Below are positions 1-64,000 of a stretch of DNA of 64,000 nt, piece after piece. Numbering within the stretch: the first letter of the stretch is position 1; each line of letters opens with the position of its first letter. A program made the translations under genes and the position numbers. A model generated the notes under the pieces. It did not search any database. It was not told where the DNA came from and saw nothing but the letters and a program-made list of their open reading frames with translations. Source of the DNA: Balanoglossus misakiensis (taxonomy: Eukaryota; Animalia; Hemichordata); contig CM082596.2 in the NCBI GenBank assembly GCA_040954595.2, positions 8,445,124 to 8,509,123 of the forward strand, written 5' to 3'.

Positions 1-3000
1 TCAGGTGTGTGTTATTTTTGATTTCTGTTTTCTGAAATATGCAAACGTAAATAATAAGTGTCAGTATGTATGGTAACCAATGTGCCTTTGTGGATTGTGA
101 ATGGAGGAGAGATGAATTTCTTGGTGTGTCGACTTGTGCAGAGCTGCCGTCCTAACATTGATAAAATACATTATGTTAATGAGATTGTTCAATATTAACA
201 AGCCGTGTGGTGGTCCCTAAGTTGTCTAACCATGAACTTGACTGCACCCTGTCTATTGATTCAGATTGGACAGGGCAGAAGTTACTCACACAAGTCTGCC
301 ATGCTTGTTCGCAACTCAGAACTGCTCGATTTTGATGCCAGTCGTTCCTGGTTCAGTTTCAAATGATTTTAAAATTTTCTTGATTTTAAATTATTACTGG
401 TTCTCTGTATTTAAAGTAAATTTCGATAATCCTTTTGTGGAAACAGTGAAAGATACAAATGTATATTTCTGAGTTAAAGGCTTGAGTGTTTGATCGAGTG
501 ATATTGTTTAATGTGTGGCTGTTGTTGGTAGTCTTGTTCTAATGATGTCAAGGCCAATCACCTGCCATATTGGGTTTTTCTCCACAAATTTCACAACTGT
601 TTACCAATTTCTTTGCGTTTTTATTACAAACCACACCTTCTGTTGAAAAACACCATTGTTTGGTCCATTATTTATTTACAATTTGTTTTGTTTTTGTTTG
701 TTGTTTTATTTTTAGATCTGGTCATGCTGATTATCATAATTTATGTGGCATGTCATGTAATGTATTGTAATGTATGACGGCTGGTTGGAGAATGGATGTG
801 GGCATTCAAAAAATTTGTTTACTATCATCTTCGACACTATAAACACAAATATCGGGTGACATGACTGGATTGATCAAGATCTTCGCAAGATTCTGTTTCA
901 AAAATCATTGATTTCTGAAATCTCACAGGATCTCCAGATCCGACCAAGCAACAGTAGTCTCGAACTCTGAGTAAAATCTTAAAATGACAGGAAAGTCCAG
1001 AATATGCAAATGTCAACACTCCACGCTAAAACAGATTAAAATTAAAAGATGTTTTTGAAGCCAAAGAAGATCTAATTTTATAAATGGTGGTGATTTTTTT
1101 GTATGAATTGCTGATGACTATGGGCTGATTCAGCATTTTATGCGCAGACCTTGAAATATTCTAAATGGTAAAAGAAGGTTCATTGACTGGCCTACTTAGC
1201 TTACATTGATATATTTAGATTCTGGAAACCATTACTGCAAGTTTGTGTTGACATTCTTGTTATATTTTAGCCAAGGTCACCAAAATACTTCCATATAATT
1301 TTTGTTCCAGAATTTTTTTGTTTAATATTTTACAACAGCCCATTTTAATGATTAGCAAAATTACTCAAAATTTCATTGTCAATATTTTACCAATATGATT
1401 ATAATGACATTTACATAAAGCTACATATGTACATAATATTTTAAAAACTAAAGTCGGTTTATCACATAAATGATTATATGTCCACATACATGCATCTAAC
1501 AATGGTAGTTTTTGCAGAATTTTGAATGAAAGTAATTTAGATGGTTTCTTGGAAGAAACAGTTAGCCATGATGCATAATTTTATATACATGTGTTTACAA
1601 GCAGTAATCAGATTTTGTTTGACTCAACATTGATAAATTATTTGATTTCTGGTCTGTTTTCACCAATGCCGGAATATTGCACTCTTCCGGAGTGAATTTC
1701 CTGAACGATTTGAACTTGATACATGAGAATATTGCCTTTATTCTTCCAGTTTCTGGAAAAATTATCGAAAGTTGAAATATTGGACTGCGTGCAAAACCTA
1801 CTGCTTTCAATTACGTGTATGTTTCTATGTTAATTGGTCCTAATATGGGTCACAGGCAGTGACATTGAATTATTAACTTTGGCCTGATCTGTCTGTCTCT
1901 GTGAATAAAGAATCAATTCCTAATCTTCATGGGGGAAATGTCCGAATGACTCCCAACATGGTATGTTTACATTTTGCCTGTGGATTCGATGTTGTTATGT
2001 TGATGAAACATAGATGTAGATGTAGTACGACGGTGTGAAAATGTTGAGTTGTGAACAGCGCAGTGGTTGGGAGTTTATACCCTGGGAAACTGGGTGGGGT
2101 TTAGTTGCAACCCTGGATGGGGAGAGCTGTAGCATCTACATTGATGTGGCCAACAACATTCACTTCATCTCTGTACTTCAGTCTTCATTTCTGACAACAA
2201 AGGCTGATATTTATATGACGATTGAACTTTATTTCCATTGTTTACACTATTGTACACTGTATTATTTTCATCCCCAAATTGACATCTTTTTTTTTTTAAT
2301 TTTCACTGTCTCGGGTTAGATTGTCAACAAGACACACTACTATGTCACTGTGTCTTGGTTTTTGCAGGAACTTTCATGTCAGTGATAATTATGTATTGGA
2401 GTAATATTTCAATTCTGTATCATAGGAATTCTTGTTTTATAAATCTTTTTTTATTTACGCCCACCATAAAAGCAGAACAAGGGAGTTTTTGCCAGGTGAA
2501 AACCACAAACAACTTGCAATTAGAAAGCTTTAATTCAGATTGCGTAGAATAGCTGCCTGTATAACCCATTGAAAATTAGCTGATATGTCAAATTTCAGCC
2601 CCCCTCCCCCCTCCAAAAACAAACCCTGGAGGATAATTCCACAGTGTGTATTTTTGCGCGTCGTTGGTTCATGTTAATTGCCCACAGCAAACTGACAGTA
2701 ATCACCACAAGTTCACCAAAACATGTAGGTTAATTCTGTAAAGGCAGTTTTGGAGAACAGCTTAATCAGAAATCAATGTAAAGATGATCAGAAATTATAC
2801 ATATTTCTGTGATTTTCAATTGAGCTGATTTCTGCCACAGCGGATAACAGTTGTTTTGTCAGTTGTTTGCGTCATTCTTGGACCGATTTTACAACCAAAC
2901 ATGCAACAAAGTTTATGTAATGCTCAGTGTAGGATATGAGAGTAAAAATCTCACCAAAATGAATAAATGGTAAACACCGATTATTCATTTTGGTGAGTTT

Positions 3001-3322
3001 TTCACTCTTGTGTCTACAAGTGGGATGGAAATTGTTTGTGGTCGAACGTTGATTCACTATATATCCACATGTAGAATAACATAAATGGTGTCTTGAATCA
3101 AATATTAATGGAAAAAGGGGCAGCGAGAGAGAGAATTTGTCCCTTTAATACTAATCCTGATCAAATCTTTTTGTTCTATAATTCTACAAAGTTGAGCAAG
3201 TGTGGCTTCTTTGTGTTAACAGATCATGAAAAGTACAATTCAGTGATTTTCAACAATCTTGTCGACACATCCCATTACAAAAATTCATAGATATTTAAAG
3301 AGTGTACATTATTGATATACCT

Positions 3323-3602
3323 TGATCTGCTTCAGAAGCATTTTTAAATTTTGGATGTCTTTTACATTGTATAGAACTGATCTGCTTCAGAAGCATTTTT
3401 AAATTTTGGATGTCTTTTACATTGTATAGAACTGATCTGCTTCAGAAACATTTTTAAATTTTGGATGTCTTTTACATTGTATAGAACTGATCTGCTTCAG
3501 AAGCATTTTTAAATTTTGGATGTCTTTTACATTGTATAGAACTGATCTGCTTCAGAAACATTTTTAAATTTTGGATGTCTTTTACATTGTATAGAACTGA
3601 TC
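3323..3602. repeat. 55-bp tandem minisatellite, 5 full copies plus a stub
   Basis: Unit TGATCTGCTTCAGAA(G/A)CATTTTTAAATTTTGGATGTCTTTTACATTGTATAGAAC starts at 3323, 3378, 3433, 3488 and 3543; no unique spacers between units. Confidence 0.95.
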
Positions 3603-4692
3603 AACACCACAAGCACTAGGTTGAACAAGTGTGTTTACAACTGTGTTTTCCAGCAAATCACCATGACAACACAGTTGGCAGCCATGTTAGACTCGGCACA
3701 GATTGGCACTGCTATTTTTACTTTCAGAAAATTGGTCTATATTCCCCCAAAAATCCCTGTGGCAACCCTTAACTCTCTTTTCTTTGTATCCAAAGAAAGA
3801 CGTGTGTGATTAAATATTTCAGAGTTTGATATTCCAGGTCACAATTGATAACTAGAATTTAAGTTTAAAATTTGATAGCAAATCTCTATCAGGAATTGAG
3901 ATTACCATTGAGCTTGAACACAAATGACCAGATAAAAAGATCAAATGAAAAATTTATATTAACACTGTCATATTTCAGTTGACTCTGTGACTTCCTCCTC
4001 TACCATGATCCCCCCAAAACGCAGGCAATGATGGATAGTACATGATTGAATCAAACCTTTGTTTTTAGCTGCATCATAATTGATATGCGTCAATTGTCAC
4101 ATTGCATTGCCTGCTGATTCCTCCATGTTGCAGTGTTTCATCTAGACAGGGGGAGTCACTCTTGATGGACATGTTGCCCCCCCCCCCTCATTAATTGTTC
4201 AAGGTGCAACCAAGCCACAACATGAAATGATTTCAGTCATACTAGGCTGCAGAGATCCACACTGCGAAAAACAAACAAATAAATAATATTCTTAGCAAAG
4301 GGAGATAATCACCCTGTAGGTGCCATCCTGACTGTTTTGTTGGAAAACTGTTTCATATTTAACTTTAATTCTGGAATGTGATTAGTTAGGCCGTTTCAGG
4401 CCTTTCTGGGGCGCAAAGGCTTAACATAAAGAATTTAGATATGCTCCAAATTCAAAATGGACTAAATCGGTAATGAAACTAGAGTGTTCTGAGTGTGCAT
4501 TGCAGTCTTTGAGATCCCATAATATGCAAAATGCGTGGTTTCTTAAGGATGTGCGCGCAGAACATAAACCGGAAACATTGCGCGCCCGTCTTTTCCCCAT
4601 AGGATTACATTGATAATCGCTAGAAAACAAACTTCTACTATTGTCAGTCATTTTCAGGAAATTTCACACATAGCTCAGTCCAGCAAATATAA

Positions 4693-4885
4693 ATTCATTG
4701 GTCAAATAAAATATAGGGGTCACTGCGCTCTATTTTGAGATAAATTGCGTTAAAATTTTTGCCCATAGACAAACCATTGGTGGAAAATGCTGAGTCGGCA
4801 GTTTTCTTCTATTATCGACTAAATTCATGGCTCTGTATTTCATAAACAAGCACGGTGACCCCTATATTTTATTTGACCAATGAAT
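4693..4885. repeat. 31-bp perfect inverted repeat, probably part of a non-autonomous DNA transposon
   Basis: ATTCATTGGTCAAATAAAATATAGGGGTCAC at 4693-4723 and its reverse complement at 4855-4885. Confidence 0.7.
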
Positions 4886-4979
4886 CCAAAAGTCCACAAT
4901 TAAAAGAAATGACAATACTTTCAATTTTATTGAACGTACATCCTTAACTATCTTTCTTTCTTTTTTTTTGTTGTTGCAG

Positions 4980-5087
4980 GTTACACGACGTCGTTCCACC
5001 AGCCAGATCGAGAAGCCGAGCTTCTTTTGGGAGTTGGTGGGGACGATCCGTCGCCGTGCCTCTTTTACACGAGGCAGCTCCGTCTGA
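4980..5087 (+). CDS. Probable terminal coding exon of an unidentified gene starting upstream of the window (VTRRRSTSQIEKPSFFWELVGTIRRRASFTRGSSV*)
   Basis: Long polypyrimidine tract ending TTGCAG at 4979, then a GC-richer 108-nt phase-0 frame ending in TGA, followed by AT-rich UTR-like sequence with AATAAA candidates. The reading phase is assumed and the product is not recognised. Confidence 0.5.
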   Translation, partial: VTRRRSTSQIEKPSFFWELVGTIRRRASFTRGSSV

Positions 5088-8000
5088 ACGCGAGAAAAAA
5101 AAACAAGTCACTACAATCGGACACAAAAGAAGCCTTTCTCAGCAAATGAGAATTATTTTAACGAACAGTACTGAAGGATTGTGACAGTGTACTGGGTATA
5201 TAAACGATTGGTGCTGTGGACATGAAGTCAATTTGTCACTTCTAAAAATGGCTGCTACCAAATAGACAATTGGAAGGAATTCCATCATTACATGCTGCCT
5301 CATGCCAACCCTTGGCTTTATATGTGTTTTCTTTGTCAATCTTGGTAGACGTTTACCAAAATTGCAAGCATTTACAACGAGTTTGTATTTCTTTTTTTTT
5401 GTGTCGATCAGTCTTTCAAAGCTACCTAAGCTAAGGTACATCAGGTAATATACTCTGACTCCATAATTCTGGCATCATCATCATATCTTGACAAAAAAAA
5501 GCCTTCCATCCTCCATTTTTCTTTCCTGTGGAATTTCTTAAAACGTAATGGTATTTGTTGCAGGTGACCGTTTTTTGAGTGACTCAAAAATAATGACCAA
5601 AGATCTTTTTGTAAAAAAAAAATACACAAAAAACCTACAATCCAAATTGACATTATTTCCAAAAAAATGTTCATAATTTTTTTAAAGAAAATGTTGAAAA
5701 AAGAAAGTAAAGAAAAGAGAAAGTGAGAGAGGGCAATAAGTTTTGTGGGTAAAATGTCCAGGATCAAAATGTGCAAGAATTTACAGTGACTTTGAAAAGA
5801 GTATCCATATTTTACGGTGAAACTCGTCCGTTTGTTTGTTTGTTTGTTAATTTATTGCAATGTCAGGTTACAGTGTTTGACCTTGTCCATGTTAATATTC
5901 AAATGAGTGTCATCATCTTGATATCTATGTGTTGTCATGACTACATCGAAAATCTTACTATGCTGCACATAAAATGGTTTTGTCATCATACTGAGTCGTC
6001 GTCGTGGCCACTCAGAATTTCTCAATATTTTGTTGTGTCAGTGGTGTAGAGGTAATGTATGCAATCTCCATGGCAACTGATATCTACTTAGCAACAGTCT
6101 TGTTGACCATGTTTCTCAAAAGTGTGCTAAATGCTGCTGACACTCAATCGTGGTCTTTACTTGTAGCTTGTTTTGCAAGCATAAAACAAAAATTTGAAAA
6201 CTAGTTTTAAGACTTAAAGAGACTCAAGTACTATAATGTCATTGTAGAATTAAATGACAACTACAATAGACTAAAAAAATGAGCATTAAACTTCTAATCT
6301 CGAAGGACCTCACCGATCAGAATTCAGGGACCACAAGAAGGTCTTTTTTAGGTGCTTTTAGTCACAAAAACTGCCCATATCGTCACGATTGGCTGTCGCC
6401 TACAGCTGCCAATCTGATTCCTCCAATCACAATACAGGTACAGTAGACCTCATTTGCATATAATAATGAATGGTCAAGTTCTGAGAGTTTGCCAATCAGA
6501 AGCGTGGAAATCAAATGTTTATTATAATTAGTGTTACTTTGGCACTGGCGTCTATTGCTAATGCGAGACGATACGTTGTGTCCATAATTTGTGAGAAGTA
6601 CAGCTCAGTGATAAACACAAAAACTCTTTGAACTCTAGACTGTCATATGTGAACTTTACATCAGCAGATTGTCTTGACATTTTTTGTACTCCCTGAAAAG
6701 TACTTAAGACAAGGGAGAATCAGATGCTGCATTCAATAAGGTCTTGACTTTTTTTCTGTAACCAGTGTGTCACTGCCAAATCAACAATGATGGCTCTTCT
6801 TTTGTCTGCTTACTTTGATCACCCAGTATATGAACACACTACCATTTAGCAGGTTGGCATGGAAACACAGGAATGGGCGCTTTTTGTGTCATGTAACCAT
6901 GGAAACATACCGAGGGGTCTGTCTGGACGCTGGATCTGCCACCTGAGTTTGCATTTAGCTATTTACAGTTTGAAAATGAGTTGAACTCTGAGAGCTCTGC
7001 TCTACAACCAAGTGTTGAAATACGAGGATACTCAACTCTGAGAGATGCAGTTGAATTAGGAGAACTTTATATGATTTAGGTTACCATGGTGATCATGTTA
7101 TGTGATCATCACGGTCAACATTTTTGTGCTTTATTCCAACCATTCGAACCATAATCTTAAAAAAAATGAAAGAATCGTTTGATGCTATGAATTGTAAAAA
7201 ACTAGAATTGCTGTAAATATGAAGCCTTTTTGCTTATAAATTTCAATATTTTTGCCAACAGCGTATTCACTGAATGATTTTGAAACTCAAAACAGCTGTC
7301 CTGTGGCACGACATGGTTTGACCAATCACCATACAGATATTGAAAGGTGTGTTTTCCACTATAAGCTTCATGAGTTACAAATTTTGCACCGGATAGATCC
7401 GGATTTCGGAGGTGGGGGTGTACTGTACATGTAAACCAGACTTTTTTCCAACGTTTTGACAAAAGTATGGCATTATTTGTGAAATATTGAGATGTGGTCA
7501 ACCAACAGTACTTACAACTGAAGTCAACACACTTTTATAGTCTATGCACAGCATCCTGCAATGTGACCAAATACTAATTTACGAAGGATGCTTTTGGACT
7601 CCTCAACCGTTCATTTGAGTTCAGTGATTACTTTTTATATGTTTTATGAAGATGTTTATTTTTTATCAAGAATGAGAAGAAGAAAAAGAATTTTTTTTTT
7701 TTGCATTTGATACAAATTTTAGAAATAAACTAGTATCTTGTACATGTCTCTGGAAAACAGCGATGCTTCTTGACCTTTGACCTATTCTAAATCAAACCTT
7801 GTATTCTGGGGCAGTTGGGTCTGATATTTACAACATTTATTTAAGTTAAGCGGCTCTACCGAGCTCAAAGTTATAGAAAAACTTCTCCCAATGCAGCTGT
7901 AATTTGTTGCTGTTATCCAGTTCAATTAAATCCTAGTTTTGTGAATGTTTTGCTCAAAATTTGCAAAATTAATCAGTAGTTTTGTACCTCTGTTTGGACG

Positions 8001-11000
8001 ACATATTGTCCTCAGATTCTACTCCTTCTCTTTGCAGTAATAAAATGGTTGAGGATTTCAAATGGGTGTAAAAAATGACACATTCCATTGTTCATCATAT
8101 AATGTTCATACCTAAAGTTGGTGAATCATATCTATTAGTATCTGTATGGTGGTTTACATAGACACCTTGATTATATTGGAATCAACAGCAAAGATGTTTT
8201 TAAGAATTCAACACGAACAGGGTGTACGGATTTCACAGTGTACCTCATCGTTAGTATAATCGATTTCTTAAGCTGTAAATATATTTATATCTTTTTAACG
8301 AACTTGATTGTGACGATTTTCAATGATTGGGGCTGAGAAGTCCTGCTTTGACCAATCAGTGTTGACTTCTGATGCACGTGACTTACAAAACTGAATCAAC
8401 CCAAATCGCCCATTGTTGGCACCGTTTCCATAGGGATCGACAGCCAACGTGTTTCTCATTACCAAAAGCAACCAATACTACGTGTGTATAACAAACCTAC
8501 CAGAAGTTTGTATTCCAATTATAAGAGGACCAACAATCGGTATCATGCACAAAAATTACTAAGCTAAATCGCATGAAATGTGGTTAATTTTTCTTTTTTG
8601 TTGTCCGCCATATGAAGACACCAGTAGTAAAGCACTCCCAAGCTTAGATAAACCTATGCAATACTCCTTAAAAGTCAAAAATGTCCCCTTCTGTCAAGAC
8701 GCCAGCTTTCTGTAATGGTCGGACAAGTCTTGTGTGAGCAGGATAGTTTGCGCCCGTGTTACCATAGTAACTACGTTACAGTAGAAATCAGAGTTAGTAC
8801 AACCAAAGGCAGTCACTCCAAACCACAAATCCCAGCTATTTTTGTTTTTGTTTTACAACCGTATGAAAAGAACAAACAGTAAACAATAAAATAAAGATCG
8901 CTATATTTCAAAGTACTAACGCTGACGTCGTCGTTTGTTGAGAGACGCGAATCACGCCCTACTAAAAATTTACATGAACAAGGCATAATTCCAATTCATC
9001 ACCATGGACAACCGTTTTGGGGATATACTGGACATCATGACCAAAAATTGTCCGAAAGCCAATTCTCTAGATAGCAAGGAGTCTACTGGTTGTGGTGTCT
9101 TTTTTAATGAATGGACTGTGACGTCATAGCTGAAGATAGTCACAGTTGACCGAGAGAGTCATTTTGGTTTTTACTGCCAACCAGGTGGAACACGTGCACT
9201 CAGGTTAACAGGTGGCATTTCAATCAACATTGCAGCTGAATTTCGCTTTCAAAGCGTATTTTTCCCTCTTTATTCATTCCTGTCAAGTTGAGTCGATATC
9301 GTTATAGTAGACATTATAACTCCGAAATTTCATGCATATCGTGGATTGGTCATTTTCTTGATATTGGGTTCACTAATATGTAATGTCTAGTTAGTTCTTG
9401 AGGTAATAAAGCAATGTGTATTAAACTATAAAACAACTCGTTTGGTGTGTGTTTGCATGTCCTGGTGGCCTTTATGTGGTTGGCTCTGTCAAAAGTTTTA
9501 TATATCGTGAAAATCAGACCAAATTGGAATGTTGTTTGTGTTCATAAGTTCAAAGGTATAAAGAAGATAATATTTCCACTTTGATATGGTCTGAGGTACA
9601 AAGATGACCTCTTTCAAGTCTTTTGATAAGTATATTACAATTGGGTATTTTTGTTTCTTGAATACCGCTTAGGTCAACTCCTGTCAACTGAGAGAGCAAA
9701 AACTTTATACTGGCCAGTTTTTGCTGACCAATAAGAGTGAATCTGTAGTAAATTTAGCGATTTTTGTAGTCGATAAATCGAAGTTTCGATCTCTTAGAAT
9801 CGATAACTTTGGCTAGTGGTACAAAAGTACTTTGCCAAAGATTCAATTTACAAAATCCTGTCAGGGTTTTTATACTATATGATCCTTGCATGTCGTTCGA
9901 TATTATTTAATTTTGGGTTGTTTTTTTAAGTTGTTTACTGCTCCCGGAGTTTGTTGGCGGTCAATTTTGGACAGAGTGACGCCAACGCACCACCGGAGTT
10001 CAGGACAGAATTAGGTAGAGAGGGGAACACGTACGGACAATAGTTAGCGTATGAGAACTTTGAGTCTGTTTGTGACCTTCACCGTTCTGCTAAGTGACCT
10101 TCACCATGGGCAACGTCGGCGCAATGGAACTTGCAATCGTGTTCCTCAGTGGCAGGTTTGACCATCGAACGCTCACACGAAAGTTCAAAACTGTTCAAAC
10201 TCCCCTCGACTCCAAATCAACTGAAATAGGACAGTCTGAAGTTTCTTGGCGGTTGTTGGCAAATTGCCAAGAGAAAATTGGGACGCTGACAATAGAGACA
10301 CCAAAATATCCTCAGCGAAGGGACCATGAATTGGCAACAGCTGCCGTAAAAGGGTGCAATTGTGAAAAGGCTGATAACCAAACACAACTCTAAGCACGAT
10401 TTAGGTCATGCCAAAATTTGCTCGCCTGCGAAGTGAAAAAAATTAAAAAATGGCACATCTGGGCCAATCGAGTAGCCTTTTGGTCATTTTGCTTTCATTG
10501 AACAATCCAACGAGACCATACTGATAGAAGATGCCGACAAGTCTGTGGTTTTGGTCATATGCACGTTTTGTGAGGGCCACTTGTATATTTTCTACACTCT
10601 GTCCCGTCCGTATAGGGGAGGACAAACGAGATCTTCTGTAAACGCCACGTAAAGTTACACTTCTAAAAACGATAAATATCCAAAGATTTTGTTCTGTTGT
10701 TATTCATCTATCACCTTCTCAAGAAGCAATGTTATACATTTACAGGAGAAATTATTTCTGTTGAGGGTGTGTTAATTGAAAATGGTTTTGGAGAGGTTAC
10801 CAGACTACGGAGTAAACAAATTCTGGCCATACTCGAACAAGTTCTTCACTTTATAACCGCCAAAATGTTTGTACTGTTTTGGGTTTTGAATTAACGGTGT
10901 TTTTGACCACTTTTCATGTGTCAGGATTTAATACAGCGCGTGAAATATACGTGCACTCAAACGTGGTGCAACTAAGCGATTGTAAGTCATTGTCGTCCAC

Positions 11001-14000
11001 GTTCAAACTGTGTTTGGAGTATGTATATCAACACCGTGACGGCCGTCAACTTCAAAAAAATCCTTTGTGTGTGTTGTACACAAAAGTCTAAAGTGTTCAA
11101 ATTCTCGACTCTTCACATATTGTCTTGAAAGTGACACAGGTTTGACGTTAACTGAAGTCTAGTCAAAGCTATTCTCATCCGAATATTACTGTGAGGACCC
11201 AACCAACCAACAATATGTGAACTACTACCAAGTGCAAGTCCATTTACAGTACATTTGTACAATAATAGAAGTTGACGTTAAATTGTGAATTGTGTGGGTC
11301 TCCACTTGAACATGCAATATTCCCTTATAGAAACTGCTGAGTATATCTACCACTAGCGAGTAGCTACTCGACTTCTTGTACGAGTCATGTGAATGGTGGT
11401 ACTGCTGAAGACAGAGAACGATATAAGTCATAACAGTCTGTGAGTACAGTACTGAAAAAACACAGACTTTGTGTGGGCAGGACGCAAGTGCTTTGAATGA
11501 GTGGCCTCTTTGCTTGTTCTGGACTGTAGTAAGAGCGTTGTTACCGAAAAACTCAACTTTGTCGAGTGCTGTCGTCAGATCACTTATGTAAATGAGCCTT
11601 TTCACTTTTCAGACCCGTTTATATTGAATTGGCGGCCCATCCTGAAAGAGATTCTATAATTGTTATTTATTACCCGATATTGTTCAATTTGTTCGTTCGT
11701 GACGTCATTTCTTTGAGGAATAATAATTTCTGTACAAGGCACTGGAAGGTGAAAACAATGGTGCGGCAAAATTGGCTATTTCTTCCACGTCAGAAAAATT
11801 TAGAAATATAGCTTTTTGTTGATATGATTTCTCCCCCCCCCCCCCCTCCAGCGTCTTCCAATACGAAATATCTTGGTGACGGTACATGGGTTCATAGTTC
11901 AAAACTACCTGGAGACGTGATAGACCATGGAGGTACCTCCATGGATAGACTGAGCTGATGTGTGTGTACATCGTCTGTTAACCTGTGCTCAATTCTGACC
12001 TACTTCGTGCATGTCTGGGTGTCGTCTGTCGAAACTTAAAACCCAGTCAAATGTACTGGACACTTCAGTGATATGCAGGTCCTGTCATTGAAATTGGATA
12101 TGCTAATTTAGCTCCTGTGAACGACGACCATCCAAGTAATCTTTATGCCAGTGCCCTTTGTCAGGGTATTTAATTTATCGGATTTTAATACGGACATGAA
12201 TTTCCCTGTCGAGGCACGAACTTTCCCTGAATTTCAAGGTCAGGCGGACTCATGACGGTTTGCATGCCGCGCCTGCGCAGTGGTGGGCTGTAAATAATCC
12301 TTAAAAGGAATGCATGGGAGGGCTTTAAAACGGTCAAAGACTGTGGATTGGATCAGGCCACCTTGCAATGGGCGTCCCCCAATTCGCCATGGCTTCCAAA
12401 CATCGTAAATCAATGGCATTAATGTCAAGTGAATAAAGAAATCATTACTCCAGACCCATTGAGTTGCTTCAAATTATTTGGACTATATGTACATGTAAAT
12501 TCGATTTTCAGTGCCATGTTTAAATCCCATGCCAATCAAAATGCTACGATGGGGAGCATTCTCCCGATTTTGAAACCTTGCAATTTTATGTTAATAGTAT
12601 TCATGAATGTATTTTTGCTTGCACTTATCGACATATTGAATCCAATATTTTTGGAAACGATAAACGCGATGACCTACAAATAGGCCTAACTGTAAGTGGG
12701 TCGGTATGTTTAGCAGAATTAGGATCCATGCAGGCGTTCTGATAAAATCTGTATCGGCAATATTACACATGCAACTGAACTTAACCTTTTGTTCGGTTTC
12801 TTCCTGTCGTTCTGGCGGGAAAGTTAAATATATGAGGTTTTATGAACTTTTAACAATTAAGATGAAAGCCTCAGGACCGGACTTTTCCACTAATTCTTTA
12901 ATGACTCTAAGTTTCAAAAATGTGTTTTATCGCCAACTTTTGAACTTCTGAATACATTAACATGATTTTTTAATTTTTTAAAAATCGTTTCATTATTTTT
13001 GTTTTGTACACCAACCGTATGTTTTTTCTACTACCGTAGCATGCTAAAATTGTGAAACGAACCCACGTTTAAACTTGTAACAATGCAAAAATGCAAAAAA
13101 TGTTACCACGATGACCAGTATTTTCAATCTTTAGGCTATTTACGTTTTGTAGTACGTGCAGACTGTTACTGCAAGGGGTAGTGACCTCAAATGACCCAAC
13201 CAAGATTCCCTGAGAGAATACTACTGAATCATCGTATGTAAAGTAAACACCAAATCTAATATTTGTAATATAAATGTTATTTTATGAAATTATTATTTTT
13301 CAGTCCTTCAGATCATCATATGGACTATTAAGCCACATACGTTTGTTTTTTTACACTCATCTGCTAGGATTTGTTGACAATTGGACAAGGCCACCAGAAA
13401 CACTCGGTCATTGACCTTCATATTGACAAGAATTTTATGACGGCTGCGAAACGCCAGAATATCGCTTTGTCGACTTCAATTACACAAATAATTTCGTCAT
13501 TTGTAGTGTTTGTAGTGAACAGTTACTGGCAGTGTCAAACAAAAATGTTAAACGAGCGCAATTTAATTTTCAACAATTGAAAAATGTGACACGTGCACAG
13601 TCTCAGAAATTTGACGTTGACAGAACCATCTACAATTGGAGTCGTCTTTGTCTACCACGTGAAAGACTTTCTCCAAATCACAGACGCCATGAAGTTAAAA
13701 TCTAAAGTTATTGATAAAAACGTTTGGAAACTTACCGACTTGGTTCAAGCTAGATAATGACTCTTACATCAGAAAATGTGACCAGCCCGCCAGACCACTT
13801 TATTAAACTGCCTTTAATATTCAGGATGTGCGTACGAGGACAAGGTCATTGACATCGTTGAAAGTTACTCACAAAACGGATGTGAGACACACCTGTTACC
13901 ACGTGACTGTGACGAAATGGTAGTTGCCAAGATCTATCTATTTGACCTTTGACCTTTGAAACTGTCGATTTCCAACACTATTCGGCCTATTCGTTTGAAG

Positions 14001-14075
14001 GAGTGGACAGTGTAGAAGTCCGCTATTCCTTTATAATCCCAATTCCTATCTGGTATAGTATATGTTCTAAAGAAT

Positions 14076-14299
<224 letters not shown>

Positions 14300-17200
14300 T
14301 AGTACTTGAAGCCATCAAAGTGAAATTAAAAAAAAAGAGAAAACGGCACTGCGATGTTATACTAGGCCTACGTATGCACAACAACTATCAGCATTGATTT
14401 CTTATAACATAATATTTAACTTCGGAACCCAGTTGTCTTCCCATATGTCATATTATAAATCGTAAAAAAATGTTTACGTCAACTTTAAGGCGGGCGCTAA
14501 AGTTCACATATTTTGTTCTGGCAACACTAATCGTTGAAATGAAACAATTGCAAAGATTGTCATTTCTAGCTGACGATATGCCCTGGCTTGCAGCAATCTA
14601 CTGCAGCCAGCATCTGACATTCTGGTCTAATCTTACTCTTATATATTTTCGTATTAAGTTAACATGTTTGTTGGGATTTTGTTGAAGGAATTATTTTGTG
14701 AGATGTAATTTAGCTGATTTAAAGCACGAGAGTTAACCGACGTTATAACTAAAATGATTATATTCTACTGGAAAAGACATACTTTGATTCCAATGAGCGA
14801 GCGAGGAGAGAGAGAAAGAGAGAAAGGGAATTCTATGGTGACTCTTTACAAGCTGTCATTTAGTATATCACAGTCCCTGGTAATATATATTTAATGCCAT
14901 GTTAAATTACACCATTACCCATCACAATAAAGGAACAAGATCCCCAACTATAGGCCGCCCCCGCATAGTGTTCATGGGGTGAAAGATAACATTTGAAACA
15001 AGCCTGCATGAATACAATCCCTTTACGCTTTATTAACTTCATACCACTTGTAATAAGTAGTTGTGGTGCGAGAGTAATTGTTTGGGCGGTGTCATCGGAG
15101 CTAACTGACTTGTCAGCTCCGCATAGTGTTTTGTTTTACCCGCAGAATGCTCGCACAAATACAAACAAGTTCTTATGAAGAAAAGTTTGTCGAATGCGTA
15201 TGCAGAGTCATCTGCAGCTGTCCCCCCACGGTAAAGTAGGTCAACTTTAATACGCACCATTTTCCACGGCAACTGAAGTCTATTGTGACCGACAGTTCAC
15301 AAAACGAACCCCTCTGTGCGAAAAGACGACAGCTATTGAACTACTTAACTTGAGAAAGCGCGGGGTGCATACAATGGTATTGTCACAGTTATTGGAGAAA
15401 CTCGTGCATTTCTGAGAATTCATCCTGGGTCGTTATATCCATATCAGGTGTCCGGGTTTTTTTAGAAAATACAAAAATACATATCGTGTTGTCTTTTAAT
15501 ACATGTATCATGATGGAGCTTACCACTGAACCGCCTCCAAAATTTCAAGCAAATAACATTTTATGTGTGCATGAAAACAGGGTACATGTAGAGTTTCAAT
15601 CCACCGATTTAAATTCGCCAGCAATGATAGCAAAGATTCTTTCCATGCAATTGAAAAGGTCCAGCTGCAATAATTGCAGTCAGCCTCGGTGGGGTGGCTG
15701 CATCTCGCTGATCGATGTTCCCACCAAAGGTGGCCGTCAGCGTGATCAAACCAGCCACCAAGGCTACAAATATTGCAGCTAGAAAAGGTCTACCAGAAAT
15801 TATGACCAGATCATGAACAAAATATTGTGCGCAGAAAAAAAAGTGGATGGTAGTGCAGAAACTGACCATGTGACAAGGCGAAGATGTCTGCTCGTTCGAA
15901 GGTGAACTTTGGCGCGTTTTGCCTGGAGGAATATCTGCTGCATTTTAATGTTTTTGCTCTGTCAATGATAATTCCTCGTCATAGTGTTTGCCTATGATTA
16001 TTCAGGCCACTTGTCCGTCTACAAGGATGCAGATCGTCCCATCTGTGGCTACAGGTATACAACACAGTCGCTAGCAAGTCAATGTAGGTGCGAAGTGTAA
16101 TTGCTACAATGTACATAATTGAAAACAATGTGGTGTGAATTAAACTGTACATCATGTCATGGTAAACAATGCGTCATTACTTTTAATCACTATGCCTGGA
16201 CAAAAAGAACGATGCTGATAGTGTGTTAATAAACAGAAAATTAGCGCATGTGCAGATTAGACGACCCTCCCCTTTAAGGTGTTACGCACCTCGAAATAAA
16301 AGGTCGTCTGATCATGTTGAAATTAATACTGATGATACTATGACTTCTAAATATTTAATCTATGGAATAAAAATGGGGGTTCAACCATCTAGATTTTTGG
16401 AAAAAGCGCCCTCTATCTAGCACCTCTTTCAGTTTTAGCCAGTGTTTGTAGATCTTTGTAAAAGGGGCTCATAAATAAGTATTTTGGGAGGGTCGTCATA
16501 TTTTTTTCACCATTATAGAATGTAAACACACTGAATACTTGCCAGGCAATAGGTGTTCAGAATGATGGCTGGATATTCAACTAATAGAATGTCTGGTTAC
16601 AAAAATACATAAAACATGCTGCATGCTACAGCATAAGCCAATAGGCCGTGATTCGTAGGTACACCAGCCTCAACAACCGACATAATTCATGGTTTCATCT
16701 GCTGGTTCACATTGAAGACCTGTAGAGAAGTCGGTCACGTTGTGTAGACAGACGGACGGACAGAAAAAAAATGACAAGCAGCCAAGCATGGTGGACTTCA
16801 TCAGGCAAAGACAAAGACTATCAATAAACAAATAACAAAGTATCTCATTTTTTTATTGTCAAGAAACAAGAATAACCATAAACAGGATATTACACAAAAA
16901 CCTTTAGACTTGATTGACACATCAAGATTCACTGACAGACAACTTGAGTGAAATTAATGCAAAAAAATAAATGTGATAGGCAACATACTTATTTAACATT
17001 TTTGAAATTTCTATCTTCTACAAGAACATCTAGATATTCATGAAAATTGGAAAAAATGAGTATAATTCTAAACATTTTTCAGTTTATCTGCATGATCTGC
17101 GACTAGTCTCTCTGGTACATGTACATGTACAAAGTTCATAACACACGACATGTTCTGATGTTGAGGGCGCTGTTCAACTAACTTCCTGATGTACACTTTA

Positions 17201-17814
17201 TGGTCCCGTCGTCTTGTATAATAAAAACCTTGGTGGTCTCAGCTGATCGGTCAATGGATATCATTCGTGCGCTAGAGCAATTCTCAGCCGTTGTGTGACT
17301 GACATTAACATATGCTGAAACTTTTTGTATTTTTGGCTTTGTGCCGAACATTTTCATTCTGTGACATTTGTGGTGACTGATGTGCAATTTGTATTGTGTA
17401 TTTTCGCCGAAAATTTCACTGAAATGGATTGTTGACTGGAAACAAAAATAATTCCTTTTTGTCCAAAATTTTCTATTAAGGCAGTGTTTGAATGTTATGA
17501 TTTTTTTTCTTCTGAAAAGTAGTGAATGCCATTGAAAATCGGTTAAGTTTGAGTTTATAATGAACACGTATTGCCTGGCCATGAGGGCCATAGCAGCCGT
17601 TTATTACCCCAAGGGGCTGTGAGTTACCGGAATCACATGCTATTTCCCGAGACCGTATGACTGTAACAGCGACGACTTACAGAAATGACCTTTGACACTG
17701 ACTGCAAGAATGCAGGTTTCTGTCATCAAAGCTATCTCTGATATCTGTAGTTCCCTCCCTCCTTGCATGCACCTAGTCTTTTATATACAATGATTTACTA
17801 AGTGCAGAATATGC

Positions 17815-20800
17815 TCAATCTTTTTGAAAAACAAATCCTGCTAATTTGGTGTTGGTTGCACTTGAGAGCGGAACTTTGGACACCTTGCCAGTCTCCACAT
17901 CTTTCCTTGGAAGTGTTTGTTTTTTACTCGGTGCATCATTTTCTTCTTTCCTCTTTCGTTTCTTCGCTGTTGGGGTCGTGTCTTGGCCCTCGTCTGTCTG
18001 TGTCTTGGCTTTTTCTGACCATTCCTGATGATATACAATGTATTAGGACAGTTGTTAAAGTGAAGGCGGCGTCGCGCCGCACTTGTTAATACACGAAGCA
18101 GCCCACCGTAGCATAGATGGGGCATGACAGCAACTGAAGAGCCTAGTAGGTTTTACCCTACTAGGTAGCTTCATAGTCTTTTATCTGCAGTCGTCATCTG
18201 CACCATATTTATCCGTCAGCTGGAAATTTAAATACCAACTGAACTGTATCTGACGTCATTTAAAATCACAGAATTGCTTGAATAGAGCGTCTGTTTGATT
18301 ATGAAAATTGTGATAAACAGAACCCACCTGTTTTTGGTCCATGGACAACTTTCTCCATGTCTGTGTAGCAATTTTCATGACTTCCGCCTCCTCCAGGTCA
18401 GGGTGTTCTTCACTCAGGTTTGTCTTGTTCTCTTGCAACCAGAACTGAAAAGCTGACACTGACCTGACAATAACAACACAAATTGAAAAGCTGATATTGG
18501 CCGCATAATCATAATATAATTGCACCCTACAATTCTCCCTACCTTAATTAGGATTCTGCTGGGTGAGTGGTGAAAATCTCATGATATGGTTGACACAATT
18601 TCAAGATAGCCGATTTTTGCCATGTTTAACAAGTGGAAGTTCATAAGCTGAAGTGAAACCTGTATTCGGTCATTCAGAAATTTTGTAACAGAAAAAATAA
18701 TAAAATGCGAAAACTGCAAAGGCAGAACTTATTTTTATCAAAGAAAGTAAAAAAATACAGTAAACATCTCATTTCTTCTATCTCTTACTGCAGTGAGTTG
18801 TCGACCTTTTACCCAGAATGCAATTATTTCAATGTAAGTTGACCCCGAGCACAAAGTGAAAACCTATTTAAGGCAGCCAGATTTAGGTCAAGAGAGATTG
18901 AGTGATCGAGAGTGAGAGAGAAAGAGAGATTGATCGAGAGTGTGTTTGCATCCATCCGACCCTGGCTTAGCTTGGCATGACATAGATATTGTTACCCTTA
19001 ACTATTATACTATATATACACTGTAGTGTAACCCTTAACTATTAGGTGATTAAATTTAACGCGCTTGCTGTTAGTAATATTTTCATTTACTTCTTGGCTG
19101 TGTCATCTCCAGTTCCTTCCAAATGTTTGCCATGACTTGGTTTTTTTCTTAACTGGAATAAAGTAGGCTGTGACTGCTTGGGCGGACTTTTTTCCGAGTT
19201 AAAAGCCTCTGTCAGATTCACTGTGAGAAAAAGACAATACTAAAATAAGTATGACATGTTCCATGGTGACGAAATCTGATCAGTGGTTTTGCACGATCCG
19301 CCATCTTATAGGAGTGTTACACCAGTGTGCCCTCTAACAAATATAATTTTTGAAAGCTTTGAGTCAATTTGAATGAAGTCTCTCTCTCGCTGCCCTTTTT
19401 CCATTTATTATGGTTGACACAAGATGCCGTTTATATTACTAGTATTCTACATGTGGATATATAGTGAATCAACATTCAACCACTAACATCTTCTATCCCG
19501 TTTGGAGGATATGAGAGTAAAAATCTCACCAAATTGAATAAATGGTAAACACCGATTATTCATTTTGGTGAGATTTTTCACTCTAATGTCTGCAATTGTG
19601 TTGGAAGGTGTGTGTGGTTGAACGTTGATTCACTATATATCCACATGTAGAATAACATAAAGTGTTTTGTGTCAAACATAATATGACAGAACTTCATGAC
19701 CTCTGCGCGCGATCTGTGCAGTATGGATTTTATTTTCATGAGTGAGAAGGTGTATTCTTCCGAGTATTTTTGCGAGCGATAGCGAGTAAAAATGCAGAAG
19801 AATACACCTTCTCACGAGTGAAAATAACATCCATATTGCACAGATCGCGCGCAGAGGTCATGAAGTTCTGTTATTATTGCATATGTTTCCCCAGATTTGA
19901 TGAAAATCAAAGTTTCGATCGTGGCGTATTGATTTTCATTACAGTGATGCGCCAAAGGCTATGCAACCCAGAGAAGGCCGCTCATTGGCCAAAATGACGC
20001 AACCTTTGTTATGCAAAGAAGGGTCATGTGGGGTCATTCCAACAGTGGGTTACCTGAGGTCGTGAGAACGCAGCGATAAATTTTGAAACAATGGCGATAG
20101 CGAGAGATTTTCGTAATTTTCGAGGTTCCAAAACACACTGATAACTAAATGTTCTGTTATTCTGACGATAGTTGGGAAGGATAATAAAACAACGTGCCAG
20201 AATGTTGAAAAATCCGCATGTTTCGGCGATCATGTTGGCTCATTTCATCGTTGGTTTAGCTCAGGTCGCAAGATAGCATCGGCAATATTTGAGAAACTGG
20301 CGATAGCGAGGGATTTTCCGAGGTTCCCAAACATACTGCCAAATAATGTTTTGTTATTCTGACAAAATTTGGGAAGGATAAGACAATGACGTCTCCGAAT
20401 GTTGAAAATTCCCCACGTTTCGGCGATCATACTCCAGCTCTGCCGACGGCGTTCAATGTTTACAAACAAAACGTAGTCCGGCTTGTTTTTACTCATTTGC
20501 ATATGGGTTGTGAAAAATACCACTTTGTCACGCGCACAACTAAAACAACAATCGGCTTTTTTGCGACTGAAATAAAACTTTTGTTATATCCTCCGGAGGT
20601 TTATATGAACTCCAAGTGATTGTGTAACAGAACGAGGGTTAAACTTTGAAAGATACGATCGATTGAAGGGGAAATGGGGGATCTTATTCTTCGGGATGCT
20701 CATTTGCATATGAGCTCGCAAAAATACCAGAATTATTATTGCACGGCCCGCTTAGAATACTGTAGTACATATGCAATAATTAATGGGAAAAGGGCAGCGA

Positions 20801-23800
20801 GAGAGAGACTTTGTCCCTTTAATAGAAGAGTTCCATACTTACAATGTCTGTTTTTGGGTTTCTTTGCCATTTTTGTCATATTATCTAAGACAGTGGTTCC
20901 CTTGGTGTCGCTATCCTGTGGTGAGGATGGGCTAGACTCTTTCTCTCGTGTAACCTTGAATGGATTCTTACGACCTTGACTGCAAGTTATAGATCTTGTT
21001 GCTGTAACTAACAAATGAATGAAAATTAAAAAAAATATAGTATATTCAGTCTCATAATGGTAATAATTCCAAAGTTCTAACATAAACCGAGCACCATCAT
21101 GCACTGTTAATCATCATGCAAGTACATTAAGTTATACAAGATGAAGATGTTTTTTCCTGAATAGGCAAAACCAAAGCTAGCACTAGTAGCAGGTATTTCT
21201 TTCAAAACTCAACTTAAAACTTTCATTTTTTTTATCTATTTTTAACTGGCTGTCATTTATACTAGAATTTTTAATGTTTTTGTAAACTGCATAAAGGCTT
21301 TCAGCATAATGTGCTGATAAGAACTATTTTATTATTATTATTATTATTATTATCAAAAGCATAGTGTAAAAATCAACCAAGCTGAACTTTCCCTTTAATT
21401 CAACCACCTCTTACTGTATTTTTATTCAGTAAAGTGCCACTTTTCTACTTTCATATTTTTCTGTTGCCTAAAATTGGGTGATGTTGTCTAATATACAATA
21501 CCCAAATTTACAATCCACAATCATATTTGCCCCCACATTTGCACAGATCAACCGATAATGTACTTAGGAACACCATCACCACAATTCAGTAAATATCTTC
21601 CAGTTATACATGTTATACAAAGAAACATGCAACAGATAACTCTGGCATGTAAATATTGTTGAATACTTTGTGGTTTAAAGGCTGTTTTCTCAATCCCAGG
21701 GCAGTACAATGAAGGCAAATAAGAAATCCTTCGTGTTAGCACATAACTGTTTATTGGAAACAAAAGATTTGACCCACTGTGGAGAAGGGCCTTTAATCTG
21801 TGCCATCTCAAAAGATTTTAACATGTCCTTGGATCACACACTTTGACCAGTTGTGGATAGATTTGTTTTATTCCATCAATCTGTCATTTCAAAATCTTCA
21901 TTTTGTATTTCTGGTCACATTCTTCGAGTGATTACCGTAAAACTCACCTTTTTTCGGTTTTAGTATCGGTGATTTCTCTATCCTTCCAGTATGTTCCATT
22001 TCTTCATTGTCCTCATCATCTTCTTGTGTCTGCACACTCCCCTGGGTTGACCATTCCGTTTCTGTGTGACTGTAACTGAGAGAAAAAAAGCAAACTTTCC
22101 TTGTATTAAAAAAAATAATAATGAAAAGGTAGTTCAGATATCACATTTCATTTCACAGTTGTCTACATTCAGTTTTCAAATGTGCACTTAGCTTATCTTT
22201 CTTTCTGCAATGTTTATTAACTTGGATGTGTAAGAAGTCTACTGAAAAAATGCCTTTTCTGCAACTCGTCAAGTTATCATGTTTCTTGCTATCCTTTGAG
22301 TTTCTTCCATTTTATCCAACTTGACCATTGACACAAAGTACTCACACAGCATCCAAACTGTTGCCATAGCTACGGTAGTTACTTTCAGCATCCTCTGTTG
22401 CCATGGCAGCAGCTGTTTCCTCTTCGGCTTTCTGATGAGCGAGCTGACTGAGATACTGCGCCAGGGACAGCTTCTTCATTCGGCTGGCATATTTTATAGC
22501 CAGACTGATACTATGCTCTGATGACATCGATTCTGCGATCTCACCACCTCGGAAGTCACGGTCACTCTTGCAGGCAAGCTGTGAAATTATAACATAGCGT
22601 AAAGGACACTGTGATCCCATTTGAAGATTACACATATGTAATACTGTAAAACACTTTATTTTCGCGAGTCAAAATTTTCGCGATATCGAGAGAGGCCACT
22701 GTTTCGCGAGTATTAATTTTGGCGTTCTCTTATTTCATTCACTGCATCGTTATCTTCAAAAACATTTACGCGACTTTTTATTTTCACGCTATTTTGGCTC
22801 TCGCGTATTTCGCGAAAATTAATTGCTCGCGAAAATAAAGTGTTTTACAGTATCCTGAGTCAATAACTCCAGTTGTGTGTACCAAAGTACAGACTCAAAA
22901 CATATGGTGGACGTGCCTTTTCCGTTGTCGCGCCACAACTTTGGAATTCTCTGCCATCTGACATTCAACAGGCTTCTAGTCTAAACATTTTCAAACAAAA
23001 CTCAAGACATTTCTATTTGTCAAAGCCTACAAACACTGATGTTAAACTTTCAGCGCCTTTGCAAATATCATTGTTATTGATTCTGGCGCTTCATAAATCT
23101 TTATTTTGATTGATTGATTGATTGATATAGGAATGAAAAAGACAGGACACGACAACATCACTTACAGCAAATAATTTCATCAAGGCATTGTTGATTTCTT
23201 GTTGGGATTCCTTCTCTGCATTCTTATCAATTTCATATCCTTGAGATTCATTGTACTTGAAATGACGGCTGAAATAATGATTTCGCCAGTATTCTTCCTA
23301 GAATTATGAAAAATAAAACAAAAGACAACATGATGTCAAGTGTGTGGCTATTAAACGCTCAGAATTCAGACATCTGTACAAATATAGATCATATTGTGTA
23401 GGTTACAGCGGAGTGTTTCCTGTCAGCATGCGATCTCCTTGGTGTTATTGGTCTGCACGACATTACAGTCTTTGCAGCGTCATGATGTGAATGTTAAAGG
23501 GACAAAGTCTCTCTCACTGCCCATTTTACCATTATGTTTGATACAAGACAACTGTTTATGGTATTCTACATGTGGATATATAGTGAATCAACATTCGACC
23601 ACAAACAACTTCCATCCCATTTATAGGATATGAGAGTAAAAATTTCGCCAAAATGAATAAATGGTAGAGACTGATTATTCATTTTGGCAAGTTTTTCACT
23701 CTCGTGTCTACGATTGGGAAGGAAGTTATGTGTGATTGAACGTTCATTCACTATATATCCTCATGTAGATTAACATAAATAGTGTCTTGTATCAAAGATA

Positions 23801-26800
23801 TTTAATGGAAAAGGGCAGCGAGAGAGAGAGACTTTGTCTCTTTAAATGGTTTCACTATTGAAGCCATCACTGTGTACAGTAAAACCTGCCTGTACAGACG
23901 CCTCCAGTGTTTCATCAAGATAAGGGGGTGGGGGTGATTCACCCCCGTTGACATGTTGGTACCCCCTAGCAATTTGTCAACGGGTAACCGGTGCCCCTTT
24001 AAAGTGATGTCATTCACATGTTGGAGGGATTACAGTCCCCCTTGCCAGAGTGAAATCCCCCCCAAATATTCTGGCAAAGGGGACCATCCCCCCTTGTTGA
24101 TACCATCCTAGAGGTATGTAAGAGTCTGAAAAAACTAATCTCAGACCGCAATTTGGAACTCCCAGTTTATCAAAAGTAGTCTGGGACCGATCCCAGATCA
24201 TGTATTTAAAAAAAATGTTTCATGAAGCCTTTTCATTTGGAGACTTGCAAGCTAGAATGACGTTACTAATTTAACTGTCAATCCAGGAGTGATTTCAAAC
24301 TTTTCCAGGACATAAACCATGTACAAATGTAGTTGTGATTAAAAAAAAAGTGTACCTCATATTTGCCCTTCTCTGCATTCAATTCGCACAGAGGAAGTTG
24401 AAATTCCAGGACAGCAACGGCCGGTCTGGGAAGTGTTGGTGGGAATGTTGAGCCTTTACACGGAACACAACGCAGTTGCAGTGGGCACTCATGGACACCA
24501 ACCACCCAAAAGTGATCAGAACGACTTTTGGCCTGAAATCCAAATCAAAGACACAATTGTGAATGTTAATTTCATGGTCACATGGCCCAGGTTAATGTCG
24601 ATACAGTCTGACTTATTTCTAATCGTTAAAAAAAATTCCATTATAAATTAAGAGATTTGACAAAGCTGGGAAACTGAACTTTTGAAGTGATTTCTTTACT
24701 CAAAACTGGATACAAATTACAATTTCATAAACGAAAGCTCATTTTCCCTATTATGACATTAGAAACAATACACCATCATGGATTGATTTTCTAATAGTTG
24801 ATACCTCAGTCAAAACACCCTGTGGTGCATGCTTAAAGCCCCAATAGCTGTCAGTTTCGTACTATTTTCATGATTTCACGTTCAAACTTAGAATGGGGCC
24901 TTTAAAGTGACAAAGTCTCTCTCTCGCTGCCCCTTTTTCCATTAATTATGTTTGATACAAGACATTGTTTATGTTATTCTACATGTGGATATATAGTGAA
25001 TGATCGTTCGACCACAACTTCCATCCCACTTGTAGACACGAGAGTGAAAAAACTCAACAAAATGAATAATCGGTCTCTACCATTTATTCATTTTGGGCGA
25101 GTTTTTATTCTCATATTATACAAGGAGGATGGAAGTTGTGTGTGGTTGAACGTTCATTCACTATATATCCAAATGTACATTAACATAAATGGTGTCTTGT
25201 ATCAAACATAATTAATGGAAAAAAGGGCAGCGAGAGAGAGTCTTTGTCCCTTTAAATTAGCTAACAGATGGGTATACACAAACATATTATTAACCCCTGA
25301 TCGTGGCTGTGCACAATATATGCACAAGTTGAGAAATAGATGGGTGTCACACCAGTTTATTTTGCTGCCATTGCAAGAGTACACACAAATCATGCCACGT
25401 TTACATAGTTATTAGAATCCCCACAAATTCAAAATATTGTTGATCGTTGACTACAGATAAGGACAAAATTGAAGTATGTTATCGATAAAAAAATATGCCA
25501 ACAGTGACAGCTATTTGGGCTTTCACATGTGACTTACTTTTGATCGAGTGTTAGCTACTGGACACCAAGACATCATCCCTCTGTTCAGAATTCGAACAAT
25601 CCCGTGAGAGTCAACACATACAGGTGTTCCTTCTGCTGAAAAACTGCAAGGATTGGAAAGTTTTGGAATTGGAATCAATATCAATAACCTTCAATGCAAT
25701 CCTGAACTATCTTAAATGGGTTTTTGCTTCTATAAATGATAACCTGCTTATAAATACAACAATCTGATTTGTCCCAAAACAATGGATTTTCACGTGTTTA
25801 AAACATCTGGTTTTAGTCTTGATGTTTGCTAGGTTCACATCTAGGCCCATGGCGGGGCAAAACTAATCCTGATGATTGTGACAAGATAAGCTAATCTTTA
25901 GTCCCCGTTCACATCCGTTCACATTGTGTTTGGCCACGGTCACTCCACACACGTGTGTGGAGTGACCGTGGGTTGGCACAGTCCTGGCCAACGTCGTCTC
26001 GCCAACCTTTGACCTTATCAAGCAGAACCATGTTGGTCCTCTTCTGGTTGTTTATACGATTTTCACCATTGTCAAACGACAGACTACACTGTTTATGTCA
26101 ATTGTAAAAAGTGTCAACTAGGACCAGAGTTGGACAAAACGTGTCCACAAACATACCGTGCTGGGACCAGAGTAGGACACAAACCACCCCATTCGACTGG
26201 GACCAAAATTGTCCGGACAATGGCCGGCCAGACCTGTTCACACCTGTTTTTATGCTCGGCCACTTACCTGTCTAGGACAAGGGCCTAGCCTTTTTCGAGT
26301 AATGTGAACGGCCTATCAGTATGTAATTAATGCCACTTACCCCATCCACACCAGAGTTGATTGAGGACTAAGAGGCAACTGGTCTCCCGAAATCACTCTA
26401 TGCTGTCTTCCACTGACACACAGCAACTTCACACCCAGACACTGATCGCCCGGTATGCCTACAAATCAAATCAATCTATACGTTGCTTGTTTGGAACTTT
26501 TAAAAAAGTATCAAGTTGACATCTTTGTACACAATGCACATTGCAGCCATGTGAAAGTCTGAAGCGAATAAATTAAACTATTTCAACAAAAATGAAATTT
26601 AGGACATACAAAAACGACCCTTTGAAGTACGTGTATTCTTTTGATAAATTTTAGAAAACCCTAAACCTCAAAAATTATATATTTTCCGAACACAAATATA
26701 CTTTTGATGGTTGATTTTAATTGAACCAGGTTTACACACCCAGTATGGGTGTATGGTAAAATCCTTCAGTTTTTCTGTAACACTTGCCATTCATTCACCA

Positions 26801-29800
26801 TACAAAAATTAAAATGCGGATGGTAATTTGCAATGAGGTACCTGTTGCCATGTGATAAACAACCAGCAGTTGGTTGCCATGACCTGCTAGACACACTACA
26901 GGACCCGGGATACTGATGACTTGTTGTTGAAATCCACCAATGGAGAACAAACGAACCAATCGTTTATTAGTTGCCGAGGCCAACCAACCATAGCCAACTG
27001 TTACTGCCTACAGGAGAGATGATATATGCAAATCAAAATTAGGAGCCTGTGATGATTTAGATACCTGTATCATAAACATTAACATAAACGGTGTCTTGTG
27101 ATTAATGGAAAAAGGCAGCGAGAGAGAGACTTTGTCCCTTTAAAGTTTGTAAAAGCTGATTGAAGAGACAAACCTTGATATCTTCACCCTTGGGCATCGT
27201 TGTACTCCATTCTTTCTGATTGTCCCAAGAGGAGAAGTGTAAACACAGCAATTGACTATGAATATAAACAACAATCAAATCTATTAGAGGGACAATTACG
27301 GCGAAAAGTTCAACTTGCGAAAATAAAGTAATTTACAGTAAATACCTTGGTGTATCTGAGTCCTGACTTTCAGCGGCTAACACAACAGCTTCTGTGGACA
27401 TGGCCGCCATGGTGTAACCCACTGTGTTGTCTGTATGCATTGCGTGGTGTAAGGAGGTGTCGTGGAACTCGATTTCGATGGAATGTTCATCGTCGGTGCT
27501 GTAGGCCTTGATGATACCCACCGAGTTCCACACCTGTCAGAGATAGAATTACCAGAGAGACAAGACGTAGTGTGTCAGCATACATGTACCGTACATCTGC
27601 TAAACAAATCCATGTCTAGTGCAAGTAATTTTGATAGTTTCACGGTGAGCAGTTGCTTGATAACAAGTTACTGAACAAGGGTATTGCTTGTACTGGTTTT
27701 CACTGGTTTGGCTGAGGGTCTTGTATAGGCCCTACTGAGTATAAACACACACTTGGCAGCCAAACAGGCCTGCATGGGTGCCAGGATACTAGGCACCATG
27801 GAAATCAAACCAGTTTCAACCGACTTGGCAGCGTTAGTTTAAATCAAAGAACAAAAGGAGCATAGCGGGGGAATAGAGAAAAAAAACGATCTTACCATGA
27901 ATCTACTGGAGAGGTGTACTGGCGTGGCTGATGGTTGAAAAGCCCTTTGCAATGGAACAAACTGTGGACCTGTGTAGACTGGTGGTTTCTCGGCAACCAC
28001 TTTCTCCGTGTCACTTTCACTTACAATACTGGAGGGTCCTTTGGATGTGCTATCTGTTGGACAAGTCACAATTAAGCAGTCAATTTAGTTGGCTGGGTGG
28101 ATTTCAATTGATATACAGTCAAACCTGTGTTAGTGGCCACCTCTATATAGTGGCCACCTCTATACAGTGGCAACTTTGTAATACAGTCCCTGTGCAATTT
28201 TGTGTGTACCGGTACAAACATTAACAATCCAAATGTTCTGCAAAATTTTGCATTTGACACATTCATATAGTGGACTGCTTTGCTTTATTCCATATTTCAT
28301 GGGCACAGTACAAAGTAGACTTAAGTTTTGTCCCTTCTTTTCACCCAATTTGCTGTCTTTTCCTGATGTCCGACATAGACAATAGTCACCACCATCTTGC
28401 AGAGACTGTATACAATTTTTGTAACCAGACTGTCTGTTTTGGCACATGCGCATAAGACGATAGTCGCACTTTAAAGCACCTAGCTCGTCTCACACGCATG
28501 TTCCAGCTGTAGCCGCTGGTTACAGACGTTTAGTGAACAGTCAATCCCATAAGGCAGTGCTCTGTCCTAACAACAGAGAAGATGGCGGCGACCATAATCT
28601 GTGTCGGAGATCGGGAAAAGACACCAGCTTGGGTGAAAAGGAGGGACAAAACCAGAATCTACTTATACAGTGCGCATGAAATATGGAAGGAAGCGAAGGC
28701 AGTCCACTATTTGAATGCATCGAACGGAAAATTTGCTGGGAAGTTACGCGCATGCATGTGAGACGATCTATTGCCTTTAACACCAAGGTGTTTTGTCTTA
28801 CCCATTGAATTCTCGTCATCTTGGATCCTGAGAACACTGCGGTGTTTTGGTTTCTGAGAAACCAAAGTGCCCATGTCATCGTCATCATCATCATCTTCTT
28901 CAGCTTCATCATTGATGAAGTTGGAACCTCTGTCTCGGTTGCTATGGAGATGCTCAATGGCATCAGCAGCTGCCATAAACTCTGCATCATCTTGATTATC
29001 ATCAAACAAATCCGTAAATTGATTTCGATCATCTTCAACTTGCTGATTTGTTGTTAAAAGAGAAAAAAGACATGCAGACATCAATGTTCATGTAGTATGA
29101 AAGTTATAAACACAGCGGAGCCCTTCAACAATACAATGATTTAGCACTATTTTTTGTAACTTCTGTTTTACTTTATCAAATATATTTTCTTGTTCTCCCC
29201 AAAAACATTCCACACTATCAGTTTTCTGCGTGTCAACCATCAAACAGGTGGTTGTGTATTTGTATTGAATGATGGATGACGAATTTGGCGGTTTCTTACC
29301 TTAACTCGTCCAGAGGAAGTAGGAAGGATATTTTCAATGATCCCAAGTTGACCTTCTCTGTCTGTGTAGGCAACTTCATTCTTGCCTTGTGGGTGAAACG
29401 CTATGCCACAAATTGTCAACTTCTTATCATGTTGCACACTGCAGACAAGGGAAAACAATTTAATAAATAGATCTACTATCGTGTTCAATAAAACTGCATA
29501 CTTTGTAAACAAGTATTTGCTGTAAAACGGTAAATTTTTCACAAACGCTAAATTTTCGCGAACTTCATGAGTGCCCCCAAAACATGATAATAAACAGTCA
29601 AAGGACAATGAGTACAATAGAACGTTATTCAAAGATAAAGAGAACATGAAAATTAATTGTCACAGAATAGTTGCCTCTGTTGATATCGTGAAAATTTCCT
29701 GTCACAAAAATTTCCCGTTTTACAGTTTTCTCACATCCTTTGGAACAGTCACTTCCCTCATTTCCAAATTCGGTTTGTTCCTTCTGGATGAGAGAATAAC

Positions 29801-32800
29801 TTATCCTGCAATGGTAGGGACAAGTATGTGGTCTATTTTAACAGCACTATCGCTAAAAATTCCTGTTGCGAAAAAATGGTTGGATTGGCTACCATTGTCG
29901 AGTTCCATTCTGGTCCTAACCCAAACCCCCCCCCCCCCCCCCTGTACGAATGGAATATGTGCACAGTATCACCTTGTTGTCCAAATTTGAGTTTGATTTA
30001 AAACAATGCAGTCAAATGATACTCACAATTGAACACACTGTTTTGATGTCCAATTCCACACATATACACCACCATCTACAGAAACTCCCACAACATGGTC
30101 GCCGTCCAATGACCACAATGTTATAGACAAGGGATGTTGGATTCTCTCATCTTGTAGTTTGCACACTTGCGTCCACTTGTCCCTTTCATAAACATGAATC
30201 GACTTCTCAACAGGAACTGCAAGATACTACACCAGAAATACAGCAAATTTCATTCGCAATAAGAAACACACCTAATGGCCTGTGAAACTGAAAGTTATGA
30301 CACTTCAGAAGTCTTACACTTAGATGGTAAATTTAAAAATAACAACAACAAAAACAAGTTTATCATAAATACACAAATTCCGACAAATACTAATGGTAGT
30401 AGTTCTTATATATTTACCTTGCCATGGCCTGGTTGGAAAGACAATCTGCATAATGTCTTAGAAATGCTGTGAATAACAAGATAGTTTTGTGTCATTAAAA
30501 TCTCGGTTATGGTTTGTGTAATTAATATGCAATTTATGAAATTCTGGATTACTTTTTAACACATGCCAACTAAAATGTTTAATTCTTAGTTTTCAAAAAG
30601 ACTGCTCACACACTCTAAGTAATGTAGGCTATCAGTTTTTCTTTAAAAAAATGCTTGAGGTGCGCACAGCTGGTATGGTGGTAACCAAGCCAATGATATG
30701 ATCTTATAATTAACCTTCAATTGATATGATCAATCAATCAATCAATCAAACTTTCCACAATCCTTATTATTGTTGTTTATTTTTAGACTAAGCCACCTCT
30801 GATTGGTTAATTACTTTGTGCACTCCTGTAACAGGTGTGCAGAACGCTATTGACAACAGGTGCAAGAGACTCAATTATTTCTAAACTACACGCTATTCAC
30901 AGTTCTCAGAGTGTTTGGTTGTAGAACAAATGCCTACATGAAACGAAAATTCTCAAAGTAAATAGCAATCTTCAATGCTTACCTGACATCACTACACTTG
31001 GTCAGTAAAGGCCACGACTGAACACAACTCTGGCAGGGGAAAGAAGTTCAAGAACACAATATGTCAATGAACACCAAACTACAAGGCTATATAAACTACC
31101 CAGCAAGGTACACTGTACTGGAACTTAATTTTTCATTTTCACTGATTTAATTTTAATACGATCGACCACTTTGAATTTCAATAATACTATCAAAGTCAAT
31201 TTATAACGTATAGAAAAAAAATGCAGACATTTGATGTAATTTTGTAATTTCTGAAACACTTTGTATAATGAAGTTACATCTTTTCCGTACCTGGTCTTCT
31301 GTCTTCCATACTTTGACATGACCGTCGCAGCTCGATGATGCAATATATTCTGCTTTGGGATCTAATGCAACACTGAGAATTGGTGCTTCGTGACCAACAA
31401 AAACTTTCTGACTGCTTCTGTCTTCCACTGTCACTAACTTGACGTGAAAATCACTGCAACAGACGACCAAACATTTCACTTATTGGGAAACAAAGGGTCA
31501 GCATCTGTGCGAAAACTTCCAATAGGCTAGGGTTTATTCACTGCTTCTGGAAGTTTTCGCGTCATAAAAAATGAGCTAGTTGGTTTTATTAAAATCCAAG
31601 ACACACTTTGTATGATAGTTACGACACCTTGCATTCACGCAAATTTGAGCTGAATATCTCAAAGTATTAACACAAAATATCCAGAAAACTGGCTTTTGGA
31701 AAGTAATGTAAATTGCTTGTCGTGTGATAGTTGTGCAAACAATAGTAACCAAGATGTTCTCCTATATCTAAGCTTTCAGAAAATATATAGTCTTCAGGGA
31801 TTCTGAGCTCGATAATTAACAATGTTTATTTCAAAAAGTGAATTTCTTAACTCGTATCATACAAGAGTGTGAATCCCTTATATGAAAGTTGTCAGAACTT
31901 CCAAACCTTTAACTGGAGAACAATAGTTTTTTATCAACTGAAGATTGTACAAAGAGATTTTAAATGCATTGTGAGCAGTAACTTACTCAGAGCCAGCTAG
32001 TAACAGGTCACCTGAAGAGCTCAGACACAAATGATTGACAGGTGCTGTAAATCTTGTGATAATACCGTCTGGTAAGCCTTCCGGGAAGGTTAGAGCTTGG
32101 ACGGTGTTGTTGTCTGCATTGGTGTACACTCGACCATTCTACGGAAAACAAATGTATTCTTCGCTATCAAATGACGTCAGACGCATTCAGGTGGCAGTTA
32201 CGTTCGCATTCAAATTTACAGATGACGGGCAACTTCAGCAACGTGGACTTACGTGGTGCAGACAAAGACTGTGCAGATGAAATGCAACGAGGCTGATGAG
32301 ATACCATACCTGATACATGTTACGTGTCTGGCGGTTCTAAAGTAAAAACATACTCGGAAAATCTTTTACTGGATGCTGAAATATTGCTTGCCCGTCATCT
32401 GGAAATGACTGCGCCATGGGACACATTGCCAGATCACGTGATTGATAGTAAAGAATAGTCCTGGATGATGACATATGCAGCGGTATAGTGAAGCATCGTT
32501 TACAAACAGGGGGATCTTTGCCGGAATCATTTTTTGGGTGGTGGTGGTGATAGGGGGGGGGGGGGTTGTGCATGATTTTGGCAATCAACAAACTCCTTTG
32601 ATTTCATAAAAAAACACTGTACTAGTGTACTGTACTGGCACCTGGTTAAATATTATCCGGCGCCAACTTTACCCCCCCCCCCCCCCCCCCCCCCCACAAG
32701 TAATGGTTCCTTGTGGGGGTAGGCCGAGGGGTGTTGTGAGGGCGAGTGTGCAATGAGTGTCCAGTGACACATTTCCTTGGCTGACAACCAATTCATGAAT

Positions 32801-33083
32801 ATGGTAGTCACAACTAACTACCAGGCAAAAAAGTTAATTTGAAGCCCTATCATGGAACGTATGAACCATTCACAACTTCTGGGTAGTCCCATACCTTAAC
32901 AGCAACTGTGCGAGTTAGGTCACCAACACCTATAGTTTGTGGATCTTCATCATCAATGTCCTTCCATATTCTCAGGTCCCCATCACTACCACAAGTTAAG
33001 AGATGTTCACCATTGTCTTGGTAACAAACATCAGTGTGACCTTCACTGTGTCCATAACGCAACTGTTTCTTTTCCAGAGTCAT
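17815..33083 (-). CDS. WDHD1: WD repeat and HMG-box DNA-binding protein 1 (AND-1/Ctf4), 22 coding exons
   Basis: GT-AG exons that keep frame: 33083-32895, 32138-31987, 31453-31291, 31029-30983, 30466-30418, 30226-30027, 29438-29300, 29042-28802, 28053-27896, 27533-27346, 27255-27174, 27007-26842, 26458-26341, 25643-25538, 24532-24356, 23297-23166, 22578-22346, 22075-21948, 21007-20843, 19220-19091, 18463-18328, 18024-17815. N-terminus LRYGHSEGHTDVC (WD40); SepB region QRAFQPSATP..RFMVWNSVG..IEIEFHDTSLHH; HMG box AFQFWLQENK..WRKL; C-terminus TNTKLAGFVFQKD* resembles the vertebrate end. Confidence 0.95.
19377..20822. mobile_element. TTAA foldback MITE (family B) interrupted by a 1.1-kb hairpin-ended insertion (19678-20780)
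   Basis: Family-B sequence runs to ..CAAACATAAT (19682) and resumes TAATGGGAAAAGGGCAGCG..CCCTTTAA at 20781. The insert carries a ~75-bp-arm hairpin (19686-19872) and ATAAT at both ends. Confidence 0.8.
22642..22852. mobile_element. MITE family A (~210 bp, TA-flanked, Tc1/mariner-type termini)
   Basis: TIR TACTGTAAAACACTTTATTTTCGCGAG...CTCGCGAAAATAAAGTGTTTTACAGTA; at least 7 close copies in the window. Confidence 0.9.
22860..23125 (+). mobile_element. 3' fragment of an L2/CR1-type LINE
   Basis: Translates as LCVPKYRLKTYGGRAFSVVAPQLWNSLPSDIQQASSLNIFKQ, a typical L2/CR1 ORF2 C-terminus, then frameshifts; ends in a (GATT)n tail. Confidence 0.8.
23494..23845. mobile_element. MITE family B (~350-bp foldback, TTAA-flanked, AGGG termini, Kolobok-like)
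   Basis: TTAAAGGGACAAAGTCTCTCTC...GAGAGAGACTTTGTCTCTTTAA, nearly palindromic throughout. Partial copies at ~2935-3148, 27075-27143 and 42676-42895. Confidence 0.85.
24902..25255. mobile_element. MITE family B copy
   Basis: Same TIRs and internal palindrome as 23494-23845; TTAA at both ends. Confidence 0.85.
26050..26316. repeat. Dispersed repeat, second copy at ~44190-44444
   Basis: Shared sequence TATACGATTTTCACCATTGTCAAA...GGACCAAAATTGTCCGGACAATGGCCGGCCAGACC...TAATGTGAACGGCCTA. Confidence 0.75.
28250..28710. repeat. Inverted pair of a dispersed repeat, also present at ~42160-42380
   Basis: TTTTCACCCAA..CCTGAT..CCGACA mirrored by TGTCGGAGATCGGGAAA..TTGGGTGAAAAG; related sequence in the last GLOD4 intron. 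Boundaries approximate. Confidence 0.6.
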
Positions 33084-33132
33084 TCTGTTGACAATTGTAA
33101 GATACAAGACTTTTATTTGCACTCTATTTTAA

Positions 33133-33342
33133 TACTGTAAAACACTTTATTTTCACGAGTTGGAATTTTCGCGATATCAAGGAGGCCACTGTTTCGCGAG
33201 TATTAATTTTCGCGTTTTCTTATTTCATTCACTGCATCGTTATCATCGAAAAAATTTACGCGACTTTTTATTTTCACGCTATTTTGGCTCTTGAGTATTT
33301 CGCTTAAATTTATTGCTCGCGAAAATAACATGTTTTACAGTA
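33133..33342. mobile_element. MITE family A copy
   Basis: TACTGTAAAACAC...TGTTTTACAGTA, about 50 nt upstream of the acceptor of the first WDHD1 coding exon. Confidence 0.88.
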
Positions 33343-34120
33343 ATCAGAAGCTGGCAAAAGGAGCTGTCAGCAGCAATAATTTGCTAGCTGTGAAAATCAG
33401 GGATATTTGCACAAATATAGTGTGCTTGTAAATGTTTATTAAAACAATGTATCATTACTTCAGTATTATTACATTCTTAATTTAATTTACTTTGGTCATA
33501 TGTACTGGTTGACAGGGTCTCCCCAAACAATGGGAACAATGATGTTTTGTTTATATTATAATCTTCAAAGTTGCACAAGAGAAAATGGCAGTAACAAATT
33601 TATCAACCTCTTTTATAAAGTGAGCAATATATTGCTGTGAACAGTAAAAGTTGGTGTGTCAAATTTCTTCCTAAGTTCAGTGAAAAAAAAATTTTTTTTT
33701 TTCTTCCGCAAAACCGTTGCACTATTAATAAACTCTAAAAGTTCATTTTCATTCACATCACAATACCTTCAACTTGTCACGGTCACTCCATCCAGTGTGG
33801 AGTGACCGTGAACTTGTTCAAGGTAATACAAGATAGTGCCGCTGAGAGAGAAATATGTATACTTTTTTATAAACTGTCAAAATCATAAAAGCTACGAGTA
33901 ATGTACTTTCCCTTTCATTTCACTCATATATTTTATTTAGCAGGTTTCAATCACTGGCCACTCTCTAATTGAAACCTGGCAGTGTTACACTTACAGTAAA
34001 CTAAACCTCGATGTAAAAAACAAACAACCCTAACCCTAACAATCTCACTTGTTTTATAAACTTTTTGAGAGTAATACTGTGTACGTTTCACTGCTTCCGC
34101 TACGAACAGACGCCCCTTAC

Positions 34121-34470
34121 CTTCCAGATGTGTTTTGGTCTCCAACAACAAATGGGGACGGGGAAGTGCAGGCGACCCAGGTGCACAGCCTTAAAATACA
34201 GGAAGTGATTTTAAGACTCGCGCCAAATTTTATATCACGTGATCTATATGTGGCCTATTTTTGCAAACTGGGCTTTCTGTGTAGCACAGTTACGGCAAAA
34301 TATGATTGCTACTTTATATTTATTGGACAGAGATATTGCTAGTCCACTGCCGAAAAGCAAAACGGTCAATTGCCATGGTGAAGTAAGAAAGAACGCCTCT
34401 CGTGATTGACGAGACATTGCGATAGCGAGATACGGAATTTCCCTGTGACGTCACCACCGCCATGTTTGGT
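34121..34470. promoter_or_regulatory. Bidirectional promoter region of WDHD1 and SOCS, including a probable non-coding WDHD1 exon 1
   Basis: Minus-strand donor GAAG|GTAAGG at 34121/34120; E2F site TTTGGCGCG (minus, 34219-34227); ETS CAGGAAGTG (34199-34207); E-box TCACGTGA (34236-34243); kB-like GGAATTTCCC (34434-34443); CRE TGACGTCA (34446-34453); YY1-like CCGCCATGTT (34457-34466). Motif function is inferred. Confidence 0.6.
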
Positions 34471-34842
34471 CTTGTCTTTCTTTCCTGTTAATTCTATCGA
34501 GCGTAGGCAGCCATAGGTATTTGAATCATTTCTGTCTGGATGAGGTCTCGCACGTTTACCAAAATGGTCGGATTTTCTTGAACATTTTCAGACGAATTGA
34601 CTGTTGTAGTGGACGAGGGCTCTTTTGATGGTGTGTTGGTGTGTGAAGGCCAGGGAACGGGTCGGGCCTGTTGAGCTGCCCGCTGTGTGGATATCATATT
34701 CGTTTGGTTACGGTGAACAAAAATAGCTGAGGGAGTGCCAGGTCGAGGGCCATACAGCTGACGTAAGCTATATATCCGGACAAACGTTTGTACTTCAGTA
34801 GTCGTACTAGTTTCGCAACCAGTCAGTTCGAACCAGGAAGAA

Positions 34843-36309
34843 ATGGCTTCGTCTGGTCGGAAATCCGCACCCGTCCGCAACGACGACGAAGACCCCGACA
34901 AAATCACAGTGGAGAGAGAAGGCATCGAAGATCCTTCAGAAAGCCAACCTACCACATTGGTACATGTGTCAGAAAAATCAGCGCCCGAAAGAAAGTCGCC
35001 GTCATTGAGAAAGAAACTCGGCTTGAAGTTGAACTTGTCATCCCGAGCCTCGAGTCCCAAAAAGGAGAAGAAATCAAAGCAGCCACCACAACAACCGACA
35101 GAATGCCAGCCAGACACTGTCACCAGTTTTACACCCAAACCAAGACGGAAGAATAAATTCTGGCTGTTCGGACTCAAATCAAAATCTCACTCAAAAGACG
35201 AATCCAGCAGCCACCACCAACTAACGGAATGCTGCTCTCCGTGTTCACGTTCAAGGTCTTTCAGAGAGCGTTTGAGGCGAAGGGCTTCAAGAGAAAATGG
35301 TGCGAATTGTGATTACACCCACATTACAAACGGAAGTAGCAGACACTGTCATCTTGAGGGACCTGGAGTTGTTTTCACCAGCAATAGGAAAACAAGAACT
35401 TTTAATCCAGATGATTATCCCATTACAGATGTGGATGAGAAAATGCGGGAAGTTCGTGCTCGTGAAATGGAAGAAGGTGTGCCCTTGGACGTGCCTTCAC
35501 CGAGTAAAAGTAGTAAAATCGACATCAACACACCTGTACCACCTCCTGAGAGAAAATCCTCGGCAGATGCTATGAATGAACAGTTGCATCAGTTGGACTG
35601 TTCTCTTTCTAACGGCTGTGTGATACGAGAGAGAGTACAGAAAGTAGCCTGCCAAGAAACCATACCAAGATCGGACGGTGGAAGTGTTGTATCGGATTCA
35701 AGTGTACATATGGTTGGACAGTATGGGTGTCTGACACCGAATGGATCGTATGCTCCAAGAACTGTACACACACAAATTGACTACATACACTGTCTTGTGC
35801 CAGATCTGACTAGCATTGCCAACAGCAGTTTTTATTGGGGAAAGATGGATCGATACGAAGCGGAGAAGCAATTGGAATCCAAACCAGAGGGTACGTTTCT
35901 CCTCCGGGATAGTGCGCAAGAAGAATTCCTGTTTTCTGTCAGTTTCAGACGGTACGGTAGATCACTGCATGCGAGGATTGAACAGTGGAACCACAAGTTC
36001 AGCTTTGATGCCCACGACCCTGGTGTGTTCTCAGCGGACACAGTCTGTGGACTCCTGGAACACTACAAGGATCCCAACTTTTGTATGTTCTTTGAACCGA
36101 TGTTAACTATTCCACTGCCTCGACCAAATCCTGTATCATTACAACACCTTTGCAGAGCCGTTATATGTGGGCATATGAGATATGACGACATAAAACAGCT
36201 CTGTTTGCCATCTTCCCTACGACAGTATCTCCGAGAATACCATTACAAACAGAAAGTAAGAGTACGCCGGTTCGAAATTGATGGCCCAACAGAAAGGGAA
36301 GTTACGTAG
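34843..36309 (+). CDS. SOCS4/5: Suppressor of cytokine signalling, SOCS4/SOCS5 subfamily, intronless CDS, 488 aa
   Basis: HTQIDYIHCLVPDL motif, SH2 domain (YWGKMDRYEAE..GTFLLRDSAQEEFLFSVSFRRY..LHARIEQWNH) and SOCS box (SLQHLCRAVI..LPSSLRQYLREYHYKQKVRVR). Confidence 0.96.
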   Translation: MASSGRKSAPVRNDDEDPDKITVEREGIEDPSESQPTTLVHVSEKSAPERKSPSLRKKLGLKLNLSSRASSPKKEKKSKQPPQQPTECQPDTVTSFTPKPRRKNKFWLFGLKSKSHSKDESSSHHQLTECCSPCSRSRSFRERLRRRASRENGANCDYTHITNGSSRHCHLEGPGVVFTSNRKTRTFNPDDYPITDVDEKMREVRAREMEEGVPLDVPSPSKSSKIDINTPVPPPERKSSADAMNEQLHQLDCSLSNGCVIRERVQKVACQETIPRSDGGSVVSDSSVHMVGQYGCLTPNGSYAPRTVHTQIDYIHCLVPDLTSIANSSFYWGKMDRYEAEKQLESKPEGTFLLRDSAQEEFLFSVSFRRYGRSLHARIEQWNHKFSFDAHDPGVFSADTVCGLLEHYKDPNFCMFFEPMLTIPLPRPNPVSLQHLCRAVICGHMRYDDIKQLCLPSSLRQYLREYHYKQKVRVRRFEIDGPTEREVT

Positions 36310-37557
36310 AGCACAAGTCACAATTGTCTGACTGGAAAATGGTCATGTACGTATGCAAGTCAGAAGTTACTTGGCCAAATCTATATTCAGATTTCTAATT
36401 TCTTTGCATTATTTACAGTACTTTACATTGTATTTCAATGGTGCAGCTGCATTGAGTACCAAGAATTAAATGTGTATACCCGATCAGGTTTCATGTACAG
36501 TATCTCGGGGAAATTCCCCAACTGGGAATTCCCAACTACAGACAGTGTACTAGTACCTACTATCATATGAAGTCAGGACAGCTTCATTCCAATGTTGCCC
36601 TTAGTTTCTATGACTCATAGCAGAATACCATCACCTGTTATTTTAGACGTGTACTCAGTACTTGGATCAGGAAGTCTCTTACTGTTGAGGTCATTTGAAT
36701 ATTGCGTGGGCAGAGAGGGGTTGGTACATTGCATGCCTTTTTAGTAATCACAAAAGAAGTGGTAGTCATATTTGCCCGCAACGTGTCATGTATTGTTCTT
36801 GGCTATTAACCATTCAAGTGCTTTGTTTTACGATTCTTTAAACTGCTTGAAATAACATAGAAAAAAAAGTTCATGTTTCTACATGAGATGTAGATGTGCC
36901 ATAGTACTTTAATTTATAAATTGATAGAGTTGAAGAGTAGTTATACACATTCCAATAGAATATCAGGTCACAAAAATAGTTTTTGATGAAACATGTATAT
37001 ACACTGGTCTTAAAATACACAAATATAATTAAAAGATTTTTAGTCGAACAATGATAGTATTGCATGCAACAGGAACCCCCACCCCACTTTTGTGTCAGCA
37101 GACCTCTTCTTTGTATTATATTGTTGAACTGAAGTTCATTACATGTATGTTCACTCTTGGATATTTCCACAAACTCGTTACTTTAAAAGTTGGGTTATTA
37201 TTTCTGAGTCAGCAAGTGTAGTCATATTTTCCCACAACGTGTCATGTACTATAATTTACGACTTTTTCAAACACTTATTTGTATAATATAATATAACATG
37301 TATCATGAATCACATGACTTGTGTTGAATCAAACTTGTATGCATTGTGTATTGGTATGTCCCTGACTCACAAAACTATACATGTCACGGAATTCACAACT
37401 AACTTAGTGACATAACGTACATTTTCAACCTAAATCTAAAATTGGAATACACCTGTCCAAACCCAAGCCAAAGAGGAAATGTATTATCCCAGACTAAATC
37501 TGTTGTCCTCCATTTTAAAGCAGTAGAAGTGAACTGATAAATTATTGACATGCTAAT

Positions 37558-37768
37558 TACTGTAAAACACTTTATTTTCGCAAGTTTAAATTTTCGCGAT
37601 ATTGAGAGAGGCCACTGTTTCGCGAATATTAATTTTCGCGTTCTCTTATTTCATTCACTGCATTGTTATTGTCAAAAAAAATTACGTGACTTTTTATTTT
37701 CACGCTATTTTGGCTCTCGCGTATTTCCCGAAAATGTATTGCTCGTGAAAATAAATGGTTTTACAGTA
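37558..37768. mobile_element. MITE family A copy
   Basis: Family-A TIRs and internal GAGAGAGGCCACTGTTTCGCGA motif. Confidence 0.88.
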
Positions 37769-39048
37769 TATCACTTACCAACTATTTGTTAGAGAACATC
37801 AATGGCTATGTAGATACATGGTCTTTGGAAACTGTTCACAGCACTTGATTACTTGGCTGTAGGAGAAGTATCCACTCTACTGCACTGTATACAGTATTTG
37901 TTGGCCGTGGGTGGTACCCCTTTCGTTGTGGACTGGAGAGTTCTGTAGTGTAAACAGCAACAAGACCAGATATGACAGATTTGTTTTGTGTAGGCTGAGC
38001 ACTTGCTGCAGTGCTGTAATGTATGGACTGAGGGACTGTTGCAGATTGTCGCAGAACTTCAAAAATCATCCTGTATTTCGGGAAAGGAGTTTGACGTCAG
38101 TGTTGTGAACTTTTACATTTATCTGCTGACTATATAATATTATTTTATACATGGAAAACAGCACACGGGTAAGAATGAATTTTACAAATGTTGTAACACT
38201 CAATTTGCCATTTGTTAAGAAGAAATGCCGGCTACATCAAAACGTCTCAGTTAGTTTCATTATGGGGAGGGGTTTTCATGTAAACATTTGCAGAATTATG
38301 CAGCAGTCCATAAAACGTCTTCAAGATCTCTCTATATCGACTAAGGTACATGTATTTTACCCTGGGGACTCCTATGCGTATTTTAAGTGATATGCAAGAA
38401 AATGTTCACATGTTCTAGCAAATCCTTGTGAAATGTCATTTAGAGGTCATGGTGACATGTCAAAACACTATGGGTCAGTAGTTTCAGTGCAGCTTTTTCT
38501 ACCAGTCTTCCAGCTGACTTAATATGTTAACAATTACATTTTTCTGAACTAAAACATTGCTAAAAGGGGAATTTACCTAAATTGATGATTTTTCCCTGGT
38601 GTCCCCATGAGACTGATGGTGAAGAGCATGTGATGTTGTCACCCATGGAAGCTGGTATGCTCATTACCAAGTTACAGGGACAAAGTTCGAATTAATTTAA
38701 CTACTATTTTTGCTTTGTGTGTGAAAAGTGTGTTTTGCTTTATACTAACACAAAATGAACTGTTGTTTTTTGAAAGCCTACAATTACATGTACATAATGT
38801 GTTATATTTCCACGTCATAATTAAATTTTGGTTAATACGTGAAATTATTTAAAGCCCCAGTAACTCTAACTTTTGGCTATTTTTTCAATATTTCTTGTAC
38901 TATTCTTGACAACTTCGTGTAATATTCAATCTGTCTTCTGAATACAGTCAGTATGTGAGTAACATCCAATATATTTGACAAACAAAATCTTGACTTGAAT
39001 TCAATTTTCAACAATAACAATGCTGATTACTGCAACAGGGCTGTGTTG

Positions 39049-39234
39049 AAATATAGAAATAATGGACGACGCCCTGACCATTAACATAATTTGTTCATGG
39101 GCGAGGGCGAGAGGAAAGAAAAATTCATGGGCGAGGCTTCTGAGCCCATGAATTTCGACTTTTGGCTTTCCTCCAGCCCGCGCCCATAAACAAACGTTAA
39201 TGGTCAGGGCAGAGTCGGTTATTTCCATTATATT
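39049..39234. repeat. ~185-bp imperfect hairpin, probably a transposon end
   Basis: GCCCTGACCATTAAC (39071-39085) pairs with GTTAATGGTCAGGGC (39196-39210); AAATTCATGGGC pairs with GCCCATGAATTT around a short loop. Confidence 0.7.
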
Positions 39235-41027
39235 ACCAACGAAATCAAGAAAACCGTCAAAATTTACTAAAATGTCCCACGCAAAAGACTAGGGGCCCCG
39301 GGACTTGTGTTATGCAAAATGTTGTATTCACTGAACTGGCTAGTTTTTTCCAATCCTATAAATGTAAATGTTTTGTATAAAGTGCCTATTTATCTTGTAC
39401 TCAGTTACCAAACAACTCAAAGTTGCTGATTAAGAACACAACACAAGTCATATCTTCCTTTTCGAATTGCATCAGGAGGTTCTACCTGTCTATAGTGGCC
39501 AGTCAAGGGACTTTCCAAAACTGGCCTTTATAGACAGATCAATCAATATTCATGTAAACTGCACAGGGACCGTAAAAAAGTGGCCACGTTAGACAAGTTC
39601 CCACTATATAGAGGTGACCACTAATGCAGGTTCGACTGTACTTGAAGAGAAAAAGTCCAAATTCATTGTTTTCTATGGTAAGGTTGAACCTCAAAAGAGG
39701 GAACTGGGGGTGAAAGGGTTAAAAGCATTGAAATGGGTAATATGACTTGTGTTCATATCAGTGGGTTCTTGTTGCATGCTCTGATTAGTGTTAGGGATGG
39801 AAAGCTAGTGCCGGGGTGATTGTGTTTCTCATGATGGCAATGTAACTATCACAAATCAAAGTGATTTCAGATAGTTGACTTGTCGTGTAAATAAGCTGGC
39901 AGAGCCATACAATGTTGTAGAAAATTTTTTTTGTACCACCACAAACTCGGTCACAAGATCGGGTAGATACAAACCAGTTTATTGTAAACCCCTCTCCACT
40001 TCATAATCTGCCACGTGGATGATAGGGGTAACTGTTTAAATTTATCATTATTCATTGTAAGACATCACAATGCTAGTGATACTTTTGCAGTAATTGGAAA
40101 TCTTAAGTTTCACTAGGATAAAAGTACATAGTCAACAGGAATTCATCCAGATGTTAGTAATACTGAGATATTTTTCACTAAGAATGTTACAACTCAAATC
40201 TATTCAGAATCAAACGTATAATTTATTTCATATATTCTTGTCATTCTATAAGTTTTATGTGAGAAAAGTTTGAGAAAAATTTGAGTAAAAAGCTTCATGA
40301 CATTCACAATTCTGCATGTGTGTTTTCTTTAAAGCTGAACACATAGTACTACCGGTAGAAATTTCCCATGATTCATTCTGATTTGTACCATCAGAGATTC
40401 CTCAGACAAACCGGGCATAGTTCACATGTGTACAGAGAATTGTAGACCACTAATACAAATTTTGAGATTGTACTTTTAAGGTGAATCATATTGTCAATTA
40501 CCATTTAAAATGATTTAAAAAATTATGCATTATTGAGAGAGGAGATAAGAATTTTATAAAATAATCAAGCAATTGCATAGCCAGCCATACAAAAAAGTTT
40601 GAAGTAAAACATTGGTTATTTTAGACAGGCCCTGAGGCCTAGCACCGGTGCTACACGGTTGTTAACTGTCCAGTCTGTTTCCCCTTAATAGCAAGATACA
40701 ATGCATTCATTTCAAAAAGCCATACTGTACAACTTTGAAAATGAAAACCATCTGGAGGTGAGGTAATGCAGGAAAACAATTTGACTAGCTCCATGGGTAG
40801 TCTTTATGTAATATCATATCACTGATTGGCGGCCATTTATGGCATGGGGTATGTATGTACCCAAGTGCCCTGTATCTGTTATGCAGTCTGCAAACATATT
40901 ATTACACAGCTGGTCCTGGGCCAATTTTTGTGATGAATTGCTTGGGTTCTGATTTGGCAACTCTTATAAGCAAGGTCAGAGGTCATTAACCACGACCAGG
41001 TCGTGGTATTAAGTCATTTTCACATGT

Positions 41028-41120
41028 TTAACCCTTTCACCCCCATGGTTCAGTCCAAATCCACCGTTTTCTATGGTAAGGTGGGACCACTAAAGAGGGT
41101 ACTTGAGGTGAAAGGGTTAA
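41028..41120. mobile_element. 93-bp piggyBac-type MITE
   Basis: TTAA-CCCTTTCACC...GGTGAAAGGG-TTAA; related partial copies at ~39650-39722 and ~55615-55698. Confidence 0.75.
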
Positions 41121-42006
41121 TACTTCTGTAAATCGGGAAATTTTTGGGACAGGAAATTTTCACGATATCAAAAGAGGCAACTGTTAGGCGACAATTAGTT
41201 TTCGTGTTCTTGTATTTCACTGCATCGTTATCTCTGAAAAAATTGTTTACGCGACTTCTTTATATTCTCGTTTTTGGCCCTTGTGTAGTTTGAAAATTTC
41301 CCGTTTTACAGAATGTATCATTCATAGATAAATGCACACATACACAAACACACATACTGGTACATGATTCATACACATTTTAAGCCTATAATTCAGATTT
41401 CCATAAATTTATGGCAAATGAGCAGTGTAAGCTAAAGAACTTCCAGAGTAAATATTTATTTTCAAGTAAGAAAATACATGATTTCCAGGGTAATGTTATT
41501 ACATGGTTATGCACAAAATGCAGCCCTGTATGGACAAGGGCTTGTATTTTTGATGTGTGGTATCAATAACCTTCATGAAAATTGTTGTCATGTCTTTAAA
41601 TGCACTGTAAATTATTTTTGTTTACATTCAGCAGGTTAAAGGTCAAACGTCATCCATATTGGGACTCCATATACTAAAAAAATACAGAAAGTTATTGTAC
41701 GATCTAGTGCCAAAAGTTATGGTAGTAGTTGTATAATGAACCTATTATACAAATAATACAAATAATATTTTCGAAATATTACAGCAACCAGAAAAAGATT
41801 TCAGTGCTTGTTAATAAGTTTTCATCATTTACAGATATAGCTGTGCAAGAAAGCGACAGATAATAAATAGAGTGAATCAATTGTCAGTTTGCACAACTGA
41901 GAAAATGTGTTGTAGATGGTATCCTTTGGTGCCTTGAAACACAGTCACTGTGTGGAGTGACTGTGCTTGAAACCAACACGTTTGATAAGAATTGTCCAAT
42001 CAGCAG

Positions 42007-45000
42007 CTAGGATGCTTCAGCCTTTTGTTTCTTTCGCTTTGCAAACCATTCATCACTTTTGTCTTCTTCTATTGCCTGCGAAACAACAGAGGGAAGATGT
42101 AAATGGGCCAAGTCATACCAGTAGTGCCCAAGCAATATTTTCTGAGACTAACATGTCAACTTAAAGGGCAAGGATCGTCTTATGCGCATGTTCCAAAACC
42201 AGAGACTCTGGTTACAAATATTGTATACAGTCAAAGCCATAAAGGCAGTGTGCTGTCCCAACAACAGACAAGTTGGCGGCGACCATAGTCTGTGTCAGAG
42301 ATCAGGAAAATTGGGTGAAAAGAAGATACAAAACTAAAGTCTTCTTTATCAAGGCACATAAAATGTGGAAGGATGAGGTGATCATCAGCCTTTAAACAAC
42401 ATGTCATTCATAATCATTCACCCACAATCCAATGCAGCAGGATGATGAGTTTTCAAGTTTTTGCAGACAGTCATATTAAAGTTCCAAACACGACATCAAA
42501 AGTGAAAAAAAAATGACGTTGAGTACCTTGTTTAGAAGTTCATCTCCTTTGGCGTCAGTTTGAGACAATTCCCTGAATGCTTCGTCACCAACAAAGCAGA
42601 TCTCGTGGTTATCCTGAAACGAGATCGGTAGAACTGTACTTTCTGTATAGCACTCATCAATTTTTCTGCGTCTCAGAAAGTCTCGATCTCTCTCGCTGTC
42701 CTTTTTTCATTAATTCTGTTTGATACAAGACACTGTTTATGTTATTCTACATGTGGATATATAGTGAATCAACGTTCAACCACACACACCTTCCATCCCA
42801 CTTGCAGACACAAGAGTGAAAAACTCACCAAAATGAATAATCGGTGTTTACCATTTATTCATTTTGGCAAGATTTTTACTCTCATATCCTACAAACGACG
42901 CTTACCATGAGTGCGTGGTATCTTAACTGCTGTAACAAAAGAAATCATTTACTCACAACCACAGCAGGCTGCACTTATCACTATCATATACCTATAAACG
43001 AAAAACTTACAGGATCAACCAGAATAACAACCTCTACGGTAGCTTTTCCCGGCGTGTCTAAGCTCACCAGTGGTGTAATTATAGTTTGGTGGTTTTCTTT
43101 CATTGCACCTTCTATGGCAGGAAGCTGGCAAAATAATAATTCATGTATGACAATTATTACAGGGTTATACACAAAATACGGTCATGTACAGATGAATAAA
43201 GTGTTTTACAGTATAACTAGTACAGGCACCAAACCTAATCTCCCTCAATCGCCTCAAAACCACACAATAGTCTTACCTCACTTCTTGGACATGAAAATGC
43301 AATTCTTCCGAACGCCGTTCCGTGGTCCACTTTGTCACCTCCCAAATCATGCAATTCCAACTTACACTGACTCTCATTAAAACCCAGCACTGCATGTTTC
43401 TCTCTCTGTTCATAGACAGTCATTCCACAGAGTTTGGTCCAATAATCTGGGGAAAAAAAATAAAATTCCCGAGTTTGAAGTGATAATTCTATCACATAGG
43501 TTTGTATGGTTGCTGTTTTGCTACAGTGTCATGAACTTCAGAGTAGCATTAGTCTCGGTTACCCAGACCCCTCTGCTTCTCCCGCTGCGCTCCAGAAAAG
43601 GGTCTGGGGACATACCATAGAATGATTTGTAAAACAAAATGGCCACTGTCAGGATTTCGGACAGCCACTGATTGGCTGATCTGTCGGTATGACCTGGGTC
43701 ACTGCAACTCAACTATACTAAAATGGTGATGCAACATGTAGTCAGTGACTCTTGGCAATGTGTGAGTTGTTGTCTTGTCACATCAAGAGACCGGTACTTG
43801 CTGGTTGTTGTGGAAATTGAAAAAGACTAGAGTAGCATTAGTTGAACTTTTTATTTACACACCATATTGGGGAGATGGGTAAAGCCCTACATGATGTCAA
43901 ACACCTGCAACATGTTGAAGTTCAAAATCAACTTGTTGAAAATGACAGCCAGCATGTATCTGAGAAAAAGAAATCCAGGATTGTTTAGTCAGTAATCAAT
44001 AGAATGCACCAAAATAGAACCATAAAAGACAAAGAATCACTCACTTACCAACTGATTTTTGCAAGTCTGAACTGCCCAAAGAGACTTTCTTCACTGGATC
44101 TAAAACAAATGTGTATGAAAACAGTCATAAGAAACATACATACTACTGGTCGAGTTATTCTTGAAAAAAGTCTTCTTGTTTATCATTACTACACGTATAC
44201 GATTTTCACCATTGTCAAATTGTAGACTACACTGTTTATGTCAACTAGGACCAGATTTGGACAAAACATGTCCACACACACCAGGCTGGGACCAGAGTCG
44301 ACCACAAACCAACCCCATCAGACTGGGACCAAAATTGTCCGGACAATGGCCGGCCAGACCCGTTCACACCTGTTTATTTTTGGCTCGGCCACGGACCTTG
44401 CTAGGATAAGGTCCTAGCCTTTTTTGAGTAATGTGAACGGCCTATATATGAGCATGATATGAGGAGAGAACAAATTGTTCACACAGACCTCACAACAACT
44501 CTGCACTCATCAAACAAAACGGCTTATCGCATTCACTGACCTGTGGCCGGTTGTGGCTTGTCTAACAAAAAGAATTTGTATCCACCAGGAGCTTCCACCA
44601 CAAACTGTCCCGTCTCCACTTCTTCAATCGGCCACTGAATATTTCTGGCATTCTCTATGGCCTTGGTGGATTCAATGGTTATTCCCTGATGTGGCACAAA
44701 TACAGACAGACAGCATGAACAACTAAAGGCTAATCAAATAAATTGAACAGTGCAACAACCAAATACCTGGCGTGCTTTTACTATAAGTATCGTGTTGAGA
44801 AATGTACGGTCATTTTTAACGCTTTGACTCTATCATGTCATGTATTGCATTAACCAAAAATTAATTATCAGTCCATGGGTGTAACGAGAATGTTTCTAGT
44901 ATGTACATCTCCGGTGCACTATGATGTTCCCAAACCTTAGCAAAACAATGTGTTTCTTAGAAACTGTAGAAAACTGCCATTGTCAGTCGGTTTACATGTA

Positions 45001-47182
45001 CTTTGATTCAGCCTGAACACTAGTCTAGAATCCAGACTTTTGGTGTGTTTTTTTTTGCTATGCTCCACACATATGGGTTAGCATAGCGAAAAAAACAAAC
45101 AAGTCTGGATTCTAGACTACCTCACATGCTCAAACTGCAGAAAAACACAACACACTAATCAGCATATACTGTAAAACACTTTATTTTCGCGAGCAATAAA
45201 TTTTCGCGAAATACGCGAGAGCCAAAATAGCGTGAAAATAAAAATAGTGTAAATTTTTTTAAGATACTGATGGAGTGAATGAAATAAGAGAACGCAAAAA
45301 TTAATGCTCGCGAAACAGTGGCCTCTCTCGATATCGCGAAAATTTCAACTCGAAAAAATAAAGTGTTTTACAGTATTAAGGAACCAGTCTAGATTTCAGT
45401 ATTTAATTGTCACCTGACACAAAAGAGTGAACAACACAAAGATGAAACTTACCATAAAATCATTACCGAGTTTATAATGGCCAACCCCATAGTTATAAGT
45501 CAATTCCATGACAAAATGGTTGTCTTCATCACCATACCCTACCATGGTTTTACTCCATTTGCCATCATATGGTCTAAAAAATAAAACCACAATAAATATG
45601 CCTTCGTTCAATGAATTACCTGGTGACAGAACGTAAGCAAGGTTATGAATGATGTTGGGGAGAGTAGATTTCAGGTATGTATGTACTGGGGTATAGAAGT
45701 CTGATATGCATTGTACCATACTTGTGTATGTAAATTCGAGTACTGTAAAACACTTTATTCTTGCCAGCAATAAATGTTCGCGAAATACGCGAGAGCCAAA
45801 ATAGATTGAAAATAAAAAGTCTGTAAATTTTTTTTGAAGATAACGATGCAGTGAATGAAATAAGAGAACGCAAAAATTAGTACTCGCGAAACAGTGGCCT
45901 CTCACGATATCGCGAACAATTTCAACTCGCGAAAATAAAGTGTTTTACAGTATGCAGGGAACTACTAGGTGTATACAAGTCTAGATACTCAGAATTCAAT
46001 GTCCTTCTCTGTGTTTATACTATAGTATGCATTTTGAGATATACTTACATACTTCTAGATCTGCAATTCTGCTAGTCCAACAGACCAGTGACTATGCCAG
46101 TGCAAAATTGTATGATTGCTAACACAGAGTATGAAGGTTTGTCTGGATATTTTGATTTTAATAGCTTATATATGTTCAGTACATAGAATACTGTAAAACA
46201 CTTTATTTGCACGAGTTGACATTTTTGCGATATCGAGAGAGGCCACTGTTTCGCAAGTATTAATTTTCATGTTCTCTTATTTGATTCACTGCATCAATAT
46301 CTTCAAAAAAAATTTACACGACTTTTTATTTTCACGCTCTTTTGGCTTTCGCGAAAATTTATTGCTCGCGAAAATAAAGTGTTCTACAGTATGTGCTGTA
46401 CGTAGAATAACTCAGTACACACCCGTTGCATGTAGCTTTGCATCCTTCTTCAAACTCTTCATGCCTCAAGACCTAATGATAGCAAATCAAATCATTAAAT
46501 GAACACAAAAGTTGGTTTATAATCCGAGAATCCGATTCAAAGAAGCAGGTACTGGTATAACACATATATACCATGCTGCCATCAGCTGAGATAGTAAATC
46601 ATGAATAAACTTTTGCTATGAACATTTGTTTAATTTAACTAATTTTTTTACACAAAAAGTGTATTAATGATTTATGACAAGATATACCCGTCCTGGTACT
46701 TGGAAAAGAAGCCAATTTTGAAAGTTGAATATTTGTTTCATAATGGAAATCTTATAGGTATTAGGAATTCAGGTGTAATCCATAGATACCCTGAAACTTT
46801 CTGAATGGATAAAAATAGCACAGTTCAGTAATTCATGCACAATGTCATGATCTGAACATAAAACACCAGCATTCAGTGATTCATATTTTCATGTATATGT
46901 TTCAGGGTATCAGTGGAAAATAGCTAAATTTGCAATAAACCATAATGAAACAGTAGGTCCATATTTATTTATCTCCCCCCCCCCCCGTCTCTACCTGTCT
47001 GTGTCCATAGACCCCCCCCCCCCCCTCTACTGTCTATGCTGTGTCATTAAACCATTACATAACAGTGTCTGCTGGCAGAGGTGCAAGGACATTACCTTCA
47101 TGCCAAGTACTTCCCGATAAAACCTGGCAGTTTTCGTTCGATCGCCAACTTTGAACACAAAATGCAGGGCACGCCTCGACAT
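42007..47182 (-). CDS. GLOD4: Glyoxalase domain-containing protein 4, 9 exons
   Basis: Exons 47182-47096, 46472-46423, 45573-45453, 44685-44541, 44099-44049, 43446-43277, 43124-43011, 42613-42527, 42075-42007. Translation [107 protein letters not shown] matches GLOD4. Confidence 0.96.
45021..45119. mobile_element. ~100-bp palindromic MITE with TAG...CTA termini
   Basis: TAGTCTAGAATCCAGACTT...AAGTCTGGATTCTAGACTA with inner TTTTGCTATGCT / AGCATAGCGAAAA arms. Confidence 0.7.
45167..45375. mobile_element. MITE family A copy (reverse orientation)
   Basis: Family-A TIRs; GLOD4 intron 3. Confidence 0.9.
45741..45952. mobile_element. MITE family A copy (reverse orientation)
   Basis: Family-A TIRs; GLOD4 intron 2. 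Confidence 0.9.
46189..46391. mobile_element. MITE family A copy (forward orientation)
   Basis: Family-A TIRs; GLOD4 intron 2. Confidence 0.88.
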
Positions 47183-47489
47183 CGTGGAAAATCGTGGCTA
47201 AACAGTGGTGTACACTGGAAATAAGTGCAATGTCGGGAATATTACAAAACGACTGACTCTGACGCTCCCTACAACATGTACAACACATGAACTGCTGGAA
47301 CTGGAACCACTCACAGCGCCACCAGCGGTGGAAGAGGGCCAGGACACTGACCTTGAATGACACGGGGTCATATGACCTGCAGAGTTTCAGACTGCAAATG
47401 TTGTATCTTCCAAATGGAAACCTATCATTGATTATATCTTAGACCAGCTTGCCAATTTACAGGACAGTCTAGCGACAGAGAGCTGTAAG

Positions 47490-49814
47490 ATGGTTTCAAG
47501 AGAGAAAATTCCATACAATTCCGATATTATCCCAAATGGTAATGGTATTCAAGAAGAAAACTTCGGTGAAAGTGACGATCCAACAGCCAGTCTGTTGTCG
47601 ACGAGCTCAACAAGCAGACCAATAGTCAAACCAAAAGACAGGTAAATACTAGTGATTTATTGTAAATGACGAAAATCATATGAATGTCAAGTCTGTCGAT
47701 GTAGTTCAACCATCGCGAGGTGAAGTTTCACCGCGGTTCACTTGAGTGCACGACACCACTTCCGCATTTCAACAACTTAATATTTAAAGCCTTATCACTT
47801 CGCTCAAGGATATGCCTATTGTTATAGGATTGGGTCGAAGTTCTGGGTGGCGTGTCCATGGCGAAGCACGTGACTCGTTCATAGAGGGTGGGCGGGTGGG
47901 TTATAGTTTTCTTATCGGAAACCGCATAACTTTCCCTATCAATTCCGCCATATGTGTCCTTGACTCGGCCTGTTGCAAATGAGGGAGAAAGTCCGGCTGC
48001 ATTGTTACCTATTTATACCCCACAAATTTGCATATTGCGGATCCATATCACTCAGTGATGCGGCTTTGAATAACTTAATATTTAAAGCCTTATCACTTCG
48101 CTCAAGGATATGCCTATTGTTATAGGATTGGGTCGAAGTTCTGGGTGGCTCTCCTGGCGTGAACACCATGCCTCATACATACGTACCCGCCTCCTTAAAT
48201 CTGATATATCAGAACATATCATGCACATGCCCATTCCAAATCCTAACCCCCCATACCCCACACCCATTTCACAATTCTACTCCCCTATCCTACATACATG
48301 TACGCACACAAAAGAGATACACATGTATTTTGCCTGAAGACTTATTTATTGCATATGTCATTTCAACAATAGGTTACACAAGGAGAACGTCTGAAACCCT
48401 ACCTCTCTATCTTATTTGCTTATCGGAGAAAGGTAGTTTTCTGGACTCGCGCTACACAATGCGGATATACTAATTAATGACTACTGGGAAAGGCCTTAGA
48501 GAAGCCCACCAGGTCGTTCATATATTGATAAGCCTCTGCTTTCTGGTCTAAATTATCCACTATAGCCATTAAGCTATCTGCTATGGCTCCAACTTGAGTT
48601 ACTTTTGCTAGTTGCATATAATAGTTGGCTGTCTCTTCTGCCCGCCAACCCACATGGCTCATTAGCGCATGAAGGTCATTACCCTCCATAGCCAGGGAAA
48701 TAGCGCAAGCACTTCTGCAGCCATGAGGAGTTTCACCTGCATCTATCCCTACTTTTTGTAAGTAGGTTTTTAGTCGGGAATACGCCAATTGAGATGAGAA
48801 AGGTTTTTGATCCGTAGAGCCATGTGAATTGATTGGCCGGAAGAGATAACCCGTTGACAAATCGATTCCAACACTCTGCGCCAGCTTGAAATAAGCTTCG
48901 ACGGTGTTAACTGGACATACGAAGGGATCGGCGCATCGCTTAATTGCAAATACATTAGTAGACGAGCCTCTCAAGGTTTTTCCAAAAGTATGATTGAATA
49001 ATAATCCAGAGTTATCGGGAAAACGCATAATTTCCTGAGTCTTGACATGACCTAGGTCATGTGCCCTGTCCCCTGAAAAGGATAACATCTTAAAATATGC
49101 GAGATCCCTTGCCAATACGTACATGCGAGCTGGTGCGGTAGATGACACCATCTGATTAAGTATATGCTCAAAAACCAGCTTCAATTTATTTATAAAAAGG
49201 GGTGTGGCCTGTTTTGCTGTTATCATGGCTCTTGCTTGTTCTTCTGCTATTTTCTTTAAGTATCTAGCGACCAAAGGCGATTCTACCGGGTTAGGCCTAT
49301 CTAAACCGACCTGTGAGGAAAAGGCTTGATAGAATGTTTTCAATTTTGAAACCATATTCTTAGCTGTGGTAACACGAATTCTCTTAGGGCATTGGCATTG
49401 TTGATATCCAGGGAGACCTAAATAGGGACAGATTATTGCGTGTACTTGTGTTTTAGCATCCTTGTCCTTATAAATGAGAAACCGAACTATATCTTGTGCT
49501 GATGCCATCAATAATGATTTTGGTTCATCCAACCCTGTTAGGAAAGCTTCGAATTGTTGGATTAAACGATCCTTTTGTATGTCGTGTGCCGACCGATTAC
49601 CCAGCACTTCCTTCATTCTACTGTCGATGGCTTCAAGATTAAGTGTGCTACCACTATCATGGATGGGCTGCTGTGGCTGTAGGGGCACTTTTGTGCCACA
49701 CGCCTTGCATCGTTGGGAAGCACCATTGGTCGTACCACACATCCAACATGCTTGCTGTGTGAGGAAATGAACATTAATATAATTACCAAATCAAGAGGTT
49801 TTTCTTTTTCTTTT

Positions 49815-49878
<64 letters not shown>

Positions 49879-52800
49879 TTTTCCCTAAATTTAACACCTC
49901 AAGAAAGAAAAATGATTTTCCTTATTGTTGCTGTTATTCTGTTGTTGTCGTTATTTTTCGTCTTTTCTACTTCTCATATTGGGCTAAAATGTCATACATC
50001 CTGACTCGAGCGCAGTGTACACCCATTGTGTTCTCACTCATGACGTACCAATTTAACAGCGAACAGTGCACACGGAGCTCTACATGGCTTATACCCCTCT
50101 CGTGAGGGCGCTAGGATTACTCCCATGTCACCCTCCTCAGCCAGTTTTACGAATTTTGACGCTGACTGCCGGATCTCCGGCCAATACGAGGGGTAAGCGC
50201 AGCGTTTATGGACGATGATGGTAGCATTCAAATGCATTTGCCTAACGTGTTTAATGACGGCATGCGTGAGATGGAAAGGCGGATACACGTAAATTCTATC
50301 CCTTGGCGAGAAGTGATAGTGGAAAAAATTTACCCCAGCACTATCGGCCTGTGGAAATGGGGACACAAAACTCTCGAGTCTGGCGTTCGATGACGTGGCC
50401 ATAGCGTCAATAGAGTGGGGGCCACACTCCTTCTGCACTATAGCCCATGCTCTATCTGACAATTTCGCGTGGCACATGTCTAACTCTCTAGAGGCAAAAT
50501 CGGCTAGATTCTGGTGTGAGCGGACGTGAGCAATTGTTAGGCGGGTATTATGGGTAACACAGAAGTGGAAAATTTTCTTTAGCAATTCATTTAACTGCAC
50601 AGATTTAGATCCCGGGTACCCCTGGTTCCAGGCATGCACAAGGGTTAATGAGTCTGACAAAACGTCGAGACGAGAATTTGAAACTTCTTGGCTAAATGCC
50701 GTGAGGGCTCTACAAAGAGCTTCAGTTTCTTTATCGATAATCGACTTTTTTTGCCATTCCTCCTCCCAACCATCACTTACGGTAACTGCTTTTTCCGAAT
50801 GTGGCTGAAACACCGCCCCCCATTTATATGAACTGGCATCAGTGTACATTTTCAGTATAACGTGAGTTTCGTCTGGCCACCTAAAAGTCCCTGCTGTCTC
50901 GACAATTTCCAACCATTGGCTGAGTTCGCGTCTGAGAGGGCCTTTAATCTGAACAAGGCTTCGTGCTGACACTTGCGCACTGGCCAGTGCGCGAGCCATT
51001 CGTCGTATATACAGCCTAGCGCACGGAATCGCGAGGGAGAACGAGATACACTTTCCCATTATTTTTTGCAATTCTGTGACCAGGATTGCAGATCGTAATA
51101 AGGCGTATCTAACCAACTCTACAAAACGTGCCTTCTTTAAATCTGGTATACTGAAGGCCCGCTGGACGGAATCTACCGTCATACCCAGGAGGACCAAGGA
51201 TTGGACTGGCGAAAGTACACTTTTTTCCAGGGCTATAAAGTAACCTGCGTCAATACATAATTTTAACAAGATGTAGGCAGATGCTTCGGTCAGCTCGAGG
51301 CTCGTCCAGTGGCTCGCATTTAAGCGGAAGGCCCCTGCAATTCTCAAAGGCCCCCCATGCCTGTCATCTATATATTGCAAGCATGGAACACCGAGCATAC
51401 GCGCGTGACTAGTTATTGTGTACCCTAACGTATGATAAATGTATGCTGAAGATTTCCAACCAAACGGCAATGTGTTATTAACAAACCAGTATCCGGCCCA
51501 CTGGAAACCAAAATATGTGCGATCCTCCTCTCTGATAAACACATGATCATACCCACTTTTGTCATCTGATTTAAAATGATAATCATACTGGTTCAGATAA
51601 CGTGAAACTTCTATTAGTTTATCTAGTTTAAAGGGTTTATCTACCATCCACAGATTAAGGTACCTCATGTCGATACACATCCGGGGCTTTTTAGGCTCTA
51701 TTGTGATAGGCATCACAATATGCGGTGGAGGGTCAATTCCGACCAAACCTACAGCTGATATCGCCCCGGTTTTAATTTTTTCATTAATCGTACTTGATAT
51801 AAAATCTATAAATTGTTGACAAGCTGGGGCATTTGCAAAGACCTTTGCAGGAGGGGTAGGAGTGTCGTAGAAAACTCCCTTAAATGTTCCCTTAAACGGC
51901 TGAAAATATTCAGTCACGTTAGCCCCTTCCCTAATCCAATTCATAATTTGAGCCTGATTACTAGTGTCATGAGCCATTTGCCGCCATATCGCCTGGTGTC
52001 TGTGTACTTCCCCAGCTATGAAGTCGTGAGGGTTTCGGAACTGGAGGAGGCTGGGAGATGCCTTGCACAAACCGGCTGCCACTTCATGTGGGTCCGGGGA
52101 CTGAGCACTTCGGTCCTGTTGAGGGACTCCCTCAAGTGTTACCCATGCGTAAGTAGAACGTCTAACTGGCCAAAGTTCAGAAGAGAATTTTTCCCAGGGC
52201 TGTGGTACCCCCTGTAAGACAAATAACAAGGTATGTATGAGAAAAGAGATCAGCCCGAAACCTACCTACTTTTTTTGTTAAAGGGGGGAGAATAATAAAG
52301 CCGCTGCTAAAAGAAAGTTTTCTCTTTTTTTTTTTTTTTTTTTTTTTGGCTCGAGGGAATCCCTAGACAGGACCTCGCAAACGCAAGGTTGCAAAATGCA
52401 AAGGGCCACATGGGCCTTCCCTGTGTGCGGGATATAACGGTAATGCAAAAATGGCAAAGCATGCATGGAGAAATCGGGAACAGGGACAAGGGGGGAAAAG
52501 AAACACAATCTACAGTTATTCCTCTCGAACGAAATCTTTAATATAGGTACTCAAATGAATTACATATCAGTGTGTGAACCATGAAAAGAGCGTGCCACGC
52601 AAATCACAAAGTCCGTGTAATCTAAGACTTCTTTTTAGTAGGGCAAGCTCTGGCCATATGGCCAGCTTCTCCACATGCATAGCAGGTAATGTTATTAACA
52701 TTCCTTCTTTGTCGGTTGTATGGCTCATATCGTTGACTCTGGGGGTGACGCGGCGAGTGTCGCAAAAACTTGGTAACTTTCGCCGCGATCTCTTCCTCCT

Positions 52801-55800
52801 CCTTGTTCCCTAGGAGTAACACCAACAGACGCCCTGCATCCTTTCCAAATTCGTTGGATTCGAACTGCGCCAGGACAGCTCTAAATCTAGATAACTTGGG
52901 GTGGGCGGCTACAGTAGCCCTATCCACCAGCGCCCGCAAAGCAGTAATTAGCTGTTGACGAGTTGACAGTGCGGGTGTGTGAGCCATTTCCATAACTTTT
53001 GTTAAAGCATCATCTACAGACGCAGTCTCTGCTATATCCTGCAGTCGTTTCACCTGCCGTTTGAGTGCTTCTAACTCGCTCGCCTGAAACCAAGCACAGT
53101 ACATGGTATTATTGCTGATATAGTTCAAGCTTATGAACGTAATTCTTACTCGTTTTGTGCAAGCCACCGCATACAGTATCAATCCATTGATACCCCTGAA
53201 GCACCCATCACTCGTCACTGGGTTCCTGCCTAACCAATCACATCAGGCCACCCTCGCAGGCACTCGCCTACCTGGGCCTTAAACTATCGGCACCCTCGCA
53301 GCGACCCCGGGTTACTGCCTGGCCGATCTCATGGCCACCCTCGCAGGCGTTCAGCCTACCTGGGCCACGCTCAACATAAACGTGTATGACATACGAAAAC
53401 ATAGGGTACATGACTAAAACGTATCGAGAGAGAGAGTGAAAGAGAGAGCAAAAGTGAGAAAGAGAACGCAAGATACGCACCTGTCGCTCATACCATATCG
53501 ACAGGCACACACACCTGCAGAGGAGCTGGGGGAAACAGCCAGCAACCATAAAAACTACCTAGGACGGAAAACAGCGTGGAACACACGAACACACCGCGAA
53601 GAATGAGAGAGAGAGAGGGAGAGCGAGCGAGAGAAACAACGGAAAGAAGCACGTTACCAGCCACGCACCAACGCAGAAACCACGTAATCGAAACAGGAGC
53701 TCACCTGGCTGGTATCCTTTTTTGTGACTGGTTGGGGCTCTCCTCTAGCTGTCGCACTAATCGCAGGACCAGTAGCAGGCTGCGGATTTCCACCGTGTAA
53801 CGCAGCAGCAGGAGGCGGCTGTGGGGCCGTAGACGCCCGGGCTGGCCGGTGCTGTTCAACGAATGCCGTAGCGGCTGGTGCAGCTGGTTGCGACGAAGCC
53901 ATGATGTGTGTGCAACGTGTGACTGTTGCAAATGAGGGAGAAAGTCCGGCTGCATTGTTACCTATTTATACCCCACAAATTTGCATATTGCGGATCCATA
54001 TCACTCAGTGATGCGGCTTTGAATATCTCACGCACGCATCACTCATCTTGGTTTTCGCCATTGATTTGTGTGTGTGTCCAATTTAACCTTGATGAGGAAC
54101 CGTGGCCCTGACTCTCCCTCGGTTGTTTGTGTGCCCCAGACCCAATAGGTATTGTAATACAAAGCCGGGGGAGGTGCAAGGCAACGCCCACCCCCTCCCC
54201 CGCACGCAGCAAAATTTAATCCATACCTGTCCTGACTCCTGTATTTTTTGTGTTGAATATAATGAGCAACATTTTTTCAGACGATCCACGATCTGTCCTT
54301 CCTAGGTCTAAGCTATTCCAACAATGAAATGATTGGGAGTGGTTGTTGAAGGTGAATGTACTATAAATCATTTTCAATGTTTACATTATTTTGCTGTTGA
54401 AACACTCCACTGTGGAGTGACCGTGGTTGAAACAATTGGTGATTCGGCAAGATCTCAAAAGGCTTGATTATTTACCTTAGCAACTGATATTGGTAACCAA
54501 GTACCGTAATACAAGTCAAACCAGATGTACATGTATATTGAAAGTAAGAATAGGTGCAGAATTTTAACCACCCACCCCCACCCCAGCCATGTGAAATCTC
54601 GCCGGGTCTTGTGGAGTTTTGAATGTACATGTACATTTAGTATGTCAGCAAAGGTTTCTGTGTAATAACTGATACGCATCTTTTTCAGTTTCAAAGCTGT
54701 ATACCTGATCATAGGCTTTATGAGTATGGGATCTCTTTTACCATGGAATATGTTCATTACTGCCAGTGGGGTAAGTTGCTTTGAATGAAAAGCTACTTTT
54801 ATTTAGTAAGAGGGTCTCAAATACAGTCTTGTGGGATAATGCTGAGTCAGCACTTTTTTCAAACTCCCAGTGCTTAAAGTTTTCCTGTGTGGAATATTTC
54901 TGAACAGATCTATAAATTAAATCAAGGACAGTGTTTTCTTTATATTGTTTAATAATGCTCCTCTTTTGGCACCATTTGTGGAAATTTCTAGAAAATGACA
55001 ATATTGGAACACTGTTGTCTCAACATTCTATATGTAAGACTATGGATTGTGATCACCATGCATTGCGTCTAGGTAGTCATCTACCTTACATTGTCATTAA
55101 TTTCCTTTCTTTATCTTTCATTTGAATTCAGTATTACAGGGCGAAATTCAAGAGTGTTAATGGTACAACTAATTCTACAGAATTCCAAGAGACGTTTGAA
55201 AATTTTTTCTCTGTATCAGCCAATGTGTCCAATATCCTGATGTTATTCTGCAATGCAGCTCTCAAACATTTGTAAGTTATTTTTGTGTGTTTGTTTGTTG
55301 AGCTTCAAGTGAGCTGTGTATATTATTACAGCGTGTCTTGTACTTTTGTAGCTTAAAGGTATACGATCACCTATGGAAAATTAGCTATAGTTGCCATGGC
55401 AAATTGAGATCTAGCCAATCACAAATTTTCAGTGGGTGGCACACACGAGAAAAAGAGCGCCATCATATGTTCTTTAGAACACTCAAATACGCCATTTGAG
55501 CCATATATGTAAAGCGGAGGTGACTGTATACCTTTAAATGCTCTCTAAGTCCAAAATGTAAAATTCTGATCAAAGATAACCTGTTATGAAGATTATGCCA
55601 AGTTTATTACCCTCTCACCCTGGGTTCCCTCTATAGAGGTCCAACTTTACTACAGGAAACAATAGATTTAGACCAAACCATGGTGTTGAAAGGGTTAAAT
55701 AAGGTTGCCACAGTGTCTTCTGTATTTTTCTGGCTATTAATATATTCATACTTTTCATGAAACGCATGTTCAAAAGCAAACTACACATGTTTTCCTTTAA

Positions 55801-58800
55801 AAGCAAACTACACATGTTTTCCTTTAAAACTCAAAAATCTCTATTAAAATTTTGGTCAGGTAAGCTTTTGTCACTAAAGATTGACAAAATGTTGAACACC
55901 AAAAAATGTAAACACATTCTGCTCTTAATTAATCCTCCAGGGCAAACTACCGGTATACCCATGGATTAAAGGGACAAAGTCTCTCTCTCTCACTTCCCAT
56001 TTTCCGTTAATATCTTTGATACGAGACACCGTTTATGTTAATGTACATGTGTATATGTAGTGAATGAACGTTCAACCACAAACAACTTCCATCCCGTTTG
56101 TAGGATATAATCTAAAAATCTCGCCAAAATGAGTAAACGGTAAACACCGATTATTCATATTGGCGAGTTTTTCACTCTCGTGTCTACAAGTGGGATCGAA
56201 ATTGTGTGTGGTTAAACGTTGATTCAGTGAACAGTGTCTTGTATCAAACATATCAAACGTGATTAAAAGAAAAAGGACAGCGAGAGAGAGACTTGGTCCC
56301 TTTAAGTGTCATTTATGCATGTGTGTCTGTGTGTGCAACATATACACCAGTACATGTACTTGCCTGACTTACCTTGGCTTAGCAGTACTTTACATGACTG
56401 ATGATGTTATCATGGTTTAATGTCTGGTTTGTTTTCAGGGTGACCTTGAACATGCGGATGTATTCAAGTATGGTTGTGATACTTGTCATGTTTGTATTTA
56501 CATCCGCGTTAGTCCTTGTCCCAACAGACTCATGTGAGTGTTACTGCTTTTACCATAAACGTATCAAACCTTTTACGCTTTCGCATTCTCAATGTATCAT
56601 ACTTTGTTCTTTCGCAACTTTGTTATGCAACTTTTCCCCCTGCTTTTTTTGCTCTGAAGTTCACAAAAATTTATCGTTTGCGAAAATTTCATGTTTTACA
56701 GTACATGTTTAATAGTTACCCAGTATAGCTGTTCATAACCGAACATGCAGAAACTGTTTCCGAATGGAGAACCCTATGTGACTAGGTGTTTTGAAACCCC
56801 CTAAGTGTTGTGGAATGATTAAGCACACACTAGGTTCATATTAGATACAAGTAGTAATTCTACTGGTAGTGCTACTACTGCTGTATGTATTAAAGGGACC
56901 ACACACAACTTTAATCCCACTTGCAGACACGAGAGTAAAAAACTCGCCAAAATGAATAATCAGTGTTTACCATTTATTCATTTTGGCGAGATTTTTACTC
57001 TCATATCCTACCAACAGGTTGGAAGTTGTGTGTGGTCGAACATTCATTCACTATATATCTACATGTAGATTAACATAAACGGTGTCTTGTCTCAAACATA
57101 ATTAATGGAAAAAAGGCAGCGAGAGAGAGACTTTGTCCCTTTAACATTCTGATAGACAGGATATATAATCCAACATTTTGTTCTACATATTTTCACAGGG
57201 CAATCATTGTTCTTCGGTATAACCATCATCAGTGTTGTCATAATATCATGTAAGTATCAAATTCTCTGCGCAAATATTGGTGCAGATTTTAAAACAAACT
57301 GTGTTGAGTTTCCACGAAGAATTAGCGCAGGGTATCAACCCATCCTATTAAGATGTTTATGTCTGCGTACTTGAAGCCCCATGAGCTGCCACTTTTAGGA
57401 AACATTTTAGCAATAAAAGACTTCAATCTTCTTATCCTTAGCTGACTGACGACATCATGTGTGTATACCATGAGAGTTGTGTATTCTAGGAACAGGTGGC
57501 TGAATAACGGGGTGTGGCACCCATTTATTATTTCACTTGTTGACATTTAAATGTTCAGCCGCAATCAGATGTTGCTGATACGTTCGAAGTACTAAAGTAC
57601 AATCCTGAAAAAAAGCAACAAAAGGCAGCTGATGGGTTTAGGTAGGAGACAGTAGATAACTTTATTTTTGTTGCCAAGCAGTATTTGGTGAAAATATTTC
57701 TTTCTGAACTATTTTTTTTTTTTTGCAGTGTTCGGTGGTTTGTTTCAAGGAACTTTGCTGGGATTAGCTGGAATCTTACCATCAGAGTACATGCAATCTG
57801 CCATGAGTGGTCAGGCTGTAGCTGGAATATTTGCATCTCTTGCAAGTATTCTGTCAATTGCAGGTAACCATATCTTTTATTACTTGTTAATATTCTATCT
57901 CACGAGAAACGTACCCTGGCTTGTGCACGTCTATTTAGATTTTATATTATACTTAAAAAGGAAAAAAACAAAACAAAACTCCACACTATACTTTCAATTT
58001 TACTGATCATACATCCTAAATAAATGTTTTTCTTTTAATTTCCAGCAAGTTCTGATGTTATGGACAGTGCCTTTGGTTACTTCTTGTCTGCTGTTGCTGT
58101 CATGGTTCTCTCTCTTATGTTATATGTCATTTTGCACAAATTACCCTTTTTCAACTTCTACTATCTCAAAACTAAAGGTAAGGTATCACCAATACATAGC
58201 TTGTCAGTATTTGAAGATGTGGTAGATTAAAGGTATACGGTCACATCCAAATTTCATATGCCCAGATATGGCTGAATTGGTGTATTTTAGCGTTTCAAAG
58301 AAGATACACTGTGTGGTGGAGCTCTTTTTTTTCGCGTGTGCCATCCACTGAAAATCTGTGATTGGTTAGATCTCAATTTGCCATGGTAACTGTAGCTATT
58401 TTCCTATAGGTGACCGTATACCTTTAATAGAGTAGTATTTTTGTGGAAAGATGCTGAAGTTTGTGTGGTGTTCAAGGCCAAGTAATGGAGATTGAAAAAA
58501 AACAATACCTGAGTGATATGACTAGAAATCAAGTTGCATAAATGTGACATTCTATTGTGAGAGCAGCAAGGGACACTTTGCAACTTAGCGGTACATGCAA
58601 ATGAAGTGTAGTGCAATCACTGGGACAGTAAATTTGACGTACAAATGCTTTCTCATTGGAATTTTAGATGAAGAACTAACTGATGGCAGTATAAACCAGT
58701 CTCTTAGCAGTTCTATTTCAATTGTCAACAACAAAACCAAACCACCATTTTTACTTATCTTCAAAAAGGTAAGATTTTAAGGCTCCATTTTTTTCAATGT

Positions 58801-60887
58801 TTACAATTAGATCTTTGCATCATGTCTAGAACAGCAGAAAATTAACTAATGAAAATTACAAAAACCACTTCTTTGTGACAGCAAAACTTCAATAAGCAGA
58901 ATTACATTATTGCAAAAAATAATAAACAGTGCTGATTCGGCCAAAAAAAATATGTGCTGTTCCGATTACATGGTTTTTAAAAAAAAGGGTAGGTAGGTAG
59001 GGAATTTTTTTTTATTTTGCATTGTTTTTAAAATATTTCTGACTGCCGTTGTGTAAAAGAATGACATCATAGTTCTCGCGTGATTCACGCAATTTTCATT
59101 AATTTTGTATGTTATTTGACATTGTTATCTTTACTTCTGGGTTTATGAAGCTCTAAAAAATTTAGGGTCGGCGGGTTAAAATTAGGGGAGGTCGGGTAAT
59201 TGAACAGCACATATTTTTTATTTTGTCCATATAAGTCGGGTTTGGATGATTTAATTTTATCTGATCAATTTTAATGACATGTTTACAGATCCAGTTAATG
59301 GCCATCTTGATAATCACAGTGTTTGCGGTCACGTTGTCCTGTTTCCCAGCCATTGCATCAAGAGTGAGTTCCATGAATCAACACAGCACCTGGGGTGGTA
59401 AGTGTAGAAAACTAAAATATCAAGTATAATTTTACCGGTCGTTTTAGTAGGCTTCAGGTGTATGTCTTTATTTTTTGTATTTGTGTTCTAACAGCACATT
59501 TGCAAGAAGTGTGGGACTTTGCCTAATGATGGAATAAAAACTACATGTATGTGTAATAATACAAACACATGAAATGATTTTTCTTTACCCCAATGGGTGT
59601 AAAAACTTACTTGAATATGTACCAAAAGCCCCCAAATTTCTGCCCCTATAACTGTATATGTTTATTGAATTACAGCAAAGTACTTCACACCAGTGGCGTG
59701 TTTCTTACTTTTCAATGTGTGTGACTGTATTGGCAGAACTCTGACCAGTCTCTTTCAATGGGTACGTATCACTTTTCATCTCTAAGAAGGAGAGAATGTT
59801 ATTTTTAAGTCAGGTAGTTCAAAGTATGTCTTCTGAATCACACAACAGCTTCTGGAAGGTTAAGCAAATTTACTGAGAACACTGCCAAAATTAGTTTGAT
59901 CATAATATCATGGTCTGATTTTGGTTGATTGTATTAGATTATAGCTTGATCAATACCAGTGAATTTTGTGAGTGTCATCACTGTACATTACTTTAGTACT
60001 GATAATGTATTGTGTTGTTGCATATTTTTTCATGTCCGGAGCATGGAAAATTCTAGGGATGACTGTGTGTGTAAACTGTATGTACGTACGTACGTACGTA
60101 CAAAAAAACAAGAAAACATTTTTAAAATACCACTAAAATTATGAAACTACTATGTATGTATCTATGTATGAAAATGTATACATGTACAAATGTATGTGTG
60201 TGTGTATGTGTTCATATCAGCTCTGACCACCAAATGTGAAATTTGTTGCAAAGTACTATAGAACTTGTTGCTTTTTTTGGAGAATCTAATTTGTCCATTA
60301 TTCTATTGTTTTCTTACAGCCTGGTGAATCTGGAATTCTGCTGTCTCTTTTCGTTATTTTAAGGATAGCTTTTATACCGTTATTCATGTTGTGTAATGTG
60401 ACACCCCGACATCACACCCATCTTGTATTCGACCAGGATGTATACTTCATTGTTTTCATGTTGGTGTTTGGCATATCCAACGGTTACCTTGGGACGCTTT
60501 GTATGATCTATGGACCAAAGTGAGTAACAACATTTCTATCAGAGATTGCTTTATCCATAAACCTTTTACCAACATTTCAATTCTGGCTACTTTATGTAGG
60601 TTTTTATTTCGTGCTAAGGGGTCAAATCAAATAATTGCATTCTGGGTAAAAGGTTGACAACTCACTGTAGTAAGATATAGAATAAATGACATGTTGACTG
60701 TATTTCATGATTTGGTCAAAACTATCTGTCTTTTTAGTTAGCATATTAAACTTGCCTTTGCTTTATTTCTTTCAGCAAAGTTGACGAGGAACACAAAGAG
60801 ACTGCTGGTGCAATGATGGCGCTGTTTTTAGCCGTTGGTTTGGGTCTGGGAGGAGCTTTGTCCTTTGCAGTTGCTGCCGCCATATAA
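47490..60887 (+). CDS. SLC29A: Equilibrative nucleoside transporter (SLC29A family, ENT1-3 type; long acidic N-terminus as in ENT3), 12 exons
   Basis: Exons 47490-47641, 54689-54770, 55132-55271, 56439-56533, 57199-57249, 57729-57863, 58046-58177, 58668-58768, 59289-59397, 59676-59761, 60320-60519, 60776-60887, all GT-AG and in frame. Motifs PKD.FKAVYLI..GSLLPWNMFITA, YMQSAMSGQAVAGIF, VTLSCFPAI, FLLFNVCDCIGR, LRIAFIPLFMLCN, SNGYLGTLCMIYGP, ETAGAMMALFLAVGLGLG. Confidence 0.94.
47774..47851 (-). repeat. Split direct repeat B2 (78 bp, element 3' end)
   Basis: Identical to 48072-48149 (AACTTAATATTTAAAGCC...TTCTGGGTGGC on +). Confidence 0.96.
47970..48072 (-). repeat. Split direct repeat A2 (103 bp)
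   Basis: Identical to 53923-54025; abuts B1 with one shared A at 48072. Confidence 0.96.
48072..48149 (-). repeat. Split direct repeat B1 (78 bp)
   Basis: Identical to 47774-47851. Confidence 0.96.
48474..49754 (-). CDS. Tyrosine recombinase with N-terminal Zn ribbon and ALOG DNA-binding domain; exon predicted to start at the acceptor at 49754
   Basis: Catalytic residues FSGDR (R), TPHGCR (HxxR), HVGW and NYY (Y). ALOG signature FLIYKDKDAKTQVH..CPYLG..CQCPKR..NPVESPLVARYLKKIAEEQARA. CWMC-x9-CKAC begins two codons before the first ATG (49742). Confidence 0.93.
   Translation of the reverse strand, partial: QACWMCGTTNGASQRCKACGTKVPLQPQQPIHDSGSTLNLEAIDSRMKEVLGNRSAHDIQKDRLIQQFEAFLTGLDEPKSLLMASAQDIVRFLIYKDKDAKTQVHAIICPYLGLPGYQQCQCPKRIRVTTAKNMVSKLKTFYQAFSSQVGLDRPNPVESPLVARYLKKIAEEQARAMITAKQATPLFINKLKLVFEHILNQMVSSTAPARMYVLARDLAYFKMLSFSGDRAHDLGHVKTQEIMRFPDNSGLLFNHTFGKTLRGSSTNVFAIKRCADPFVCPVNTVEAYFKLAQSVGIDLSTGYLFRPINSHGSTDQKPFSSQLAYSRLKTYLQKVGIDAGETPHGCRSACAISLAMEGNDLHALMSHVGWRAEETANYYMQLAKVTQVGAIADSLMAIVDNLDQKAEAYQYMNDLVGFSKAFPSSH
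50034..52211 (-). CDS. Reverse transcriptase - RNase H - DIRS methyltransferase-like domain; exon predicted to start at the acceptor at 52211
   Basis: RT motifs KPRMCIDMRYLN, DDKSGYDHV, LPFGW and YIDD; RNase H TDAS..WGA, DKETEAL, SDS and NLADFASR; MT-like IDAMATSSN..YVYPPF. The ORF-track start is TTG and the first ATG is residue 85. Confidence 0.95.
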   Translation of the reverse strand, partial: GVPQPWEKFSSELWPVRRSTYAWVTLEGVPQQDRSAQSPDPHEVAAGLCKASPSLLQFRNPHDFIAGEVHRHQAIWRQMAHDTSNQAQIMNWIREGANVTEYFQPFKGTFKGVFYDTPTPPAKVFANAPACQQFIDFISSTINEKIKTGAISAVGLVGIDPPPHIVMPITIEPKKPRMCIDMRYLNLWMVDKPFKLDKLIEVSRYLNQYDYHFKSDDKSGYDHVFIREEDRTYFGFQWAGYWFVNNTLPFGWKSSAYIYHTLGYTITSHARMLGVPCLQYIDDRHGGPLRIAGAFRLNASHWTSLELTEASAYILLKLCIDAGYFIALEKSVLSPVQSLVLLGMTVDSVQRAFSIPDLKKARFVELVRYALLRSAILVTELQKIMGKCISFSLAIPCARLYIRRMARALASAQVSARSLVQIKGPLRRELSQWLEIVETAGTFRWPDETHVILKMYTDASSYKWGAVFQPHSEKAVTVSDGWEEEWQKKSIIDKETEALCRALTAFSQEVSNSRLDVLSDSLTLVHAWNQGYPGSKSVQLNELLKKIFHFCVTHNTRLTIAHVRSHQNLADFASRELDMCHAKLSDRAWAIVQKECGPHSIDAMATSSNARLESFVSPFPQADSAGVNFFHYHFSPRDRIYVYPPFHLTHAVIKHVRQMHLNATIIVHKRCAYPSYWPEIRQSASKFVKLAEEGDMGVILAPSREGYKPCRAPCALFAVKLVRHE
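52622..53083 (-). CDS. Gag-like protein body with C-terminal CCHC zinc knuckle
   Basis: CYACGEAGHMARAC (CX2CX4HX4C); coiled-coil-like start ASELEALKRQVKRLQ; preceded by acceptor TGCTTGGTTTCAG ending at 53084. Confidence 0.88.
   Translation of the reverse strand, partial: ASELEALKRQVKRLQDIAETASVDDALTKVMEMAHTPALSTRQQLITALRALVDRATVAAHPKLSRFRAVLAQFESNEFGKDAGRLLVLLLGNKEEEEIAAKVTKFLRHSPRHPQSQRYEPYNRQRRNVNNITCYACGEAGHMARACPTKKKS
53705..53902 (-). CDS. Predicted leader exon of the retrotransposon (66 aa, Pro/Ala-rich)
   Basis: First ATG downstream of repeat A1 (CATCATGG context); 198 nt ending at consensus donor CAG|GTGAGC in phase 0. Confidence 0.7.
53923..54025 (-). promoter_or_regulatory. Split direct repeat A1 (103 bp, element 5' end) containing a putative Pol II promoter
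   Basis: Minus strand shows octamer ATGCAAAT (53986-53979) and TATAAATA (53970-53963), about 65 nt upstream of the leader ATG. Confidence 0.75.
55353..55537. mobile_element. MITE family C (TTAA-flanked, Kolobok-like)
   Basis: TTAAAGGTATACGATCAC...GTGACTGTATACCTTTAA. Confidence 0.85.
55966..56305. mobile_element. MITE family B copy
   Basis: TTAAAGGGACAAAGTCTCTCTC...GAGAGAGACTTGGTCCCTTTAA. Confidence 0.85.
56890..57144. mobile_element. MITE family B copy with internal deletion
   Basis: TTAAAGGGAC joined directly to internal sequence; intact right end GACTTTGTCCCTTTAA. Confidence 0.8.
58227..58427. mobile_element. MITE family C copy
   Basis: TTAAAGGTATACGGTCAC...GTGACCGTATACCTTTAA. Confidence 0.88.
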
Positions 60888-61018
60888 ATGTCAACCAATT
60901 GCATGTACCGGGTAATATTCATGGAGATCTCATCATTTATTTACACAACAACTGACTGGTTCTCAAGTTTTGATTCCTGACATCATGTTAGTAGTTGTTA
61001 TTGCCTGACGCGGTGACC

Positions 61019-61428
61019 TAGCCTAGTCCTAGTCGATTTTGTCCGCTTTGCTTCAAAAACTAACGTCTAGTCTCACTCATGCCACTGGCCCAATAAAACC
61101 CCATACCCCTTTGCTGGGAATTGTGATGTCACAGTCACTAGCGTCCCTCTGAAGTCACTCACATAAACTGAACAATGGTGATTGGGTGTAAGGTTATAGT
61201 GAAGGCAGGGCTAATTTGAATTAAAAATGTTACCCATCCTTAATTACACATATGTATATCCTTTGTCCAATCATTGGAAAAACAAAGTCTCTGATTGACT
61301 TCAGAGGGACGCTAGTTACATCACAATTCCCAGCAAGGGGTATTGGGTTTTATTAGGCCAGTGACTTGAGTAAGGCTAGGCAGTAGTTTTGGAAGCAAAG
61401 CGGACATAACACGGCTAGGACTAGGCTA
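61019..61428. mobile_element. 410-bp foldback DNA element with long TIRs and a 9-bp TSD
   Basis: TAGCCTAGTCCTAG...CTAGGACTAGGCTA; arms stay complementary for about 140 bp; flanks GCGGTGACC / GCGGTGATC (8 of 9 identical). Confidence 0.85.
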
Positions 61429-61786
61429 GCGGTGATCAGACTGAGCCTGGGAGACGGAACCAAAAATGGACAGATGATTAAAATGAGTGTCCATGAAAAA
61501 CAATGGACTGTGGTGGTAAACCATGAGAAGACACAGGGTGATCTTCGGGATCACATTTTACAAACTATTTTTTCCAAGTCCGAATGTATGTGGAAATGAT
61601 TCATCCAGGTTTCAATATAAGATTCCAGTTACTTGGTGCTAGTGTTTCTGTATGTCCTGCTGTTGTTAATTTCAATGTCATCTTGCCACTTCAGATATGA
61701 CAAAAAATATATTTTGGCTGAGGTAGTTGCTTCAACTTGCAACATAGTGGTACATGTATATATGCCTAGGTAAACTGGTCTGGAAT

Positions 61787-62000
61787 TACTGTAAAACACT
61801 TTATTTTCGCTAGTTAAAATTTTTGCGATAGCGAGAGAGGCCACTGTTTCACGAGTATTAATTTTCGCGTTCTCTTATTTCATTTACTGTATCGTTTTCT
61901 TCAAAAAAAAGTTTTACGCGACTTTTTATTTTCACGCTATTTTGGCTCTCGCGTATTTGGCGAAAATTTATTGTTCGCAAAAGTAAAGTGTTTTACAGTA
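61787..62000. mobile_element. MITE family A copy
   Basis: Family-A TIRs. Confidence 0.88.
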
Positions 62001-62559
62001 CCAATTTCATTTGTAAGTTCTCCTTTCTGTTCACGGTTTGATACCATGAAATAGAAGCCCCATGCCTTCAAGCATCCATGACATCAAATTTGAAATTACA
62101 ATTTTCCCCAATCATAATCTCTTTCATGGGGTGTTTTTAAACATTGTATGTTGTATTGGTGTATAAAATTTGCAAAGCCAACCAGTCTGACAATTCATGA
62201 ATGTAACATTTCCTGACTAAATGTCTTCCGGTATAAAATTTGTTGTATCACAGCTGATCACATTAATTGAGATTGCAATTCCTGGTCACAATTGGTTATG
62301 GATTGTGCTCATAATTTAATTATATTAGAAAGTAAATTTACATCATTTGATATGAAAATCACAATTTTATTTTTACCCCCAAAAAGTATTTACATTTTCC
62401 ATTTCCAAGTATGTGGGATGCAAGCATCACATGTCTGTACAATGCAGTCAGTTGAAATGGAACCCATCTTGAATAAGTTTTCCTTTCTTATCGTCTTTAT
62501 ATTTCATGAAGGGTCAAATGGCAATCTTGTCTGTGGCTTTTGTACAATAGGGTACAACA

Positions 62560-62941
62560 TTAAAGGTACACCATCAGCTCCAATTTGCATGCGCCCATAT
62601 ATGGCTGAAATGGCTTATTTGAGTGTTTTAAAGAACATATGGGGCACTTTTTTCGCGTGTGCCACCCACTGAAAATCTGTTATTGGCTAGATCTCAATTT
62701 GTCATAGTATTAAAGGTATACGGTCACAGATGCAAATTTAGCTACAGTTACCATTGTAAATTGAGATCTAGCCAATCACAGATTTTCAGTGGGTGGCACA
62801 CGCGAAAAACGGAGCGGCACCAAATGTTCTTTAGAACGCCCAAATACGCCATTTCAGCCATATATGGGCGTATGTAAATTGAAGGCGACTGTATACCTTT
62901 GAACTGTAGCTAAATTTGCATAGCTGACTGTATAAGTTTAA
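62560..62941. mobile_element. Two nested family C MITEs in opposite orientation
   Basis: Outer copy 62560-62709 resumes at about 62903 (ACTGTAGCTAAATTTGCATAGCTGACTGTATA); inner copy 62710-62902. Confidence 0.75.
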
Positions 62942-64000
62942 ATTTTAAGTTCTAGGTTGAAATTAGTTAATAAAGAATGTACGGTTTACTTGAAGCGAAA
63001 AGTACATGTTTTATCATGTAATTACTTTTTTAGGGGCGACTTTTGGAATATAAACCATCATTTTAGAGAAGGGACATTCTATTCATTAAAATGAAATTGA
63101 AATCAAATTCCCTCAGCTGTTGTGTATGGATTCATTCTCTTTGTGCACTTGTGCCGTCTTTTTAAGTTGTTTGTTGATCCATCACCCCTGGAAGATCACT
63201 CGGCTAACTTGGACAGACATGCCCTGTATACAAACAACTGCTCCATGTGTTTGTCATTACTAGCCTCTAGAGCTGCCACTTTTTTTGCATATTTTCCTTT
63301 ATTTTTTTCCAAGCCTACTACAAGTCTACAAGAACATCTGATCGACACCCAATTGTAGTCGTATGTTCCAATTTGAACACGCTATATATTTAACAGGTGC
63401 CAGACCCATTTAATCAGAGTCCATGCAAACAGTATGCAGCTATCATGGTATGCGTCGCCAAGAGATGACAAACTGATGCACAATGAATGCAAGTAAATAT
63501 GGCTTATTGGTGAGGATTTTAAAGGATAGAGAAGTATTTACAGTGAAAGAAAAAATGTGAAATTTGGCAGATCTTTAACTCGCATTTTCCAATAAAGAAT
63601 ACTGTTCTGTTTCTGGGAATGTGTATATGTTATTGTTGACAAATGAATTCAAGTGCGGACTTGAATTCAATATCCAACAATAACAGTACTGATTACTACA
63701 ACATGGCTGTGTTGAGAAACCAAATTCTCAGCAATTCTTTGCTGTTTTACAGAGTAGAACAAAAAATTACAGTTGATACACAAAAACACATCATTAAATG
63801 TTTAATACTTGTGTTTATTTCATTACAACAAAGAGTACAGCTCAGGTTTATTTTTAAAAAGTACAAGTCCAGTCTTGAAAGAATAAATTATTTCTTCGGT
63901 TTATCTAAAATGTTTAGGAATTTTCCTCTTGTCATTTCTCGAGCTGGAATAGAGATCAAAATCATGTTATTACTATGGTGTATCAGCCTCAGGTTTTTGT

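Follow-up and report, generated by a model that had tools for sequence, protein, structure and literature searches.

A PAT-like, ALOG-bearing retrotransposon that likely expresses three genes by splicing one shared coding leader

We identified an intact tyrosine-recombinase (YR) retrotransposon, PAT-like and ALOG-bearing, with its coding part at 48474..53902 of the 64,000-nt stretch of Balanoglossus misakiensis DNA analysed here (the window). Its Gag, its RT-RNase H-methylase and its recombinase are likely made by splicing one 66-codon leader onto each gene from a single promoter. This shared-leader layout is kept in many distant relatives and was not found in the papers searched. The DNA itself holds the repeats, three separate ORFs, a donor, acceptors in a common phase, two poly(A) hexamers and conservation in relatives. 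Together with gene models that join a leader to RT or an N-terminal exon to YR, these signals support the initial annotation, which had read the element as one leader with three acceptors.

The element is 6.26 kb long, with every feature on the minus strand. The three ORFs (gag, RT-RNase H-methylase and YR) are intact and non-overlapping, and the split direct repeats are 98-99% identical. Repeat A1 (53923..54028, 106 nt) contains a TATA box at 53970-53964 and is the likely promoter; it is 99% identical to A2 (47970..48075, pair D7), which adjoins B1 (48065..48149). B1 in turn is 98% identical to B2 (47767..47851, pair D11). The resulting order A1...B1-A2-B2 is that of Pat1-like elements. As in these, Gag has a zinc finger, YR lies on the same strand, internal repeats lie 3′ of YR, and a methyltransferase domain, weak by sequence, lies C-terminal of RNase H. 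The class is assigned by these structural features, as listed in the available text of PMC4157794, and our RT tree covers only the relatives found here. The YR also has the architecture of ALOG-containing DIRS1-like elements, namely an N-terminal zinc ribbon, an ALOG domain and a catalytic domain. The extra 5′ ORFs of the Ectocarpus element, including one for a 7-TM protein, are absent from the 5′ region of ~940 nt, where we found the leader and short frames only; the available text of PMC3537659 does not make such ORFs defining for animal elements, and is unclear on them in animals. Membership in Ngaro was rejected because those elements have no MT domain and an MT-like domain is present here. 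Membership in the inverted-repeat DIRS1 group was rejected because the element ends are direct repeats, and no inverted repeat pair bounding the element was seen among the 25 of 44 repeat pairs listed. The closest annotated relatives come from acorn worms.

The leader exon (53705..53902) starts with the ATG at 53902, is 42% Pro+Ala over its 66 codons, and ends in phase 0 at the donor CAG/GTGAGC, as the initial annotation had described it. This donor ranks first of 364 GT sites in the element on a generic matrix; all our splice matrices used generic frequencies. The ATG at 53902 had been called the first one after the promoter repeat; it does open the leader, but an ATG in another frame precedes it at 53955, 15 nt downstream of the first base of the TATA box and presumably upstream of the transcription start. 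The three acceptors, at 53083 (gag), 52211 (RT) and 49754 (YR), are all in phase 0, as had been claimed, and rank 28, 7 and 2 among 404 AG sites by a crude pyrimidine score. The predicted introns are 621, 1493 and 3950 nt long. GT/CT-rich tracts occur in the first (53084..53704), along with a pair of ~58-nt repeats (53366-53309 and 53278-53220).

Each exon carries recognizable domains. The gag exon (52622..53083, 153 codons) ends in a CCHC knuckle (zf-CCHC, E 3.8e-07) and has an in-frame ATG of its own at 53104, 7 codons above the acceptor, which the initial annotation had also pointed out. The RT exon (50034..52211, 725 codons) has an intact YIDD motif. An in-frame TAG lies upstream of its acceptor, with 18 codons between them; the stop had been noted, but the first Met is residue 79 counted from the acceptor, not residue 85. 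The methylase-like domain matched Pfam Dam at E 0.087, in one of 15 members, and had no PDB sequence match. The six best fold matches of its structure model (pLDDT 82) are all to the adenine methyltransferases PCIF1 and KsgA, at E 1e-3 to 4e-3 with none passing 1e-3, and a YVFPP-like motif is conserved. The YR exon (48474..49754, 426 codons) encodes an N-terminal CxxC..CxxC at residues 3-20, an ALOG domain (E 6.7e-17) and a Phage_integrase domain (E 1.2e-08). The claim that its first Met falls inside a zinc pair holds, as this Met is residue 5, between Cys3 and Cys6, and a TGA lies in frame 13 codons above the acceptor. The spacers between the ORFs measure 410 and 279 nt (about 410 and 280 nt had been reported).

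We collected 86 related loci in 48 families and scanned upstream of a conserved anchor in each ORF for the best acceptor, blind to phase and with coding windows as controls. The best acceptor is in phase 0 for gag at 22/28 loci (16/22 families), for RT at 32/37 loci (18/22 families) and for YR at 29/32 loci (14/16 families), while phase 0 won 18/44, 16/44 and 16/31 of the respective control windows. Median scores were 4.2, 5.8 and 7.7 bits; in the coding controls they were 0.5, 1.7 and 2.7. The binomial p values of 2e-4, 4e-6 and 1e-5 overstate independence because the families are related. Among phase-0 families, the window included, the acceptor itself is an in-frame TAG stop in 10/18 for gag, 14/20 for RT and 7/15 for YR; the stretch from the upstream stop to the anchor contains no ATG in 11/18, 11/20 and 11/15, and an in-frame ATG precedes the anchor in 7/18 (the gag of the window among them), 9/20 and 4/15. 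A Pro/Ala-rich ATG leader of 39-54 codons with a phase-0 GT end was found at 13 loci in 10 families. The upstream scan yielded no leader in 21 of the 30 non-window families, which may reflect short or decayed contigs or leaders of other composition. None of the Pro/Ala kind was found outside a 22-row clade of the tree of relatives found here, and both false leader matches within RT ORFs were also in phase 0. The conservation check proposed with the initial annotation came out in its favour, with donor, acceptors, phase and leader composition kept across families whose RT is ~35-50% identical to that of the window. Single-sequence locus searches gave no match, nor did viral contigs searched with an alignment, and an atlas search with gag returned scores of 0.81 or less only.

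These counts bear on an unlikely alternative, in which only RT and YR receive the spliced leader and Gag is translated from its own ATG at 53104 on an unspliced or separately started RNA. That ATG, its counterparts ahead of the gag anchor in 7/18 families and the lowest acceptor score of the three fit such a scheme, and our searches turned up no leader-gag protein. However, the gag acceptor is kept in phase 0 in 16/22 families, is itself a stop in most of those scored and is preceded by no ATG in 11/18, and on the unspliced RNA of the window many upstream ATGs would come before 53104.

We also identified two predicted poly(A) signals; the initial annotation had overlooked the hexamer right after gag, which is new here. 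A predicted gag signal, ATTAAA (52537..52542), lies 82 nt after the gag stop and is followed by a GU/U-rich stretch, and a predicted signal for the RT and YR mRNAs, AATAAA (48345..48350), lies 126 nt after the YR stop, upstream of B1. AWTAAA occurs 3′ of the gag stop in 25/33 families, where 300 dinucleotide shuffles gave a mean of 6.8 and a maximum of 16; thus, gag is likely an alternative last exon. The hexamer occurs 3′ of the YR stop in 6/13 families (shuffles: mean 1.4, maximum 5), and also on the reverse strand after gag, in 12/33. A signal after RT was rejected (3/15 families, 1.5 expected).

Gene models provide a further line of evidence. In lancelets, RefSeq models at three loci (P0078, P0123-P0126) join a ~74-aa Pro/Gln leader to RT, and model P0176 diverges directly after the same leader end. 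In mussels, RefSeq models at two loci (P0296, P0298) join a ~50-aa N-terminus to YR, and P0297, from a sister species, continues into another sequence from almost the same position. Searching with the lancelet leader, a weak test limited to 126 candidates, yielded two clusters, one the leader-RT model and the other a single chimeric model, and no clean leader-gag or leader-YR form. No leader-like N-terminus was seen in ten large YR clusters among the ~400 members listed, only two of which are named. Three sequencing runs from one study (share 0.11-0.12, probably DNA) contain contigs of a related family, ~94-95% alike in long pieces, which span introns and ORFs; none of the nine listed joints is a predicted junction, and these runs weigh neither for nor against the model. 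One of these contigs has a 31-letter unaligned end at the RT acceptor.

A further alternative is very unlikely: the acceptors would be joined to different upstream exons, whether non-coding ones from internal promoters, spliced leaders added in trans or exons of the host, and translation would start at the first internal Met. The acorn-worm RefSeq models P0001, P0002 and P0052 do begin at internal Mets, without a leader, no RNA joins were seen, and some of these animal groups use trans-splicing. A non-coding exon, however, would leave the phase-0 donor and the phase 0 shared by three acceptors unexplained, and internal starts would deprive RT of its conserved N-terminus and YR of its zinc ribbon. 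Splicing into a polyprotein, by donors early in gag or near the gag and RT ends that would take out the spacers with their stops and link the ORFs, is highly improbable. The window has a phase-0 CAG/GTGAAA 10 codons into gag, and in the oyster RefSeq model P0292 a leader is followed by a gag-like coiled-coil start and then YR. Across families, by contrast, the highest-scoring donor of the final 120 nt is in phase 0 in only 2/23 for gag and 5/17 for RT, with median scores of 0.6 and 1.3, early-gag donors have a median of -0.1 over 18 families, and a poly(A) hexamer follows gag. We rejected both polyprotein splicing and a conserved early-gag donor. Chance, with AG sites arising in T-rich, pyrimidine-rich spacers and the ORFs expressed by reinitiation or frameshifting, is barely credible: any single site fits a short consensus, and the case against chance rests on the relatives rather than on the single copy, but position, score and phase are kept across 16-22 families per ORF relative to coding controls, and spacers of 23-955 nt come after stop codons.

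Under the preferred reading, in which one leader is spliced to all three genes, transcription would start in A1. Splicing of the leader to gag and cleavage just after the ATTAAA at 52542 would yield a short and probably the most abundant mRNA, that for Gag. If transcription reads through and splicing skips to 52211 or 49754, the RT and YR mRNAs would result, with their ends near the AATAAA at 48350, and unspliced read-through to B2 would be the genomic RNA. Since B1-A2-B2 lie downstream of this AATAAA, spliced mRNAs with that end would not contain the repeats needed for rebuilding the element ends. This would account for the retention of introns in a retroelement. The minimal job of the leader would be to supply a start codon; any role at the protein level, such as the co-packaging suggested in the initial annotation, is putative. 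As a more tentative proposal, less probable than not in our view, the whole marine-animal clade could consist of such miniature spliced units, with the same disordered Pro/Ala-rich tag at the N-terminus of all three proteins co-assembling them, poly(A) competition setting a Gag excess, and introns kept indefinitely because cleavage upstream of the 3′ repeats would leave spliced RNAs unable to replicate.

To our knowledge, the translation of downstream ORFs in DIRS-order elements is poorly understood. A coding leader shared by three acceptors, together with an early poly(A) site, offers a concrete and cheaply testable answer for a widespread clade, which is also the source of the plant ALOG transcription factors (PMC3537659, available text). 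If this is correct, the unspliced genomic RNA of the retrotransposon would encode none of its enzymes, and the design suggests a way for introns to survive reverse transcription. In-frame stops and missing start codons ahead of the ORFs would then be no sign of decay, so some elements annotated as inactive, or mis-annotated, may be intact.

The element closely resembles the ALOG-containing DIRS1-like retroposons (Iyer and Aravind, 2012; PMC3537659, available text) in its zinc-knuckle Gag, RT with RNase H, adenine methylase-like domain, YR with an N-terminal zinc ribbon followed by ALOG, direct terminal repeats and marine invertebrate hosts. All metazoan ALOG copies were inferred there to be inactive from their stop codons, whereas in the window copy all three ORFs are intact and the repeats are 98-99% identical; where the Ectocarpus element has 5′ ORFs, the window has a coding leader and an intron. 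The initial annotation's statement that DIRS-order ORFs typically overlap applies only in part, as in the available text of PMC3266345 long overlaps occur in half of 28 DIRS1-like elements, while Ngaro and Viper usually have none. For the Pat1-like (echinoderm-form) PAT elements of the DIRS order, PMC4157794 does not describe spliced expression; there and in PMC6681497 “intron” is absent and “splic” occurs only in unrelated senses. Both strings are absent from PMC3266345, PMC9210276 and PMC3537659; the available text of PMC7192593 mentions splicing only for a marker intron, and that of PMC9341512, PMC12477816 and PMC9940879 holds nothing relevant on spliced expression. We found no paper on spliced expression of DIRS or PAT elements in the literature searched.

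Parts of the proposed design are familiar elsewhere. The spliced pol mRNA of foamy viruses and the env mRNAs of retroviruses and gypsy likewise use one promoter and one 5′ donor with alternative acceptors to make separate mRNAs. However, these are LTR/DDE-integrase elements in which unspliced RNA is the template for Gag, and their leader either is non-coding or spans a few codons. In the adenovirus major late unit and the IgM heavy chain gene, a proximal poly(A) site competes with skipping to downstream acceptors. The competing poly(A) sites and alternative terminal exons are alike, although neither is a retroelement and the adenovirus leader is non-coding. Plant Ty1/Copia elements also couple splicing to a premature 3′ end, which yields a dedicated, short GAG mRNA and structural protein in excess (Oberlin et al., 2017; PMC5580714, available text). 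There, Pol is one polyprotein from full-length RNA, whereas here all three ORFs appear to need splicing to a common first exon, which is itself coding, and translation of the unspliced RNA would give the leader only.

The element lies on the minus strand and carries two pairs of split direct repeats, A1 (54028-53923) with A2 (48075-47970) at 99% identity and B1 (48149-48065) with B2 (47851-47767) at 98%. Flanked by these repeats are three intact, non-overlapping ORFs: gag, which encodes a CCHC knuckle; RT-RNase H; and YR, a tyrosine recombinase that includes an ALOG domain. The C-terminal 190 residues of the RT product include a conserved YVFPP-like motif and have a faint Pfam match to Dam, and the nearest folds to their predicted structure are adenine methyltransferases, with borderline E-values. 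Given the split direct repeats, zinc-finger Gag, internal repeats after YR and methyltransferase-like RT C-terminus, the element fits the definition of Pat1-like PAT elements (PMC4157794, section 7). It also fits the ALOG-containing DIRS1-like retroposons of PMC3537659, and fits neither Ngaro nor the inverted-repeat DIRS1 group. The termini (54020-54030 and 47765-47775) read ..ATT on the left side of the B-A junction sequence and ..GTT on its right side, resembling the NTT ends reported for DIRS1-like elements (PMC3266345). The nearest relatives of the RT come from two acorn worms, Ptychodera flava (63%) and Glandiceps talaboti (54%), and cluster with the window RT with full support; the host is probably a hemichordate. 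In four relative proteins (P0087, P0096, P0119 and P0120) the RT-RH-MT ORF has a hydrolase-like extension of ~200 residues, recorded as PF13472 in P0087 and P0120; such a domain has been ascribed to Ngaro elements.

We consider it likely that one leader is spliced in three ways, onto gag, RT and YR. The leader frame runs 66 codons from the ATG at 53902 to CAG/GTGAGC (53705), which ranks first among 364 GT sites of the element, and the phase-0 acceptors at 53083, 52211 and 49754 rank 28, 7 and 2 among 404 AG sites, as scored with matrices of generic splice-site frequencies. All of these coordinates, proposed in the initial annotation, were correct on recheck, as were the ATG of gag itself at 53104 and the placement of the first YR Met within the first Cys pair; the first RT Met is at residue 79, not 85. 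In each of the two downstream spacers (52311-52347 and 49793-49886), long A tracts on the element strand precede a similar GAAAA..TCTT motif, ~40-100 nt upstream of the acceptor for RT or YR.

An RT alignment search provided 86 related loci, 80 from metagenomes (the highest-ranking of 361 confirmed stretches) and six from bacterial genome bins, which form 48 families at the nucleotide level. The six (L081-L086) are animal-type retrotransposons and likely reflect host contamination of the bins. Relatives keep the three ORFs in the order gag, RT, YR, separated by non-coding spacers. We took the top-scoring AG upstream of a conserved anchor, ignoring frame, in those of the 86 loci where the anchor was intact and the upstream sequence long enough. 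Phase 0 prevails ahead of all three ORFs: 22/28 loci for gag, 32/37 for RT and 29/32 for YR. By family the figures are 16/22 (p 2e-4), 18/22 (p 4e-6) and 14/16 (p 1e-5), where the binomial p values, against one third, are optimistic because families are kin. Median scores were 4.2, 5.8 and 7.7; coding control windows gave 0.5, 1.7 and 2.7, and phase 0 won there in 18/44, 16/44 and 16/31. Several off-phase loci look by eye like frameshifted copies of phase-0 families. Among phase-0 families including the window, an in-frame TAG stop doubles as the acceptor in 10/18 (gag), 14/20 (RT) and 7/15 (YR), so that the ORF begins at the splice site; no ATG precedes the anchor in 11/18, 11/20 and 11/15, and one is present in the rest.

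A phase-blind scan upstream of RT for ATG-led, Pro/Ala-rich frames ending at GT, in 49 sequences (30 families and the window), detected leaders in 11 loci of nine families, every one in phase 0, and none in 21 families; the other matches were one phase-1 frame in the tail of gag and one on the opposite strand. Scanning whole loci added two loci and one family, giving 13 loci and 10 families with phase-0 leaders of 39-54 codons, alike in composition and not in sequence, along with two false matches within RT ORFs, each of them in phase 0, and two matches on the opposite strand. In a 37-row RT tree that left out families with <300 contiguous RT residues, leader-bearing rows are spread over several subclades of one 22-row clade, whereas phase-0 acceptors occur throughout. 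By eye, the N-termini inspected among the relative loci showed no leader-fused ORF. Predicted intron 1, the leader-to-gag spacer, is full of ~20-70 nt tandem repeats in many families (loci L004, L005, L013, L016, L021, L025, L027, L034, L036, L040, L045, L054, L068 and L085); in the window just two repeat copies are present. Six contigs (L011, L026, L037, L051, L069 and L082) continue from YR into the element's 5′ part, with YR before gag and RT or a leader after YR, which may reflect tandem copies, circles or an assembly that collapsed across the A repeat.

Independently predicted gene models bear on the fusions. RefSeq proteins from three lancelet loci join a ~74-aa Pro/Gln-rich leader to RT (37% identical to that of the window), and in a separate model with the same leader the sequence departs right past its end. 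At two Mytilus californianus RefSeq loci, YR (36% identical) is preceded by ~50 aa of N-terminal sequence, where a sister-species model has different sequence at the join. An oyster RefSeq model (P0292, three loci) links an N-terminal stretch of ~150 aa with a gag-like coiled-coil start and with YR. Counting against the design, a search with the lancelet leader found it cleanly fused to neither gag nor YR, acorn-worm models begin at internal Mets, and among 446 relative proteins only the lancelet models have a Pro/Ala/Gln-rich start; most of the 446 are probably prokaryotic gene-finder calls on DNA. In families of the mollusc type, the leader may be longer or split over several exons.

A spliced polyprotein is unlikely, since in the families scanned no conserved donor was found in the early part of gag or where gag and RT end. 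Between -12 and +138 nt relative to the gag stop, 25/33 families have an AATAAA or ATTAAA hexamer (300 dinucleotide shuffles gave a mean of 6.8 and a maximum of 16; the reverse strand has one in 12). Hexamers follow the YR stop in 6/13 families (shuffle mean 1.4, maximum 5) and the RT stop in 3/15 (mean 1.5), and occur in intron 1 in 2/15 (mean 1.6). In the window the predicted signals are ATTAAA after gag (52542) and AATAAA after YR (48350), both on the minus strand.

Under three-way splicing, a single promoter within A1 would yield a leader-gag mRNA cleaved after gag, leader-RT and leader-YR mRNAs cleaved after YR, and an unspliced genomic RNA reading through as far as B2. The last hexamer is upstream of B1-A2-B2, so the spliced mRNAs would lack the repeats that rebuild the ends, and introns would thus be preserved. 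The leader would provide the start codon; the conservation of its length and composition hints at a further role, but could also stem from codon-level GC needs.

A CGGAAGT motif, presumably ETS-like, directly follows B2, and for this reason the element may be located in or near a host promoter. The first exon of a glyoxalase-domain gene (47093-47179, minus strand; Pfam Glyoxalase, E 3.8e-4), which we take to be GLOD4-like, begins ~590 nt past B2. An 89-codon open frame on the plus strand (47376-47645) ends at an AG/GTAAAT-like donor and has no significant Pfam match. The flanks (41000-46400 and 55300-63000) contain several dispersed, MITE-like repeat families with inverted arms.

The element type is already known, and the layout observed in it is a real feature. 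Splicing of foamy-virus pol and retroviral env are parallel cases. The proposed common-leader spliced design was not found in the literature searched or, by word find, in passages of the DIRS papers. The nearest published parallel comes from plant Ty1/Copia elements, whose Gag RNA is spliced and terminates prematurely (PMC5580714).
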